Position numbers and translations under genes: made by a program | In this document: positions 1-41,366 of the stretch, one piece after another | How positions within the stretch are numbered: the first letter of the stretch is position 1 | Layout: each line of letters begins with the position of its first letter | The notes under the pieces: generated by a model | What the model saw: only the letters and a program-made list of their open reading frames with translations | Database searches by the model: none | What the model was told of the DNA's origin: nothing | Assembly: GCA_017619885.1 (NCBI GenBank) | Contig: JAFZRM010000024.1 | Span: forward strand, 1 to 41,366 | DNA from: Clostridia bacterium | Lineage (GTDB): Bacteria; Bacillota; Clostridia; Oscillospirales; CAG-272 | Length of the DNA: 41,366 nt | Direction: 5' to 3'

Positions 1-240
1 ACCGAGCCCGATACTCAGGCCGACACCGAGCCGGATGCGACGACTGCCGCTGATCCCGCTGCCACTACCGAAGGCGACAAGACCGAAGAAGGCACCAAGG
101 CTCCCACGACCGATGATCCCGGCAAGAGCACCGAAAAGAAGTCCAACACCGGACTTATAATCGGTATCGTAGTTGCCGCCGTCGTAGTCGTTGCAGCTGT
201 TGTTGCGGCGATCGTCCTCGGCAAGAAGAAAAAGAAATAA
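1..240 (+). CDS. 3' end of a membrane/cell-surface anchored protein (partial); T/D/P-rich linker then KKSNTG-TM-KKKKK tail
   Basis: Frame +1 reads TEPDTQADTEPDATT...EKKSNTGLIIGIVVAAVVVVAAVVAAIVLGKKKKK* with stop at 238-240; same tail as the two genes that follow. Confidence 0.85.
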   Translation, partial: TEPDTQADTEPDATTAADPAATTEGDKTEEGTKAPTTDDPGKSTEKKSNTGLIIGIVVAAVVVVAAVVAAIVLGKKKKK

Positions 241-264
241 TCTCGATCTTCTGACATAAGATAA

Positions 265-294
265 GAAGTCCGCCGTATAACGGCGGATTTCTTT
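265..294 (+). terminator. Intrinsic terminator
   Basis: GAAGTCCGCCGT-ATA-ACGGCGGATTTC hairpin followed by a T-rich tract, just after the stop at 240. Confidence 0.75.
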
Positions 295-411
295 ATTTCC
301 CGGGATATAAATCGCCGGTCCGCGTTTCGGTGCGGCGTAACAAAACAGATTATGAAATACTATGCCGTGCTGAAATTGAAGACGCTTCGCTGATGAAGAG
401 ATTTGAAATTG

Positions 412-453
412 AACAAAAAAGCAGACCGATTTTGATTTCAGTCTGCTTTTGTT
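412..453 (-). terminator. Intrinsic terminator for 485..1996
   Basis: AACAAAAAAGCAGAC...GTCTGCTTTTGTT inverted repeat; U-tract on the minus strand. Confidence 0.7.
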
Positions 454-484
454 GAATGCGATTTTGCTCACAAAATGAATATCA

Positions 485-1996
485 TCATTTCTTCTTTTTC
501 TTTACTATCATTATTACGACTACTGCGATTATGACCGCCGCGGCGACGCCAGCGATTATTCCGATTATCAATCCGGCGTTTGATTTGTCATCCGTCGTCT
601 TTCCGGTGTCGTCGGTCACCTCCGCGCTCGTGTTATCGGGCTCGGTGTCGACAGTCGTCACAGGTTCAGTCGTATCGTCTGCCGGCGCAGTGGGAGGAGT
701 GGGAGGAGCTATAGTCTCTTTGTAATACTCGGAAAGTCCGGCGTAAGCGTACGCTTCTTCTACCGAGCGGAAGTTGCCGATCCACTTGATATCCGCGGAT
801 TTGCCCGCCAGATCCTCCATTTCGCCGATGCCGAGTCTGTAGCCGTGAATTACGCCCTGCCACGTCAGCGCCTCTGACAGATCCTTTACGATAAGTCTCC
901 AGCCGTTATCGTTCTTCTCGTCAAAATCGCCTTCGATCCAGTTAAGGCCGCACATAGAGCCTTCCTGCGGCGCCAGAACGTCGCCGGCGAAGAAGTAAAG
1001 CGTCGCGCTCTGTCCTATCTCGTCAAGATCCTTGTAAAGCATCGCGAACACGGGAAAGTCGTCTGCCGAATAATTGTACTTTCTGCTTTCACGCAGCAGT
1101 ATCGGGTCTTCAACATCAGTGAAATCAAGGTGTATCGTTCCGTCATCGTTAAGCGTCGCTACGGCGCCGGCGTTGAATTCGTTGCTCTTGAAGTGATCGG
1201 CGTCGAGAATGAACACGGGTTCGCCCGCGGGTATCTCACCGGGATCTTCCGGCGGTACGATATTGTTCGGGACGAACGGCTCGTACGATTCGTTGCCTCT
1301 CGGCATCTCGTCGTTGACGAGGTTTACGGTGCAGGCGATCGGATCGGTGTTGCCCTGATGGCACGCGACCGCGAGATAACAGGTCTTGTCTTCAAATCTG
1401 TCGTCAAACCCCGGCACGTGCATACTGCAGTCGTTTAGATAGACGTCATATACTCCGTCGACCTTTTTGACCTCGAGCGTTATGGCTTCATGCTCGTAGA
1501 TATTTACGTTGTATATCTCCTGATGTATCAGGTTCGACGCCCGGTCAAGGAACGACATGAACGTGACTTCCTTTGACCCTGGTCTGATAAGGCACAGCCA
1601 GCCATTGCCGTAACCGGCGGCCTCGGGAGTCGGCATTTCGTCTGTCCAGAGGTTGAAGGAGATCCATTTGTCGACGCCTGCCTGCGTGAATTCGTCGACA
1701 GTGATGACGACTTTAAGACCGTCGGCGAAACTGATCTTGTCTTTCATCTGCATGGAGCAGTACGCCGTCTTGCCCCACGTTTCAAGCTGTTCCTTCGTCG
1801 GCGTGTACATCTGTACGCCCGCGTCGGTATATCTCATACCGGCGACCTGAGGCATATCCTCTTCGGATTCGTAGTGATCCGAGTAAGTATGGATCTTGCC
1901 GTAAGGTACCCATTCGTTCGCGGCGGCGTTTGCGTTGAACACGAACACGGTCATGATCATCACCGCCGTTATGATAACAGCGAATAGTCTTTTCAT
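485..1996 (-). CDS. Secreted, C-terminally anchored surface protein with putative beta-sandwich/CBM-like domains; paralog of 2178..3728
   Basis: Signal peptide ending ANA-AA; P/T/D linker; KSNAG-TM-KKKKK tail; GGAGG RBS. Confidence 0.8.
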   Translation of the reverse strand: MKRLFAVIITAVMIMTVFVFNANAAANEWVPYGKIHTYSDHYESEEDMPQVAGMRYTDAGVQMYTPTKEQLETWGKTAYCSMQMKDKISFADGLKVVITVDEFTQAGVDKWISFNLWTDEMPTPEAAGYGNGWLCLIRPGSKEVTFMSFLDRASNLIHQEIYNVNIYEHEAITLEVKKVDGVYDVYLNDCSMHVPGFDDRFEDKTCYLAVACHQGNTDPIACTVNLVNDEMPRGNESYEPFVPNNIVPPEDPGEIPAGEPVFILDADHFKSNEFNAGAVATLNDDGTIHLDFTDVEDPILLRESRKYNYSADDFPVFAMLYKDLDEIGQSATLYFFAGDVLAPQEGSMCGLNWIEGDFDEKNDNGWRLIVKDLSEALTWQGVIHGYRLGIGEMEDLAGKSADIKWIGNFRSVEEAYAYAGLSEYYKETIAPPTPPTAPADDTTEPVTTVDTEPDNTSAEVTDDTGKTTDDKSNAGLIIGIIAGVAAAVIIAVVVIMIVKKKKK

Positions 1997-2033
1997 ACTT
2001 TACCTCCGTATTTTACGCTATTCAATTTCTTTC

Positions 2034-2062
2034 ATTATAGATCAAATCGTCACCGTTGTCAA
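2034..2062 (-). promoter_or_regulatory. Sigma-A promoter
   Basis: Minus strand TTGACA (2062-2057), 17 bp spacer, TATAAT (2039-2034). Confidence 0.8.
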
Positions 2063-2125
2063 GTGGTGTTTTCCATTTATTGTCGGTTATCCGATAAAAA
2101 GAAAGATAAATTGAAATATATACCC

Positions 2126-2165
2126 AAAAAAAGAAGACCGCTTGCCCGACGGCAGACGGCCTTTT
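2126..2165 (-). terminator. Intrinsic terminator for 2178..3728
   Basis: Minus strand GGCCGTCTGCC-GTCG-GGCAAGCGGTC followed by TTCTTTTTTT. Confidence 0.65.
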
Positions 2166-2177
2166 GATCACAGTTTA

Positions 2178-3728
2178 TTATTTCTTCTTTTTCTTGGAGA
2201 GGACTATGCCGCATACTACGGCAGCGACTACTACCACAGCCGCAACAGCGATGCCGATGATGGCGCCGGTGTTGGATTTCTTTTCGCCGGTCGAGCCGCC
2301 GTCTGTCGTTACGTCGGCAGTGCCGGGAGCAGCCTGCGTACCGTCGTCGGCGGTGTTGTCGCCGGAAGCGGCGGTCGTGTCGTCAGCGGGCGCGGTGGTG
2401 TCGTCAGCGGCGGTCGTTGCGGTGCCCCACTGGCTGTCATAGTAAGCGCCCATATTGGCGTAGTGATAAGCATCCTTTTCGCTGCGGAAGAAACCGATCC
2501 ACATTATGTCGGCTTCCTGCTCGTTGAGCGAGCCGTCGCCGGCGATGTCGAGACGGAAAGCGTTGATCAGACCTTCCCAGGTCGCCTCGTCGGTGAGGTC
2601 GATGCAGAGGATCCTCCAGCCGTTGTCGTTGTCTTCATCATAATCGCCTTCAGCCCAGGCAAAGCCGATGTGAGAGTCGTTCTGAGCTGCGTAAACTTCG
2701 CCGGCGCAGTACCACAGAGAAGCGGATCCGCCGATCTCGTCGAGGTCCTTATAAAGTATCGCCCATACCGGGAACTCTTCGGCTTTGTAGGAGCCTGTGT
2801 TGACGTTTCCGTTCAGCATAGGCGCGTTCTCGTCAAACGTGATATGAAGCGATCCGTCGTCGTTGACGATAGAGGTCATGCCGCCTCCGGGCGTGTTCTT
2901 CTTGACTCTGTCAGCATTCCACAGCCAGCAGGGCTCGCCTTCCGGAACAGCGGGAGTTTCTTCTATCGGAGGTCTCGGCTTGAGATCGTCGGGTATATAC
3001 GGATCGGACGCGTCGGTACCGGTCGGCTTGCTGCCGTTGAATTCGGTGACCGTGAACACGATCTGCTCTCTGGTGCCCTGATGTCCGGTAAGACCTATGT
3101 AAGCCTCATCGTTTTCCATATACTGAACGAACTTGCTCGCCTTCATATCGACGCCGTTGACGTAAACGTTATATTTGCCGTCTTCCGGTTTGATCTCGAG
3201 CGTGATAGCTTCGCCCTCGTAAATGTTGACGTCGCTGTTCGTCATCGTGAGGTTAGTCATGGCGACGGACGGCGAGCACAGATAGGATTCAAGCGAGCAT
3301 CCGGCGGAACTCGGTCTGATAAGGCAGAACCAGCCGCAGCCGTAACCGGCGGCGCCCTGCGCTATCTTCTGGCTGTCCCAGATGGAGAAGGAGAGCCATT
3401 TATCGGCGCTGCCGTCGCAGAATTTGTCAACGACGACGGTCATCGATATACCGTTCTTATAGCTGACCTTTTCTTTGGTCTGAAGCGTGCCCCAGCCGTT
3501 GCTGCCCATATCTTTGAGCTGATCGTCGGTGCAGGTGTACATCTGGACGCCGAGGTCAACGTAACGGATACCGGGAGTCTTCGGCAGGCTGTCGTCTTCG
3601 CCGTATTCTTCCTTGTATGCGTTGGCAGACGCATAGGGGACCCACTCGTTGTCGGCGGCGTTTGCGGTGAACACGAACATGGACATGAGCATCGCGGCCG
3701 TCAGGATCATTGCGAATATTTTTCTCAT
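2178..3728 (-). CDS. Secreted, C-terminally anchored surface protein; paralog of 485..1996
   Basis: Collinear shared motifs (NEWVPY, GVQMYT, DKW.SF..W, AAGYG.GW.CLIRP, LYKDLDEIG, NDNGWR); KKSNTG-TM-KKKKK tail. Confidence 0.8.
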   Translation of the reverse strand: MRKIFAMILTAAMLMSMFVFTANAADNEWVPYASANAYKEEYGEDDSLPKTPGIRYVDLGVQMYTCTDDQLKDMGSNGWGTLQTKEKVSYKNGISMTVVVDKFCDGSADKWLSFSIWDSQKIAQGAAGYGCGWFCLIRPSSAGCSLESYLCSPSVAMTNLTMTNSDVNIYEGEAITLEIKPEDGKYNVYVNGVDMKASKFVQYMENDEAYIGLTGHQGTREQIVFTVTEFNGSKPTGTDASDPYIPDDLKPRPPIEETPAVPEGEPCWLWNADRVKKNTPGGGMTSIVNDDGSLHITFDENAPMLNGNVNTGSYKAEEFPVWAILYKDLDEIGGSASLWYCAGEVYAAQNDSHIGFAWAEGDYDEDNDNGWRILCIDLTDEATWEGLINAFRLDIAGDGSLNEQEADIMWIGFFRSEKDAYHYANMGAYYDSQWGTATTAADDTTAPADDTTAASGDNTADDGTQAAPGTADVTTDGGSTGEKKSNTGAIIGIAVAAVVVVAAVVCGIVLSKKKKK

Positions 3729-3765
3729 ATTATACCTCCATAATATTTCGCATATACGTGATTAT

Positions 3766-3794
3766 ATTTTACTATCAAAAATGCTATTTGTCAA
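3766..3794 (-). promoter_or_regulatory. Sigma-A promoter
   Basis: Minus strand TTGACA (3794-3789), 17 bp spacer, TAAAAT (3771-3766). Confidence 0.65.
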
Positions 3795-3859
3795 GTATTA
3801 TTTGTATAAATTCAATAAAATTGATTTGAAAACCGCGTATGCAGCCCGAATGTCCTGCG

Positions 3860-4423
3860 TTATTCGGCAAGTGAGCGGTAAAGACGCGGCGGCGCTAGGA
3901 TGAACGCACGCTCAAAATAGTCGAGCTGTGTCAGATATTCGCGTACAGTGCCGGATGTGAGCAGCACGGGCATGCGATTGTGAACATCCGCCATATCGTC
4001 GTCCGCGCCGCGCGTGAATATGACGAATTTCTTTACCGGTCCGTATTCGTTATATGCGCCTGCCATATACACTATATCGTCGTCCGTGCATTTGAAAAGA
4101 TATTTGATCTTTGTTTCCCTCGACCATTCGTAAAAGCCGGTCGCGGGTATGACGCAGCGGCGCTGATAAAGAGCTTCTCTGAAGAACCTTTTGCCGACGG
4201 CGGTCTCGCTTCTGGAATTGATAACGGGTTTCGAATCGCCCGAAGGGGAGGGGAAGCCCCAGAACGCGTATTTCGCCCTGATCTTGCCGTCGTACTCGGT
4301 TATGATCGGCGCGGGATCAGTCGGGTAAATGTCTCCGACCGGCTCCCTGAAGCCCGCCTGCTTTAAAAATTTTGTCATCAGACTGTCTTCGTCATCTGTA
4401 AAGACGGTATATCTTCCGCACAT
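3860..4423 (-). CDS. SOS response-associated peptidase (SRAP/YedK/HMCES family, abasic-site processing)
   Basis: N-terminal MCGRY, plus NSRSET, GFYEW and HNRMPVLL motifs. Confidence 0.9.
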   Translation of the reverse strand: MCGRYTVFTDDEDSLMTKFLKQAGFREPVGDIYPTDPAPIITEYDGKIRAKYAFWGFPSPSGDSKPVINSRSETAVGKRFFREALYQRRCVIPATGFYEWSRETKIKYLFKCTDDDIVYMAGAYNEYGPVKKFVIFTRGADDDMADVHNRMPVLLTSGTVREYLTQLDYFERAFILAPPRLYRSLAE

Positions 4424-4430
4424 ATCTGCT

Positions 4431-6425
4431 TCACATCCTTAACTTTACGACGCTTCTGCCGGGCACGCTTATATCGCGTTCGTCGAATGTCGCCGTGACT
4501 GTTTGCTCAAATGGATTGATCACTATCATTATCTTTTCACTTTGATATTCCCAGCTGACCGAGACGAGCGCAGGCAGACTGTTGCCGAACGGTGCGAGAC
4601 CGCATTCAAGCGCCGGCGACGGCATCATTCTGCCGTAGTTGAGAAAGTCGGAAAGACCCGAGTTTCGCGCGTCGGAGAGCGTATTAAGGAATTTCAGGAC
4701 CGTTTCTTTGTCTGGCATTACGGAGAAATCGCGCGTGCCCCACGACGGCGAAATATAACCTTCCGGCGTCAGTATGAGAGTCGGCACGTCGCCCGCGGCG
4801 AATGAATAAGCGAGGCGATAAAGCAGCGCGTCGGTGTCGCGCGGCAGCGGATCGCTCACCTGGTTGCCCATGAAATTGCGGATAAATTCATGAAATAGAA
4901 ACGCGTACATAGGTACGGGTCTTCCCAGGATAGATGAAAGCTCGTATCTGTCATCGCTCATCGGCAGCATACCGATATAAGGCTCCGCAGTCGCGGATTC
5001 ACAGCCGAGGATCATGCCGGGGCTCTGCTTTTTCCATTCGGAAAGCATTTTCTGCATTTTAACGGTCATCCATGCGCCGGGCACGGGGGGATGTCCGTGC
5101 CTTCTTGAATAGCAAAGATACTGGCCGCCGCCGTGGTTCTGATCGAGGATCTGCGCGTAATCGGCTCCGCAGTCGAACAGAGGAGTGTAAGCTTCCGACA
5201 GTATCTCTTTGCCGCGTTCGCACGCCGGGCAGACGTCGTAACCCGATCGCTGACCGGGACAGATGCGGCTTTTTGAAACGCTTCCGTCCGGCGCCGCGCA
5301 CATTATTTCAAGAAGATTTTCGTCTTTTATACGCTGCGAATTGTCGTATGTTTCAACAAGATTCGAGTGTTCGGTGAAGCCGAAGCCTGAACAGTAAACG
5401 CCGAGCATATAGCCGCGGCTGTGCAGCGCGTCACGGAATTCATTGAACGCGTCGATACCGCCGTAAGGCGGCCACACGTAAGGCGGCGCCCACGGCGCGG
5501 TGCCCTCCCAGTGCATTAAAAGCGCGAGCGGCCTCATACCCGATTTCTCAGCTATATCATCGATCAGCGGCAGCGCATTGACGTATGGAAACAGTGCGTT
5601 CGGATCCATTTTATCCATATCGTGGATACCGCGGACCGGGTAAGACACTACGACAGTATTATCGGTGTACCACTTCGGCAAAGAATCGTTTTCTATGACC
5701 TTTACCGCGCACGGCGGAAGATTCGACTCGAAGAAATCTCTGTAAGCGGATGAAGCCGCCTCCCAGCTGCCTTTGCCCGAGCTTATAACGAGCGGATAAC
5801 CGGTCGAGACGTCCTGACCGGGCTCGTCGCCGCAGTACAGCTTGAATATAAGTTCGCCGCCGCGGACGGTTATCTCCTTGGGTCCGCGCGCCGGGTCGTT
5901 TGCTGAAACCGTCAGATACCCCGGATCTCCTCCGTCATACAGATACGAAGCGGTCTGCGCGAACATCATGTTCGGAAACATCATGTAGTTGCCGTAAGAC
6001 GGATATTCCGGCGGCATATCGTATAATTTACTGAGCGTGTAGATGATCACGCCCTCGTTATACGGAAGAAGCAGGGAACTGCCATCTTCACCTCCGTCGC
6101 CGCACAATGCGGGCAGACGAAGCGGTAAAAGGATTATCCATTCAACAGCACAATCGGAATTGTTTGTAATATCAGCGAATACCTTTAAATCTTTTTCTCT
6201 TATGATTCTGATGTTGACAACTATGTCGGTGCAAAAACCGGAGAATACGTAGCTGTCCCCGATGTTTTCGATTTGCTTTGCATCGGAGGCGCAGATCTCG
6301 ATCTTTTGTCCGTCGGGGCTGATCAGCCGCAGACGAAACAGCGGTGTCGGCGACGCGCAGAACTGCCGGCTGTCCTTTGATAATGATTCCAGAAAAGCGC
6401 CGTTAATTTTGAGATTAAGAGACAT
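4431..6425 (-). CDS. DUF6259-like putative glycoside hydrolase (TIM barrel)
   Basis: 664 aa ORF with QILDQNHGG..LCY...HGHP and GCE...EPY motifs; family assigned from recall. Confidence 0.6.
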   Translation of the reverse strand: MSLNLKINGAFLESLSKDSRQFCASPTPLFRLRLISPDGQKIEICASDAKQIENIGDSYVFSGFCTDIVVNIRIIREKDLKVFADITNNSDCAVEWIILLPLRLPALCGDGGEDGSSLLLPYNEGVIIYTLSKLYDMPPEYPSYGNYMMFPNMMFAQTASYLYDGGDPGYLTVSANDPARGPKEITVRGGELIFKLYCGDEPGQDVSTGYPLVISSGKGSWEAASSAYRDFFESNLPPCAVKVIENDSLPKWYTDNTVVVSYPVRGIHDMDKMDPNALFPYVNALPLIDDIAEKSGMRPLALLMHWEGTAPWAPPYVWPPYGGIDAFNEFRDALHSRGYMLGVYCSGFGFTEHSNLVETYDNSQRIKDENLLEIMCAAPDGSVSKSRICPGQRSGYDVCPACERGKEILSEAYTPLFDCGADYAQILDQNHGGGQYLCYSRRHGHPPVPGAWMTVKMQKMLSEWKKQSPGMILGCESATAEPYIGMLPMSDDRYELSSILGRPVPMYAFLFHEFIRNFMGNQVSDPLPRDTDALLYRLAYSFAAGDVPTLILTPEGYISPSWGTRDFSVMPDKETVLKFLNTLSDARNSGLSDFLNYGRMMPSPALECGLAPFGNSLPALVSVSWEYQSEKIMIVINPFEQTVTATFDERDISVPGRSVVKLRM

Positions 6426-6446
6426 ATCATTATTCCTTTCGCAAAT

Positions 6447-6965
6447 CTATGAAATATCGGTCTTCCACCGAAGATTGCCGTCATCTTTCAAAAAAGAGAA
6501 ACCGCAGCGTTTTAAGACGTTCTGAGACTTAATGTTCTCCTTCAATGTTTCCGCTAATACTGTTTTTATACCGAGTGACTTGCCGAAGAGCAAAAACGCT
6601 TTGAGCGCTTCCGTCATATATCCGTGCCCTTCATATTGCGGGTTCATTCCGTAACCGACTTCCGTCACACCGTCTTTCGGCACGTACTTATAATCTATTG
6701 AGCCGATTATCTTGCTGTTTTCTTTCAGAACGATCAGAAATTCAGTGAAAAACAGATAATTGTCCGGATCATTGGCAATTTCTCTTTCAAGCTTCAACAG
6801 AAAGTTTTGAAGCAGATGATCGAGCTCCTCGCCCAGATACATAACGTCGAATTCACGCTCGAAGCCCGGCAGATCCGCGTTGAAAAGAGCGAGGTTTTCT
6901 TTTGTATACGGAAACAGAACGAGCCGCTCTGTTTCGATGTATGACGTCATCTTTTCAAGATTCAT
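6447..6965 (-). CDS. GNAT (RimJ/RimL-type) N-acetyltransferase
   Basis: IETERLVL, EVGY...YEGHGYMTEAL, NIKSQNVLKRCGF. Confidence 0.9.
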   Translation of the reverse strand: MNLEKMTSYIETERLVLFPYTKENLALFNADLPGFEREFDVMYLGEELDHLLQNFLLKLEREIANDPDNYLFFTEFLIVLKENSKIIGSIDYKYVPKDGVTEVGYGMNPQYEGHGYMTEALKAFLLFGKSLGIKTVLAETLKENIKSQNVLKRCGFSFLKDDGNLRWKTDIS

Positions 6966-6968
6966 ATT

Positions 6969-7568
6969 TCACCTCGTCGACCTTATCCAATCGTCAAGGA
7001 ACTTCATCTGCCCGTCAGTATGGAACCAGTGTTCGCCGCCGCGCATGACCGTGAGCGATGCGTTGTGTTTTCCGGCAAATTCCGTGATCGTAGAAAGCGC
7101 CGTCATATTATCGTTTTCGCCGTACAGGATATGCGTCGGCACGTCCCATTCGAGCGGATTTTCCCGCACGTAGCATAGATATTCCCATGACAAAGCTACG
7201 CCGAAAGGCGTTTCTATCGTCTTTTTCGCTTCGAGCTCAGCTTCCGTGACGGACGCGTATTTCATCATGTCCGTTATCAGCTTTTCCATATCGACTATGG
7301 GCGAGATGAACCATGCGGCTTCGATATCTTCCGATGAAAACGCGTTCATGGAAAAGAACGCGCCTACGCTGTTAGCGATGAGAAGCACGTTGTTGTATTT
7401 TTCTTTCAGTTCTTTTATCTTGCCGGAGAATTCCGGCTTGCAGTCCCACGGCGTGTCGCAAGTATAATCGAGCCCGATAACGTCGCAATCGGCAAACAAA
7501 GACCGGTAATGATCGGCTTCTGCGGCGCTTCCGCCCTTTCCGTGAACGTACAAAACTGCCTTTTTCAT
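6969..7568 (-). CDS. Alpha/beta hydrolase
   Basis: Likely start MKKAVLYVHGKGG at 7568 (ATGA overlap with upstream gene); ANSVGA nucleophile elbow; GEHWFH. Confidence 0.85.
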   Translation of the reverse strand: MKKAVLYVHGKGGSAAEADHYRSLFADCDVIGLDYTCDTPWDCKPEFSGKIKELKEKYNNVLLIANSVGAFFSMNAFSSEDIEAAWFISPIVDMEKLITDMMKYASVTEAELEAKKTIETPFGVALSWEYLCYVRENPLEWDVPTHILYGENDNMTALSTITEFAGKHNASLTVMRGGEHWFHTDGQMKFLDDWIRSTR

Positions 7569-8023
7569 TTCTTCGCCAGCCTTTTGTAGATCAAAAGCTG
7601 CGGATCTGCGCCGTTCTCGCGGTAACTGCAAATCAGTATAAACTCTTCGTCGGCGATCACGCCGTAACATACGTCATCGTCAGCGACACATATCTGATTT
7701 CCGAGATATATATCGTTCGGGTTCAAAAACGTCGCCTCGGCGCCGTTCGGGAGCGTATATTTCAGATCGACGAAAAATCCCGGAAGCTCGTTTAAATTTT
7801 CGATCGCGGGAATGCCGAGAGAAGCGAGCAGGGAATTGATCTGCAAGACAAACCCCGCCTTGAATTCTTCATACGCGGCTTTACCGTGTTTTTTAATGTA
7901 CTGCGCGGCGATGCAGCTGCCGCCGAAAGGACATCCGTTCGTCGCGGCACAACCGTGACAGGTATCTTTAAAACCGCACTGCGAGCAGTCGGCGCCGCAA
8001 ATCGTTTTGTTTTCAGATTTCAT
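7565..8023 (-). CDS. DUF3795-like Cys-rich protein
   Basis: N-terminal ICGADCSQC...CHGC...CP..G.C motif. Confidence 0.75.
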   Translation of the reverse strand: MKSENKTICGADCSQCGFKDTCHGCAATNGCPFGGSCIAAQYIKKHGKAAYEEFKAGFVLQINSLLASLGIPAIENLNELPGFFVDLKYTLPNGAEATFLNPNDIYLGNQICVADDDVCYGVIADEEFILICSYRENGADPQLLIYKRLAKK

Positions 8024-8048
8024 TTGTCTCCCCCTGTGTTATATAAAT

Positions 8049-8489
8049 TCAGAATCCACGGCGTTTGATGTCGTATTTCCCTGACCAGCTGTGAACTTCA
8101 AATTCAAACTGTGAAATATACTCGGGCGTGCAGAAGAAGCGCCGCGCCAGAAATTCTTTGTTTATTTTGTCAAAATCGGATCTTTCGATCTCGCCGCCGA
8201 AACGCCTTTCGCCGTCTTTGTAAAACTCGACCGGAAGCACCTCGTCGTCAAGTATCCGGCGTATATAATCGGCAGCGTCCCCATACTCTTCACAGTGAAG
8301 ATGCTGAGTGGCAAAACACACGATATACTCGACGTATTCCTCGGTCTTTTCGCGATTATAGAACTTTTCTTCGAATACTTCTATCTTTCTGCCGCTTTCG
8401 CGATCCGATATCAACGCGTGATCATCGTCGATAAACAGATCGAGGCCGTACGCTGTTATCATATCGTTCAGAAAATCCCAGTCTTTCAT
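8049..8489 (-). CDS. Hypothetical protein
   Basis: 146 aa ORF with GGAGG RBS, tightly packed in the minus-strand gene run. Confidence 0.7.
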   Translation of the reverse strand: MKDWDFLNDMITAYGLDLFIDDDHALISDRESGRKIEVFEEKFYNREKTEEYVEYIVCFATQHLHCEEYGDAADYIRRILDDEVLPVEFYKDGERRFGGEIERSDFDKINKEFLARRFFCTPEYISQFEFEVHSWSGKYDIKRRGF

Positions 8490-8503
8490 ATAAATCCTCC
8501 GGT

Positions 8504-9268
8504 TTAATCTGTCTTTCTGGCGACGATCAGGTATCTGTGCGTCGTTCCTGCGATCCTGCCTTCACGCTCGATGATTTCATGCATTTTCAGCAGCCGGTCA
8601 AAGCATCGGTCTACGGAGAAGCCGGGGAATTCCCACTCGATTATCCTTGCAAACCATACGAAGGCGCCGACGTCGTAAAAACATATCGTGCCGAAAGCCT
8701 CGTCCGCCTGAATGATCTCGAAACCCGCGTCCTCAAATCTTTGCCTTTGCTCGCGCAGATTCTCGTGCGGGAACGGCGTTTCGGTGCCGGGGAGGACCAT
8801 CTCGACAAGCTCTCTGTCGTTGTCAGATCCCACCTGCTGTGTGATGAACAAGCCGCCGGGCTTCAGCAGCCGTTTGATCTCAGTCGGATCGAAGTCTCCG
8901 TGACGGTTTATGATCACATCAAAGGATCCGTCGTCAAACGGGATATGCGACGCGTCACTGCATTCACGCAAATCTATCCCGAGCGGCAAAAGTCTTTCCA
9001 TACAAAGTTTTACGTTCGGAGGATAACCCTCCGTCGCGGCCGTGTTTTCATACGGGTGATGAAGAGAGAGAAGAAACTCGCCGCCGCCCGTATCGTAATC
9101 AAGAAGCTTCATATCGTCCCGAAGAAAACAACGGATTATCTTTTCATAATCCCACGGTAAAACGTCTTCTTCCTCATAGCGCCCGCTGATATGCGAAAAA
9201 TCCCACCCTTTTATAAAGGCGCAAGCCTCTTCATTTTGCCAAACTGTTCTCAGTTCTTCAGCCGACAT
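8504..9268 (-). CDS. Class I SAM-dependent methyltransferase
   Basis: GWDFS, LLDYDTGGGE, FDVIINRH, LKPGGLFITQQVG; start at 9268 has a GGAG RBS (ORF is open to 9310). Confidence 0.9.
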   Translation of the reverse strand: MSAEELRTVWQNEEACAFIKGWDFSHISGRYEEEDVLPWDYEKIIRCFLRDDMKLLDYDTGGGEFLLSLHHPYENTAATEGYPPNVKLCMERLLPLGIDLRECSDASHIPFDDGSFDVIINRHGDFDPTEIKRLLKPGGLFITQQVGSDNDRELVEMVLPGTETPFPHENLREQRQRFEDAGFEIIQADEAFGTICFYDVGAFVWFARIIEWEFPGFSVDRCFDRLLKMHEIIEREGRIAGTTHRYLIVARKTD

Positions 9269-9372
9269 ACGTATCTCCATGAACGAAATATAACTGCTTT
9301 TGTACTGCATATGTTTTTTGTTTACATCATTTTTATTATCCTGTCAGTTAACATCTATGCTGTCGCTTCAAC

Positions 9373-9484
9373 CTAGGCTCGAGTGATCAATGTAACTACT
9401 TCCACATGCTTTGGGACGATAGCGTGAATAAAAAGGCACATATTCACGCTGTTGTCACGACCAGCGGCGTAAAGAATTTGCCGT
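9373..9484 (-). repeat. Junction J4: inverted-repeat arm plus rlmD 3'-end copy HVEVVTLITRA*
   Basis: 9408-9373 translates to HVEVVTLITRA*; IR 9415-9430/9441-9456; 9401-9484 matches 10470-10553 at 68/84 nt without gaps. Confidence 0.85.
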
Positions 9485-9510
9485 TGCCCGAATAAGATCG
9501 TGTCATCGGT

Positions 9511-9954
9511 TCAGAAAACCCATTCGAACTCTACATAATCAATATCTGCATCCAAAATGATACAGCCGTTTGAGAACAGCTTAATGATGATGGAACATGA
9601 ACCGACATAGTGGGACAAATATTCCAATTTGAACTTACCTTCGGGCAATTCAGTTAACAAACTGTTTTTAATACGCTTATAGTGACCGTCTATTGAAAAC
9701 AGTTTTGAAAGCAGCCTCATCGGCTTTACCCATTTATAAATTGAGAAATCATCTGAATCAAAAGCATGATGATATCTGATTATAAGCGATTTTACGCCCG
9801 GTTTATAAAATTGAATTGAATCGTTGTTGGAAATACCGTCTTCAAATACAAATTCAATACATTGATTATCCAGATGGATATGTTGTATGACACAATCGTG
9901 AGGAATCGGTATTGTAGGCAGTGATTCTCCATTCAGGACGTATTTTTCTATCAT
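9511..9954 (-). CDS. Hypothetical protein (cassette D cargo)
   Basis: 147 aa AT-rich ORF with GAGG RBS, between junctions J3 and J4. Confidence 0.75.
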   Translation of the reverse strand: MIEKYVLNGESLPTIPIPHDCVIQHIHLDNQCIEFVFEDGISNNDSIQFYKPGVKSLIIRYHHAFDSDDFSIYKWVKPMRLLSKLFSIDGHYKRIKNSLLTELPEGKFKLEYLSHYVGSCSIIIKLFSNGCIILDADIDYVEFEWVF

Positions 9955-10001
9955 GTTTTCTCATTCCTCTCGTATTTGTTTAATATACATCTATCCCGTA
10001 G

Positions 10002-10044
10002 TCACGACCCGGCTCGAGACATCAATACGACTGATTCCACATGC
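10002..10044 (-). repeat. Junction J3: rlmD 3'-end copy HVESVVLMSRAGS* (no IR arm)
   Basis: 10013-10044 is 31/32 identical to 11806-11837. Confidence 0.85.
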
Positions 10045-10070
10045 GTCTTAAAAGGAAAGAAATCAATCTT

Positions 10071-10376
10071 TTACAAACAATAATCTATTTTCCATTCGTC
10101 AAAGTTGATTCCGCCTATTGATATCAAAACAATCTCATTCCATCGGTCTTTGATAGATTTGCCGTCAAAAATCGGAGCTTCAAAGAGTTCTTTTGCGGTT
10201 TTACATTCCCAACCGTTTTCAATGTCACAGTAACCTACCCAGTATGGCATTTCATATTGCGGCAAATATCCAATATAATGTTCCACTTCGTTCGGATCCG
10301 TTTTGAAATAGAAAGAAGTCTCGTCAATGTTTCTGCACTTTCTATCAAACAAGTCAAACAATGTTTCGTAATTCAT
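10071..10376 (-). CDS. Hypothetical protein (cassette C cargo), possibly toxin-immunity-like
   Basis: 101 aa acidic/aromatic ORF with ELFEAPIFDGKSIKDRW motif. Confidence 0.7.
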   Translation of the reverse strand: MNYETLFDLFDRKCRNIDETSFYFKTDPNEVEHYIGYLPQYEMPYWVGYCDIENGWECKTAKELFEAPIFDGKSIKDRWNEIVLISIGGINFDEWKIDYCL

Positions 10377-10553
10377 GATAACGTACCTTTCTTTGTTCCG
10401 AATTCTTCATCAGTCCGGGTGAACTCCAAATGATCGTCAATATTTTTCCGACGTAAAAGAACAACCGTCTCCACATGCCTCGGGACAATGGCGTGAATAA
10501 AAAAACCGTTATCAACGCTGTTGTCTCGACCCGCCTCGTAAAGAATATGCCGT
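10373..10553 (-). repeat. Junction J2: inverted-repeat arm plus extended rlmD 3'-end copy HVETVVLLRRKNIDDHLEF...
   Basis: 10477-10373 encodes a 34 aa tail; IR 10481-10499/10510-10528. Confidence 0.85.
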
Positions 10554-10575
10554 CGATCACTATGCAAAAGAAGAT

Positions 10576-11745
10576 TTACTCATCAAGATCATAATCATCC
10601 GGATTGAGCAATTTGATTCCCTGAGCATGATGCTCTTCAACAATTTCTCCCCACCTACGGTTGTGTTCTTCAATATACGCCCGTTTGCTTCCGTAACACC
10701 GCCAGGCACACCATCCGCATTGACCTTCCGGATTCTTCAAGGGGATAAAATGGACTGTTATGTCCAGCAGTTTTCTCGGATCGCCTTCAGGCGTAAAACG
10801 AACGCCGAATTGTCTTTTCCATTCTTCATCAATTTTTCTTTTCCAAGGCAGTCCTTCTTTCACACCTTCTCTAATTGGAAAATCGGGCAATTCTGCATAG
10901 TAAATCCACTGTTCGGTTTGCGTTTTTCTTTTCTCCAATTGAAGCGGAATGGTTTTTCTCGGATAACGGTCGAGATCATATTCCAACTGAACGTCGCGAA
11001 AACGGATTTTCTCTTGCTCAACATAACTGCCTGAAAAGGCAATCGCAACGCCTTTCGTTTTTCCTCCGGTATTAATCACAAAGTAACATTGGTCCTTTCC
11101 AATCTCACAAGGCATCAAACTGGGGCTTGTAAAGGACAGCTTTGGAGGCTCTGATTTTGAGGCCGATTCAGGAAGGTTGAAATATAAGGTTTGTACTCCT
11201 TCTGTAAACTGTTCCGTGATAAGCTCATCGCAGAACCGCCCCTGCCCGGATGTAAGCCCTAACAGCGGTTCAAGACCATCCAAGGCATCCTCTGCAAAAA
11301 CGTATTTCTGTGTAAGGACAGATTTCCATTGTGCATTATCAGTAACAATATCTTTCCACCTTGCCGGTGTTGAACGAATTTTGAGTTCGGGATAGCTTCC
11401 TGTTTTTGCCCAGGCGACGATGTCAAGTTTTTTGTTTACGCGGTTCAATATCAGACAGTCGCTGTCAAAACATGAAACGGTCAGCACGTCTGCCGATAAT
11501 TTCTCTGAAAGCGGGTTGCAAATATCTCGAATCGTTTCTTCTGTACAGAAATCAAGCCCGTCCGAACAAACAGAAACCCATTTCCCGCCTGCATCATAAA
11601 TTGAAAGCGACAAATCTGCTTCATCCGGACTATTCTTCTTCACGTATCCTTTTGCATTCAGTATCTCTGTCAAAGTCGACCGAAAAAAGTCCGCATCATA
11701 TTCCGCTGTTTTGCGCACATGAAGATTCGAGAAAAACCAACCCAT
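10576..11745 (-). CDS. Hypothetical protein (cassette B cargo)
   Basis: 389 aa ORF with GGGAGGG RBS; no confidently recognised family. Confidence 0.8.
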   Translation of the reverse strand: MGWFFSNLHVRKTAEYDADFFRSTLTEILNAKGYVKKNSPDEADLSLSIYDAGGKWVSVCSDGLDFCTEETIRDICNPLSEKLSADVLTVSCFDSDCLILNRVNKKLDIVAWAKTGSYPELKIRSTPARWKDIVTDNAQWKSVLTQKYVFAEDALDGLEPLLGLTSGQGRFCDELITEQFTEGVQTLYFNLPESASKSEPPKLSFTSPSLMPCEIGKDQCYFVINTGGKTKGVAIAFSGSYVEQEKIRFRDVQLEYDLDRYPRKTIPLQLEKRKTQTEQWIYYAELPDFPIREGVKEGLPWKRKIDEEWKRQFGVRFTPEGDPRKLLDITVHFIPLKNPEGQCGWCAWRCYGSKRAYIEEHNRRWGEIVEEHHAQGIKLLNPDDYDLDE

Positions 11746-11797
11746 GCTTTTACCCTCCCTTTCTGTTTTGAACTAAATATCATCCAACTTGTACACT

Positions 11798-11886
11798 CTA
11801 CCCGTCTCGAGACATCAATACGACTGATTCGACATGCCTTGGAGCAGCAGGTCAAATAAAAAAGCTTGTATTCGACCCACTGGCTC
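11798..11886 (-). repeat. Junction J1: diverged inverted-repeat arm plus rlmD 3'-end copy HVESVVLMSRDG*
   Basis: 11836-11798 tail; IR 11842-11858/11869-11886 with the same AATA-N10-TATT geometry. Confidence 0.8.
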
Positions 11887-11974
11887 ATCCCAATGAAGGA
11901 ATGGGCAATTCCCCAGGACTGGTCAGGGTTGAGACAGTAGGATGAATATCGGTACGCCGATAAACCGGAATTTG

Positions 11975-12478
11975 TCAAACCATTCTCGACAACAGAAAAT
12001 CAGGACGTTCCCCTATTAAAACCGAGTCAGTAACGTCAATTACTTCAATATCGCCCTTCGAGTATTCATCTACAAAACTTCTTTCATTATCAAAGATCAG
12101 CTCTTTCCCATACCAAGGTTTCCCAGACTGGGGAGTAAGCTCCAAATAAACAGTTTTATTTTCGAGATAAAATGTCAAAACGGTATGTTGCTTTCTGCTC
12201 TGCTTATCATGCAAGAGCCATATCTTGCTTGGGATATTACGCTTGTCAAGAATGTATCTCATCAGAACAACAGCATCATTACATGTGCCCACCTTTGCTT
12301 TCATAGTGTCCTCTGGGTCCTGAATGCAATATTCCGTTTGTAAACGGTCAAAAAACTCTTTGTCAAATCCCTTAGTCATATCAGGCTTATATGTTTTGCC
12401 ATTCAAATAGAAGCCGTATTCGTAACCATTATCCAAAAGTTCTTGTTTCAACAGCTTGCATGTTTCTTTTATCAACAT
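11975..12478 (-). CDS. Putative transglutaminase-like (Cys-His-Glu) protein (cassette A cargo)
   Basis: Start MLIKETCK at 12478 after GGAGG; motifs VGTCNDAV, HTVL and VYLE. Confidence 0.65.
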   Translation of the reverse strand: MLIKETCKLLKQELLDNGYEYGFYLNGKTYKPDMTKGFDKEFFDRLQTEYCIQDPEDTMKAKVGTCNDAVVLMRYILDKRNIPSKIWLLHDKQSRKQHTVLTFYLENKTVYLELTPQSGKPWYGKELIFDNERSFVDEYSKGDIEVIDVTDSVLIGERPDFLLSRMV

Positions 12479-12507
12479 TGCTATTCCTCCGTCAAACTCC
12501 GATTTAC

Positions 12508-13839
12508 TCATTTCTTTGTCATTAATACCACCGTCTCCACGTGTCCGGTCTGGGGGAACATATTGAACGGATACGCGGTATCCGCAGAGTAGCTGCCGAG
12601 CAGTTTTTTCAAATCGCGCGCGAGAGTATCGGGATCGCATGAAATGTACAGGAGTTTATCAGGTGCGATGTCAAATATCGCGTCTATTACTTCATCCGAA
12701 AGACCTTTTCGCGGCGGATCGACTATGATCGCGTCGACTTTTCCGTTGACTGCATTTTTAATTACCGAGCTGTCTCCGCAGAGGAATTCAGCATTGTTAG
12801 CTTCGTTCAGGCGCGCGTTGATCCTTGCATTTTCGACCGCTTCCGGCACTATCTCGACCCCTATGAGTCTGCCGGTCCCGCGAGCCGCACACAGCCCGAC
12901 GGTGCCGACGCCGCAGTACAAATCGACGACGACTTCGCTGCCTTTAAGATCGAGCAACTCCGACGCTTTTATATAAAGCGCCTCACAGCAGTCGTGATTC
13001 ACCTGGTAAAACGACGCCGGTGATATCTCGAACTTCCTGCCGCACAGGATGTCGTGAAGTGTTTCTTTACCGTAAACGCTTACGTATTTTTTTCCGTAGA
13101 TAACGTTAGTGTTTTCCTCGTTCACATTTACCGTGATACCGCAGACGCGCGAATGCGCCGAAGTTACGGCGGAAATCAGCTCGTCACAGAAAGGCAGTCT
13201 TTTTGCGTTGATAACAATAATAAGAAGGATCCCTACCGTCCCGGATCTCATACAAATGTGTCTTAAAAGTCCTTTTCCGGTCTTTTCGCTGTAAGCGGTG
13301 ATACCGCGCGAGTCGGCGAAATCACAAACGGTCCGCGCTATGCGCGGGAATTCCGGATCGGCGATAATACAGTCCTCGCAGAAAACGATATCGTGGCTGT
13401 GCTGTGCGTAGTAACCGAACGATACATGCCCGTTTTTGTCGACCCCGACGGGGAACTGCGCTTTGTTGCGGTATCTCGTGCCGTCGCCGACGGACGTGAC
13501 CTCTGCTACCGAGATATCAACGCCCGCGCGAAGAAAAGCCCCTTCGACGATCCGACGCTTTATTTGCAATTCATGCTCCGGCGTGATATTTTTGAAAGAA
13601 CAGCCGCCGCATCTTTTATATCCGCACAAGGGCTGTACGCGATTCTGTGACGGTTCGATGAGCTCGGTGATCGCGGCGACACAGTAGTTTTTCGCCGTCT
13701 TTATGACTTTGACTTTGCAAACGTCTCCTGTGACGGCGCCGATAACGAAAAACACGGTGCCGTCAACGCGGCATACACCGTTGCCTTCATTATTCATATC
13801 GTCGATTCTGACTGTGAAAATCTGATCTTTTGCAAACAT
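12508..13839 (-). CDS. rlmD: 23S rRNA (uracil-5)-methyltransferase RlmD/RumA
   Basis: TRAM domain, C..K.CGGC Fe-S motif, DLYCGVG, VDPPRKG, YISCDPDTLARD, MFPQTGHVETVVLM. Confidence 0.95.
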   Translation of the reverse strand: MFAKDQIFTVRIDDMNNEGNGVCRVDGTVFFVIGAVTGDVCKVKVIKTAKNYCVAAITELIEPSQNRVQPLCGYKRCGGCSFKNITPEHELQIKRRIVEGAFLRAGVDISVAEVTSVGDGTRYRNKAQFPVGVDKNGHVSFGYYAQHSHDIVFCEDCIIADPEFPRIARTVCDFADSRGITAYSEKTGKGLLRHICMRSGTVGILLIIVINAKRLPFCDELISAVTSAHSRVCGITVNVNEENTNVIYGKKYVSVYGKETLHDILCGRKFEISPASFYQVNHDCCEALYIKASELLDLKGSEVVVDLYCGVGTVGLCAARGTGRLIGVEIVPEAVENARINARLNEANNAEFLCGDSSVIKNAVNGKVDAIIVDPPRKGLSDEVIDAIFDIAPDKLLYISCDPDTLARDLKKLLGSYSADTAYPFNMFPQTGHVETVVLMTKK

Positions 13840-13862
13840 CGTCCGTCAGCCTTTTTTCTTTA

Positions 13863-13891
13863 ATTATACTATGAATATCGTGCTTTGTCAA
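13863..13891 (-). promoter_or_regulatory. Consensus sigma-A promoter of rlmD
   Basis: Minus strand TTGACA (13891-13886), 17 bp spacer, TATAAT (13868-13863). Confidence 0.85.
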
Positions 13892-13902
13892 GGATAAAAA
13901 TC

Positions 13903-13930
13903 GAAAAGCCCCGCATAAGCGAGGCTTTTC
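13903..13930 (-). terminator. Terminator after tRNA-Glu
   Basis: GAAAAGCCCCGC-ATAA-GCGAGGCTTTTC hairpin immediately 3' of the tRNA CCA. Confidence 0.75.
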
Positions 13931-14005
13931 TGGTGACCCGTGGGGGAATCGAACCCCCGTTTCCAGCGTGAGAGGCTAGCGTCTTGGCCGCTTGACCAAC
14001 GGGCC
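13931..14005 (-). tRNA. tRNA-Glu (anticodon CTC)
   Basis: GGCCCGTTGGTCAAGCGGCCAAGACGCTAGCCTCTCACGCTGGAAACGGGGGTTCGATTCCCCCACGGGTCACCA; cloverleaf, GTTCGA T-loop, encoded CCA. Confidence 0.95.
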
Positions 14006-14017
14006 GATTGCTTTTGC

Positions 14018-14046
14018 AGTATACCATACATTAAGCAAAAAATCAA
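14018..14046 (-). promoter_or_regulatory. Sigma-A promoter of tRNA-Glu
   Basis: TTGATT, 17 bp spacer, TATACT with TG extension. Confidence 0.65.
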
Positions 14047-14051
14047 GAGGT

Positions 14052-15617
14052 TTAAGCAAAAAAATTTGATTTTTTTTCGCTTTTTTTGAATATGCGCAGC
14101 GCCCAGCTTTTTTCGTCGTCTGAAATGAAACCGAACGTGCGCAAAAGCGCCGTATAAAACACGGTCATCACAACCGATCCGACGATTACCGTAATGACGA
14201 GTTCGCCGTAATCGATGCGAAGATATCTGAAGAAAAGCCCTGTCAGACACGCCGCGCCAGTCATGCAAAGCGACGGGACAACGACCGACCTAATAAGCCC
14301 GAGCTTTACGTTCACACATCGGAAAAGCTTTGAAAGGCTCAGTGCAGCATTCAATATCTCACAGACGTAAATCACAGCGACGTATCCTTTTATCCCGAAC
14401 GGCGGGAGCAGGAAGAACACGAGTATCACGGAGACAAGCGCGTCTATTATGTTATATCTCATCGAAGCGAACTGTTCGCCGAGGCCTTTAAGTATCGCGT
14501 CAGTCGTGTTGTCAACGTACATAACCGGTATCAGAAACGCAAATATTCGGATGTAAATTCCGGCTTCGGCGCTGTCGTAAAGCAGCGCGCCGAGCGCGTC
14601 GGCGTAATACGCGAATATCCCGGCGATTCCGACGGAAAAGATGACCGATATCTTCATTATCCGCCCGGTGACGTATTCGATCGATTTATCGTTTCCTATT
14701 TCCTTATATCTCGTCACTTCCGGAACAAGCAGGCCCGTGAACGCCGACAGAAACGCCATCGGGAAAAATATAACCGGGAATACCATACCGGAAACGACTC
14801 CATACGACGACAGCGCGGCTTCCGTCGTCGAGCCGTTCTTTATCAGCCCTTTCGGAATAAGGATATGTTCGATAGTCACGAGAGCGCTTCTTATATACGA
14901 GCTGACGGCGATCGGGATCGCCATTTTGATCAGCCGCCACGACAGATCGGACGACGGCGGAGCTGACAGATCCTCAATGCGTTTTCGGTCGAACAGATAA
15001 AGGACGAACGAAACGATAAACGCGAGCACTTCGGATATCGTTATACCTATAACTATAGCAGCGGCGGCTTCTTCGATCCCTTTGCCTGCGATCGCGGCAA
15101 GAAGAGCGGCTGTCAGAAACATCCTGATGAACTGCTCGAGGATATTTGTCACTGCATTTTTCGCGACGCGGCGCACGGCGGAGAAATAGCCGGACAGGGC
15201 GTTTGAGACCGCAAGCGGCGGCAGGCTCAGCGCGAGTATCCGAAGCGACAGCGTCGCGCGAACGTCTCCGAGCCAGTCGCATGCGATCGCCTCGGCAGAC
15301 GTCAGAAGGATCACCATACCAGAAAATCCGAACACGAGCGCGTAGATAATACAGCGAAGCATCGCGGCGCGCACGCCTTTGCCGGAGCCTCGGACGATCT
15401 GCTGCGAGACCATACGCGTCGTCGCCAGATATATGCCCGACGTCGCGAACGTCACGGCAAACGTGTAAACGGACATGACGAGCGAAAAAAGGCCGACTCC
15501 GGAGGCTCCGATCCTGTTAGTTAAATATACGTTGAATATGACCGTCAGCATTCTCATGGTCACCGACGTCGCGGTCAATATCAACCCGTTTATTATAAAT
15601 TGCTTAACCAGCTTCAA
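14052..15617 (-). CDS. SpoVB/MurJ-like MOP-superfamily flippase (polysaccharide biosynthesis protein)
   Basis: Polytopic membrane protein; YLTNRIGASGVGLFSL and AILKGLG motifs; TTG start. Confidence 0.8.
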   Translation of the reverse strand: MKLVKQFIINGLILTATSVTMRMLTVIFNVYLTNRIGASGVGLFSLVMSVYTFAVTFATSGIYLATTRMVSQQIVRGSGKGVRAAMLRCIIYALVFGFSGMVILLTSAEAIACDWLGDVRATLSLRILALSLPPLAVSNALSGYFSAVRRVAKNAVTNILEQFIRMFLTAALLAAIAGKGIEEAAAAIVIGITISEVLAFIVSFVLYLFDRKRIEDLSAPPSSDLSWRLIKMAIPIAVSSYIRSALVTIEHILIPKGLIKNGSTTEAALSSYGVVSGMVFPVIFFPMAFLSAFTGLLVPEVTRYKEIGNDKSIEYVTGRIMKISVIFSVGIAGIFAYYADALGALLYDSAEAGIYIRIFAFLIPVMYVDNTTDAILKGLGEQFASMRYNIIDALVSVILVFFLLPPFGIKGYVAVIYVCEILNAALSLSKLFRCVNVKLGLIRSVVVPSLCMTGAACLTGLFFRYLRIDYGELVITVIVGSVVMTVFYTALLRTFGFISDDEKSWALRIFKKSEKKSNFFA

Positions 15618-15648
15618 ATTTATTTACCGTACCGATATAGAATTGATT

Positions 15649-15700
15649 TTTATATTGTTCAAATTATTGTATTGCAAAGCAATAGATTTTATGATAAAAT
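15649..15700. promoter_or_regulatory. Divergent promoter pair sharing a palindromic TTGCAA -35
   Basis: TTGCAA at 15672-15677; plus strand TAAAAT at 15695-15700 and minus strand TATAAA at 15654-15649, each 17 bp away. Confidence 0.5.
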
Positions 15701-15752
15701 CAAAAAAGTACCGTACCGCGGTGCCTTATCCAACTGAAAGGTCAATCAGATA

Positions 15753-17225
15753 ATGAAGAAACTCTCCCTGTTATCGCTGATACTTGCCGCGTTGTTTATG
15801 ATCACGTCGTGCAATATCATAATCAACACGCCGGACACGTCCTCCGATACGACGACTGAGGGCATACCGGAGGAAACCTACGCTCATTCGAATATGGTGA
15901 CGGCGCCGCTCGACGATATAGTAGCGACGACCGAGTTGCAGCAGTTTCCCGTTTCCACATTCAAATACTTTTTCATGCAGGACTACAACTCGTTCCTCGA
16001 CAATTACTATTACTATCTGTCGTATTACGGGCTCGATACGAACGTGCCCCTTCACGATCAGGAGTATTCGGGCGAGGAGGGCATGTCCTGGTACGACGTA
16101 TTTCTCGATAACGGAAAACGAGCGTTTGAGCAGTACGCCAAATTCGCCGAAATGGCGCTGAAAGAAGGCATGTCTCTTGATGAAGGCGACAACGCCGAGA
16201 TCGAGGCGTATCTCGATTCTATAGAAGCCGCCGCAAAAGATTACGGCGAAACGTTCGATCAGTATATAGCTGAATTCATGGGCGAAGGCATGAACAGAGA
16301 ACGGGTTAGAAGCGCGATCAGCCTTTCGCAGCTCGGCTATAAGTATTATCTGAAGTTGTATAACGGTCCCGTTTATACCGATGAACAACTCGAGAAGGCA
16401 TATACGGACGGCGCCGGCGCGTACTCTCTCATAGATTACAACGAAGCTGTGATCGAGGCGCTGTACGACGAAACGGACGACGAAGAAGCCGTCAAAGCCG
16501 CAAAAGAAGAAGCCAAGGCAAAAGCCGAACAGCTCAAAAAACTCGTGGAAGAAGGGAAGAGCTTCACCGAAGCGTACAACGAACTGATTTCCGTCGACGA
16601 TGACGGATCCGAGGGAACCAATGAAATGCTAGTGACCGGAGCCGCGTATTCGTCGCTTGAAAAATTCGCTTTCATTTATGAGAAGGAAACAGTTGAAGGA
16701 CAGATAAACATAACGTACGACGATTCCGGCAATGCAACCGTCATCCAGTGTGTAAAACTTCCTTACAAGAACACCCTGAAACTCGTGGACGTCCGACACA
16801 TCCTTCTGACTTCTACCGAATACAACACGGAAGACGAGGCTTACGCAAAAGCACAGGAACTCGTTGAAAAGATCGTCGCGGCAACCGATAAGATCGACGA
16901 GATCACAAAGCTCGCCGCCGAATTCTCCGAGGATCCCGGTTCAAAAACGAACGGCGGTCTGTATGAAGATGTGCCGCCCGGTGAAATGGTCGAGGAATTC
17001 AACGACTGGTGCTTCGATTCCGAAAGACAGGTCGGCGATATCGGCATAGTCAAGACTTCGTACGGTTATCACGTGATGTTCCTCGACGGGTTCGGCGAAG
17101 AATTATGGCGTTACAACTGCGACGCCGCGCTGCGCGACGCGGAATTTACCGAAAACGCCGACAGGATATACGCTGAAATCACCGTTACGTATAACGAAGA
17201 TCTTCTCGACAGGATCGTTAAATAA
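15753..17225 (+). CDS. PrsA-like parvulin peptidyl-prolyl isomerase lipoprotein
   Basis: Lipobox ITSC; VRHILL, LAAEFSEDPGSKTNGGLY, MVEEFNDWCF, VKTSYGYHVM. Confidence 0.9.
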   Translation: MKKLSLLSLILAALFMITSCNIIINTPDTSSDTTTEGIPEETYAHSNMVTAPLDDIVATTELQQFPVSTFKYFFMQDYNSFLDNYYYYLSYYGLDTNVPLHDQEYSGEEGMSWYDVFLDNGKRAFEQYAKFAEMALKEGMSLDEGDNAEIEAYLDSIEAAAKDYGETFDQYIAEFMGEGMNRERVRSAISLSQLGYKYYLKLYNGPVYTDEQLEKAYTDGAGAYSLIDYNEAVIEALYDETDDEEAVKAAKEEAKAKAEQLKKLVEEGKSFTEAYNELISVDDDGSEGTNEMLVTGAAYSSLEKFAFIYEKETVEGQINITYDDSGNATVIQCVKLPYKNTLKLVDVRHILLTSTEYNTEDEAYAKAQELVEKIVAATDKIDEITKLAAEFSEDPGSKTNGGLYEDVPPGEMVEEFNDWCFDSERQVGDIGIVKTSYGYHVMFLDGFGEELWRYNCDAALRDAEFTENADRIYAEITVTYNEDLLDRIVK

Positions 17226-17236
17226 ACGGAGTGAAT

Positions 17237-18103
17237 ATGAATACTGTAAAGATCATAAATCCCGCCGCGGGCAAGGGAAAAGCGGTCAAAGAAATCTCGG
17301 ACGACTGTAAATACTACGTCAGCAAAGGCGTCGGCGACGTTGAAAGATACGTAACGCAAACGCTTCTTAAAGAACCGTACACGCACTTTATAATCTGCGG
17401 CGGCGACGGAACGATAAACGAAGCCGTGAACGGCGTGATCGCAGCCGGCGCCGGCGAGACCGCCGTGCTTTCCGCGATAGGCGACGGCACCGGCAACGAT
17501 CTGCTCCGGTATGAGAGCGGATCGAACGAACCCGTCAGATGCGACGTGATCAAGTTCAACGACAGATATTATATAAATATCCTCAATATCGGCTTTGACT
17601 GCACGGTCGTTCAGAAAACGGAGTACTATAAGAAAAAGCCGCTCATAACAGGCAGCTTTGCGTATATCTGCGGTGTCGTCAATACGTTTGTCGGAAATTA
17701 CGGTCTCGGGATAACCGTCAAAGTGACGAAGGAAAACGGTGAAGAAGAGATCTTCGACGGAGAATACATGCTCTGCGTCGCTGCAAACGCGAGATATTAC
17801 GGCGGTGGATTCAAGCCCGCGCCCCTCGCGGATTTGACCGACGGATTGATCGATGTGCTCCTTGTCAGAAAAGTCCCGCGCAAAAGATTCCCGTCCGTTA
17901 TCGCAGCCTACAAAAAGGGCGAGCATATGGATAAAGAGACCGGCGACGTGGTGGAACGCTTCAAAGACATAATGACGTACCGCCGTTGTACGAAGCTCAG
18001 CATCAGCGGAATGGAGAGTTTATGCGCGGACGGCGAGATCTCGAAATGCAGCAGCGTGCAGATCGAAATAGTACCTAAAGCGGTAAATTTCCTGTTCAAA
18101 TAA
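17237..18103 (+). CDS. Diacylglycerol/lipid kinase family protein (YegS/DAGK)
   Basis: IINPAAGKG, GGDGTINE, GTGNDL, YYGGG, DGE motifs; alternative GTG start at 17231. Confidence 0.9.
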   Translation: MNTVKIINPAAGKGKAVKEISDDCKYYVSKGVGDVERYVTQTLLKEPYTHFIICGGDGTINEAVNGVIAAGAGETAVLSAIGDGTGNDLLRYESGSNEPVRCDVIKFNDRYYINILNIGFDCTVVQKTEYYKKKPLITGSFAYICGVVNTFVGNYGLGITVKVTKENGEEEIFDGEYMLCVAANARYYGGGFKPAPLADLTDGLIDVLLVRKVPRKRFPSVIAAYKKGEHMDKETGDVVERFKDIMTYRRCTKLSISGMESLCADGEISKCSSVQIEIVPKAVNFLFK

Positions 18104-18141
18104 AAAAGTTTCCGGGGAACCGAAGTTCCCCGGGATTTTTT
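18102..18141. terminator. Bidirectional intrinsic terminator
   Basis: A-tract, TCCGGGGAAC-CGAA-GTTCCCCGGG, T-tract between convergent genes. Confidence 0.85.
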
Positions 18142-21100
18142 ATTTTATCTCAAAACAGTATTGTCCGCTTCCGAGCCTTATTGTGACGATGCCGTTTTCC
18201 GCCGATACGACGGTCAACCCTGCCGCCTCCGACAACGGTTTTCCGCTCTCGGTAACAGATCCCGCGTCTGCCGCCGGCAGATAAAGCGTCGCAGTCGTGT
18301 TCGCGGGCACGGCGCATTCATACATTTTGATAACATCGCCCTCGGCTTTCCATGCGCTCTTGATAAGACCTCTTATCGATTCGTACTGTCCGCTGACTTC
18401 GGTTATTCCTCCGCCGCATAACGGCTCAAGGAAGAAGTGAGAGAAGCCTGGCGCGTTTTCGTCGCACGTTATTCCGACGAGAGTGGAATAGATCCATTCG
18501 GTGACCGAGCCGTACGAATAGTGGTTGAACGAGTTCATTCCGGCGTCGCCGAAGCCGTTCTCGATCGTATAGCTGTTCCAGCGCTCCCAGATCGTCGTCG
18601 CGCCCTGCAGTATCGGATATTTCCACGACGGATATTCCTCCTGTTGAAGCAGTGCGAACGCTGTCTCGGTATAACCGTACTTGCAGAGCATCGGAAGCAG
18701 GATCGGGCAGCCGATGAATCCGGTAGTCAGCTTGTTGCCGTTGTGGACTATTTTTGCGTTGAGCCTGTCGGCAAGCGCCTGACGGTTTTCTTCCGGAACT
18801 ATATCGAAAGCGAGGGCTACGAGATACGCCGTTTGCGTATCATGCTTCAGTTTACCGCTCGACGAAAGGAAATTCTTCGTCCACGCCTCGCGATACTGAC
18901 GCGCTTCATCGGCGAATCTCGTAGCGTCGCTGCTTCTGCCGAGCAGCGTCGCCATCTTTTCAAGAATATCCATAACGCGGATGCAGTACGCCGTATCCGT
19001 GACCGAGACGGGAGTCGACTCTCCGATCGACAGCCAGTCGCCGTAAGCGCTCCTGCTCCTGATATGGTTGTTGCTCGTCGTCGTCAGATACCGGGCGTAG
19101 CGCTTCATATTGGAATAATACTTTTCAATATAGGAGATGTCGCCGTATCTGACGTACATGATCCACGGGATGATTACGCCCGCGTCGCCCCAGGCGTTAT
19201 TGCCAGAGCCCGTATACTGCGCTCTGTTCGTCTGCGGCGCCACGTCGGGATATGATCCGTCGGACCTCTGAGCGTCGTTTAAATCGGTTATATACTTGTC
19301 AAAGAACGTTTTCACGTTCATGTTGTATGCAGCGGTGCCGCAGAAAATCTGCGCGTCGCCTGACCAGCCCATGCGCTCGTCGCGCTGCGGGCAGTCAGTC
19401 GGTGTGGAGAGGAAGTTGCCGCGCTGACCCCAGTATGTATTTGAAATCAGAGCGTTTATCAGCGTGTCGGAAGTCGTTATGCTGCCGGTGTCTTCCATAT
19501 AAGAGTAGAGAACGAGCGCTTTTACGTCCGAAATATCCGGGGCCTCGCTTAAGCCCGAGATCTCCATATATCTGAATCCGTGATAGGTGAATACGGGGGA
19601 GTAGATCTCGCCGTTCTCATCGCCCTTTAGGATGTATTCGTCCGTCGCCTGAGCGGAGCGGAGGTTCGCGGTGTAAAGCGTGCCTTTCGCGCCGTCGCTT
19701 CCGCTGCTGCCGTCGTTCAGCATTTCGCCGTGGCGCAGCGTCACTTTCGTTCCGGCTTTGCCTTTCAACTTGACCGACGCCACGCCGGTGAGATTCTGTC
19801 CGAAATCGTATATGAACGTAGTCTTGCCGACTTTGTTGAACGATTTCGCAGTCACGGTGTCCATGACCTGTACGGTTCCGGAAAGCTGCGGGCACAAAGT
19901 ACCGACGCCGAGCGTTTTTGCCGTCGTCACACTTACTTTGTCCCAGTCGCCGGCGTCGTAGCCGGCATCTGTCCAGCCGTCTTTTTCTTTTCCGGCGTCG
20001 TAGTGTTCGCCGTTGAAAATATCGTCGTACGTTATCGGACCGTCGGTCGTAACAGACCATTTATCGTCGGAGCACACGTGCTGTCTCGTGCCGTCCGCGT
20101 AATCAATCACGAGTTTGCAGATGAAGGCTGGAACCGTCGCGTTATAAGGCGAATAAGCGCCTATATACCAGCCTCTGCCGAGCATCGCGCCGATAGCGTT
20201 CGTGCCCGTCTTGATCTGATCCGTCACGTCACAGCACTGATACATTATGCGTTTGTCGTATTCGGCACGCCCGGGATCGAGCGCGCTGTTTCCGGATTTG
20301 ACGCCGTTAACGTACGCTGCGTATAAACCAGCCGCCGACGCGAAAAGTTTAGCCGAAACGACGCCTTCGCCGACTTCGAACTCACGCCGCAGCATCGGCG
20401 CGCTCTTGTCTGCGTTGCCGACGCTGACCTGCTGGTTCCACGGACTGCCGCCGTAGCCTGTCACGGAATTAACTTTTGCGTAACCGGTTTCGCTCGCGTC
20501 AGGTTTATACCATTCGGCATCGTATTTTTCCGTGCCGAGCCAGTCTCCGTCCGAGACGATCACTTCGGAGCTGCCGTCGGCGTATTTGATCAGAAGCTTG
20601 ACGATCGCGGCGCCGTATCCGTATTCACCGTTTATTATCCGGCACGCGAGCAGGTTTTTGCCCTGTTTTATAATTTCAGTCACGTTTGCCGAGCCGGCGT
20701 GCTGCCAGCCGCCCTCGCGTGTGATCGTGACCGTTTTCTCACCGTTCACGTACAGCTCGCCGTAATCGTCCGCGGTGAAAATGACCGCGGCGTACGTGAC
20801 GTCTTTGTTGATATCAAAGCTGTATCTGAAATACTCCGTCTTTTCCGGGATCGTGCCCTGAGAATCGTCGTTCAATAGCCAGATCCAGTTCGATTCGTAG
20901 AAGTTGACGATATTCGAGCCTTCAGTGTTTTCGGTGATCCACGACGCGCCGCTGAAGCCGTTCTCTGTCAGTGCGGTGACGAAGGATGACGGCGCCGATT
21001 CGGCGGAGTTTCCTTTATTATCCGTCACCGTGACGCTCCAGTAGTATCTGACCGCTTCTTTAAGCTCTCCGCCGCATTCTATGAGCGTGCAAGCGTCGGA

Positions 21101-21442
21101 GATAACGACGCCCGAATCCCAGACGAGGTCGGCTGATGAAAGCTTGTCGGCAGTCTCCGCGACCTTTACGCGGTAAGAGCTCTGCACGGTCCCGCGGACG
21201 TTGGAGGCGATGACCCACGATAACATGGGCTGACCTTCTACGCAGCAAGGCTCTTTTTCATAATTCACGCGCAGCGAGCCGACCGCGACTCCGTCGCCCA
21301 CAGGTACCGGAGCGTCGTTATCGGTCTGACTTTCCGGCGCGGTAGTTATTGTACCGGTCGTATCTTCGCCGTTTCCGCCGCAGCCGGCGATCGCAGCCGA
21401 AACGAGCAGCAGCGCGAGGAGAAGAGAGAGCAGTTTTTTCAT
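18140..21442 (-). CDS. GH78 alpha-L-rhamnosidase, lipoprotein
   Basis: Lipobox IAGC; DFGQN, FTYHGFRY, PTDCPQRDERMGWSGDAQ, GATTIWERW, MNSFNHY. Confidence 0.92.
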   Translation of the reverse strand: MKKLLSLLLALLLVSAAIAGCGGNGEDTTGTITTAPESQTDNDAPVPVGDGVAVGSLRVNYEKEPCCVEGQPMLSWVIASNVRGTVQSSYRVKVAETADKLSSADLVWDSGVVISDACTLIECGGELKEAVRYYWSVTVTDNKGNSAESAPSSFVTALTENGFSGASWITENTEGSNIVNFYESNWIWLLNDDSQGTIPEKTEYFRYSFDINKDVTYAAVIFTADDYGELYVNGEKTVTITREGGWQHAGSANVTEIIKQGKNLLACRIINGEYGYGAAIVKLLIKYADGSSEVIVSDGDWLGTEKYDAEWYKPDASETGYAKVNSVTGYGGSPWNQQVSVGNADKSAPMLRREFEVGEGVVSAKLFASAAGLYAAYVNGVKSGNSALDPGRAEYDKRIMYQCCDVTDQIKTGTNAIGAMLGRGWYIGAYSPYNATVPAFICKLVIDYADGTRQHVCSDDKWSVTTDGPITYDDIFNGEHYDAGKEKDGWTDAGYDAGDWDKVSVTTAKTLGVGTLCPQLSGTVQVMDTVTAKSFNKVGKTTFIYDFGQNLTGVASVKLKGKAGTKVTLRHGEMLNDGSSGSDGAKGTLYTANLRSAQATDEYILKGDENGEIYSPVFTYHGFRYMEISGLSEAPDISDVKALVLYSYMEDTGSITTSDTLINALISNTYWGQRGNFLSTPTDCPQRDERMGWSGDAQIFCGTAAYNMNVKTFFDKYITDLNDAQRSDGSYPDVAPQTNRAQYTGSGNNAWGDAGVIIPWIMYVRYGDISYIEKYYSNMKRYARYLTTTSNNHIRSRSAYGDWLSIGESTPVSVTDTAYCIRVMDILEKMATLLGRSSDATRFADEARQYREAWTKNFLSSSGKLKHDTQTAYLVALAFDIVPEENRQALADRLNAKIVHNGNKLTTGFIGCPILLPMLCKYGYTETAFALLQQEEYPSWKYPILQGATTIWERWNSYTIENGFGDAGMNSFNHYSYGSVTEWIYSTLVGITCDENAPGFSHFFLEPLCGGGITEVSGQYESIRGLIKSAWKAEGDVIKMYECAVPANTTATLYLPAADAGSVTESGKPLSEAAGLTVVSAENGIVTIRLGSGQYCFEIK

Positions 21443-21452
21443 TCGTTACACC

Positions 21453-24071
21453 TCATCTTTGGGTTTCGTTTTTGTTCATCGCGGACACGGGAGACATCGT
21501 GACGAGCCTTATGAGCGGGATCGTTATCGCGGCCGCCGTTATCAGGACCGCAGTGACCGCCATCAGAAGCAGCGTTCCGGGATTGATCACGAGCGAATAG
21601 AAATGATACGTATAATCAGCCGATATGACCGCGTTGATGACCGGGAACAGTATGAGCACGAGTATCATCGCCGTTATCAGCGAAACGCCGGTTATAAGCC
21701 CGCCTTCTATGCCGAACGCCTTGAACGCGTCGATGCCGCGCGCGCCCATGCCGCGCAGGATGCCTATCTGTCTGCCTTCGAGTTTCACGGACGATGAAAT
21801 GAACGAGAAGAGAAGCAGAACCGCGACGATCGATATCATCACGAGGATGTCGGTCAGAGTCTTCGTAAACAGACCGAGCGTACCGATATAAGTCTGATAG
21901 TCCTTGTAGTATTTCGTATCCGGACGCGCGCCGACCGTGCGAAGCTGTTTCAGCAGCCTGATGTTGCCGCTGACGCTGTCCTTCTGTGGAACGAGCACGT
22001 TATAAACCGGAAGCGCGTCCCTGATAAACGACAGATATTCTTCCGTGCTGACGTAAAGCACGGACGCGGTGCCTTCGCATACGGCGGAGATGTGCATACC
22101 GTTTACGGGAAGGCTCGTCTTGCTTCCTTTGGTCGAGCTGTCTTTTGCCTGGATTATGAGATAACCGTTGTTTTCGCGGTTGAACTGTCCGAGCTTTTCC
22201 TTGATTGTCTCGCCGTCCGTCGCGGCGCCGGGGAAAAGCTTTGAATACAGCGCGGTATCTATTATGAACCCGCCTTCGCCGTCGTTATAAACGGCGTTGT
22301 TCGCGTACGCGGAATCGGCGACCGCCGATATCCTCATCGTCCGCGTCCCGCTGATGCAGTCGGCCGACGCGGCTATCGTGTGCGTGGCGGAGATAAGCTC
22401 GTCGATATAATTTCCGGTAACGTAGACGAATCCGTCGCCCGTCGCGAGGCTGTCTTCGTAATCTTCGGGCAGCTCGCTGTACAGATATCCGGCGTTCTTT
22501 CTCATAAGATCCGCTTTGTAGTACAGGGTAAGATCCGCCTTTTTGACGCCGCATATCTTGAACGTGCAGCCCGCGTATACGAACGTTTTTCCAATCAGAT
22601 CCGCATAAGAGTTGACGCCCTTGTACGCGTTCACGTCGAGCATGAACTGGGCGGCGACGGCGGAGACGACCGCGTCGCCGTACGCGGACGGCAGAGAACC
22701 CGTTTCGAGATCTTCAGATTTAAGCACGTTTTCGCCCGAAGGCACGATTCCGTAGAAATTCTTGAACGTATCGTTATCGGTCGGTTTGTAGCTTTTTCCG
22801 GTGTCCTTGAAAACAACGGATGCTTCGCCGAAATATACCCTGGTCACGTCTCCGACGGAAGCGGAAAGCGTGTCAAGGTCTTCGTCCGTGAATTCCTTCT
22901 CGGCGTAATACGTTCCGTCTTTGCAGACGAGGACGTTTTCGTGGCTGTCCGAGGTCATCGTCTTCGCCATCGCTCTGTCGGCGTCGTAGAATCTGAACAC
23001 TCCGACGACGGCGGCGAGGAACAATGCGAGCACGAGCATTATGACCGTCATCACGAGACGGAATTTCTTGTGCTTCAGCATCGAAAGCGACAGCCGCAGA
23101 CCGACGGAGAACGGCATGTGCGAGCCGATCAGATCTATCGGTTTCTGCGTTTCCGGCTCGGCTCTGTACGGGAAGTAATAAGTCGAATTTCCTTCCTGGC
23201 GAAGCTCCACCGCGTTTTTGACGTGGATGTTCATCGACTTTACTTTCGCCGTGTCGGATTCGTTTATTATGTACGTGTCGCGTTCGGAGCGGCCGAGTAT
23301 CGCGTTTATCTCCTCGAGCGCCTGTTCGTCGAGCTTTTTGCCGTGCGGTACGCGGACGAGCCTGTCGCCGACGGTGTCGATCGCGGGCTCGTAAAGCTCG
23401 GTCGTGCGCACGAGATCCTTGTGTATGCGTCCGTCCTTTACCTCGATGACGCGATCGCCGATCTCGTCGGCTATATCCCTGTCGTGCGTAACGATGATGA
23501 CGAGTTTGGTCTTTGAAAGTTCCTTGAATATCGAGAAAACTTCACGTCCGGTCTTCGAGTCGAGGTTTCCGGTCGGCTCATCTGCGACGATCATCTTCGG
23601 ATCTTTTACGATGGCGCGTGCGATCGCGACGCGCTGAGCCTGACCGCCGGATATCTCGTTCGGCTTTCTGTCGGCTATCTCTGTCAGTCCGAGATATTCA
23701 AGCGCCCGGGTGACCCTCTCGTCGTCCTGCTTGCTCTGCAATCCGAGCGCGAGCGCGGTATTCTGACGGAGCGTGAGAGTCGGCAGCAGATTGTATTCCT
23801 GAAATACCACGCCGACGTATGTGTTTCTGTAGGAGTCAAGCTGCGAGCGCGTGAATTTCGTGAAGCTGTTACCGTATAACAGTATGTCGCCGCGGTCGGG
23901 CGTGTCGAGCGTCGCGATCATATTCAGCAGCGTCGATTTACCGCCGCCGGAGCGGCCGACGATGAATACGAGACCGGTTTCGGGGAACGACAGGGAAACG
24001 TCGTTCAGCGCGCGCTGAGTGACGCCGTTTTTTGTTCTGTACGTTTTTGATACGTTTTTCAACTCAAGCAT
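21453..24071 (-). CDS. MacB-like ABC transporter, fused ATP-binding/FtsX permease
   Basis: Walker A GRSGGGKST, ISGGQAQR, ADEPTGNLD, IGILRGMGA; alternative GTG start at 24080. Confidence 0.9.
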   Translation of the reverse strand: MLELKNVSKTYRTKNGVTQRALNDVSLSFPETGLVFIVGRSGGGKSTLLNMIATLDTPDRGDILLYGNSFTKFTRSQLDSYRNTYVGVVFQEYNLLPTLTLRQNTALALGLQSKQDDERVTRALEYLGLTEIADRKPNEISGGQAQRVAIARAIVKDPKMIVADEPTGNLDSKTGREVFSIFKELSKTKLVIIVTHDRDIADEIGDRVIEVKDGRIHKDLVRTTELYEPAIDTVGDRLVRVPHGKKLDEQALEEINAILGRSERDTYIINESDTAKVKSMNIHVKNAVELRQEGNSTYYFPYRAEPETQKPIDLIGSHMPFSVGLRLSLSMLKHKKFRLVMTVIMLVLALFLAAVVGVFRFYDADRAMAKTMTSDSHENVLVCKDGTYYAEKEFTDEDLDTLSASVGDVTRVYFGEASVVFKDTGKSYKPTDNDTFKNFYGIVPSGENVLKSEDLETGSLPSAYGDAVVSAVAAQFMLDVNAYKGVNSYADLIGKTFVYAGCTFKICGVKKADLTLYYKADLMRKNAGYLYSELPEDYEDSLATGDGFVYVTGNYIDELISATHTIAASADCISGTRTMRISAVADSAYANNAVYNDGEGGFIIDTALYSKLFPGAATDGETIKEKLGQFNRENNGYLIIQAKDSSTKGSKTSLPVNGMHISAVCEGTASVLYVSTEEYLSFIRDALPVYNVLVPQKDSVSGNIRLLKQLRTVGARPDTKYYKDYQTYIGTLGLFTKTLTDILVMISIVAVLLLFSFISSSVKLEGRQIGILRGMGARGIDAFKAFGIEGGLITGVSLITAMILVLILFPVINAVISADYTYHFYSLVINPGTLLLMAVTAVLITAAAITIPLIRLVTMSPVSAMNKNETQR

Positions 24072-24084
24072 CTGTGCCACCCCC

Positions 24085-26784
24085 TTATATCGATCTTATC
24101 ACGTCGATCGGCTGTTTCTTGATCACGCTTCTCAGTATCGGATACGCTATGATACATAAGAAAGCGGTGAATATCAGCACCGAGATGAAAAACTCCACGA
24201 TACCGAAAGAGAACCAGGAGATCTTCTGCATCGTCAGGCTTCCGATCAGACCGTTTATGCTGTTTACGACGCGGTACGCTATTATCGCCGATATTACCGA
24301 TACGATGATATCAAGCAGACCGATCTCGATGTAGAATATCTTGACCGTGACAGCGCCGCTCGTGCCGAGACCGCGCATGATGCCGAGCTCCTTGCTGCGT
24401 TCCTTCACGAGCAGGAGCAGATAGTTCAATATTATTATGAACAGGAAGATCGCGACCACGGCGGAAAGACCGAGCAGGAATATGCTCGTTTCCTTCATCG
24501 TATCAACGCGGTCGATAACGTCTTCGAACAGCACGGAGCTGACGTCGAGACCGTTTTTGCGCGCGATCTTCATGACGTTTCTGACGTTAAGATCGCGTGC
24601 GTTGAGCATCACGGTGTCGGCTTTCAATTTGCCGTATTCGATACTGTTTTTGTAGTCTTTGCTCAGTATCAGCGTGCGATCCTCGGTCGTGTACCCGACT
24701 ACCCGGAAGGTAGCGTCGATACGGTCTTCCTCGTATCCGTACTTGTAAGACGACTGACGGTTGTATATCGTGACTCTGAAGACCAGCTCAGGCGTGGTGT
24801 CCGGCGTGTATTTCTCACCGCGCGCCTCGTATTCTTCAACCAGGATCTTCTGCAGATCGTTATACATTTCCTCAGAGATTATGATCTCGTTTTTTCCGAG
24901 CTCCCGGTCAAAAGGCATACCGTCCGGCGAATAAGCCGTCTGCAGAGACGCCGACGTATCGAGCCTTGCGACTATCTCGTCGTTATAAACGGAATAATAG
25001 CTGTCCGCAGCGGCTTTATCCATATAGATCTCAACGTATCCGCCGCTGTTGGCGTCGGCGTTTATGTAATCGATTATATCGGAAGAAAATCCCTGAGATG
25101 AGATAAGGAGCTTATATGAATTCCTTATATCGTTGCTGCTGCCGCTTATAAGCATATTGACGATGTCGGTAACGTCGCCGCCGGAATCCGTCAGTTCTTC
25201 GCAGTTCGTCTTAACGATACCGGTCACTTTTACGTCTTTGTGCTTTTCGGCGATACCGATCAGAAGATCCTTGCCCGTTATATCCTCGATCGAATCGGGC
25301 TTTATCATCACGTATTCGCCCTTATCGTTTACGGAAATGAATCCGCAGGCGAACAGATCCGCGGCGGAGACGTCGGTTATAAGGACCTCATCCTTGCCGG
25401 TCGGGTAATCGCCGCAGAGAAGTTTAAGCCCGGAATCGCCGACTTTTTCAAACTCAAGGATACCGTTGAAGACCGACTGATTTTCAAGTCCGCTTAAATA
25501 ATCGTACCAGTTGTAATAATCGATCGTGCTCGGGACCTTTAGATCGTTTACCGGGATGTACGATATGCTCGTCGAATATCTGAGCCCGGGATGATACGCG
25601 GTGAAAAGTTCAGAGATCCGCTCCGTCGTTTTTTCCGTACTGTAGCTTCGCTCGATATTGATGAAATCGAGCCCGTATTTTCTTATAGTGTTCGATACAA
25701 TCTTCGTCTCGTTCGACATGGAAAGCGCTATACCGATATTGAGCAGGGAAACGCAGATCAGCGAGACGAGCAGCGTCACGGCGAATCTGCCCTTGCGCTT
25801 TTTCACGTTCGCCGCCGCCTGTGACAGACAGTTGCGGAAACTCATCGAGGCGTGCTTGAACACCGCCGTCTTCGTCGGCTGAACGTTTTCGTAAACGTGA
25901 GGAGTGAAGTCGCCGGGGCTGTATCCCTCGTCGACATCGTCGATCGTGTCGGGATACGCGAGCACGACGTGCTGTTTATCCGTCTCGAACGTCAGATAAT
26001 TGTCGGTGTCACTGTGAAGTACGCTTTCCGTCTCCTCCATACTCAGCTTGTGACCGGCTTTTACGAAAAGGATGTTGTCTTTTATGAATTTCGTCTCCGC
26101 GTCGCCGGCTTTCTTGATCCTGTCGATGTCGCCTGTGACGACGCCGTCACGCAGGAAGATGATGCGGTCGCCGTATTTATAAGCGATCTCGCTGTCGTGC
26201 GTTACGACGATGACGAGGCGTTCTTTACTGAGTTTTTTCAGCGACACGAACAGATCGTCTCCGGTGACGGAATCGAGAGACCCCGAAGGTTCGTCCGCGA
26301 GGATCACCTCGGGGCGCTTTACGAGCGCGCGGGCGATAGCGACGCGTTGGCGCTGACCGCCGGATAACTCGGACGGTTTTCTGTATCCGAGCCCGGAAAG
26401 ACCGACGGCGGATAACGCGTCGTCGATGCTTTCGATATTCGTGTTCCCGTTCTGCAGACTGAGAGCGAGTTCGATGTTTTCGTATACCGTTCTGTTTTCA
26501 ATAATATTGAAATTCTGAAATACGAATCCGACGTATGTATTTCTGTAATCATCATATTTTTTTGAATTGAACGAAGAGAACGGTGCGCCGTCGATTATAA
26601 CGTCGCCCGAGGTCGGTTTGTCAAGACCGCCGAGTATATTCAGAAGCGTCGATTTACCGCAGCCGGATTTACCGAGTATCATCACCATACCGGTCTCGGG
26701 AAAATCGATCGTTATACCCTTCAGCGCCTGTACAGCCAGTTTGCCTTTGCCGTACGTCTTCGTTAGGTTTCTGACCTGAAGCAT
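24085..26784 (-). CDS. MacB-like ABC transporter, fused ATP-binding/FtsX permease
   Basis: GKSGCGKST, LSGGQRQR, ADEPSGSLD, ERSKELGIMRGLG. Confidence 0.9.
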   Translation of the reverse strand: MLQVRNLTKTYGKGKLAVQALKGITIDFPETGMVMILGKSGCGKSTLLNILGGLDKPTSGDVIIDGAPFSSFNSKKYDDYRNTYVGFVFQNFNIIENRTVYENIELALSLQNGNTNIESIDDALSAVGLSGLGYRKPSELSGGQRQRVAIARALVKRPEVILADEPSGSLDSVTGDDLFVSLKKLSKERLVIVVTHDSEIAYKYGDRIIFLRDGVVTGDIDRIKKAGDAETKFIKDNILFVKAGHKLSMEETESVLHSDTDNYLTFETDKQHVVLAYPDTIDDVDEGYSPGDFTPHVYENVQPTKTAVFKHASMSFRNCLSQAAANVKKRKGRFAVTLLVSLICVSLLNIGIALSMSNETKIVSNTIRKYGLDFINIERSYSTEKTTERISELFTAYHPGLRYSTSISYIPVNDLKVPSTIDYYNWYDYLSGLENQSVFNGILEFEKVGDSGLKLLCGDYPTGKDEVLITDVSAADLFACGFISVNDKGEYVMIKPDSIEDITGKDLLIGIAEKHKDVKVTGIVKTNCEELTDSGGDVTDIVNMLISGSSNDIRNSYKLLISSQGFSSDIIDYINADANSGGYVEIYMDKAAADSYYSVYNDEIVARLDTSASLQTAYSPDGMPFDRELGKNEIIISEEMYNDLQKILVEEYEARGEKYTPDTTPELVFRVTIYNRQSSYKYGYEEDRIDATFRVVGYTTEDRTLILSKDYKNSIEYGKLKADTVMLNARDLNVRNVMKIARKNGLDVSSVLFEDVIDRVDTMKETSIFLLGLSAVVAIFLFIIILNYLLLLVKERSKELGIMRGLGTSGAVTVKIFYIEIGLLDIIVSVISAIIAYRVVNSINGLIGSLTMQKISWFSFGIVEFFISVLIFTAFLCIIAYPILRSVIKKQPIDVIRSI

Positions 26785-26818
26785 GAGCCGTGTCCTTTCA
26801 ATTGCGATTTATATAACA

Positions 26819-26847
26819 AATATACCATACAAGGTTTACGATGTCAA
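26819..26847 (-). promoter_or_regulatory. Sigma-A promoter for the ABC-ABC-GH78 operon
   Basis: TTGACA (26847-26842), 17 bp spacer, TG-extended TATATT (26824-26819). Confidence 0.7.
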
Positions 26848-26889
26848 CCTTTATATGTAAACACAAACGCTACTATTAATAAAAAAGAC

Positions 26890-26918
26890 TTGTTTTTTCT
26901 TCTTTTTTGTGTTATACT
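26890..26918 (+). promoter_or_regulatory. Putative promoter for the GH78-luxS operon
   Basis: TTGTTT, 17 bp spacer, TG-extended TATACT. Confidence 0.55.
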
Positions 26919-26951
26919 TCAAACTGAAGAAATATTCGAATCGAGGCAGTT

Positions 26952-29627
26952 ATGAAAATCACAGACCTTCAATGCGAACATATGCCCGCCGGCCGTCCGG
27001 GCGACTGCGACGTTTACTGTATCGGCACGGACAGGCCGCATTTTTCGTTCCGTATAGACGGCGCGGACAGGAACGCTTCCGTCAGATCGTATAAGCTCAT
27101 CGTCAGCTCAAGCGCTGAGCTTTCCGCCGACGGCGTCGGCGATATGTACGACACCGGCACGGTGCAGGGCTCGAACGTTTTCGATATAGAATACTGCGGA
27201 AAACCGCTTCTGCCGCTCAGCATCTATTATTTCAAAGTATACGTTATGGTCGGAAAGACCGCTCTTAAAAGCAATATCGGCGTTTTTGCGACCGGGATCG
27301 GAGACGCCGGACATATAAAGGATCATTTCATAACCGCGCCGGAAGGACATCTGCGCGCATATGACGTTTCAAAGGGTCGCGGCGGCCGTCCCGCGCCGTA
27401 TTTCAGACGCGACGTCAGACTCGAAGGGCGCGTATCGTCTATATACGCATACGTTACGTCTCTCGGCGTTTTCGAGTTCTTTATAAACGGCAAAAGAATA
27501 GGCGACGCGCATTTCGACCCCGGCTTTACCGATTATCACAAAACGCTTCAGTACCGTTTCTTTGACGTGACTAAATATTTCACGTCCGGCACGAACACGA
27601 TCGGAGCCGTCGTCGGCAGCGGCTGGTATAACTCGTATCTGGGCTATGCCGGTGAAAAGGATATATACGGCGACAAAAACGCTTTGTCGATCTATTTTCG
27701 CGTCATATACAAGGACGGCAGCTGGGACGAATTTTACACCGACGACAGCTGGGAGTGCGCGTCGGGCGCTTATATCTACACCGACAACCAGAACGGCGAA
27801 TACTACGACGCGCGGCTCGAGCGCAGAGGCAGATTCGAGCCTGGACACGACGATTACGGCTGGGCGGCAGCGGTAAAATACGTCCCGCCTTTTATCTCCG
27901 GCACTAAACTCCTGCCCGTGGCCGGTCCTTCGGTCAAGGTGAACGAAACGATCGATCCCGTATCAATCAGCCGCGTCGGCGACGATTATATCGTCGATAT
28001 GGGACAGAACATGGTCGGCGTGCTTTCGGTAAAACTGAAATGCGAGGCGGGGACCGTGATCACGTTCAGACACGGAGAGATGCTCAACGACGCCGACAAA
28101 GGCGAACGCGGCTGTGACGGTTCGAAAGGAACTCTTTATACCGAGAATCTCCGCGGAGCGGAGCAGACGGACACCTATATCTGCCGCGGACAGGACGACG
28201 AATATATCCCGCATTTCACGTTCCACGGCTTCAGATACGTGCAGATACACGGTCTGCCGTACGAGCCCGCGATCGAAGACGTAAAAGGTCTCGTGATGTA
28301 TTCGGCGTGCCGCAGGACCGGCAGCGTCAGAGTTGAAAACAAAGATCTGAGACAGCTCATTTCAAACATCGAATGGGGCCACAGAGGCAATTTCCTCAGT
28401 CTGCCGACGGACTGCCCGCAGCGAAACGAACGGCTCGGCTGGACCGGCGACGCTCAGGTTTTCAGTAAATCCGCCTGCTACGGCATGGACTGCGCCGAGT
28501 TTTACAATAAATATATGCGCGACGTGACCGACGCTCAGAAGCCTAACGGATCCGTCACGAGCATCGCGCCGATGGTAAGAAAACACAACGGAGCGGATCT
28601 CACCGGGAACGGGGCCGCGGCGTGGGGCGACGCGATATTCATAATCCCGTTCAACGTTTACAGGATTCACGGCGACAAACGCGTCCTTTCGGATACGTAT
28701 CCGTACGCCGAAAAGTACTTCGAATATCTGCTCGGCACGACCGACGGTCTGTTAAGACCCGCCGCCGGATACGGCGACTGGCTGTCCGTATATGAGGAAA
28801 CGCCGAAAGACGTGCTGGCGACCGCCTTTTTCGCGTACGACGCGTATATCATGTCGTATATTTCCGAAATACTCGGCAAACGCGACCGCTCAGAGTATTA
28901 TAAAACGATGTTCGACCGGATATCCGAGGAGTGGCGCGAGGCGTATATCCGCGACGGAAACATTATTAAGGGCGACACGCAGTGCGATTATCTTCTCGCG
29001 CTCAAATTCGGGCTCGTTAAAGGCGATGAGAAAGACGCCGCAGTCGCGCATCTGTTAAGAAAGATCAAAGAAGCGGACGGGCATCTGCGCACAGGATTTG
29101 TCGGTGTCGGATATCTGTTGCCGGTGCTTTGCGACAACGGACACGCCGACACCGCTTATGAGATACTTTGTCAGACGACTTATCCTTCGTGGCTGTATTC
29201 CGTCAAAAACGGCGCGACGACGATCTGGGAGCGTTGGAACAGCTATACGGAGGAGAACGGCTTCGGCGACGCCGGGATGAACTCTTTCAATCATTATTCG
29301 CTCGGCAGCTGTTACGAGTGGATGTACGAGTATATGCTCGGTATAAAACCCGTGACCCCGGGATTTGCGAGATTCTTATACAGACCGTACCCGGACAAGC
29401 GTATTACCGGCGCCTCCGGCAGCTACAACAGTCCGTCCGGTACGATCGGTTCGGAATGGCGTTATAACGGTCACAACTACGACATGAAGCTGACCGTGCC
29501 CGTCAACGCGACGGCCGTCGTGCTTCCCGACGAGAAGCTGCACATCGGCGGCATACGCGGTTATCAGCCTGTATCAGAGATGCTCGAGCTCGGCTCCGGC
29601 GTACACACGTTCAAATTATTCGAGTAA
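26952..29627 (+). CDS. GH78 alpha-L-rhamnosidase, no signal peptide
   Basis: DMGQN, FTFHGFRY, PTDCPQRNERLGWTGDAQ, GATTIWERW, MNSFNHY. Confidence 0.92.
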   Translation: MKITDLQCEHMPAGRPGDCDVYCIGTDRPHFSFRIDGADRNASVRSYKLIVSSSAELSADGVGDMYDTGTVQGSNVFDIEYCGKPLLPLSIYYFKVYVMVGKTALKSNIGVFATGIGDAGHIKDHFITAPEGHLRAYDVSKGRGGRPAPYFRRDVRLEGRVSSIYAYVTSLGVFEFFINGKRIGDAHFDPGFTDYHKTLQYRFFDVTKYFTSGTNTIGAVVGSGWYNSYLGYAGEKDIYGDKNALSIYFRVIYKDGSWDEFYTDDSWECASGAYIYTDNQNGEYYDARLERRGRFEPGHDDYGWAAAVKYVPPFISGTKLLPVAGPSVKVNETIDPVSISRVGDDYIVDMGQNMVGVLSVKLKCEAGTVITFRHGEMLNDADKGERGCDGSKGTLYTENLRGAEQTDTYICRGQDDEYIPHFTFHGFRYVQIHGLPYEPAIEDVKGLVMYSACRRTGSVRVENKDLRQLISNIEWGHRGNFLSLPTDCPQRNERLGWTGDAQVFSKSACYGMDCAEFYNKYMRDVTDAQKPNGSVTSIAPMVRKHNGADLTGNGAAAWGDAIFIIPFNVYRIHGDKRVLSDTYPYAEKYFEYLLGTTDGLLRPAAGYGDWLSVYEETPKDVLATAFFAYDAYIMSYISEILGKRDRSEYYKTMFDRISEEWREAYIRDGNIIKGDTQCDYLLALKFGLVKGDEKDAAVAHLLRKIKEADGHLRTGFVGVGYLLPVLCDNGHADTAYEILCQTTYPSWLYSVKNGATTIWERWNSYTEENGFGDAGMNSFNHYSLGSCYEWMYEYMLGIKPVTPGFARFLYRPYPDKRITGASGSYNSPSGTIGSEWRYNGHNYDMKLTVPVNATAVVLPDEKLHIGGIRGYQPVSEMLELGSGVHTFKLFE

Positions 29628-29640
29628 AGGAGGGATCCGC

Positions 29641-31587
29641 TTGAAAAAAACTGCGGCGGCAATGACCGTTGTCATAATTGCTTTGCTTTTCGGTCTGATC
29701 TGCCACGGCGCGGACGCCCGGATCGTAAATCAGAACGGTGAGACCGGCTCGGTATCGCTCGGAGATCTGCTGACGGTACAGACCGATATAGACGGAGAAG
29801 GAAGATACGTTCAGTGGTACGCGGACGGGGAGAAAACCGGCGAAGCCTCTGAATCGCTGCGTGTCGGCACGGATATGCTCGGCAAATCGATCACGGCGAC
29901 CATGACGAGCGGAGAAGTGTCGGTCACGACCGAACCCGTCACCGTCAAAGCCGGCGCGCCTACGCTTGAATTTTCGGGCAACGCGGGCGATTACTCCGCG
30001 TATCTTACGTGGTCAGGCAACGGCAACGGCGCGGAAATAACCGGATACGAGATCTCGTACAGCCTCAGTTCGTCGCCTTCCGTTGTGATCGGCACGGTTT
30101 CGCTCGGTCCGGGCGCCACCGGTTATACGCTGACCGGACTTTCCGGAGGCGCGGAACACACGATAAGGCTGACCGCGTACAATTCCGTCGGAAGCACGTC
30201 CGTTTCGATCAGGCTTACGCCGAACGATCCGGATCTGGCGACGGTCGTAGCCGTAAAGAACGAGATCGAATCGTCGAATTTCGCACTTCATATGGATATA
30301 GCCAACGACGCCTCCTCGATATGCGAATATCTTACCTCGTATTTCAGAAGATTTTCCGATTACGGCGTGACCGTAAAGGACGTGATAGTCGATTCCGTCA
30401 TACCTGCCGTGCGCAAATCCTCACAGTTCCCGGACGCGCCGGCAGGCAGGTTCTCTTATATCGTAGAGATAACGAAAGGCGACGTTAGCCTTACGACTAA
30501 GAAACTCACGGCGCAGATCGACAACTCTTCGTCGATCGTTTATCTGTTCGCCGAGAAATTCAGCGTGCAGAGAGGAGAAAAGCTCACCGTCACCGCCGCC
30601 GTTATCGACGTAGCGGATGACGGATTCAAATGGTATATTTCACAGACCGAGAAAGGCGAGGGGACTCTCGTCTCCGGAGCCGATTCCGCGTCGTGCAGCA
30701 TACCGACCGACAAGGCCGGTGAGTATTACGTTTACTGCGTATGCGGCGGCGTCTCGTCTTCAAGGATGAAGATAGTCGTCACCGAACCGTTCGTCGCGGT
30801 ATCCGACGTAGAGCTTTCGACCGAAACGCTGACGGTTTCGGAGAGTTCTGTGCTTCACGCGGACGTTTATCCGTCGAACGCCACAAACTCGTCGATCGTC
30901 TGGGTCGTCGTCAACGACGGCGGCTGTATGGTATCGCTCAACGGCAGGACGATCACCGCGTACGTTCCCGGCACCGTTACGCTCAAAGCGTCGGTAAAAG
31001 GCGGGACCGCAGACGGCGACTATGAAAAGACGTTTTATCTGACGGTAAAAGAAAAAGCAGCGGAAGGCGCCGTTACCGAGAAAGACAACAAGGACGATCT
31101 GCCTCAGATCGTTTATTCGGAGCTCGACTGCTCGGGCATCTCCGGCGTCGATTCGCTGACCGTCAAAGTAGAGAACGGCACCGTTCAGATCACGCCGGTG
31201 ACTAAAGAATCCATACTTAAGATCATCGCCGACGCGGGGATTGACGCGGACGAGGACGACGTCATCGGCGCCGTCAAATTCGTATACAGCCCCGGCGCCA
31301 TTGCGCACGAAACGATGCTCGGAATAAAAGGCTACGACAACGAGCGCGTCCGCGTGCTTACGGTCAACGGAAACGGCGGCAAAACGCTCAACGAACAGAC
31401 GCCGGACAACGGCTCGATCTACGGCAGCGCCGTATCGCCCGACACGGTGATCCTGCTGAAGCAGGCGGGAAAAGACAACGGCGCAAAGATACTGCCCGTG
31501 CTTGCAGCCCTGCTCGTGCCCGCAGCCGTCGCGGTAGCACCCGTCGTGATTGCGTCAAAGAGCGGAAAGAAGAGGATCGGAAAATGA
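29641..31587 (+). CDS. Secreted, membrane-anchored fibronectin type III / Ig-like domain protein
   Basis: Signal peptide; FN3 pattern LTW...ITGYEISY...YTLTGL...LTAYNSVG; Big_2-like VYPSNATNSSIVW; C-terminal hydrophobic segment plus basic tail. Confidence 0.75.
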   Translation: MKKTAAAMTVVIIALLFGLICHGADARIVNQNGETGSVSLGDLLTVQTDIDGEGRYVQWYADGEKTGEASESLRVGTDMLGKSITATMTSGEVSVTTEPVTVKAGAPTLEFSGNAGDYSAYLTWSGNGNGAEITGYEISYSLSSSPSVVIGTVSLGPGATGYTLTGLSGGAEHTIRLTAYNSVGSTSVSIRLTPNDPDLATVVAVKNEIESSNFALHMDIANDASSICEYLTSYFRRFSDYGVTVKDVIVDSVIPAVRKSSQFPDAPAGRFSYIVEITKGDVSLTTKKLTAQIDNSSSIVYLFAEKFSVQRGEKLTVTAAVIDVADDGFKWYISQTEKGEGTLVSGADSASCSIPTDKAGEYYVYCVCGGVSSSRMKIVVTEPFVAVSDVELSTETLTVSESSVLHADVYPSNATNSSIVWVVVNDGGCMVSLNGRTITAYVPGTVTLKASVKGGTADGDYEKTFYLTVKEKAAEGAVTEKDNKDDLPQIVYSELDCSGISGVDSLTVKVENGTVQITPVTKESILKIIADAGIDADEDDVIGAVKFVYSPGAIAHETMLGIKGYDNERVRVLTVNGNGGKTLNEQTPDNGSIYGSAVSPDTVILLKQAGKDNGAKILPVLAALLVPAAVAVAPVVIASKSGKKRIGK

Positions 31588-32036
31588 AAAAGATAGCATC
31601 ATTTACCGTGGATCACACGAAGCTCGATCCCGGGATCTACGTTTCACGAGTCGACGGCGACGTCACCACGTACGATCTGCGCATGAAAAAGCCGAACGCC
31701 GGTGAATATCTGTCGGACCTTCAGATGCATTCTTTAGAGCATCTGCTCGCTACGTTCATGCGCAACGGAAAGATAGCCGAGAACGTGATATACGTCGGAC
31801 CGATGGGATGCAGAACGGGCTTTTATCTGCTCGTACGCGGTCTCTGCAATGAAGCCGTGCTCGACGCGCTGATCGAAGCGCTTGATGACATCTGCGCGTA
31901 TGACGGCGAGATGCCCGGCGCCTCGGAGAAAGAATGCGGCAACTATCGAGAACTGTCGCTTGACGCGGGCAGAGAAGTCGCCGCTCAGTATCTTGCGATA
32001 TTAAATGGCAAAACGAACGATTTCAGATACAGGTGA
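31584..32036 (+). CDS. luxS: S-ribosylhomocysteine lyase
   Basis: SFTVDHTKL, HSLEH metal motif, GPMGCRTGFY, ECGNY. Confidence 0.97.
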   Translation: MKKIASFTVDHTKLDPGIYVSRVDGDVTTYDLRMKKPNAGEYLSDLQMHSLEHLLATFMRNGKIAENVIYVGPMGCRTGFYLLVRGLCNEAVLDALIEALDDICAYDGEMPGASEKECGNYRELSLDAGREVAAQYLAILNGKTNDFRYR

Positions 32037-32040
32037 TGAT

Positions 32041-32742
32041 ATGATCGGTATTATAGCTGCAATGGAGACAGAGCTGCGTCTTATAAAAGACAAGCTCGTC
32101 GGCGTCGCCGCCGAAACAAAGGGCGGAATCACGTTTTACCACGGAACTTATAAAAATAAAGACGTCGTCGCCGCGGTATGCGGCATCGGCAAAGTTTTCG
32201 CCGCAATGTGCGCAGAGGCGATGATAATCTCATATTCTCCCGACGTCATAATCAATACCGGCGTCGCAGGGTCTTTGTCCGACAAGCTTCACGTGCTTGA
32301 CTGCGCGGTGGCTGACAAGTGCGTCCAGCACGATATGGACACCTCGCCGCTCGGCGATCCCGTCGGCATGATATCCGGCGTGAACAAGGTGTTTTTTGAG
32401 ACGGACGTTTCGTATTCCGATTTGTTCCGCGACTGCTGCAGAAAAACCGGCAAAGAGCCGGTGTCTTGCACGATCGCGTCGGGCGACGCTTTCATCGCCG
32501 ACGCCCGCAGAAAAAAGCGCATAGCGCGCCGGTTCGGCGCGTCTGTATGCGATATGGAGAGCGCCGCGATAGCGCACGTCTGTTACGTCAACAGTACGCC
32601 GTGCGTGATATGCAGATGCATTTCCGACGGCGCCGACGACGGGGCGAAAATAGATTTTCCGACGATGTGCGGCAAAGCCGCAGACATATCGTCTCGCGCA
32701 ACTCTTATGTTTATCGAAAAGTTCGGAGGAGATCATGCCTGA
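32041..32742 (+). CDS. mtnN: 5'-methylthioadenosine/S-adenosylhomocysteine nucleosidase
   Basis: MIGIIAAMETE, CGIGKV, INTGVAG, DMESAAIAHVC, ISDGAD. Confidence 0.93.
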   Translation: MIGIIAAMETELRLIKDKLVGVAAETKGGITFYHGTYKNKDVVAAVCGIGKVFAAMCAEAMIISYSPDVIINTGVAGSLSDKLHVLDCAVADKCVQHDMDTSPLGDPVGMISGVNKVFFETDVSYSDLFRDCCRKTGKEPVSCTIASGDAFIADARRKKRIARRFGASVCDMESAAIAHVCYVNSTPCVICRCISDGADDGAKIDFPTMCGKAADISSRATLMFIEKFGGDHA

Positions 32743-34729
32743 ATACAAAAGAGCGTCGTTTTCCGGCGAGTCTGTCGTACTCGAAAACGAGAATATCAAA
32801 GTAAACGTCTGCAAAAGGATCAGCGGCTACGGCTTTGCCGAGATATATTCCGGTGAAGGCAGACTGCTCGCCGTGCTCGACCACTTCGGTGAGGTAAAGC
32901 TGAGGGATCAGGATATCCCCATGCGTCTCGAGGCGGAAAAAGCAGAGAAGACCGATGACGGATACACGTTCAATGTCTTTTCCTGCACACCTGCTAAGCG
33001 GCTTGAAAACACGTCTTTCGCCCCGTGGATCGGGTATCCGTTTGAAAATCCGGTCCTTCACGGTACCGTGAAGCTTAAACTCGAAGAAAAAAGCCTCCGC
33101 GTTGAAACGGAGCTTTATTCGGATTATAACGTTTACGCCGAATATCTGCGCCTGCTCTGGCTTTACTGCGGCGAGGGCAGTTACGGCATCGCCAAGACCG
33201 ACGCGCTGCTACCGGGCGTAGACTGGCCCGTAGGCGATGAATGGTCGTCCGGCACGGATTTTTTCAAGGATCCGTGGGCGGACAGACGCATCCCGCATCC
33301 GAACAAAATCGCCTCGCCTTTCATGGCGGTTTCGCACGGCGGCGATTGTGTTTCAGTCGAATACAGCCTTGACACGCCCGTCATGCGCTGGTTCAACTAC
33401 AACGAGTATTACGCTCAGCCGGTGTTCGCCGCGCCTAATTTCATTGAAAGACAGAACAACAGTCTTCTCGGTATCATGATACCTGACGTCAAGACCGAGG
33501 ATCAGGAAAATAAACCGTTTGCGGCGCCGTTCGAGATACACAAGGGGCAGAGGATCACGTTTTCCGCCCAGATCACGGTAGGCAAAGGCACTTCGATCGA
33601 CGCGCTCGCCGATTTTGTGAAGCGTTCAGGGATGCCGAAACCGCAACCGGTATACACTCCCGACGAGGCGCTTGAGCGGATCGCGACGGCTTATAATACG
33701 AATCTATACCATGATGGCAAAGGATTCGGTTACGTTCAGGGTGGATCGGTTTCGATAACACGGACGCCGCCGACGTTTCTGCGCAGGTTTATTGCCGACA
33801 ACCCCGGCACAACTCTTTCTGCGCAGCTGCGCGAAAAGATCGCGGAATCCGACTCGGCCGCCGCTCAATCCGGACCTAAGCCGACTAAGGAGGAGCTCTG
33901 CCGCCGCGGCGATACGATAATCGGCTGGCAGAGAGAAGACGGCGCGTTTTGTTTCGATCCGGACGGGCGCCATTACGGCAAGGACGATTTCGTCGTCGCG
34001 CGTTCCTTCATCGATCCGATGGCTCACGGCGGCGATACGGCGCTGTATCTTAACACCGTGCCCGCGCTCGAGTTGATTCACATTTATGAGAAGACAGGAG
34101 AGAAGAAGTATTTCGACGCCGCCTGCAAATCGCTCGATCTGTTTCTTGACGCTATCAGACCGGAGGGCGGAGACTACTGGGAAACGCCGCTTCACGCGCC
34201 GAACCTGCTCGCGGCAGGTCACGCCGCAAACACGTATTATTACGTTTATAAGAATCACGGTGTTGAAAGATACCGCGAGCGCGCCGTTCATTTTCTGCGC
34301 ACGCTTCTGGCGTTCACGCATCTGCGGCGCCCGAAGAACGTACCGTCGCTATACAACACCAAACCGTGTCTGTGCTGCTCGGACTGGTATTTCGCGAACT
34401 GGGTGCGCGATTTCGTACAGTGGGAAGTACTGCACTGCATAGTTCATGCAAAATCGCTTGGTATACGCTGGGAAGAGATAGATCCCGGTCTTGACTGGCT
34501 GACTTACGTTGAAGGCGTGACGACCGCGACTTACAACTGGATGGCTGACCACAAAAAGAACAACTGGCGCCCGCACAACATCCCGTCTTCATATCCGGCG
34601 TACGAGCGCGGAGAATTCGACGGCTGTTTCTCCGACACGTTCAACTCCGTGACCGGAAACACTGGCGGCATGTTCATCCACCCGTCGACGATCGCCGACT
34701 GCATTTATTATTTTAAAGATGAAAAATAA
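32735..34729 (+). CDS. Hypothetical protein, possible C-terminal alpha/alpha-toroid (glycosidase-like) domain
   Basis: 664 aa ORF overlapping mtnN; LELIHIYEKTGEKKYFDAA helical-hairpin motif; no signal peptide. Confidence 0.65.
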   Translation: MPEYKRASFSGESVVLENENIKVNVCKRISGYGFAEIYSGEGRLLAVLDHFGEVKLRDQDIPMRLEAEKAEKTDDGYTFNVFSCTPAKRLENTSFAPWIGYPFENPVLHGTVKLKLEEKSLRVETELYSDYNVYAEYLRLLWLYCGEGSYGIAKTDALLPGVDWPVGDEWSSGTDFFKDPWADRRIPHPNKIASPFMAVSHGGDCVSVEYSLDTPVMRWFNYNEYYAQPVFAAPNFIERQNNSLLGIMIPDVKTEDQENKPFAAPFEIHKGQRITFSAQITVGKGTSIDALADFVKRSGMPKPQPVYTPDEALERIATAYNTNLYHDGKGFGYVQGGSVSITRTPPTFLRRFIADNPGTTLSAQLREKIAESDSAAAQSGPKPTKEELCRRGDTIIGWQREDGAFCFDPDGRHYGKDDFVVARSFIDPMAHGGDTALYLNTVPALELIHIYEKTGEKKYFDAACKSLDLFLDAIRPEGGDYWETPLHAPNLLAAGHAANTYYYVYKNHGVERYRERAVHFLRTLLAFTHLRRPKNVPSLYNTKPCLCCSDWYFANWVRDFVQWEVLHCIVHAKSLGIRWEEIDPGLDWLTYVEGVTTATYNWMADHKKNNWRPHNIPSSYPAYERGEFDGCFSDTFNSVTGNTGGMFIHPSTIADCIYYFKDEK

Positions 34730-34760
34730 AAAATCAGGGCTGCGTTTCGGCAGCCCTGAA
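34728..34760. terminator. Intrinsic terminator between convergent operons
   Basis: TCAGGGCTGC-GTTTCG-GCAGCCCTGA with flanking A-tract. Confidence 0.8.
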
Positions 34761-34764
34761 AGTA

Positions 34765-36819
34765 TTATGTACCCGAAAGCGTAAGCGTCGCGATGCCGAC
34801 GCCGCCATCCGACCAGAAGATCTCCGGCGCCACAGACGTCGCACACGTCGTGGCAAAATACATTACCGTATACGTTCCGTCGTCGTTCTGTTTGATCTCT
34901 CCCGTGCCGTTTTCGGTCGCGAGACCGAGGAAAAACACATTTTTGTTAAGCGCGTTTCTCGGGTCAGTCTGATCGACCGAAGCGAACAGGAGACTGCTGC
35001 TGCCGGAAAACGACAGACCGTCACGGCTGAACTGGAGCGTCGGCGCCGTCAGCTCTTCGCCGTTTTCCTTATATCTGCCGAACGTGACGCGGATGAAGAT
35101 ACGGTTTCCGTCTTTGTCCGTCAGATAACCTATCTGATTTCCGATCTCGGAAAATCCGCTCGTGGCTTCCTTATCCTTGTATTCGTACCTCGTCGGGTCG
35201 GCCGATCTTATGCGGATATATCCGTGGAACTGACCGTTGACGAAATGCCCGGTATACATCCAGAACGGCTTGCCGTCCGGGTCGTCCGCCACGTATATGA
35301 CCTCCTCGTGATTGAAGCCGATCTCGGGATTGTCGCAGATTATCGCGGGCTCGTCGGTCTTGCGCTCCCAGTTGACGCCGTCGTCGGAGCTTGCGTATCC
35401 GATCTTGTCGCCGTAGTTGCCTTTCGGCGTAATATACGAGCACTGCCAGTACATATGGTACTTTCCGTCGACGTACAGCACCTCCGGCTCGAGCGTGTTG
35501 TCTCTCCACCAGTCCTCGATCCCGAGCTCCCAGCCGAGGTAAAACATAGGCTTATCGATATACCTGTACCAGTTTTTTCCGTCTCTTGACGTCGAAAGCA
35601 TTATGTGGTCGCCGTCGCTTTGCTCAAAATTCGCGTCGCCCCAGCGGCAGCCGGAATACAGTCTGTATTCGCCGTCAACTATCATTCCGAAAAGGGAATA
35701 GTCGTACGCGAGATCGCCGTTGTTGAAATAAACCGTGTTATGCAGTCTTTTGTTGACGGTCCCGTATCCGATGAGATCGGCCGCGCCGTTGCCGGTGACG
35801 TCGCCCGCGGCTACGTTTATCGGATAGTTTTTCTCGTCAAATTCAGATTCGGAATACAGATTTTTGTTATCGGTATCGGTACCGAACGTCCCGTCGCCGC
35901 GACCGAAAACGGTAAGCGTTTTATAAACGTCTCCGCTCTTTATCAAATAAAGTATATCGGCGTATTTATCGCTGTTGAAATCGGCGCACAGCACTTTTTC
36001 GTACGCATCGGACGAAGGCTTTATTTCTTTTTCCGACAGTTTTTCAAAACCGTCGCCCGCGCGTCTGTAGACCGTTACGAGCGCGCCTTTCACGGTCAGC
36101 AGATCGCATAGCCCGTCGCCGTCCGCGTCGCCGCAGAGAAGCTCGCCGTCAAGTCCTTCAAGCTTGAAGTAAGACATCGCGAAACCGGCTTCGTTTCCGT
36201 AGTAAATAACTGTTTCGCCGTTCATTGAAAGCAGTACGTCGTTATATCCGTTGCCGTCAAAATCACCGGCGCCGCAGAGCGTCGCGCCGTCGCCGATCCA
36301 TACGCTGAACAGCTCTTCGCTGTTATATTTGTTGTTTGAATCGAAAACGTACGAAACGTCCTTTTTGAACGTCATCGTTATCGCATAAGCGGACAGGACG
36401 CCGCCGTTATACGTTATGACGTCGGCAAACGAGTCGCCGTTTAAATCGGCTGACGCTATCTGCGACGAGAAATCGCCATTGCCCGACACGGATTTTGCCG
36501 TGAACATAGAGGCGCTTACCGTATACGGATGACGGATCGCGGAATGAGCGCCGTAGAAAGTGCTGTCGTAAGATACTTTCAGTTTCAGGCCGCTCAGCTT
36601 GACTTCACCGGATCTGTTCGTTTCGGCCTCTTTATAAACGGGCGCCGTGTTGCATTCAACGCTTTCAACGAGATACACCGGCTCCGGGATCGCCTCTGTA
36701 TCGGCGTCCGTTATCGGCGCCCCGGTCGTTACTGCTTCCGTATCTTTCGACACGTTACCGGTGCAGGAGCACAAAAGGACGAGCGAAAGCAGGGAAGCGA
36801 TTAAAACTTTTATTTTCAT
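34765..36819 (-). CDS. Lipoprotein with FG-GAP/VCBS repeats and a C-terminal five-bladed beta-propeller glycosidase-like domain
   Basis: Lipobox LCSC; five (G/A)DxxxDxxxD-type repeats; EPEVLYVDGKYHMYW and IGYASSDDGVNWER. Confidence 0.75.
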   Translation of the reverse strand: MKIKVLIASLLSLVLLCSCTGNVSKDTEAVTTGAPITDADTEAIPEPVYLVESVECNTAPVYKEAETNRSGEVKLSGLKLKVSYDSTFYGAHSAIRHPYTVSASMFTAKSVSGNGDFSSQIASADLNGDSFADVITYNGGVLSAYAITMTFKKDVSYVFDSNNKYNSEELFSVWIGDGATLCGAGDFDGNGYNDVLLSMNGETVIYYGNEAGFAMSYFKLEGLDGELLCGDADGDGLCDLLTVKGALVTVYRRAGDGFEKLSEKEIKPSSDAYEKVLCADFNSDKYADILYLIKSGDVYKTLTVFGRGDGTFGTDTDNKNLYSESEFDEKNYPINVAAGDVTGNGAADLIGYGTVNKRLHNTVYFNNGDLAYDYSLFGMIVDGEYRLYSGCRWGDANFEQSDGDHIMLSTSRDGKNWYRYIDKPMFYLGWELGIEDWWRDNTLEPEVLYVDGKYHMYWQCSYITPKGNYGDKIGYASSDDGVNWERKTDEPAIICDNPEIGFNHEEVIYVADDPDGKPFWMYTGHFVNGQFHGYIRIRSADPTRYEYKDKEATSGFSEIGNQIGYLTDKDGNRIFIRVTFGRYKENGEELTAPTLQFSRDGLSFSGSSSLLFASVDQTDPRNALNKNVFFLGLATENGTGEIKQNDDGTYTVMYFATTCATSVAPEIFWSDGGVGIATLTLSGT

Positions 36820-36823
36820 GATC

Positions 36824-37810
36824 TTATTTCAATACTTCCGTCAGAACTCTTTTTACGTTCTTGTAAAACACTTTATCCGCCTGATCCTCGCTCAGTCCCA
36901 TGCCGACGAGGCAGTCCCAGAGCATCGGAGCGTACGAGGGATCGCGTACCTGGAGCCTTCTTGAATTAATACCGTCGTAATCGGTACCGATACCGACGAC
37001 GTCTTCGCCGCCGACCTTGATGAAGTGCATAACGTGCGCCGCGAGATCCTGCGCCGTTATCACCTCCGGCCTGTCTTCGCGCACGAAAGCGGGGCAGTAG
37101 TTGATTCCGGAAACGCCGCCGTGCTCGGCGAGCACTCTGATCATATCGTCGGTCAGGTTCCTCGTATGACCGCAGAGCTCGCGGCAGTTTGAATGAGACG
37201 CCACGAAAGGACCTTTGACGATGTCGGCGACGTCGTAGAACGATTTATCGGAGCTGTGCGACGTATCGACTACCATGCCGAGCTCGACCATGTACTCCAC
37301 TATCTCTTTGCCTTTTTCCGTAAGACCGTTCACGGTGTCGGGGCTTACGCTGCCGTTGTTGACGTCTACCAGATTCGGGTGACCGAGACTGTTCTTGAAG
37401 TTCCACGTTATATTCATCATACGCGCGCCGCGGTCGTAGAAATGCTTCAGCTTCTCGGCTGAGCCTTCGACGCATTCGCCCTCTTCGAGCGTCAGCAGAG
37501 CCGATATCTTTCCGTTCTTTTCGTTTTTCTCCATATCACCGCGGCAAAGCAGAGGAGCTATATATTCTTTATTTTTTTCAAGTTCCTCATAATACAGATC
37601 CGTGAGCGCGTTCGCATGCTCGTACGCGGAGTCGACCTTCATAAGATACGTGAACATCGCGAAGCACTGTATATAAGCTCCGCCGGCGCCGAGCCGCTTT
37701 ATATCTATATCAAGATCGTTTTCATAAAGCGAATAAGGCTTGCCTTCGAGCTTTTTGCGGTACAGCTCCGAAATCGTATCGCAATGCATGTCAATAAACT
37801 TGTGTTTCAT
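36824..37810 (-). CDS. Membrane dipeptidase (peptidase M19)
   Basis: DMHCDT, LTLEEG, VDTSH, ASHSN, RNLTD, GTDYDG. Confidence 0.92.
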   Translation of the reverse strand: MKHKFIDMHCDTISELYRKKLEGKPYSLYENDLDIDIKRLGAGGAYIQCFAMFTYLMKVDSAYEHANALTDLYYEELEKNKEYIAPLLCRGDMEKNEKNGKISALLTLEEGECVEGSAEKLKHFYDRGARMMNITWNFKNSLGHPNLVDVNNGSVSPDTVNGLTEKGKEIVEYMVELGMVVDTSHSSDKSFYDVADIVKGPFVASHSNCRELCGHTRNLTDDMIRVLAEHGGVSGINYCPAFVREDRPEVITAQDLAAHVMHFIKVGGEDVVGIGTDYDGINSRRLQVRDPSYAPMLWDCLVGMGLSEDQADKVFYKNVKRVLTEVLK

Positions 37811-37852
37811 ATATACCCCCGGAGAATATCCGGCACAGCCGGATTTTTCAAT

Positions 37853-37881
37853 ATTATATCATTACAGCTGACTTTTGTCAA
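37853..37881 (-). promoter_or_regulatory. Consensus sigma-A promoter for the dipeptidase operon
   Basis: TTGACA (37881-37876), 17 bp spacer, TG-extended TATAAT (37858-37853). Confidence 0.8.
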
Positions 37882-37911
37882 GTAAAAATCAAATTTAAAG
37901 GAGACTATACC

Positions 37912-38190
37912 ATGAATCCCATCCTGTACGTTATCCTCGGCTATCTCGCTGTCATCTCGATCATCTCGATCATCATCACGGTGCACGACAAAGCCGCCGC
38001 GAAGCTTAAAAACAGAAGAGTTCCGGAAAAGACTCTGCTCCTGTTCGGTCTGTTCGGCGGAGCGACCGCTATGTTCATCACTATGCTTCTCATACGCCAC
38101 AAAACGAAGCACGCGAAGTTCATGATACCGCTTCCGATCTTTGCGGTGATCCATATCGTCGCAGTCATACTGGCGTTCATGTATCTTTGA
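37912..38190 (+). CDS. DUF1294 family membrane protein
   Basis: DKAAA...RRVPEKTLLL...GG...M...RHKTKH.KF. Confidence 0.9.
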   Translation: MNPILYVILGYLAVISIISIIITVHDKAAAKLKNRRVPEKTLLLFGLFGGATAMFITMLLIRHKTKHAKFMIPLPIFAVIHIVAVILAFMYL

Positions 38191-38253
38191 GCCTGATTTG
38201 GCACTCGGCCGTTCGGATTTACAAATATTTCATAAATATTACACATAATTTCC

Positions 38254-38282
38254 TTGATTTTCGACGCCGTTGGTGGTACATT
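38254..38282 (+). promoter_or_regulatory. Sigma-A promoter of the hrcA operon
   Basis: TTGATT, 17 bp spacer, TG-extended TACATT just upstream of CIRCE. Confidence 0.6.
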
Positions 38283-38293
38283 ACAATCATAGA

Positions 38294-38320
38294 TTAGCAC
38301 TGCGTTATATTGAGTGCTAA
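38294..38320 (+). promoter_or_regulatory. CIRCE element (HrcA operator)
   Basis: TTAGCACTG-N9-GAGTGCTAA, one mismatch from consensus, directly before hrcA. Confidence 0.93.
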
Positions 38321-38335
38321 CCGGAGGGAGATAAT

Positions 38336-39413
38336 ATGTCTTTCGGAGATGAATTGTCACCGCGCAAAAAGCAAATACTGAAAGCGGTCATCGACGCGCA
38401 CATAGAGCTCGGCGAGCCGGTCGGCTCCAAGTACCTCACGGCGTCGACCGATATCGGGTTCTCGTCCGCCACGATACGAAACGAGATGGCGGAGCTTGAA
38501 GAGCTCGGATATCTCGAGCATCCGCACACGTCCGCCGGACGCGTTCCGACGACGCTCGGATACAGATTCTACGTTGACGGTCTTATGAACGAATACGCGC
38601 TGACTGCAAACGATCTGAGCATCTTAAACAAGCTCCAGCAGATAAAGATGACGGAGCTCGACAGGATACTGCAGACCGCGAGCAAGCTCACCGCCGCCGT
38701 AACCAATTACACCGGCGTAGCGGTCAAGCCGAGGCAGACGAGCCAGTCGGTGAAGTACTACCGCACCGCGCTGATAGATGAGAACAACTTCGTCATCTCG
38801 TTCATCATGGACGACAACCAGGTCAAATCCAAGTTCGTCAGCGTGCCGTTCAAAGTCACAGACGACGTACTCAACACGCTCTGCGGCGTACTTAACAACA
38901 ACATATCCGGCAGGACCAGCGATTCGATAACTCTGCCGATGATCATGAAGATGCAGTCCGAGATGGGTGAAAACGAAGCGCTGATCCCGTACGTGATCAA
39001 ATGCGTGTACGAGATCATCGGCGACGTCGGCATCGACGACGTGCATATCGAAGGCGTTGAGAACATGCTCGAATATCCCGAATATTCGGACACCTCAAAG
39101 CTGCGCGAGCTTCTGTCGCTGTTTGAGAAGAAGGAAGACCTCGTCGAACTCGTTCAGGGCTCCGACAAGGATTCGGTCTCCGTTTACATCGGCGGCGAGA
39201 GCGAAACGCCGGTGATGAGCAATTCTTCGATCATCGTAAAGCCGCTGAAGCGCAACGACAGCGTAGTCGGCGCGATAGGAGTCGTCGGACCGAACAGGAT
39301 GGAGTATCCGAAGGTCGTCAAGATCGTCGAATACATCGCCGATACGATAAGCAAACTGCTTTCGTCTAACGCCTTGACTGACGGAGACGGTAAAAAGAAA
39401 GAAGGAGACGGAG

Positions 39414-39421
<8 letters not shown>
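38336..39421 (+). CDS. hrcA: Heat-inducible transcription repressor HrcA
   Basis: EPVGSK, SSATIRNEMAELEELGYL.HPHTSAGRVPT..GYRFYVD, GVVGPNRM.Y. Confidence 0.97.

Positions 39422-41366
<1,945 letters not shown>

Follow-up and report, generated by a model that had tools for sequence, protein, structure and literature searches.

The DNA analysed here (the window, 41,366 nt) belongs to a 2.59-Mb (2,592,697 bases) rumen-type Clostridia genome which is 82% complete. On its minus strand it contains an intact rlmD gene (Table 1), whose product matches Pfam tRNA_U5-meth_tr (1.9e-21) up to the last position of the profile and also has a TRAM domain. The 3' end of this gene, encoding HVE.V.L.. followed by a stop codon, is present in five in-frame copies on the minus strand, at positions 12543, 11836, 10477, 10043 and 9408. 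These copies delimit units of 707, 1359, 434 and 635 bp, and one ORF co-oriented with rlmD (167, 389, 101 and 147 aa, respectively) lies between each pair of consecutive copies. The G+C content is 35-45% in the cassette region versus 48-55% in the flanks. Thus, the tail copies, the unit lengths, the single ORF per interval and the AT-richness claimed in the preliminary description of the locus were all borne out.

Table 1. Features of the rlmD-associated array and its flanks (window positions) and loci sharing the class-2 arm.
Feature	Position	Strand	Remarks
SAM-dependent methyltransferase, first gene past the array	8504..9268	-	Pfam Methyltransf_11, 1.5e-7
Core and tail 5 (HVEVVTLITRA, stop); last tail copy	9373..9408	-	
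Class-1 3' arm of cassette 4	9409..9490	-	repeat D1; hairpin, fold z = -2.9
Cassette 4 gene, 147 aa, no known family	9511..9954	-	
Core and tail 4 (HVESVVLMSRAGS, stop); start of cassette 4	10002..10043	-	
Cassette 3 gene, 101 aa, no known family, without 3' arm	10071..10376	-	
Core and long tail 3 (HVETVVLLRRKN..., 34 aa, stop); start of cassette 3	10373..10477	-	runs into the start of the following ORF
Class-1 3' arm of cassette 2	10478..10560	-	repeat D1
Cassette 2 gene, 389 aa, no known family	10576..11745	-	
Core and tail 2 (HVESVVLMSRDG, stop); start of cassette 2	11798..11836	-	repeat D3
Class-2 3' arm, ~140 nt, hairpin adjoining the core	11837..11976	-	fold z = -2.6
Cassette 1 gene, 167 aa, possibly transglutaminase-like	11975..12478	-	DUF553, below cut-off
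Core CACGTGGA and tail 1 (HVETVVLMTKK, stop); true rlmD end and start of cassette 1	12508..12543	-	
rlmD/rumA-type 23S rRNA (uracil-5) methyltransferase, 443 aa, intact	12508..13839	-	Pfam
Loci with the class-2 arm			L032/L058 (one sequence), L050, L053, L070, L074, L078, L128

A degenerate DNA pattern for the tail has exactly five matches in the whole 2,592,697-base genome, all of them in the array; since the pattern was derived from the five copies, these match by construction, while the reversed pattern, used as a control in the same genome, has none. In 60 relatives, 12 genomes have a match, 11 with one and G039 with four. Each unit opens with an in-frame HVE.V.L... replacement tail and a stop codon. 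An 8-nt core, CAYGTSGA, is common to all five junctions, and the homology blocks stop at its last A. This suggests that the crossover takes place at the GA of the Glu codon, in agreement with the GA target in a conserved Glu codon near the rumA 3' end in PMC4120198, and not between CAY and GT as originally proposed. The array junction coincides to the nucleotide with the serine-recombinase core of the published rumA hot spot, and the earlier statement that the rlmD/rumA 3' end is a known serine-integrase target was right.

The protein encoded by cassette 1 matches Pfam DUF553 under the cut-off (E=0.0097), and DUF553 is found on 26-35% of the members of its atlas neighbours at 0.96-0.97. Homologues of this gene come after rlmD in locus L082 and in genome G010. 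The cassette 2 protein has no match in Pfam, NCBIfam or PADLOC and its atlas neighbours are hypothetical Bacillota proteins; the gene is covered at ~97% identity by contigs from three other studies, which end near the gene boundaries. L050 encodes a protein with 97% amino acid identity to that of cassette 3; the gene is followed there by an ORF of 193 aa and an arm of class 2. Family searches revealed no conjugation or mobilization genes in the array, and the four cassette ORFs match no family. The right flank (window 9269-7553) is shared with L050 at 86% identity, but L050 holds other cassettes between.

A conserved 3' arm is present in three of the four units and is missing after the 101-aa ORF, so that the claim of an end arm in each unit holds for three units and fails for this one. 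There are two arm classes, class 1 of ~82 nt and class 2 of ~140 nt, both with an inverted repeat and ending in CAYGTS/GA. The two class-1 arms of the window are 81% identical over 84 nt, and counterparts of the class-2 arm in seven distinct loci share 76-89% identity with it over 123-166 nt. The class-1 consensus is based on 120 sites, and ~120 unique arm sites were found over all loci examined. The hairpin or dyad is located at the same place in both classes and differs in sequence; the fold z of the inverted repeat ranges from -0.8 to -3.2. In the class-1 stem, 9 of 16 positions are kept in 85-100% of 116 arms, the right stem arm being fixed by the search pattern. The arm has a weak coding-like signal (syn/nonsyn 0.46 vs 0.34-0.38 in other frames), none of 131 arms is crossed by a long ORF (maximum 116 codons), and the stop codon is separated from the following core by a median of 118 nt. 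Outside the core, the arms resemble neither the 3' ends of the recombinases nor rlmD bodies in DNA sequence, with scores at shuffle level.

Among public genome contigs, 90 stretches match the class-1 arm pattern. Most of them come from Clostridia MAGs of rumen and gut, labelled as Oscillospiraceae, Ruminococcaceae, Lachnospiraceae, Christensenellales and others. Within the order, 9 of 401 sampled genomes have the arm, G000 among them. Of the 47 informative class-1 arm loci, 33 have rlmD on the same strand at a distance of 0.5-2.2 kb upstream; another 54, out of 101 unique arm loci in total, were left out of this count, their upstream sequence being too short. The unique intervals between tail and arm (n=45) have a median length of 867 bp, 36 of them with exactly one ORF of at least 50 aa and one with a recombinase, and of 44 units shorter than 3 kb, 43 have their longest ORF in the same orientation as rlmD; sampling was limited to 8 kb around an arm, which favours short units. 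The cargo is rich in GNAT acetyltransferases (9 of 55 proteins) and includes TIR, DUF4279, DUF5071 and DMP19-like proteins; in three loci a GmrSD pair precedes a class-1 arm.

Comparison of loci revealed that the units behave as modules with exact boundaries. Seven cassette families are found in at least two loci with different neighbours: the next tail differs in all seven, the position (first versus internal) in five, and the length is equal within 1 nt in five. Cassette 4 is homologous from core to core in L075 (83% over 644 nt) and L115 (81% over 645 nt), the homology spanning positions 10044 and 10041, respectively, to 9401. Cassette 3 together with the preceding arm is 92.6% identical in L050 (10540 to 10054). 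The tail 4 type adjoins rlmD in L101 and is internal in L046, L050 and L075, and the tail 5 type is the end of rlmD itself in L036. On contigs of other runs, a class-1 arm or a foreign rlmD body is joined at the core to tail types of the window. In the closest relative, G005, the rlmD DNA is 95% identical over the last 300 nt and the sequence diverges from the core on, identity dropping from 95% upstream to 60% downstream. The opposite step is seen in G010, where rlmD is only 65% identical, yet the first cassette is 92% identical (72% upstream and 92% downstream of the core). Relatives thus do not hold the same four genes in fixed order, and exact-boundary copies of units do exist elsewhere; on these two points, named beforehand as decisive, the integron-like cassette reading came through, and overall it is partly supported.

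No match to PF07508 or PF00589 was found on the contig of the window, confirming that the units are recombinase-less; PF00589 has five matches in the genome, all on other contigs. The proposed large rlmD-targeting serine recombinase elsewhere in the genome was searched for, and no cognate enzyme was found in the 82% complete assembly: the protein closest to the arm-linked recombinases shares 27-33% identity with them, and the four serine recombinases of this genome whose C-terminus is complete all lack a rumA tail at their end. The same recombinase query has no homologue above 32% identity in ten other array-bearing genomes, most of them >92% complete. In relatives, however, recombinase-bearing elements occupy the same site. 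Loci L131, L132, L134 and L108 contain large serine recombinase ORFs which end in a rumA-type tail, fused in frame; Pfam, run on the first three, detected Resolvase, Recombinase and Zn-ribbon domains. Downstream of these four recombinases one to three genes are followed by a class-1 arm, and a MobA/MobL relaxase was seen only in L131. Complete elements at this site measure 9.9 and ~13 kb, and in four relatives a recombinase-bearing element is located on the rlmD side of a cassette.

Based on its anatomy, recurrence, exact-boundary modularity and a site common with recombinase-bearing elements, the locus is a genuine miniature cassette array of integron-like build, of a widespread type and located at a known hot spot. 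The array probably consists of four minimal recombinase-less cassettes stacked close to the rlmD (rumA) 3' end, at the GA hot spot of the conserved Glu codon. A cassette would comprise the 8-nt core, a replacement rlmD tail with stop codon, one promoter-less co-oriented gene and a 3' arm of 80-140 nt. Since the cassette tail mimics the native one, the junction between rlmD body and tail would stay a usable target after each insertion, so that new units and whole serine-recombinase elements could enter on the rlmD side. Older units would be shifted downstream, each still behind the arm of its neighbour. That the newest unit adjoins rlmD is consistent with the recombinase elements on the rlmD side of a cassette in four relatives. 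The enzyme would be a large serine recombinase of the rumA-targeting kind, which may be provided in trans by an integrative mobilizable element or a prophage, or may carry neighbouring cassettes in cis. As the arms are unlike recombinase 3' ends and rlmD bodies, their recognition by rumA-targeting enzymes is only putative. It is tempting to speculate that the array is a true serine-recombinase counterpart of the integron, with the rlmD body/tail junction as fixed capture site and arm-core-tail as cassette site, and we regard this stronger reading as tentative. A visiting rumA-targeting recombinase could then both insert circles carrying one gene at the first position and excise blocks from the front of the array. 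Large serine recombinases normally pair attP only with attB, and this alone does not account for rearrangement of internal cassettes.

Alternatively, the units could be static wreckage, namely deletion remnants (CIMEs) of full serine-recombinase elements, with small units that never move. Accretion followed by decay is a published route to such tandems, according to PMC5704250, and the complete elements at the same site in relatives as well as the 11 array genomes in which no cognate recombinase was found would fit. However, random deletion would not yield one ORF in 36 of 45 units and co-orientation in 43 of 44, and units recurring at the same length with other neighbours, at first and internal positions, together with two standard arm classes unrelated to recombinase 3' ends over ~120 unique sites, make this rather unlikely. 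It is also conceivable that the units arose once by site-specific recombination and are now exchanged via arms and tails after DNA uptake, by homologous recombination with no dedicated recombinase. Homology is available in the arms (80-140 nt, 75-94% identity) and in the shared tails. Moreover, the arm behind the cassette 1 gene is of class 2 in the window and of class 1 in L082 and L095, so the pairing of gene and arm can change. Arms diverging by 10-25% are poor substrates for homologous recombination, however, and since the homology of cassette 4 runs exactly from core to core, arm included, and identity steps are located at the core, we consider such shuffling unlikely.

The hairpin or dyad at the same place in both arm classes, the kept class-1 stem and the dissimilarity of the arms to the ends of serine recombinases would also be in line with sites for another recombinase, which could be a tyrosine recombinase (folded or dyad sites, integron-like) or a hijacked host Xer (pdif-like), in which case the overlap with the serine-recombinase hot spot would be secondary. 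This is improbable: the contig of the window is without a tyrosine recombinase, no recombinase family is among the 25 of 45 families listed for 51 proteins upstream of arms (9 loci), no covariation is shown within class 1, whose right stem arm is fixed by the search pattern, the junction coincides to the nucleotide with the serine-recombinase core, and four serine recombinases are located directly upstream of cassettes in relatives. Finally, the source data are short-read metagenome assemblies, which often break at such arrays, and the unit order within a single contig could be chimeric. In the extreme case, arms and tails of many organisms were misjoined and the array is present in no cell. 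Indeed, the summed contig depth of arms and tails is 10-40 times that of unique parts, the contigs of all six same-genus genomes with an rlmD match stop ~0-412 nt past rlmD, and junctions 10043 and 10477 are unbridged among the contigs listed for the best-holding run. Nevertheless, contigs of run X1 bridge 12543, 11836 and 9408, L050 bridges 10477, and units of the same build were assembled independently at >100 loci in many studies, which renders an artefact very improbable; the arm-less junction 10043 is supported by the short-read assembly of the window only. We attribute the breaks of MAG assemblies of this genus right past rlmD to these arrays.

The arrays are important for several reasons. 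To our knowledge, no well-established system other than the integron, which requires a tyrosine recombinase, stacks promoter-less genes one by one at a fixed site, and integrons are rarely found in Firmicutes. In the arrays, the architecture of an integron is seen at rumA/rlmD, a hot spot for serine-recombinase elements. Provided that the units are mobile, gut microbiomes of livestock would exchange genes by a route that has so far escaped notice, and the arrays would be a natural source of short site/recombinase pairs. Should the reading as an integron counterpart be true, rumen and gut Clostridia would share a stackable pool of acetyltransferase, immunity-like and anti-phage genes.

Among known systems, the elements of the rumA hot spot come close. 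In PMC4120198, these are vanG elements and ICE-r of streptococci, enterococci and Roseburia, 16-71 kb in size, which bring replacement tails, have the serine recombinase gene fused to the displaced tail and form tandem insertions. The array resembles them in the conserved Glu codon target, the in-frame replacement tail, the displaced tail kept downstream and the tandems; the recombinase fused to the displaced tail is absent in the window and present in the four relatives described above. While rumA elements encode their own recombinase and transfer genes, the units of the window are 434-1359 bp in length, carry one gene and no recombinase, and have a non-coding 3' arm. CIMEs and tandem accretion of ICEs and IMEs (Pavlovic 2004 and Bellanger 2011, as cited in PMC5704250) provide a second parallel: like CIMEs, the units have att-like flanks (core and tail on the left, arm and core on the right), lack integration and transfer genes, form a stack where a housekeeping gene has its 3' end and may be mobilized, in cis or in trans, by a neighbour that is functional. 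CIMEs, however, are decayed multi-gene elements, whereas the array units are standardised, single-gene and co-oriented, with two arm classes across bacterial families. SCC elements, of several to tens of kb, use the 3' end of rlmH, and we know of no standard 3' arm in them. In PMC13739063 and bioRxiv 10.1101/336396, SCC are described as Ccr serine-recombinase elements at the rRNA methyltransferase gene rlmH (orfX) of staphylococci, whose tandem islands include ccr-less pseudo-SCC units. They differ from the array in their hosts and in the target, here an rlmD/rumA-type methyltransferase with TRAM and U5-methyltransferase domains. The pdif modules of Acinetobacter plasmids and tycheposon islands are likewise small recombinase-less cargo modules with sites for an enzyme encoded elsewhere; the enzymes are Xer, or tyrosine integrases at tRNA genes, and the array differs from them in enzymes, sites and hosts. 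As in integrons, cassettes that lack a promoter and mostly have a single ORF follow one another in the same orientation, with a primary site fixed at one end of the row. In both systems, the recombination site at the 3' end of a cassette measures ~60-140 nt and contains an imperfect inverted repeat, and GNAT acetyltransferases, defence genes and small proteins of unknown function abound in the cargo. Unlike in integrons, no integrase (intI-type tyrosine recombinase) adjoins the array, the primary site is inside a housekeeping coding sequence and the core is a serine-recombinase GA site. Since modules of this kind recur in many related gut bacteria, the locus looks like an integron-like gene-collecting site that was so far undescribed.

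The last codons of rlmD encode the C-terminus HVETVVLMTKK*, and behind this gene the tail recurs in frame four more times on the same strand (Table). A search of the whole genome (2.59 Mb) with a degenerate tail pattern, which was derived from the five copies in the window themselves, gave five matches that are exactly these copies, while the reversed control gave none. Among the relatives, 12 of 60 match this pattern, eleven of them with one copy and one (G039) with four. On re-measurement we obtained the same unit spacings of 707, 1359, 434 and 635 bp as in the preliminary description, and each interval indeed contains one ORF in the orientation of rlmD (167, 389, 101 and 147 aa). The G+C content of the array is 35-45%, compared to 48-55% in the flanks. 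Tails are sometimes long: in the related locus L131, a ~100-aa extension ending in ...ALKHFGMI* is fused to RlmD, and a related extension is located after an arm in locus L040. The third tail of the window (34 aa) may be a shortened form of this long type.

Features of the rlmD-associated array and of the loci compared with it (positions are those of the window unless a locus is named)
Feature	Position	Strand	Remarks
tRNA gene	13934-14005	minus	Rfam RF00005, 60.9 bits; directly upstream of rlmD; sole Rfam match at gathering score within the window
rlmD/rumA-type methyltransferase gene, 443 aa	13839-12508	minus	Pfam tRNA_U5-meth_tr and TRAM
Further tail copies (starts)	11836, 10477, 10043, 9408	minus	in frame
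Third tail, 34 aa	10477-10373	minus	
Class-2 arm, ~140 nt	11976-11837	minus	ends ...CTCCAAGG, then CATGTCGA
Class-1 arms, ~82 nt	10560-10478 and 9490-9409	minus	imperfect inverted repeat; end ...TTGTCCC.AGG, then CAYGTSGA
Armless joint of cassette 3 and tail 4	10054-10043		
Extension related to the long RlmD tail	L040, 2951-3388		after an arm
rlmD 3' fragment	L017 (G039:C29), 1999-2208		69 codons; tail at 2173
GmrSD-type gene pair	L135, 13270-17362		directly before a class-1 arm
Contigs breaking after rlmD	G005:C36, G003:C20, G004:C146, G006:C222, G010:C60, G009:C130		same-genus genomes

The comparison with other genomes revealed that the units behave as modules. The 45 unique tail-to-arm intervals have a median length of 867 bp (loci of up to 8 kb were examined, so that long units are under-represented), and 36 of them contain exactly one ORF of at least 50 aa. 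A recombinase is present in one of the 45, which is 9.9 kb long. The longest ORF has the orientation of rlmD in 43 of the 44 units shorter than 3 kb; the median distances are 74 nt from the core to the start codon and 118 nt from the stop codon to the next core. Seven cassette families recur in two or more loci, and in all seven the following tail differs. Five of the seven directly follow rlmD in one genome and are internal in another, and in five the lengths agree within 1 nt. Tail types are common to rlmD-adjacent and internal positions.

Individual breakpoints coincide with the core. Cassette 4 has homologues in two loci elsewhere (L075 and L115), and the match runs precisely from one core to the next (10044/10041 to 9401, 81-83% identity). 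Cassette 3 and its preceding arm are found with 92.6% identity in L050, which has the right flank in common with the window (9269-7553, 86%) but other units in between. The rlmD gene of the relative G010, with 65% identity at the protein level, matches at 72% in the 300 nt of DNA before the core and at 92% in the 340 nt after it. The closest relative, G005, shows 95% identity up to the core and no relationship beyond it.

According to the preliminary description every unit has an end arm. Repeat finding and comparison with other genomes bore this out for three units, but not for the unit with the 101-aa ORF, which lacks an arm. At this joint, where cassette 3 meets tail 4, L050 reads ...TTAAGACAGTATGGTGA and the window ...TTAAGACGCATGTGGAA; either use of a secondary (pseudo) site by the lineage of the window or an assembly join may account for it. 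The class-2 arm, unrelated in sequence to class 1, carries a hairpin at the corresponding position. The core common to the junctions comprises 8 nt. With the right stem of the arm hairpin fixed by the search pattern, the partner at the one free position shows no covariation (C-A in 74 and C-G in 32 of 116). Stop codons are present within the last 27 codons of 23 of 123 arms, and the codon-position signal of the arms is weak, no more than faintly coding-like.

We considered several origins of the arms. If class 1 were a relic of a serine recombinase 3' end, it should align to such ends better than shuffled sequence does; however, in local alignments with four 3' ends the observed score was reached by 44 to 246 of 300 shuffles. 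A general origin from foreign rlmD 3' bodies did not hold either, the mean scores against 44 bodies being 12.9 (class 1) and 13.7 (class 2) vs 12.7 and 14.0 after shuffling. Nor is the arm the end of a present gene, as the longest ORF entering any of 131 arms has 116 codons. An initially considered dyad centred on the CA of the core was replaced by the published GA target; judged by eye, GTS-GA-GAC is symmetric about the latter. In locus L017, a true rlmD 3' fragment replaces the arm before a tail inside the array, and it is nearly identical to the end of that genome's own rlmD on contig C14.

The class-1 arm pattern matches twice in the genome of the window, both times in this array. In a sample of 401 genomes from the order it is present in nine (this one counted), one of which has seven copies. 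The species-representative genome collection yielded 90 stretches. The 80 that are listed come almost exclusively from rumen or gut MAGs, labelled as Clostridia, Oscillospiraceae, Ruminococcaceae, Lachnospiraceae, Christensenellales, Acutalibacteraceae and Erysipelotrichaceae. One contig in IMG/VR matches; the collections of cultured phages and plasmids gave no match. Excluding 54 of the 101 unique arm loci with less than 3 kb of upstream sequence, the arm is preceded at a distance of 0.5-2.2 kb by an rlmD gene of the same strand in 33 of the remaining 47. In all six genomes of the genus in which rlmD was matched, the contig breaks off 0-412 nt behind this gene (Table), a systematic interruption at the hot spot, where assembly is evidently difficult. 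The longest array of this analysis is on a metagenome contig of 8424 nt (L137), which carries a row of at least four one-gene units (173, 151, 176 and 158 aa), class-1 arms between them and then a class-2 arm. Locus L031 (G099:C25) contains a shorter rumA paralogue (384 aa) whose tail (HVETVCLLSRQ*IAPD; 5337 and 5537) recurs as an exact copy after 200 nt; two genes and then a class-1 arm lie beyond this copy, which suggests that rumA paralogues can be targets too.

Sequencing runs were evaluated as assembled contigs. In the run with the best cover of the region, three junctions (12543, 11836 and 9408) are spanned by contigs. Cassette 2 is covered at ~97% identity by contigs from three further studies, which terminate close to the cassette boundaries. 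At 10044 and 9410, loose contig ends connect tail types of the window with either a class-1 arm or the terminal part of an rlmD body from another organism. One contig of run X8, matched at 90% likeness, goes back 1359 nt (11831 to 10473, 8 shared letters), which is exactly the unit length of cassette 2. This fits a circle or a tandem copy, and equally well a similar arm of another cassette before a unit with the second tail type. The same ambiguity applies to contigs skipping 434 nt (X4) and 411 nt (X6) across cassette 3. In these three runs contigs are missing on most of rlmD and on the flank below 9000, which does not count as absence. A scan of metagenome contigs for the circle junction motif of cassette 2 found three stretches, all ordinary arrays with other genes, and no circle.

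Among 55 cassette proteins, including the four of the window, the 25 most frequent of 58 families include GNAT acetyltransferases (nine proteins) as well as SAM-methyltransferase domains, 23S-rRNA-IVS protein, DUF4279, TIR_2, DUF5071 and DMP19 (two proteins each). The four ORFs of the window have no at-threshold family in Pfam, NCBIfam or PADLOC. Below threshold, the 167-aa ORF matches DUF553 and the 147-aa ORF Csn2 (E=0.005); the 167-aa protein may be transglutaminase-like. A GmrSD-type (DUF262-like) restriction gene pair directly before a class-1 arm, 95% identical at the DNA level in L135, L073 and L086, looks like a two-gene defence cassette. One of these loci is an IMG/VR contig (L040/L135) with phage-like genes. 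Its 519-aa serine recombinase belongs to a different clade from the arm-linked enzymes described below (24-27% identity), and no core lies between it and the gene pair. Nine arm loci have no rlmD nearby (L030, L037, L072, L087, L092, L093, L106, L109 and L128). Their 51 upstream proteins include, among the best 25 of 45 families, seven GNATs, three beta-lactamase-family proteins, an MmeI-type restriction-modification enzyme, and TIR and Macro domain proteins; a recombinase family is not among these 25.

According to PMC4120198, the rumA hot spot is known in streptococci, enterococci and Roseburia. The elements described there are 16-71 kb long, target a GA dinucleotide in a conserved Glu codon near the 3' end, supply RumA with a fused replacement tail, and can be inserted in tandem; their right-end serine recombinase gene has no stop codon and is joined on insertion to the displaced codons of rumA. 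The core of the present array (His-Val-Glu, CAYGTS/GA) is this published site. Large serine recombinases were detected in four relatives (L131, L132, L134 and L108). The four ORFs share the C-terminus ...E[TC]V[VT]L[IM]T...*, and downstream of each come one to three genes and then a class-1 arm. The enzymes of L131, L132 and L134 have Resolvase, Recombinase and Zn-ribbon domains (Pfam), with 38-54% identity among the three; a MobA/MobL relaxase is additionally encoded in L131. Such tail-ended recombinases before cassettes suggest that recombinase-bearing mobilizable elements inserted at the junction next to rlmD, ahead of cassettes already present. The tail of a cassette would then serve the incoming element as the right half of its target. 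The position of these elements speaks for serial insertion from the side of rlmD.

No serine or tyrosine recombinase is encoded on the contig of the window. The preliminary description proposed to look for a cognate enzyme elsewhere in the genome (82% complete); this revealed no homologue of the arm-linked enzymes above 33% identity, and none of the four complete serine recombinases of the genome has a rumA tail. Ten other array genomes also have no close homologue of these enzymes; other serine recombinases, three to six each, are present in all five of the ten that were tested. The arms resemble neither recombinase 3' ends nor rlmD bodies; that a serine recombinase acts on them is therefore inferred.

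The comparative evidence fits the proposal of integron-like, recombinase-less cassettes stacked at the rlmD end, and this proposal withstands the two tests that the preliminary description set for it: relatives do not keep the same four genes in fixed order, and units recur elsewhere with exact boundaries. We are highly confident that a modular, horizontally exchanged cassette array exists here. The explanation as a whole, with a serine recombinase that acts in trans or in cis, is somewhat favoured, while a fully fledged serine-recombinase 'integron' seems rather doubtful. In the literature searched we found no description of single-gene cassette arrays at rlmD/rumA. Four known things come closest: CIMEs and tandem accretion (PMC5704250); SCC and pseudo-SCC islands at rlmH; the rumA hot-spot elements, which use the same site but are large and autonomous; and integrons, which have the same architecture but use another enzyme.

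Follow-up and report, generated by a model that had tools for sequence, protein, structure and literature searches.

The window analyzed here, i.e., the whole stretch of 41,366 nucleotides from a Clostridia bacterium, carries on its minus strand an intact rlmD gene followed by four single-gene cassettes, A to D (Table 1). As read from the window, a cassette begins with a replacement rlmD tail that opens at the His-Val-Glu codons (HVExVVL...stop), continues with one ORF, and closes with an end piece, which in three of the four cassettes (A, B, and D) is the inverted repeat described below. Cassette C lacks an end piece and has only a short rlmD-like arm (..FFPFKT) before the His codon at 10043. 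This His codon, with its tail HVESVVLMSRAGS and without an inverted repeat, marks a fourth junction that was overlooked in an earlier note made from the sequence alone. The final tail copy is the original rlmD tail, now displaced, or else marks where another unit begins.

Table 1. Features of the rlmD array and its inverted repeats (window coordinates).
Feature	Position	Strand	Details
rlmD	12508..13839	-	intact, 443 aa
Cassette A	11837..12543	-	tail 12543..12508; ORF A 12478..11975 (167 aa); type-2 end piece 11896..11837
Cassette B	10478..11836	-	tail 11836..11798 (HVESVVLMSRDG stop); ORF B 11745..10576 (389 aa); type-1 end piece 10567..10478
Cassette C	10044..10477	-	tail from 10477 (HVETVVLLRRKNIDD..., extending to 10354); ORF C 10376..10071 (101 aa)
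Cassette D	9409..10043	-	tail 10043..10002 (HVESVVLMSRAGS stop); ORF D 9954..9511 (147 aa); type-1 end piece 9510..9409
Last tail copy	9373..9408	-	HVEVVTLITRA stop
J1 inverted repeat, type 1	9415..9456		arms 9415-9430 / 9441-9456, spacer 9431-9440; 16 nt, 88% complementary
J2 inverted repeat, type 1	10484..10525		arms 10484-10499 / 10510-10525, spacer 10500-10509; 12/16 paired (hand count)
J3 inverted repeat, type 2	11842..11886		arms 11842-11858 / 11869-11886, spacer 11859-11868; one bulge, three transitions (hand count)

The rlmD product matched TIGR00479 (rumA) with an E-value of 2.9e-106 over profile positions 2-432 of 432, and the Pfam family tRNA_U5-meth_tr was matched to the end of its profile. 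The last 12 codons of the gene (HVETVVLMTKK stop) are the tail brought by cassette A, which completes rlmD through the end of TIGR00479. As in the att sites of elements that target rumA/rlmD with a large serine recombinase, the junctions fall in the last ~11-13 rlmD codons and the element brings an in-frame replacement tail. The cassettes resemble those of integrons in that each contains a single, co-oriented, promoterless ORF; a promoter scan performed no better than shuffled sequences (9 found vs. 8.4 expected). Searches of PADLOC, NCBIfam, and Pfam assigned no family to ORFs A-D, the sole exception being a weak match of ORF D to Csn2 (E = 0.005), and the domain search identified no recombinase gene among the window ORFs.

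At three junctions, the earlier note had reported ACATGC followed by an inverted repeat of fixed geometry, and all details that we checked by re-reading the coordinates hold. ACATGC is present on the plus strand at 9404-9409, 10473-10478, and 11832-11837 and is the reverse complement of G-CAT-GT, which covers a minus-strand His-Val codon pair whose first His base is 9408 (J1), 10477 (J2), or 11836 (J3). The near arm ends in AATA at 9430, 10499, and 11858, in each case 22 nt from the His base, and is followed by an A-rich spacer of 10 nt and then by TATT, TATC, and TATT, respectively. A repeat search reproduced the ungapped match of 68/84 nt (81% identity) between 9401-9484 and 10470-10553. The repeat always adjoins a copy of the rlmD tail and lies at the ends of mobile cassettes, consistent with its proposed role as a cassette end.

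Among 108 copies of the end piece, pairing was best with a 10-nt spacer in 93, and 76.5% of the cells were paired, compared with 30-53% when the partner was slid. Type 2 (the J3 type) has both arms altered at pairs 26-52, 27-51, 28-50, 22-56, and 18-60 and was identified at six further junctions in other genomes, where both arms are likewise changed and still complementary. With respect to the covariation suggested at J3, a second family with concerted changes in both arms does exist; it represents one type switch (7/110 sequences), and as many pairs changed on both sides as observed were also obtained in 169 of 500 shuffles. Strong conservation is confined to the core-proximal arm. The highly conserved stretch beside the core (TTTT, the 16-nt arm, and CCAAGG; ~30 nt) is nearly invariant across several host families, whereas tails and ORFs diverge; the distal arm varies and is missing at two loci (L052 and L069).

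The same cassettes occupy different array positions in different genomes, and cross-genome comparisons reveal that homology breaks 1-6 nt before a His codon and 7-25 nt past the next one, which points to recombination in G-CAYGTNGA, just outside the repeat. Judged from these alignments, the crossover lies 6-14 nt past the core-proximal arm, in this core and outside the inverted repeat; the boundary interval contains the GA of the Glu codon, with limits that span more than the dinucleotide. For instance, L018 2022-2897 corresponds to L025 1155-2030 (96%, 877 nt): this unit occupies the second cassette position in one genome but directly adjoins the rlmD body in the other, and its homology begins 1 nt before His and stops 7 nt past the next His. 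Cassette D matches L055 2022-2665 (83% over 644 nt), the match beginning 1 nt ahead of His 10043 and ending 7 nt past His 9408. In L028 and L063, homology starts 6 nt before His despite preceding end pieces of different types. DNA homology of cassette A with L063 extends from window position 12569 to 11962, and cassette C, whose ORF recurs in L024, shows DNA homology from 10540 to 10054 (92.6%). Furthermore, contigs assembled from metagenomes of three studies contain pieces of the window connected at the cores in a different order (12539|11834, 12537|9404, and 9391->10467), these rearranged joints being known from assembled contigs alone and not from circles or excision products. The joints 9435->9998, 10521->11789, 10477->12776, and 10559->12520 were set aside because they may be replacements in other organisms, and differences in read depth among end pieces, cassettes, and rlmD were not taken as copy numbers.

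These boundary comparisons bear out the earlier description of the locus as attP/attC-like. The accompanying proposal that the repeat is a binding site for a recombinase or directionality factor fits in that serine-recombinase elements share the core, but the crossover lies beyond the repeat. The inverted repeat is situated wholly on one side of the core; dyad symmetry around GA was not apparent (agreement at 5 of 24 positions, left half vs. the reverse complement of the right half, counted by hand on the consensus), and no similarity between the rlmD-side arm and the end piece stood out at shifts of -12 to +12.

An HMM built from the 108 copies identified only the three junctions in the 2.59-Mb genome of this bacterium (82% complete; E = 1e-32, 6e-32, and 1.5e-7), together with weak matches to bare rlmD tails. 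Terminator-like sites were absent from the three repeats, the six found in 9300-12600 all being elsewhere. The motif is thus not the genome-wide REP-like or terminator repeat that the earlier note had named as the observation that would overturn its reading. In public genomes, the type-1 motif was detected in 112 stretches, nearly all from metagenome-assembled genomes (MAGs) of rumen or gut Clostridia, three of which (L026, L040, and L075) are chance matches without an end piece. The anticipated co-location with rlmD tails was recovered: among loci with at least 1.9 kb of upstream DNA (n = 45), in 26 the first end piece is preceded, at a distance of 0.5-1.8 kb, by the 3′ end of a co-oriented rlmD. 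Of the ORFs upstream of an end piece, 72 of 78 are co-oriented, as are 68 of 80 of those downstream. The exact type-1 pattern was not found in an even sample of 400 genomes of the class besides the genome studied here, and blastn matches were obtained in 4 of 60 relatives, which indicates that the type-1 piece is generally rare, its occurrences clustering in certain lineages from rumen and gut. A blastn search of PLSDB plasmids with a 161-nt block gave no match, and the exact type-1 pattern occurred in only one stretch of viral contigs.

Each of the four ORFs has counterparts in cassettes of other MAGs, with 70.5-97% amino acid identity. The counterpart of ORF A, in the cassette that directly follows rlmD in L063, is 78% identical; ORF B is 70.5% identical to an ORF downstream of an end piece in L038, and ORF C 97% identical to an ORF in L024. 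The end piece near ORF A is of type 2 in the window and of type 1 in L063, so ORF and end piece do not form a fixed unit. The 122 ORFs flanking end pieces include many GNAT, glyoxalase, and Cass2-type genes, as well as chloramphenicol-acetyltransferase, beta-lactamase-fold, and aminoglycoside-kinase-like genes. Defence-like genes, including TIR genes, are also represented in the cassette cargo pool.

Several contigs connect the end piece to large serine recombinases (LSRs). Two of them (G061 and G063:C53), which carry nearly the same element, contain two tandem LSR genes followed by cargo, a type-1 end piece, and the core, and in G062 one LSR gene and one ORF precede the end piece. A further element, whose LSR gene lies ~860 nt from the element end, borders an end piece in L146 and the native rlmD body in L147, with CATGTNGA as the joint in both. 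According to published reports, vanG and ICE-r elements enter rumA at GA and exchange its last 11 codons (PMC4120198), and streptococcal ICEs that encode one serine integrase insert into rumA, the 3′ ends being exchanged reciprocally (PMC4701971).

The earlier expectation that the motif would coincide with the ends of serine-recombinase elements is realized on three related contigs, but an LSR gene lies within 2 kb at only 2 of the 112 loci. No recombinase was found among the 122 ORFs flanking end pieces elsewhere, and a tandem LSR pair in G067:C26 has no end piece within 20 kb. A census of ten array-bearing genomes gave 1-20 LSR matches each; LSR genes are therefore so common in such genomes that the census is unusable as evidence of co-occurrence. 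The genome studied here contains six resolvase-domain and five tyrosine-recombinase matches, all on other contigs. None of its proteins is closely related to the tandem LSRs (≤28.5% identity), and only fragments at contig ends are 45-49% identical to the third LSR.

We also considered whether the end piece is the 3′ end of a recombinase gene, and this was rejected. When proteins exceeding the 44-aa end-piece peptide in length were searched for, the 61 matches measured 80-217 aa, none of recombinase size. The longest frame through an end piece has 116 codons and is of low complexity, and several copies contain stops or frame shifts although the DNA is conserved. None of the complete LSRs in the genome studied here ends in the end-piece peptide. 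An LSR half-site is about 25 nt in length, and the conserved end piece, at ~110 nt, is far longer.

Taken together, the repeat lies in the inner portion of a conserved end piece (~110 nt) with which mobile single-gene cassettes, stacked behind rlmD, terminate; their movement is probably of the LSR type. Units are joined by site-specific recombination in the short core G-CAYGTNGA, which is also the rumA/rlmD position used by published LSR elements, whose integration occurs at a GA dinucleotide. A new unit would enter between the rlmD body and the current tail, supply a new rlmD tail, and displace older units outward, so that the array would grow at its gene-proximal end in an integron-like manner. 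Since the small cassettes contain no recombinase, they would move in trans via LSRs of co-resident phages or conjugative elements. The ~30 nt beside the core most likely constitute the recombinase half-site on the element side. Separated from it by 10 nt, the distal arm is an imperfect inverted copy of the outer part of this near stretch and would most likely serve as a second or accessory binding site. The inverted repeat might bind the recombinase or another protein.

An alternative is that the cassettes are decayed remains of full-size LSR phages or conjugative elements inserted serially in rlmD. The end piece would then be kept by descent, the inverted repeat would have no present function, and identical cassettes would have spread only with larger pieces of DNA or by homologous recombination through tails and end pieces. 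Both tandem accretion and decay to recombinase-less elements that retain att sites are described in one study (PMC5704250). Full-size elements terminate in the same end piece, the distal arm drifts, end-piece types can differ for related ORFs, and end pieces and tails offer 40-110 nt of homology for ordinary recombination. We nevertheless consider this origin unlikely: units turn up in varying places along the arrays, with boundaries that fall 1-7 nt from the same core, decay would need to halt at one ORF every time, and neither the strong co-orientation of neighboring ORFs nor the near invariance of the core-proximal 30 nt across host families with divergent tails and ORFs would be expected.

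It is very improbable that the hairpin is read as single-stranded DNA by an enzyme other than an LSR, similar to attC/IntI or IS200/IS605/HUH systems, with a cut a few bases past the stem foot. The constant distance between hairpin and crossover (6-14 nt past the stem foot), recurrent mismatches at fixed positions, the retained pairing of types 1 and 2 despite different sequences, and the integron-like cargo, rich in GNAT, glyoxalase, and Cass2-type genes, are consistent with such a site. However, the hairpin energies calculated for single-stranded DNA agree with the earlier remark that the strands disagree: the plus strand folds best at J1 (-12.7 kcal/mol, z -5.1, vs. -9.1 for the minus strand) and J2 (-11.4 kcal/mol, z -4.2, vs. 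-7.4), whereas the minus strand is favored at J3 (-9.7 kcal/mol, z -3.3, vs. -5.9, z -0.9 for the plus strand). Across copies, G.T cells numbered 190 on the rlmD-sense strand and 215 on the other, giving no strand-specific hairpin signal. Tyrosine recombinases are absent from the window and from the 122 flanking ORFs, the arms do not fit the integron R/L box consensus (compared by eye), the left partner of the first cassette is plain rlmD coding DNA without an end-piece hairpin, and LSR elements use the same core. Least probable of all is an RNA-level role, in which a transcript hairpin acting as terminator, processing site, or 3′ stabilizer would travel with the cassettes: the hairpin does directly follow each ORF on the coding strand, with modest but non-random sense-strand folding (z -2.1 to -3.3), but no terminator-like site covers the repeats, the T run is in the loop rather than past the stem, an Rfam search of window positions 9000-12800 (E up to 1) gave one weak unrelated match only, J1 and J2 fold better antisense, and no sense-strand excess of G.U is apparent.

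A broader and more tentative possibility is that rumen and gut Clostridia possess an integron-like platform for gene capture based on serine rather than tyrosine recombination, with the last dozen rlmD codons as fixed entry, the end piece as portable site, and a shared cassette pool shuffled in trans by recombinases from resident phages or conjugative elements. Each of the two end-piece types, whose arms differ in a concerted manner, would then correspond to its own recombinase or accessory-protein specificity. The literature searched contained no single-gene cassette arrays of the rlmD kind, and, to our knowledge, integrons are held to be absent from Firmicutes. If active, the system would mean that the integron solution of fixed entry, promoterless cassettes, and portable site has arisen on a different enzyme, and it would provide a route for single genes, including resistance-like genes, between rumen bacteria of different families. 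The conserved end piece is a simple handle for finding such cassettes in metagenomes, and the short, well-defined site might become a tool if the enzyme is found.

Integron cassettes are promoterless, co-oriented, and mostly contain a single ORF, with an imperfect inverted repeat at the end and a fixed proximal entry. The rlmD cassettes share the co-oriented single ORFs, the end repeat, the fixed entry site, and a cargo rich in acetyltransferases, glyoxalase-fold, and small unknown proteins. Unlike integrons, the window contains no IntI, attI/Pc module, R/L box consensus, or strand-specific folding signal; Phage_integrase is absent from the window ORFs, and the five such genes of the genome are on other contigs. 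Integron attC sites conserve structure only, whereas the rlmD end piece conserves arm sequence, and the rlmD entry site is inside a gene whose end is rebuilt at each insertion. SCCmec and other SCC islands occupy the 3′ end of rlmH (orfX) and are moved by CcrAB or CcrC; they form rows of elements, some without recombinase genes and moved in trans, with direct repeats that copy the gene end. Similar to the rlmD array, their target is of the LSR type and falls within the final codons of a gene encoding an rRNA methyltransferase. However, the target is rlmH with Ccr there and rlmD in other hosts here, making this an analogy of design only, and SCC are multi-kb islands whereas rlmD cassettes are single genes with a ~110-nt end piece and an internal inverted repeat.

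CIMEs, as described, are likewise recombinase-less, keep both att sites, and are stacked by the target gene; they are decay products of single ICEs or IMEs, in contrast to more than 100 single-gene units with one end piece across host families here (PMC5704250). The array also resembles the published rumA/rlmD LSR elements (vanG, ICE-r, streptococcal ICEs/IMEs, and CTn5 of C. difficile). These elements are 10-80 kb in length and include an integrase, whereas window-type units span 0.4-1.4 kb, contain one ORF, and lack an integrase; in the streptococcal elements, attR is inside the integrase gene, whereas no long ORF or known long protein spans the end piece here. In both cases, the target is the same place in the same gene, the last ~11-13 codons, a new in-frame tail is given and the old tail displaced, and insertions occur in tandem. 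The crossover reported for these elements is at GA, and the boundary interval of the window cassettes includes the GA of the Glu codon.

The intact rlmD gene, whose product ends in ...NMFPQTGHVETVVLMTKK, is followed by an islet of 36–44% G+C in a genome of 55%, in which each of four single ORFs (A–D) is followed by a further copy of the rlmD tail, i.e., of replacement last codons starting at a His codon. The four ORFs gave no Pfam, NCBIfam, or convincing PADLOC match, and no recombinase of any kind was identified within the window. Reading of the sequence and a repeat search showed that the coordinates and counts of the earlier note are right for three junctions, J1 and J2 (repeat type 1; His codons at 9408 and 10477) and J3 (type 2; 11836). 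At each of them, plus-strand ACATGC reads G-CAT-GT on the minus strand, a His-Val codon pair that starts a short frame (HVEVVTLITRA, HVETVVLLRRKN..., and HVESVVLMSRDG, respectively). In all three, AATA closes one arm exactly 22 nt from the His codon's first base, and a 10-nt A-rich spacer and the second arm come next. The J1 arms are 88% complementary, and J1 and J2 (9401–9484 and 10470–10553) are 81% identical over 84 nt without gaps. A fourth junction had been missed, with a tail at His 10043 and no inverted repeat.

Features of the rlmD locus, relatives of its cassette ORFs, and recombinase modules in other genomes
Feature	Location	Strand	Remarks
rlmD, intact	13839..12508	minus	TIGR00479, E 2.9e-106, full length
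Four single ORFs in the low-G+C islet			167, 389, 101, 147 aa
ORF A			78% amino acid identity to L063
ORF B			70.5% identity to L038
ORF C			97% identity to L024
ORF D			84% identity to L055
ACATGC at three junctions	9404-9409; 10473-10478; 11832-11837	plus	
J1 repeat arms	9415-9430 / 9441-9456		
Five genes after the last tail	6447-9310	minus	GNAT, hydrolase, 152 aa, 146 aa, methyltransferase
Tandem-LSR module	L141/L142 (G061) 11400-15110; L144 (G063:C53) 218-3928 and 9850-11535; L145 (G067:C26)		two LSR genes with an ORF between

The conserved DNA carrying the repeat (the end piece, or block) is specific to these junctions. An HMM built from 108 related copies and scanned against the 2.59-Mb, 82% complete assembly matched only there, plus weakly at bare tails, including that of a second rlmD on contig C123. 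Because the matches are so confined, the genome-wide repeat that the earlier note had considered as a counter-explanation does not apply. The C123 gene, of the rlmD family, ends in ..VDMFPRTEHVETVVLMTRNG (about 5281–5316), and the HMM search found no end piece or extra tail near it. In other genomes, a 109-nt query recovered copies in four of 60 relatives, and 112 stretches of one-genome-per-species contigs, many of them at contig ends, matched a degenerate pattern of the core-proximal arm exactly. Nearly all belong to rumen or gut Clostridia MAGs labelled Oscillospiraceae, Ruminococcaceae, Lachnospiraceae, Erysipelotrichaceae, or Christensenellales. None of 400 genomes sampled evenly from the class had the pattern, and the end piece is therefore rare overall. 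Three candidates (L026, L040, and L075) were rejected as chance matches in which the rest of the block is absent.

The association with rlmD anticipated by the earlier note extends to these genomes: of 45 loci with 1.9 kb or more of upstream DNA, 26 have a co-oriented rlmD 3′ end 0.5–1.8 kb before the first block. ORFs beside blocks are mostly co-oriented (72/78 upstream, 68/80 downstream). By Pfam, the 122 flanking ORFs include many GNAT acetyltransferases, together with glyoxalase/bleomycin-resistance-fold, chloramphenicol acetyltransferase, beta-lactamase-fold, APH, nucleotidyltransferase, TIR, DUF2716, DMP19, Cass2, and HNH proteins; approximately 40 have no Pfam match, and none is a recombinase. 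Putative resistance cargo, identified by family match in L034, L051, L084, L073, L043, L045, and others, comprises a chloramphenicol acetyltransferase (E 1e-64), two beta-lactamase-fold proteins, an APH-family kinase, and glyoxalase/bleomycin-resistance-fold proteins. Nine blocks (L023, L027, L034, L048, L066, L067, L078, L083, and L095) are followed by one and the same long tail, HVETVCCLY(H/R/Q)QK.., with no stop after about 12 codons; it could mark the left end of a single widespread element or be the native gene end of a lineage. In the window, five further co-oriented genes follow the last tail with no end piece between them; relatives (42–43%) of the 146- and 152-aa proteins lie downstream of blocks in L077 and L072, so the array may extend into this region without recognisable junctions.

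Loci that share a cassette in different contexts delimit the unit. A segment 96% identical over 877 nt is the second cassette in L018 (2022–2897) and directly follows the rlmD body in L025 (1155–2030; rlmD His at 1156), and the match runs from 1 nt before the His codon to 7 nt after the next His. Cassette D (10044 to 9401) matches L055 2022–2665 (83% over 644 nt) within the same limits, after a type-1 block in L055 and after a bare rlmD-like arm in the window. The unit thus consists of tail, ORF, and end piece. The match between L028 and L063 starts 6 nt before the His codon despite different types of preceding block, and the near arm is therefore part of the unit preceding the core rather than of the one following it. 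The repeat, taken in the earlier note to define the cassette end, is indeed part of the closing end piece, but the unit limits place the exchange in the core, G-CAYGTNGA, 6–14 nt beyond it.

All four window ORFs recur in arrays of other MAGs. In contigs assembled from four gut metagenomes (three studies), pieces of the window are connected at cores in a different order (12539|11834, 12537|9404, and 9391->10467); these represent other arrangements, not circles. Related ORFs A are followed by a type-1 block in L063 and a type-2 block in the window (623–1237 and 11962–12569, respectively), so an ORF can be combined with another end piece. Some internal junctions without an end piece (window 10044–10068, L043 at 1253, L060 at 816, and L063 at 3196) carry a short rlmD-side arm copy, ..DMFPxTxH or a degraded form of it, ahead of the core and look as if a unit had been excised with a piece of host rlmD.

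According to PMC4120198, vanG and ICE-r elements insert at a GA target in rumA and supply the gene with a new in-frame end, its last 11 codons becoming fused to the element's serine recombinase gene; tandem insertions are possible. PMC4701971 describes rumA as the target of streptococcal ICEs with a single serine integrase as well, the 3′ ends being exchanged reciprocally. Only one viral contig, G061, shows the pattern. Two large serine recombinase (LSR) genes in tandem are followed there by 4 kb of cargo, a type-1 block, and the core, beyond which a third LSR lies on the opposite strand. G063:C53 contains a nearly identical element (LSRs 94–98% identical). In G062, a different LSR (aligned part about 29% identical) and one ORF precede a block. 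At CATGTNGA, the element carrying the third LSR adjoins a block in L146 and a native rlmD body in L147, with homology starting at the His codon. LSR elements thus use the cassette core, and some end in the block. The proposed co-location with serine-recombinase element ends applies to G061, G063:C53, and G062, and to the element of L146/L147, but an LSR lies within 2 kb at only two of the 112 loci.

Other results also speak against a simple LSR picture: the own genome has no close relatives of the tandem LSR pair, the block is not crossed by any long protein or reading frame, a hand count on the consensus revealed no dyad symmetry about GA, and the rlmD-side arm does not resemble the block at any shift. 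We nevertheless lean towards the end piece being the element-side part of a serine-recombinase att site on single-gene cassettes mobilised in trans, in which the approximately 30 nt by the core would be a half-site and the distal arm a second or accessory site. This does not account for the approximately 110-nt length of the conserved piece or for the differing block types beside ORF A and its relative. That the cassettes are passive scars of decayed elements is rather doubtful.

The two tandem LSR genes form a recurrent module with an ORF of approximately 140 aa between them, the start of which resembles a recombinase domain; G063:C53 has another copy of the module in inverted orientation that faces the same junction. 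In the own genome, C56 1–858, C88 66–701, and C11 1–318 are fragments 39–49% identical to the tail-side recombinase of L146/L147, located at contig ends, where the assembly breaks.

Between 27 nt before the His codon and 8 nt after it, the information content of the end piece comes close to the maximum, which is partly imposed by the search pattern, although free positions are near maximal too. It is about half as high in the distal arm and still lower further upstream. Among the 108 type-1 copies, pairing is best with a 10-nt spacer in 93, and the outer half of the distal arm has three main versions with a constant partner; L052 and L069 lack this arm. The second type, that of J3, occurs at six more junctions, with both arms changed and complementarity kept, and 76.5% of cells in a 110-sequence alignment pair, compared with 30–53% when the partner is slid. 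As to the covariation proposed for J3, changes on both sides (five pairs) all come from the seven type-2 rows, in effect one event, and the number of such pairs was reached by 169 of 500 shuffles. A strand signal is absent (G.T cells: 190 on the rlmD-sense strand, 215 on the other), and the better-folding strand is plus for J1 and J2 and minus for J3, which justifies the earlier caution about a strand-specific hairpin. Pairing kept and no strand signal mean that the repeat is maintained, but a double-stranded dyad would explain this as well as any other form. That another enzyme recognises it as a folded single strand, which the kept pairing would suit, is accordingly improbable. An RNA element is more improbable still: Rfam returned nothing for the repeats, and a scan found no terminator-like site coinciding with them. 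The end-piece consensus has a direct repeat made up of AACGGCAT, a T-rich stretch, and ATTC, with copies at about 75 nt (upstream of the distal arm) and 32 nt (in the spacer and near arm) before the His codon; it could be a third arm-like site.

The rlmD/rumA target and the tail swap are already known for large elements. Within the literature searched, mostly outside subscription journals and without supplements, neither this end piece nor arrays of single-gene cassettes at rlmD were described. In lining up elements that lack a recombinase at an rRNA methyltransferase gene, the arrays resemble SCC islands at rlmH; in cassette design, they resemble integrons.
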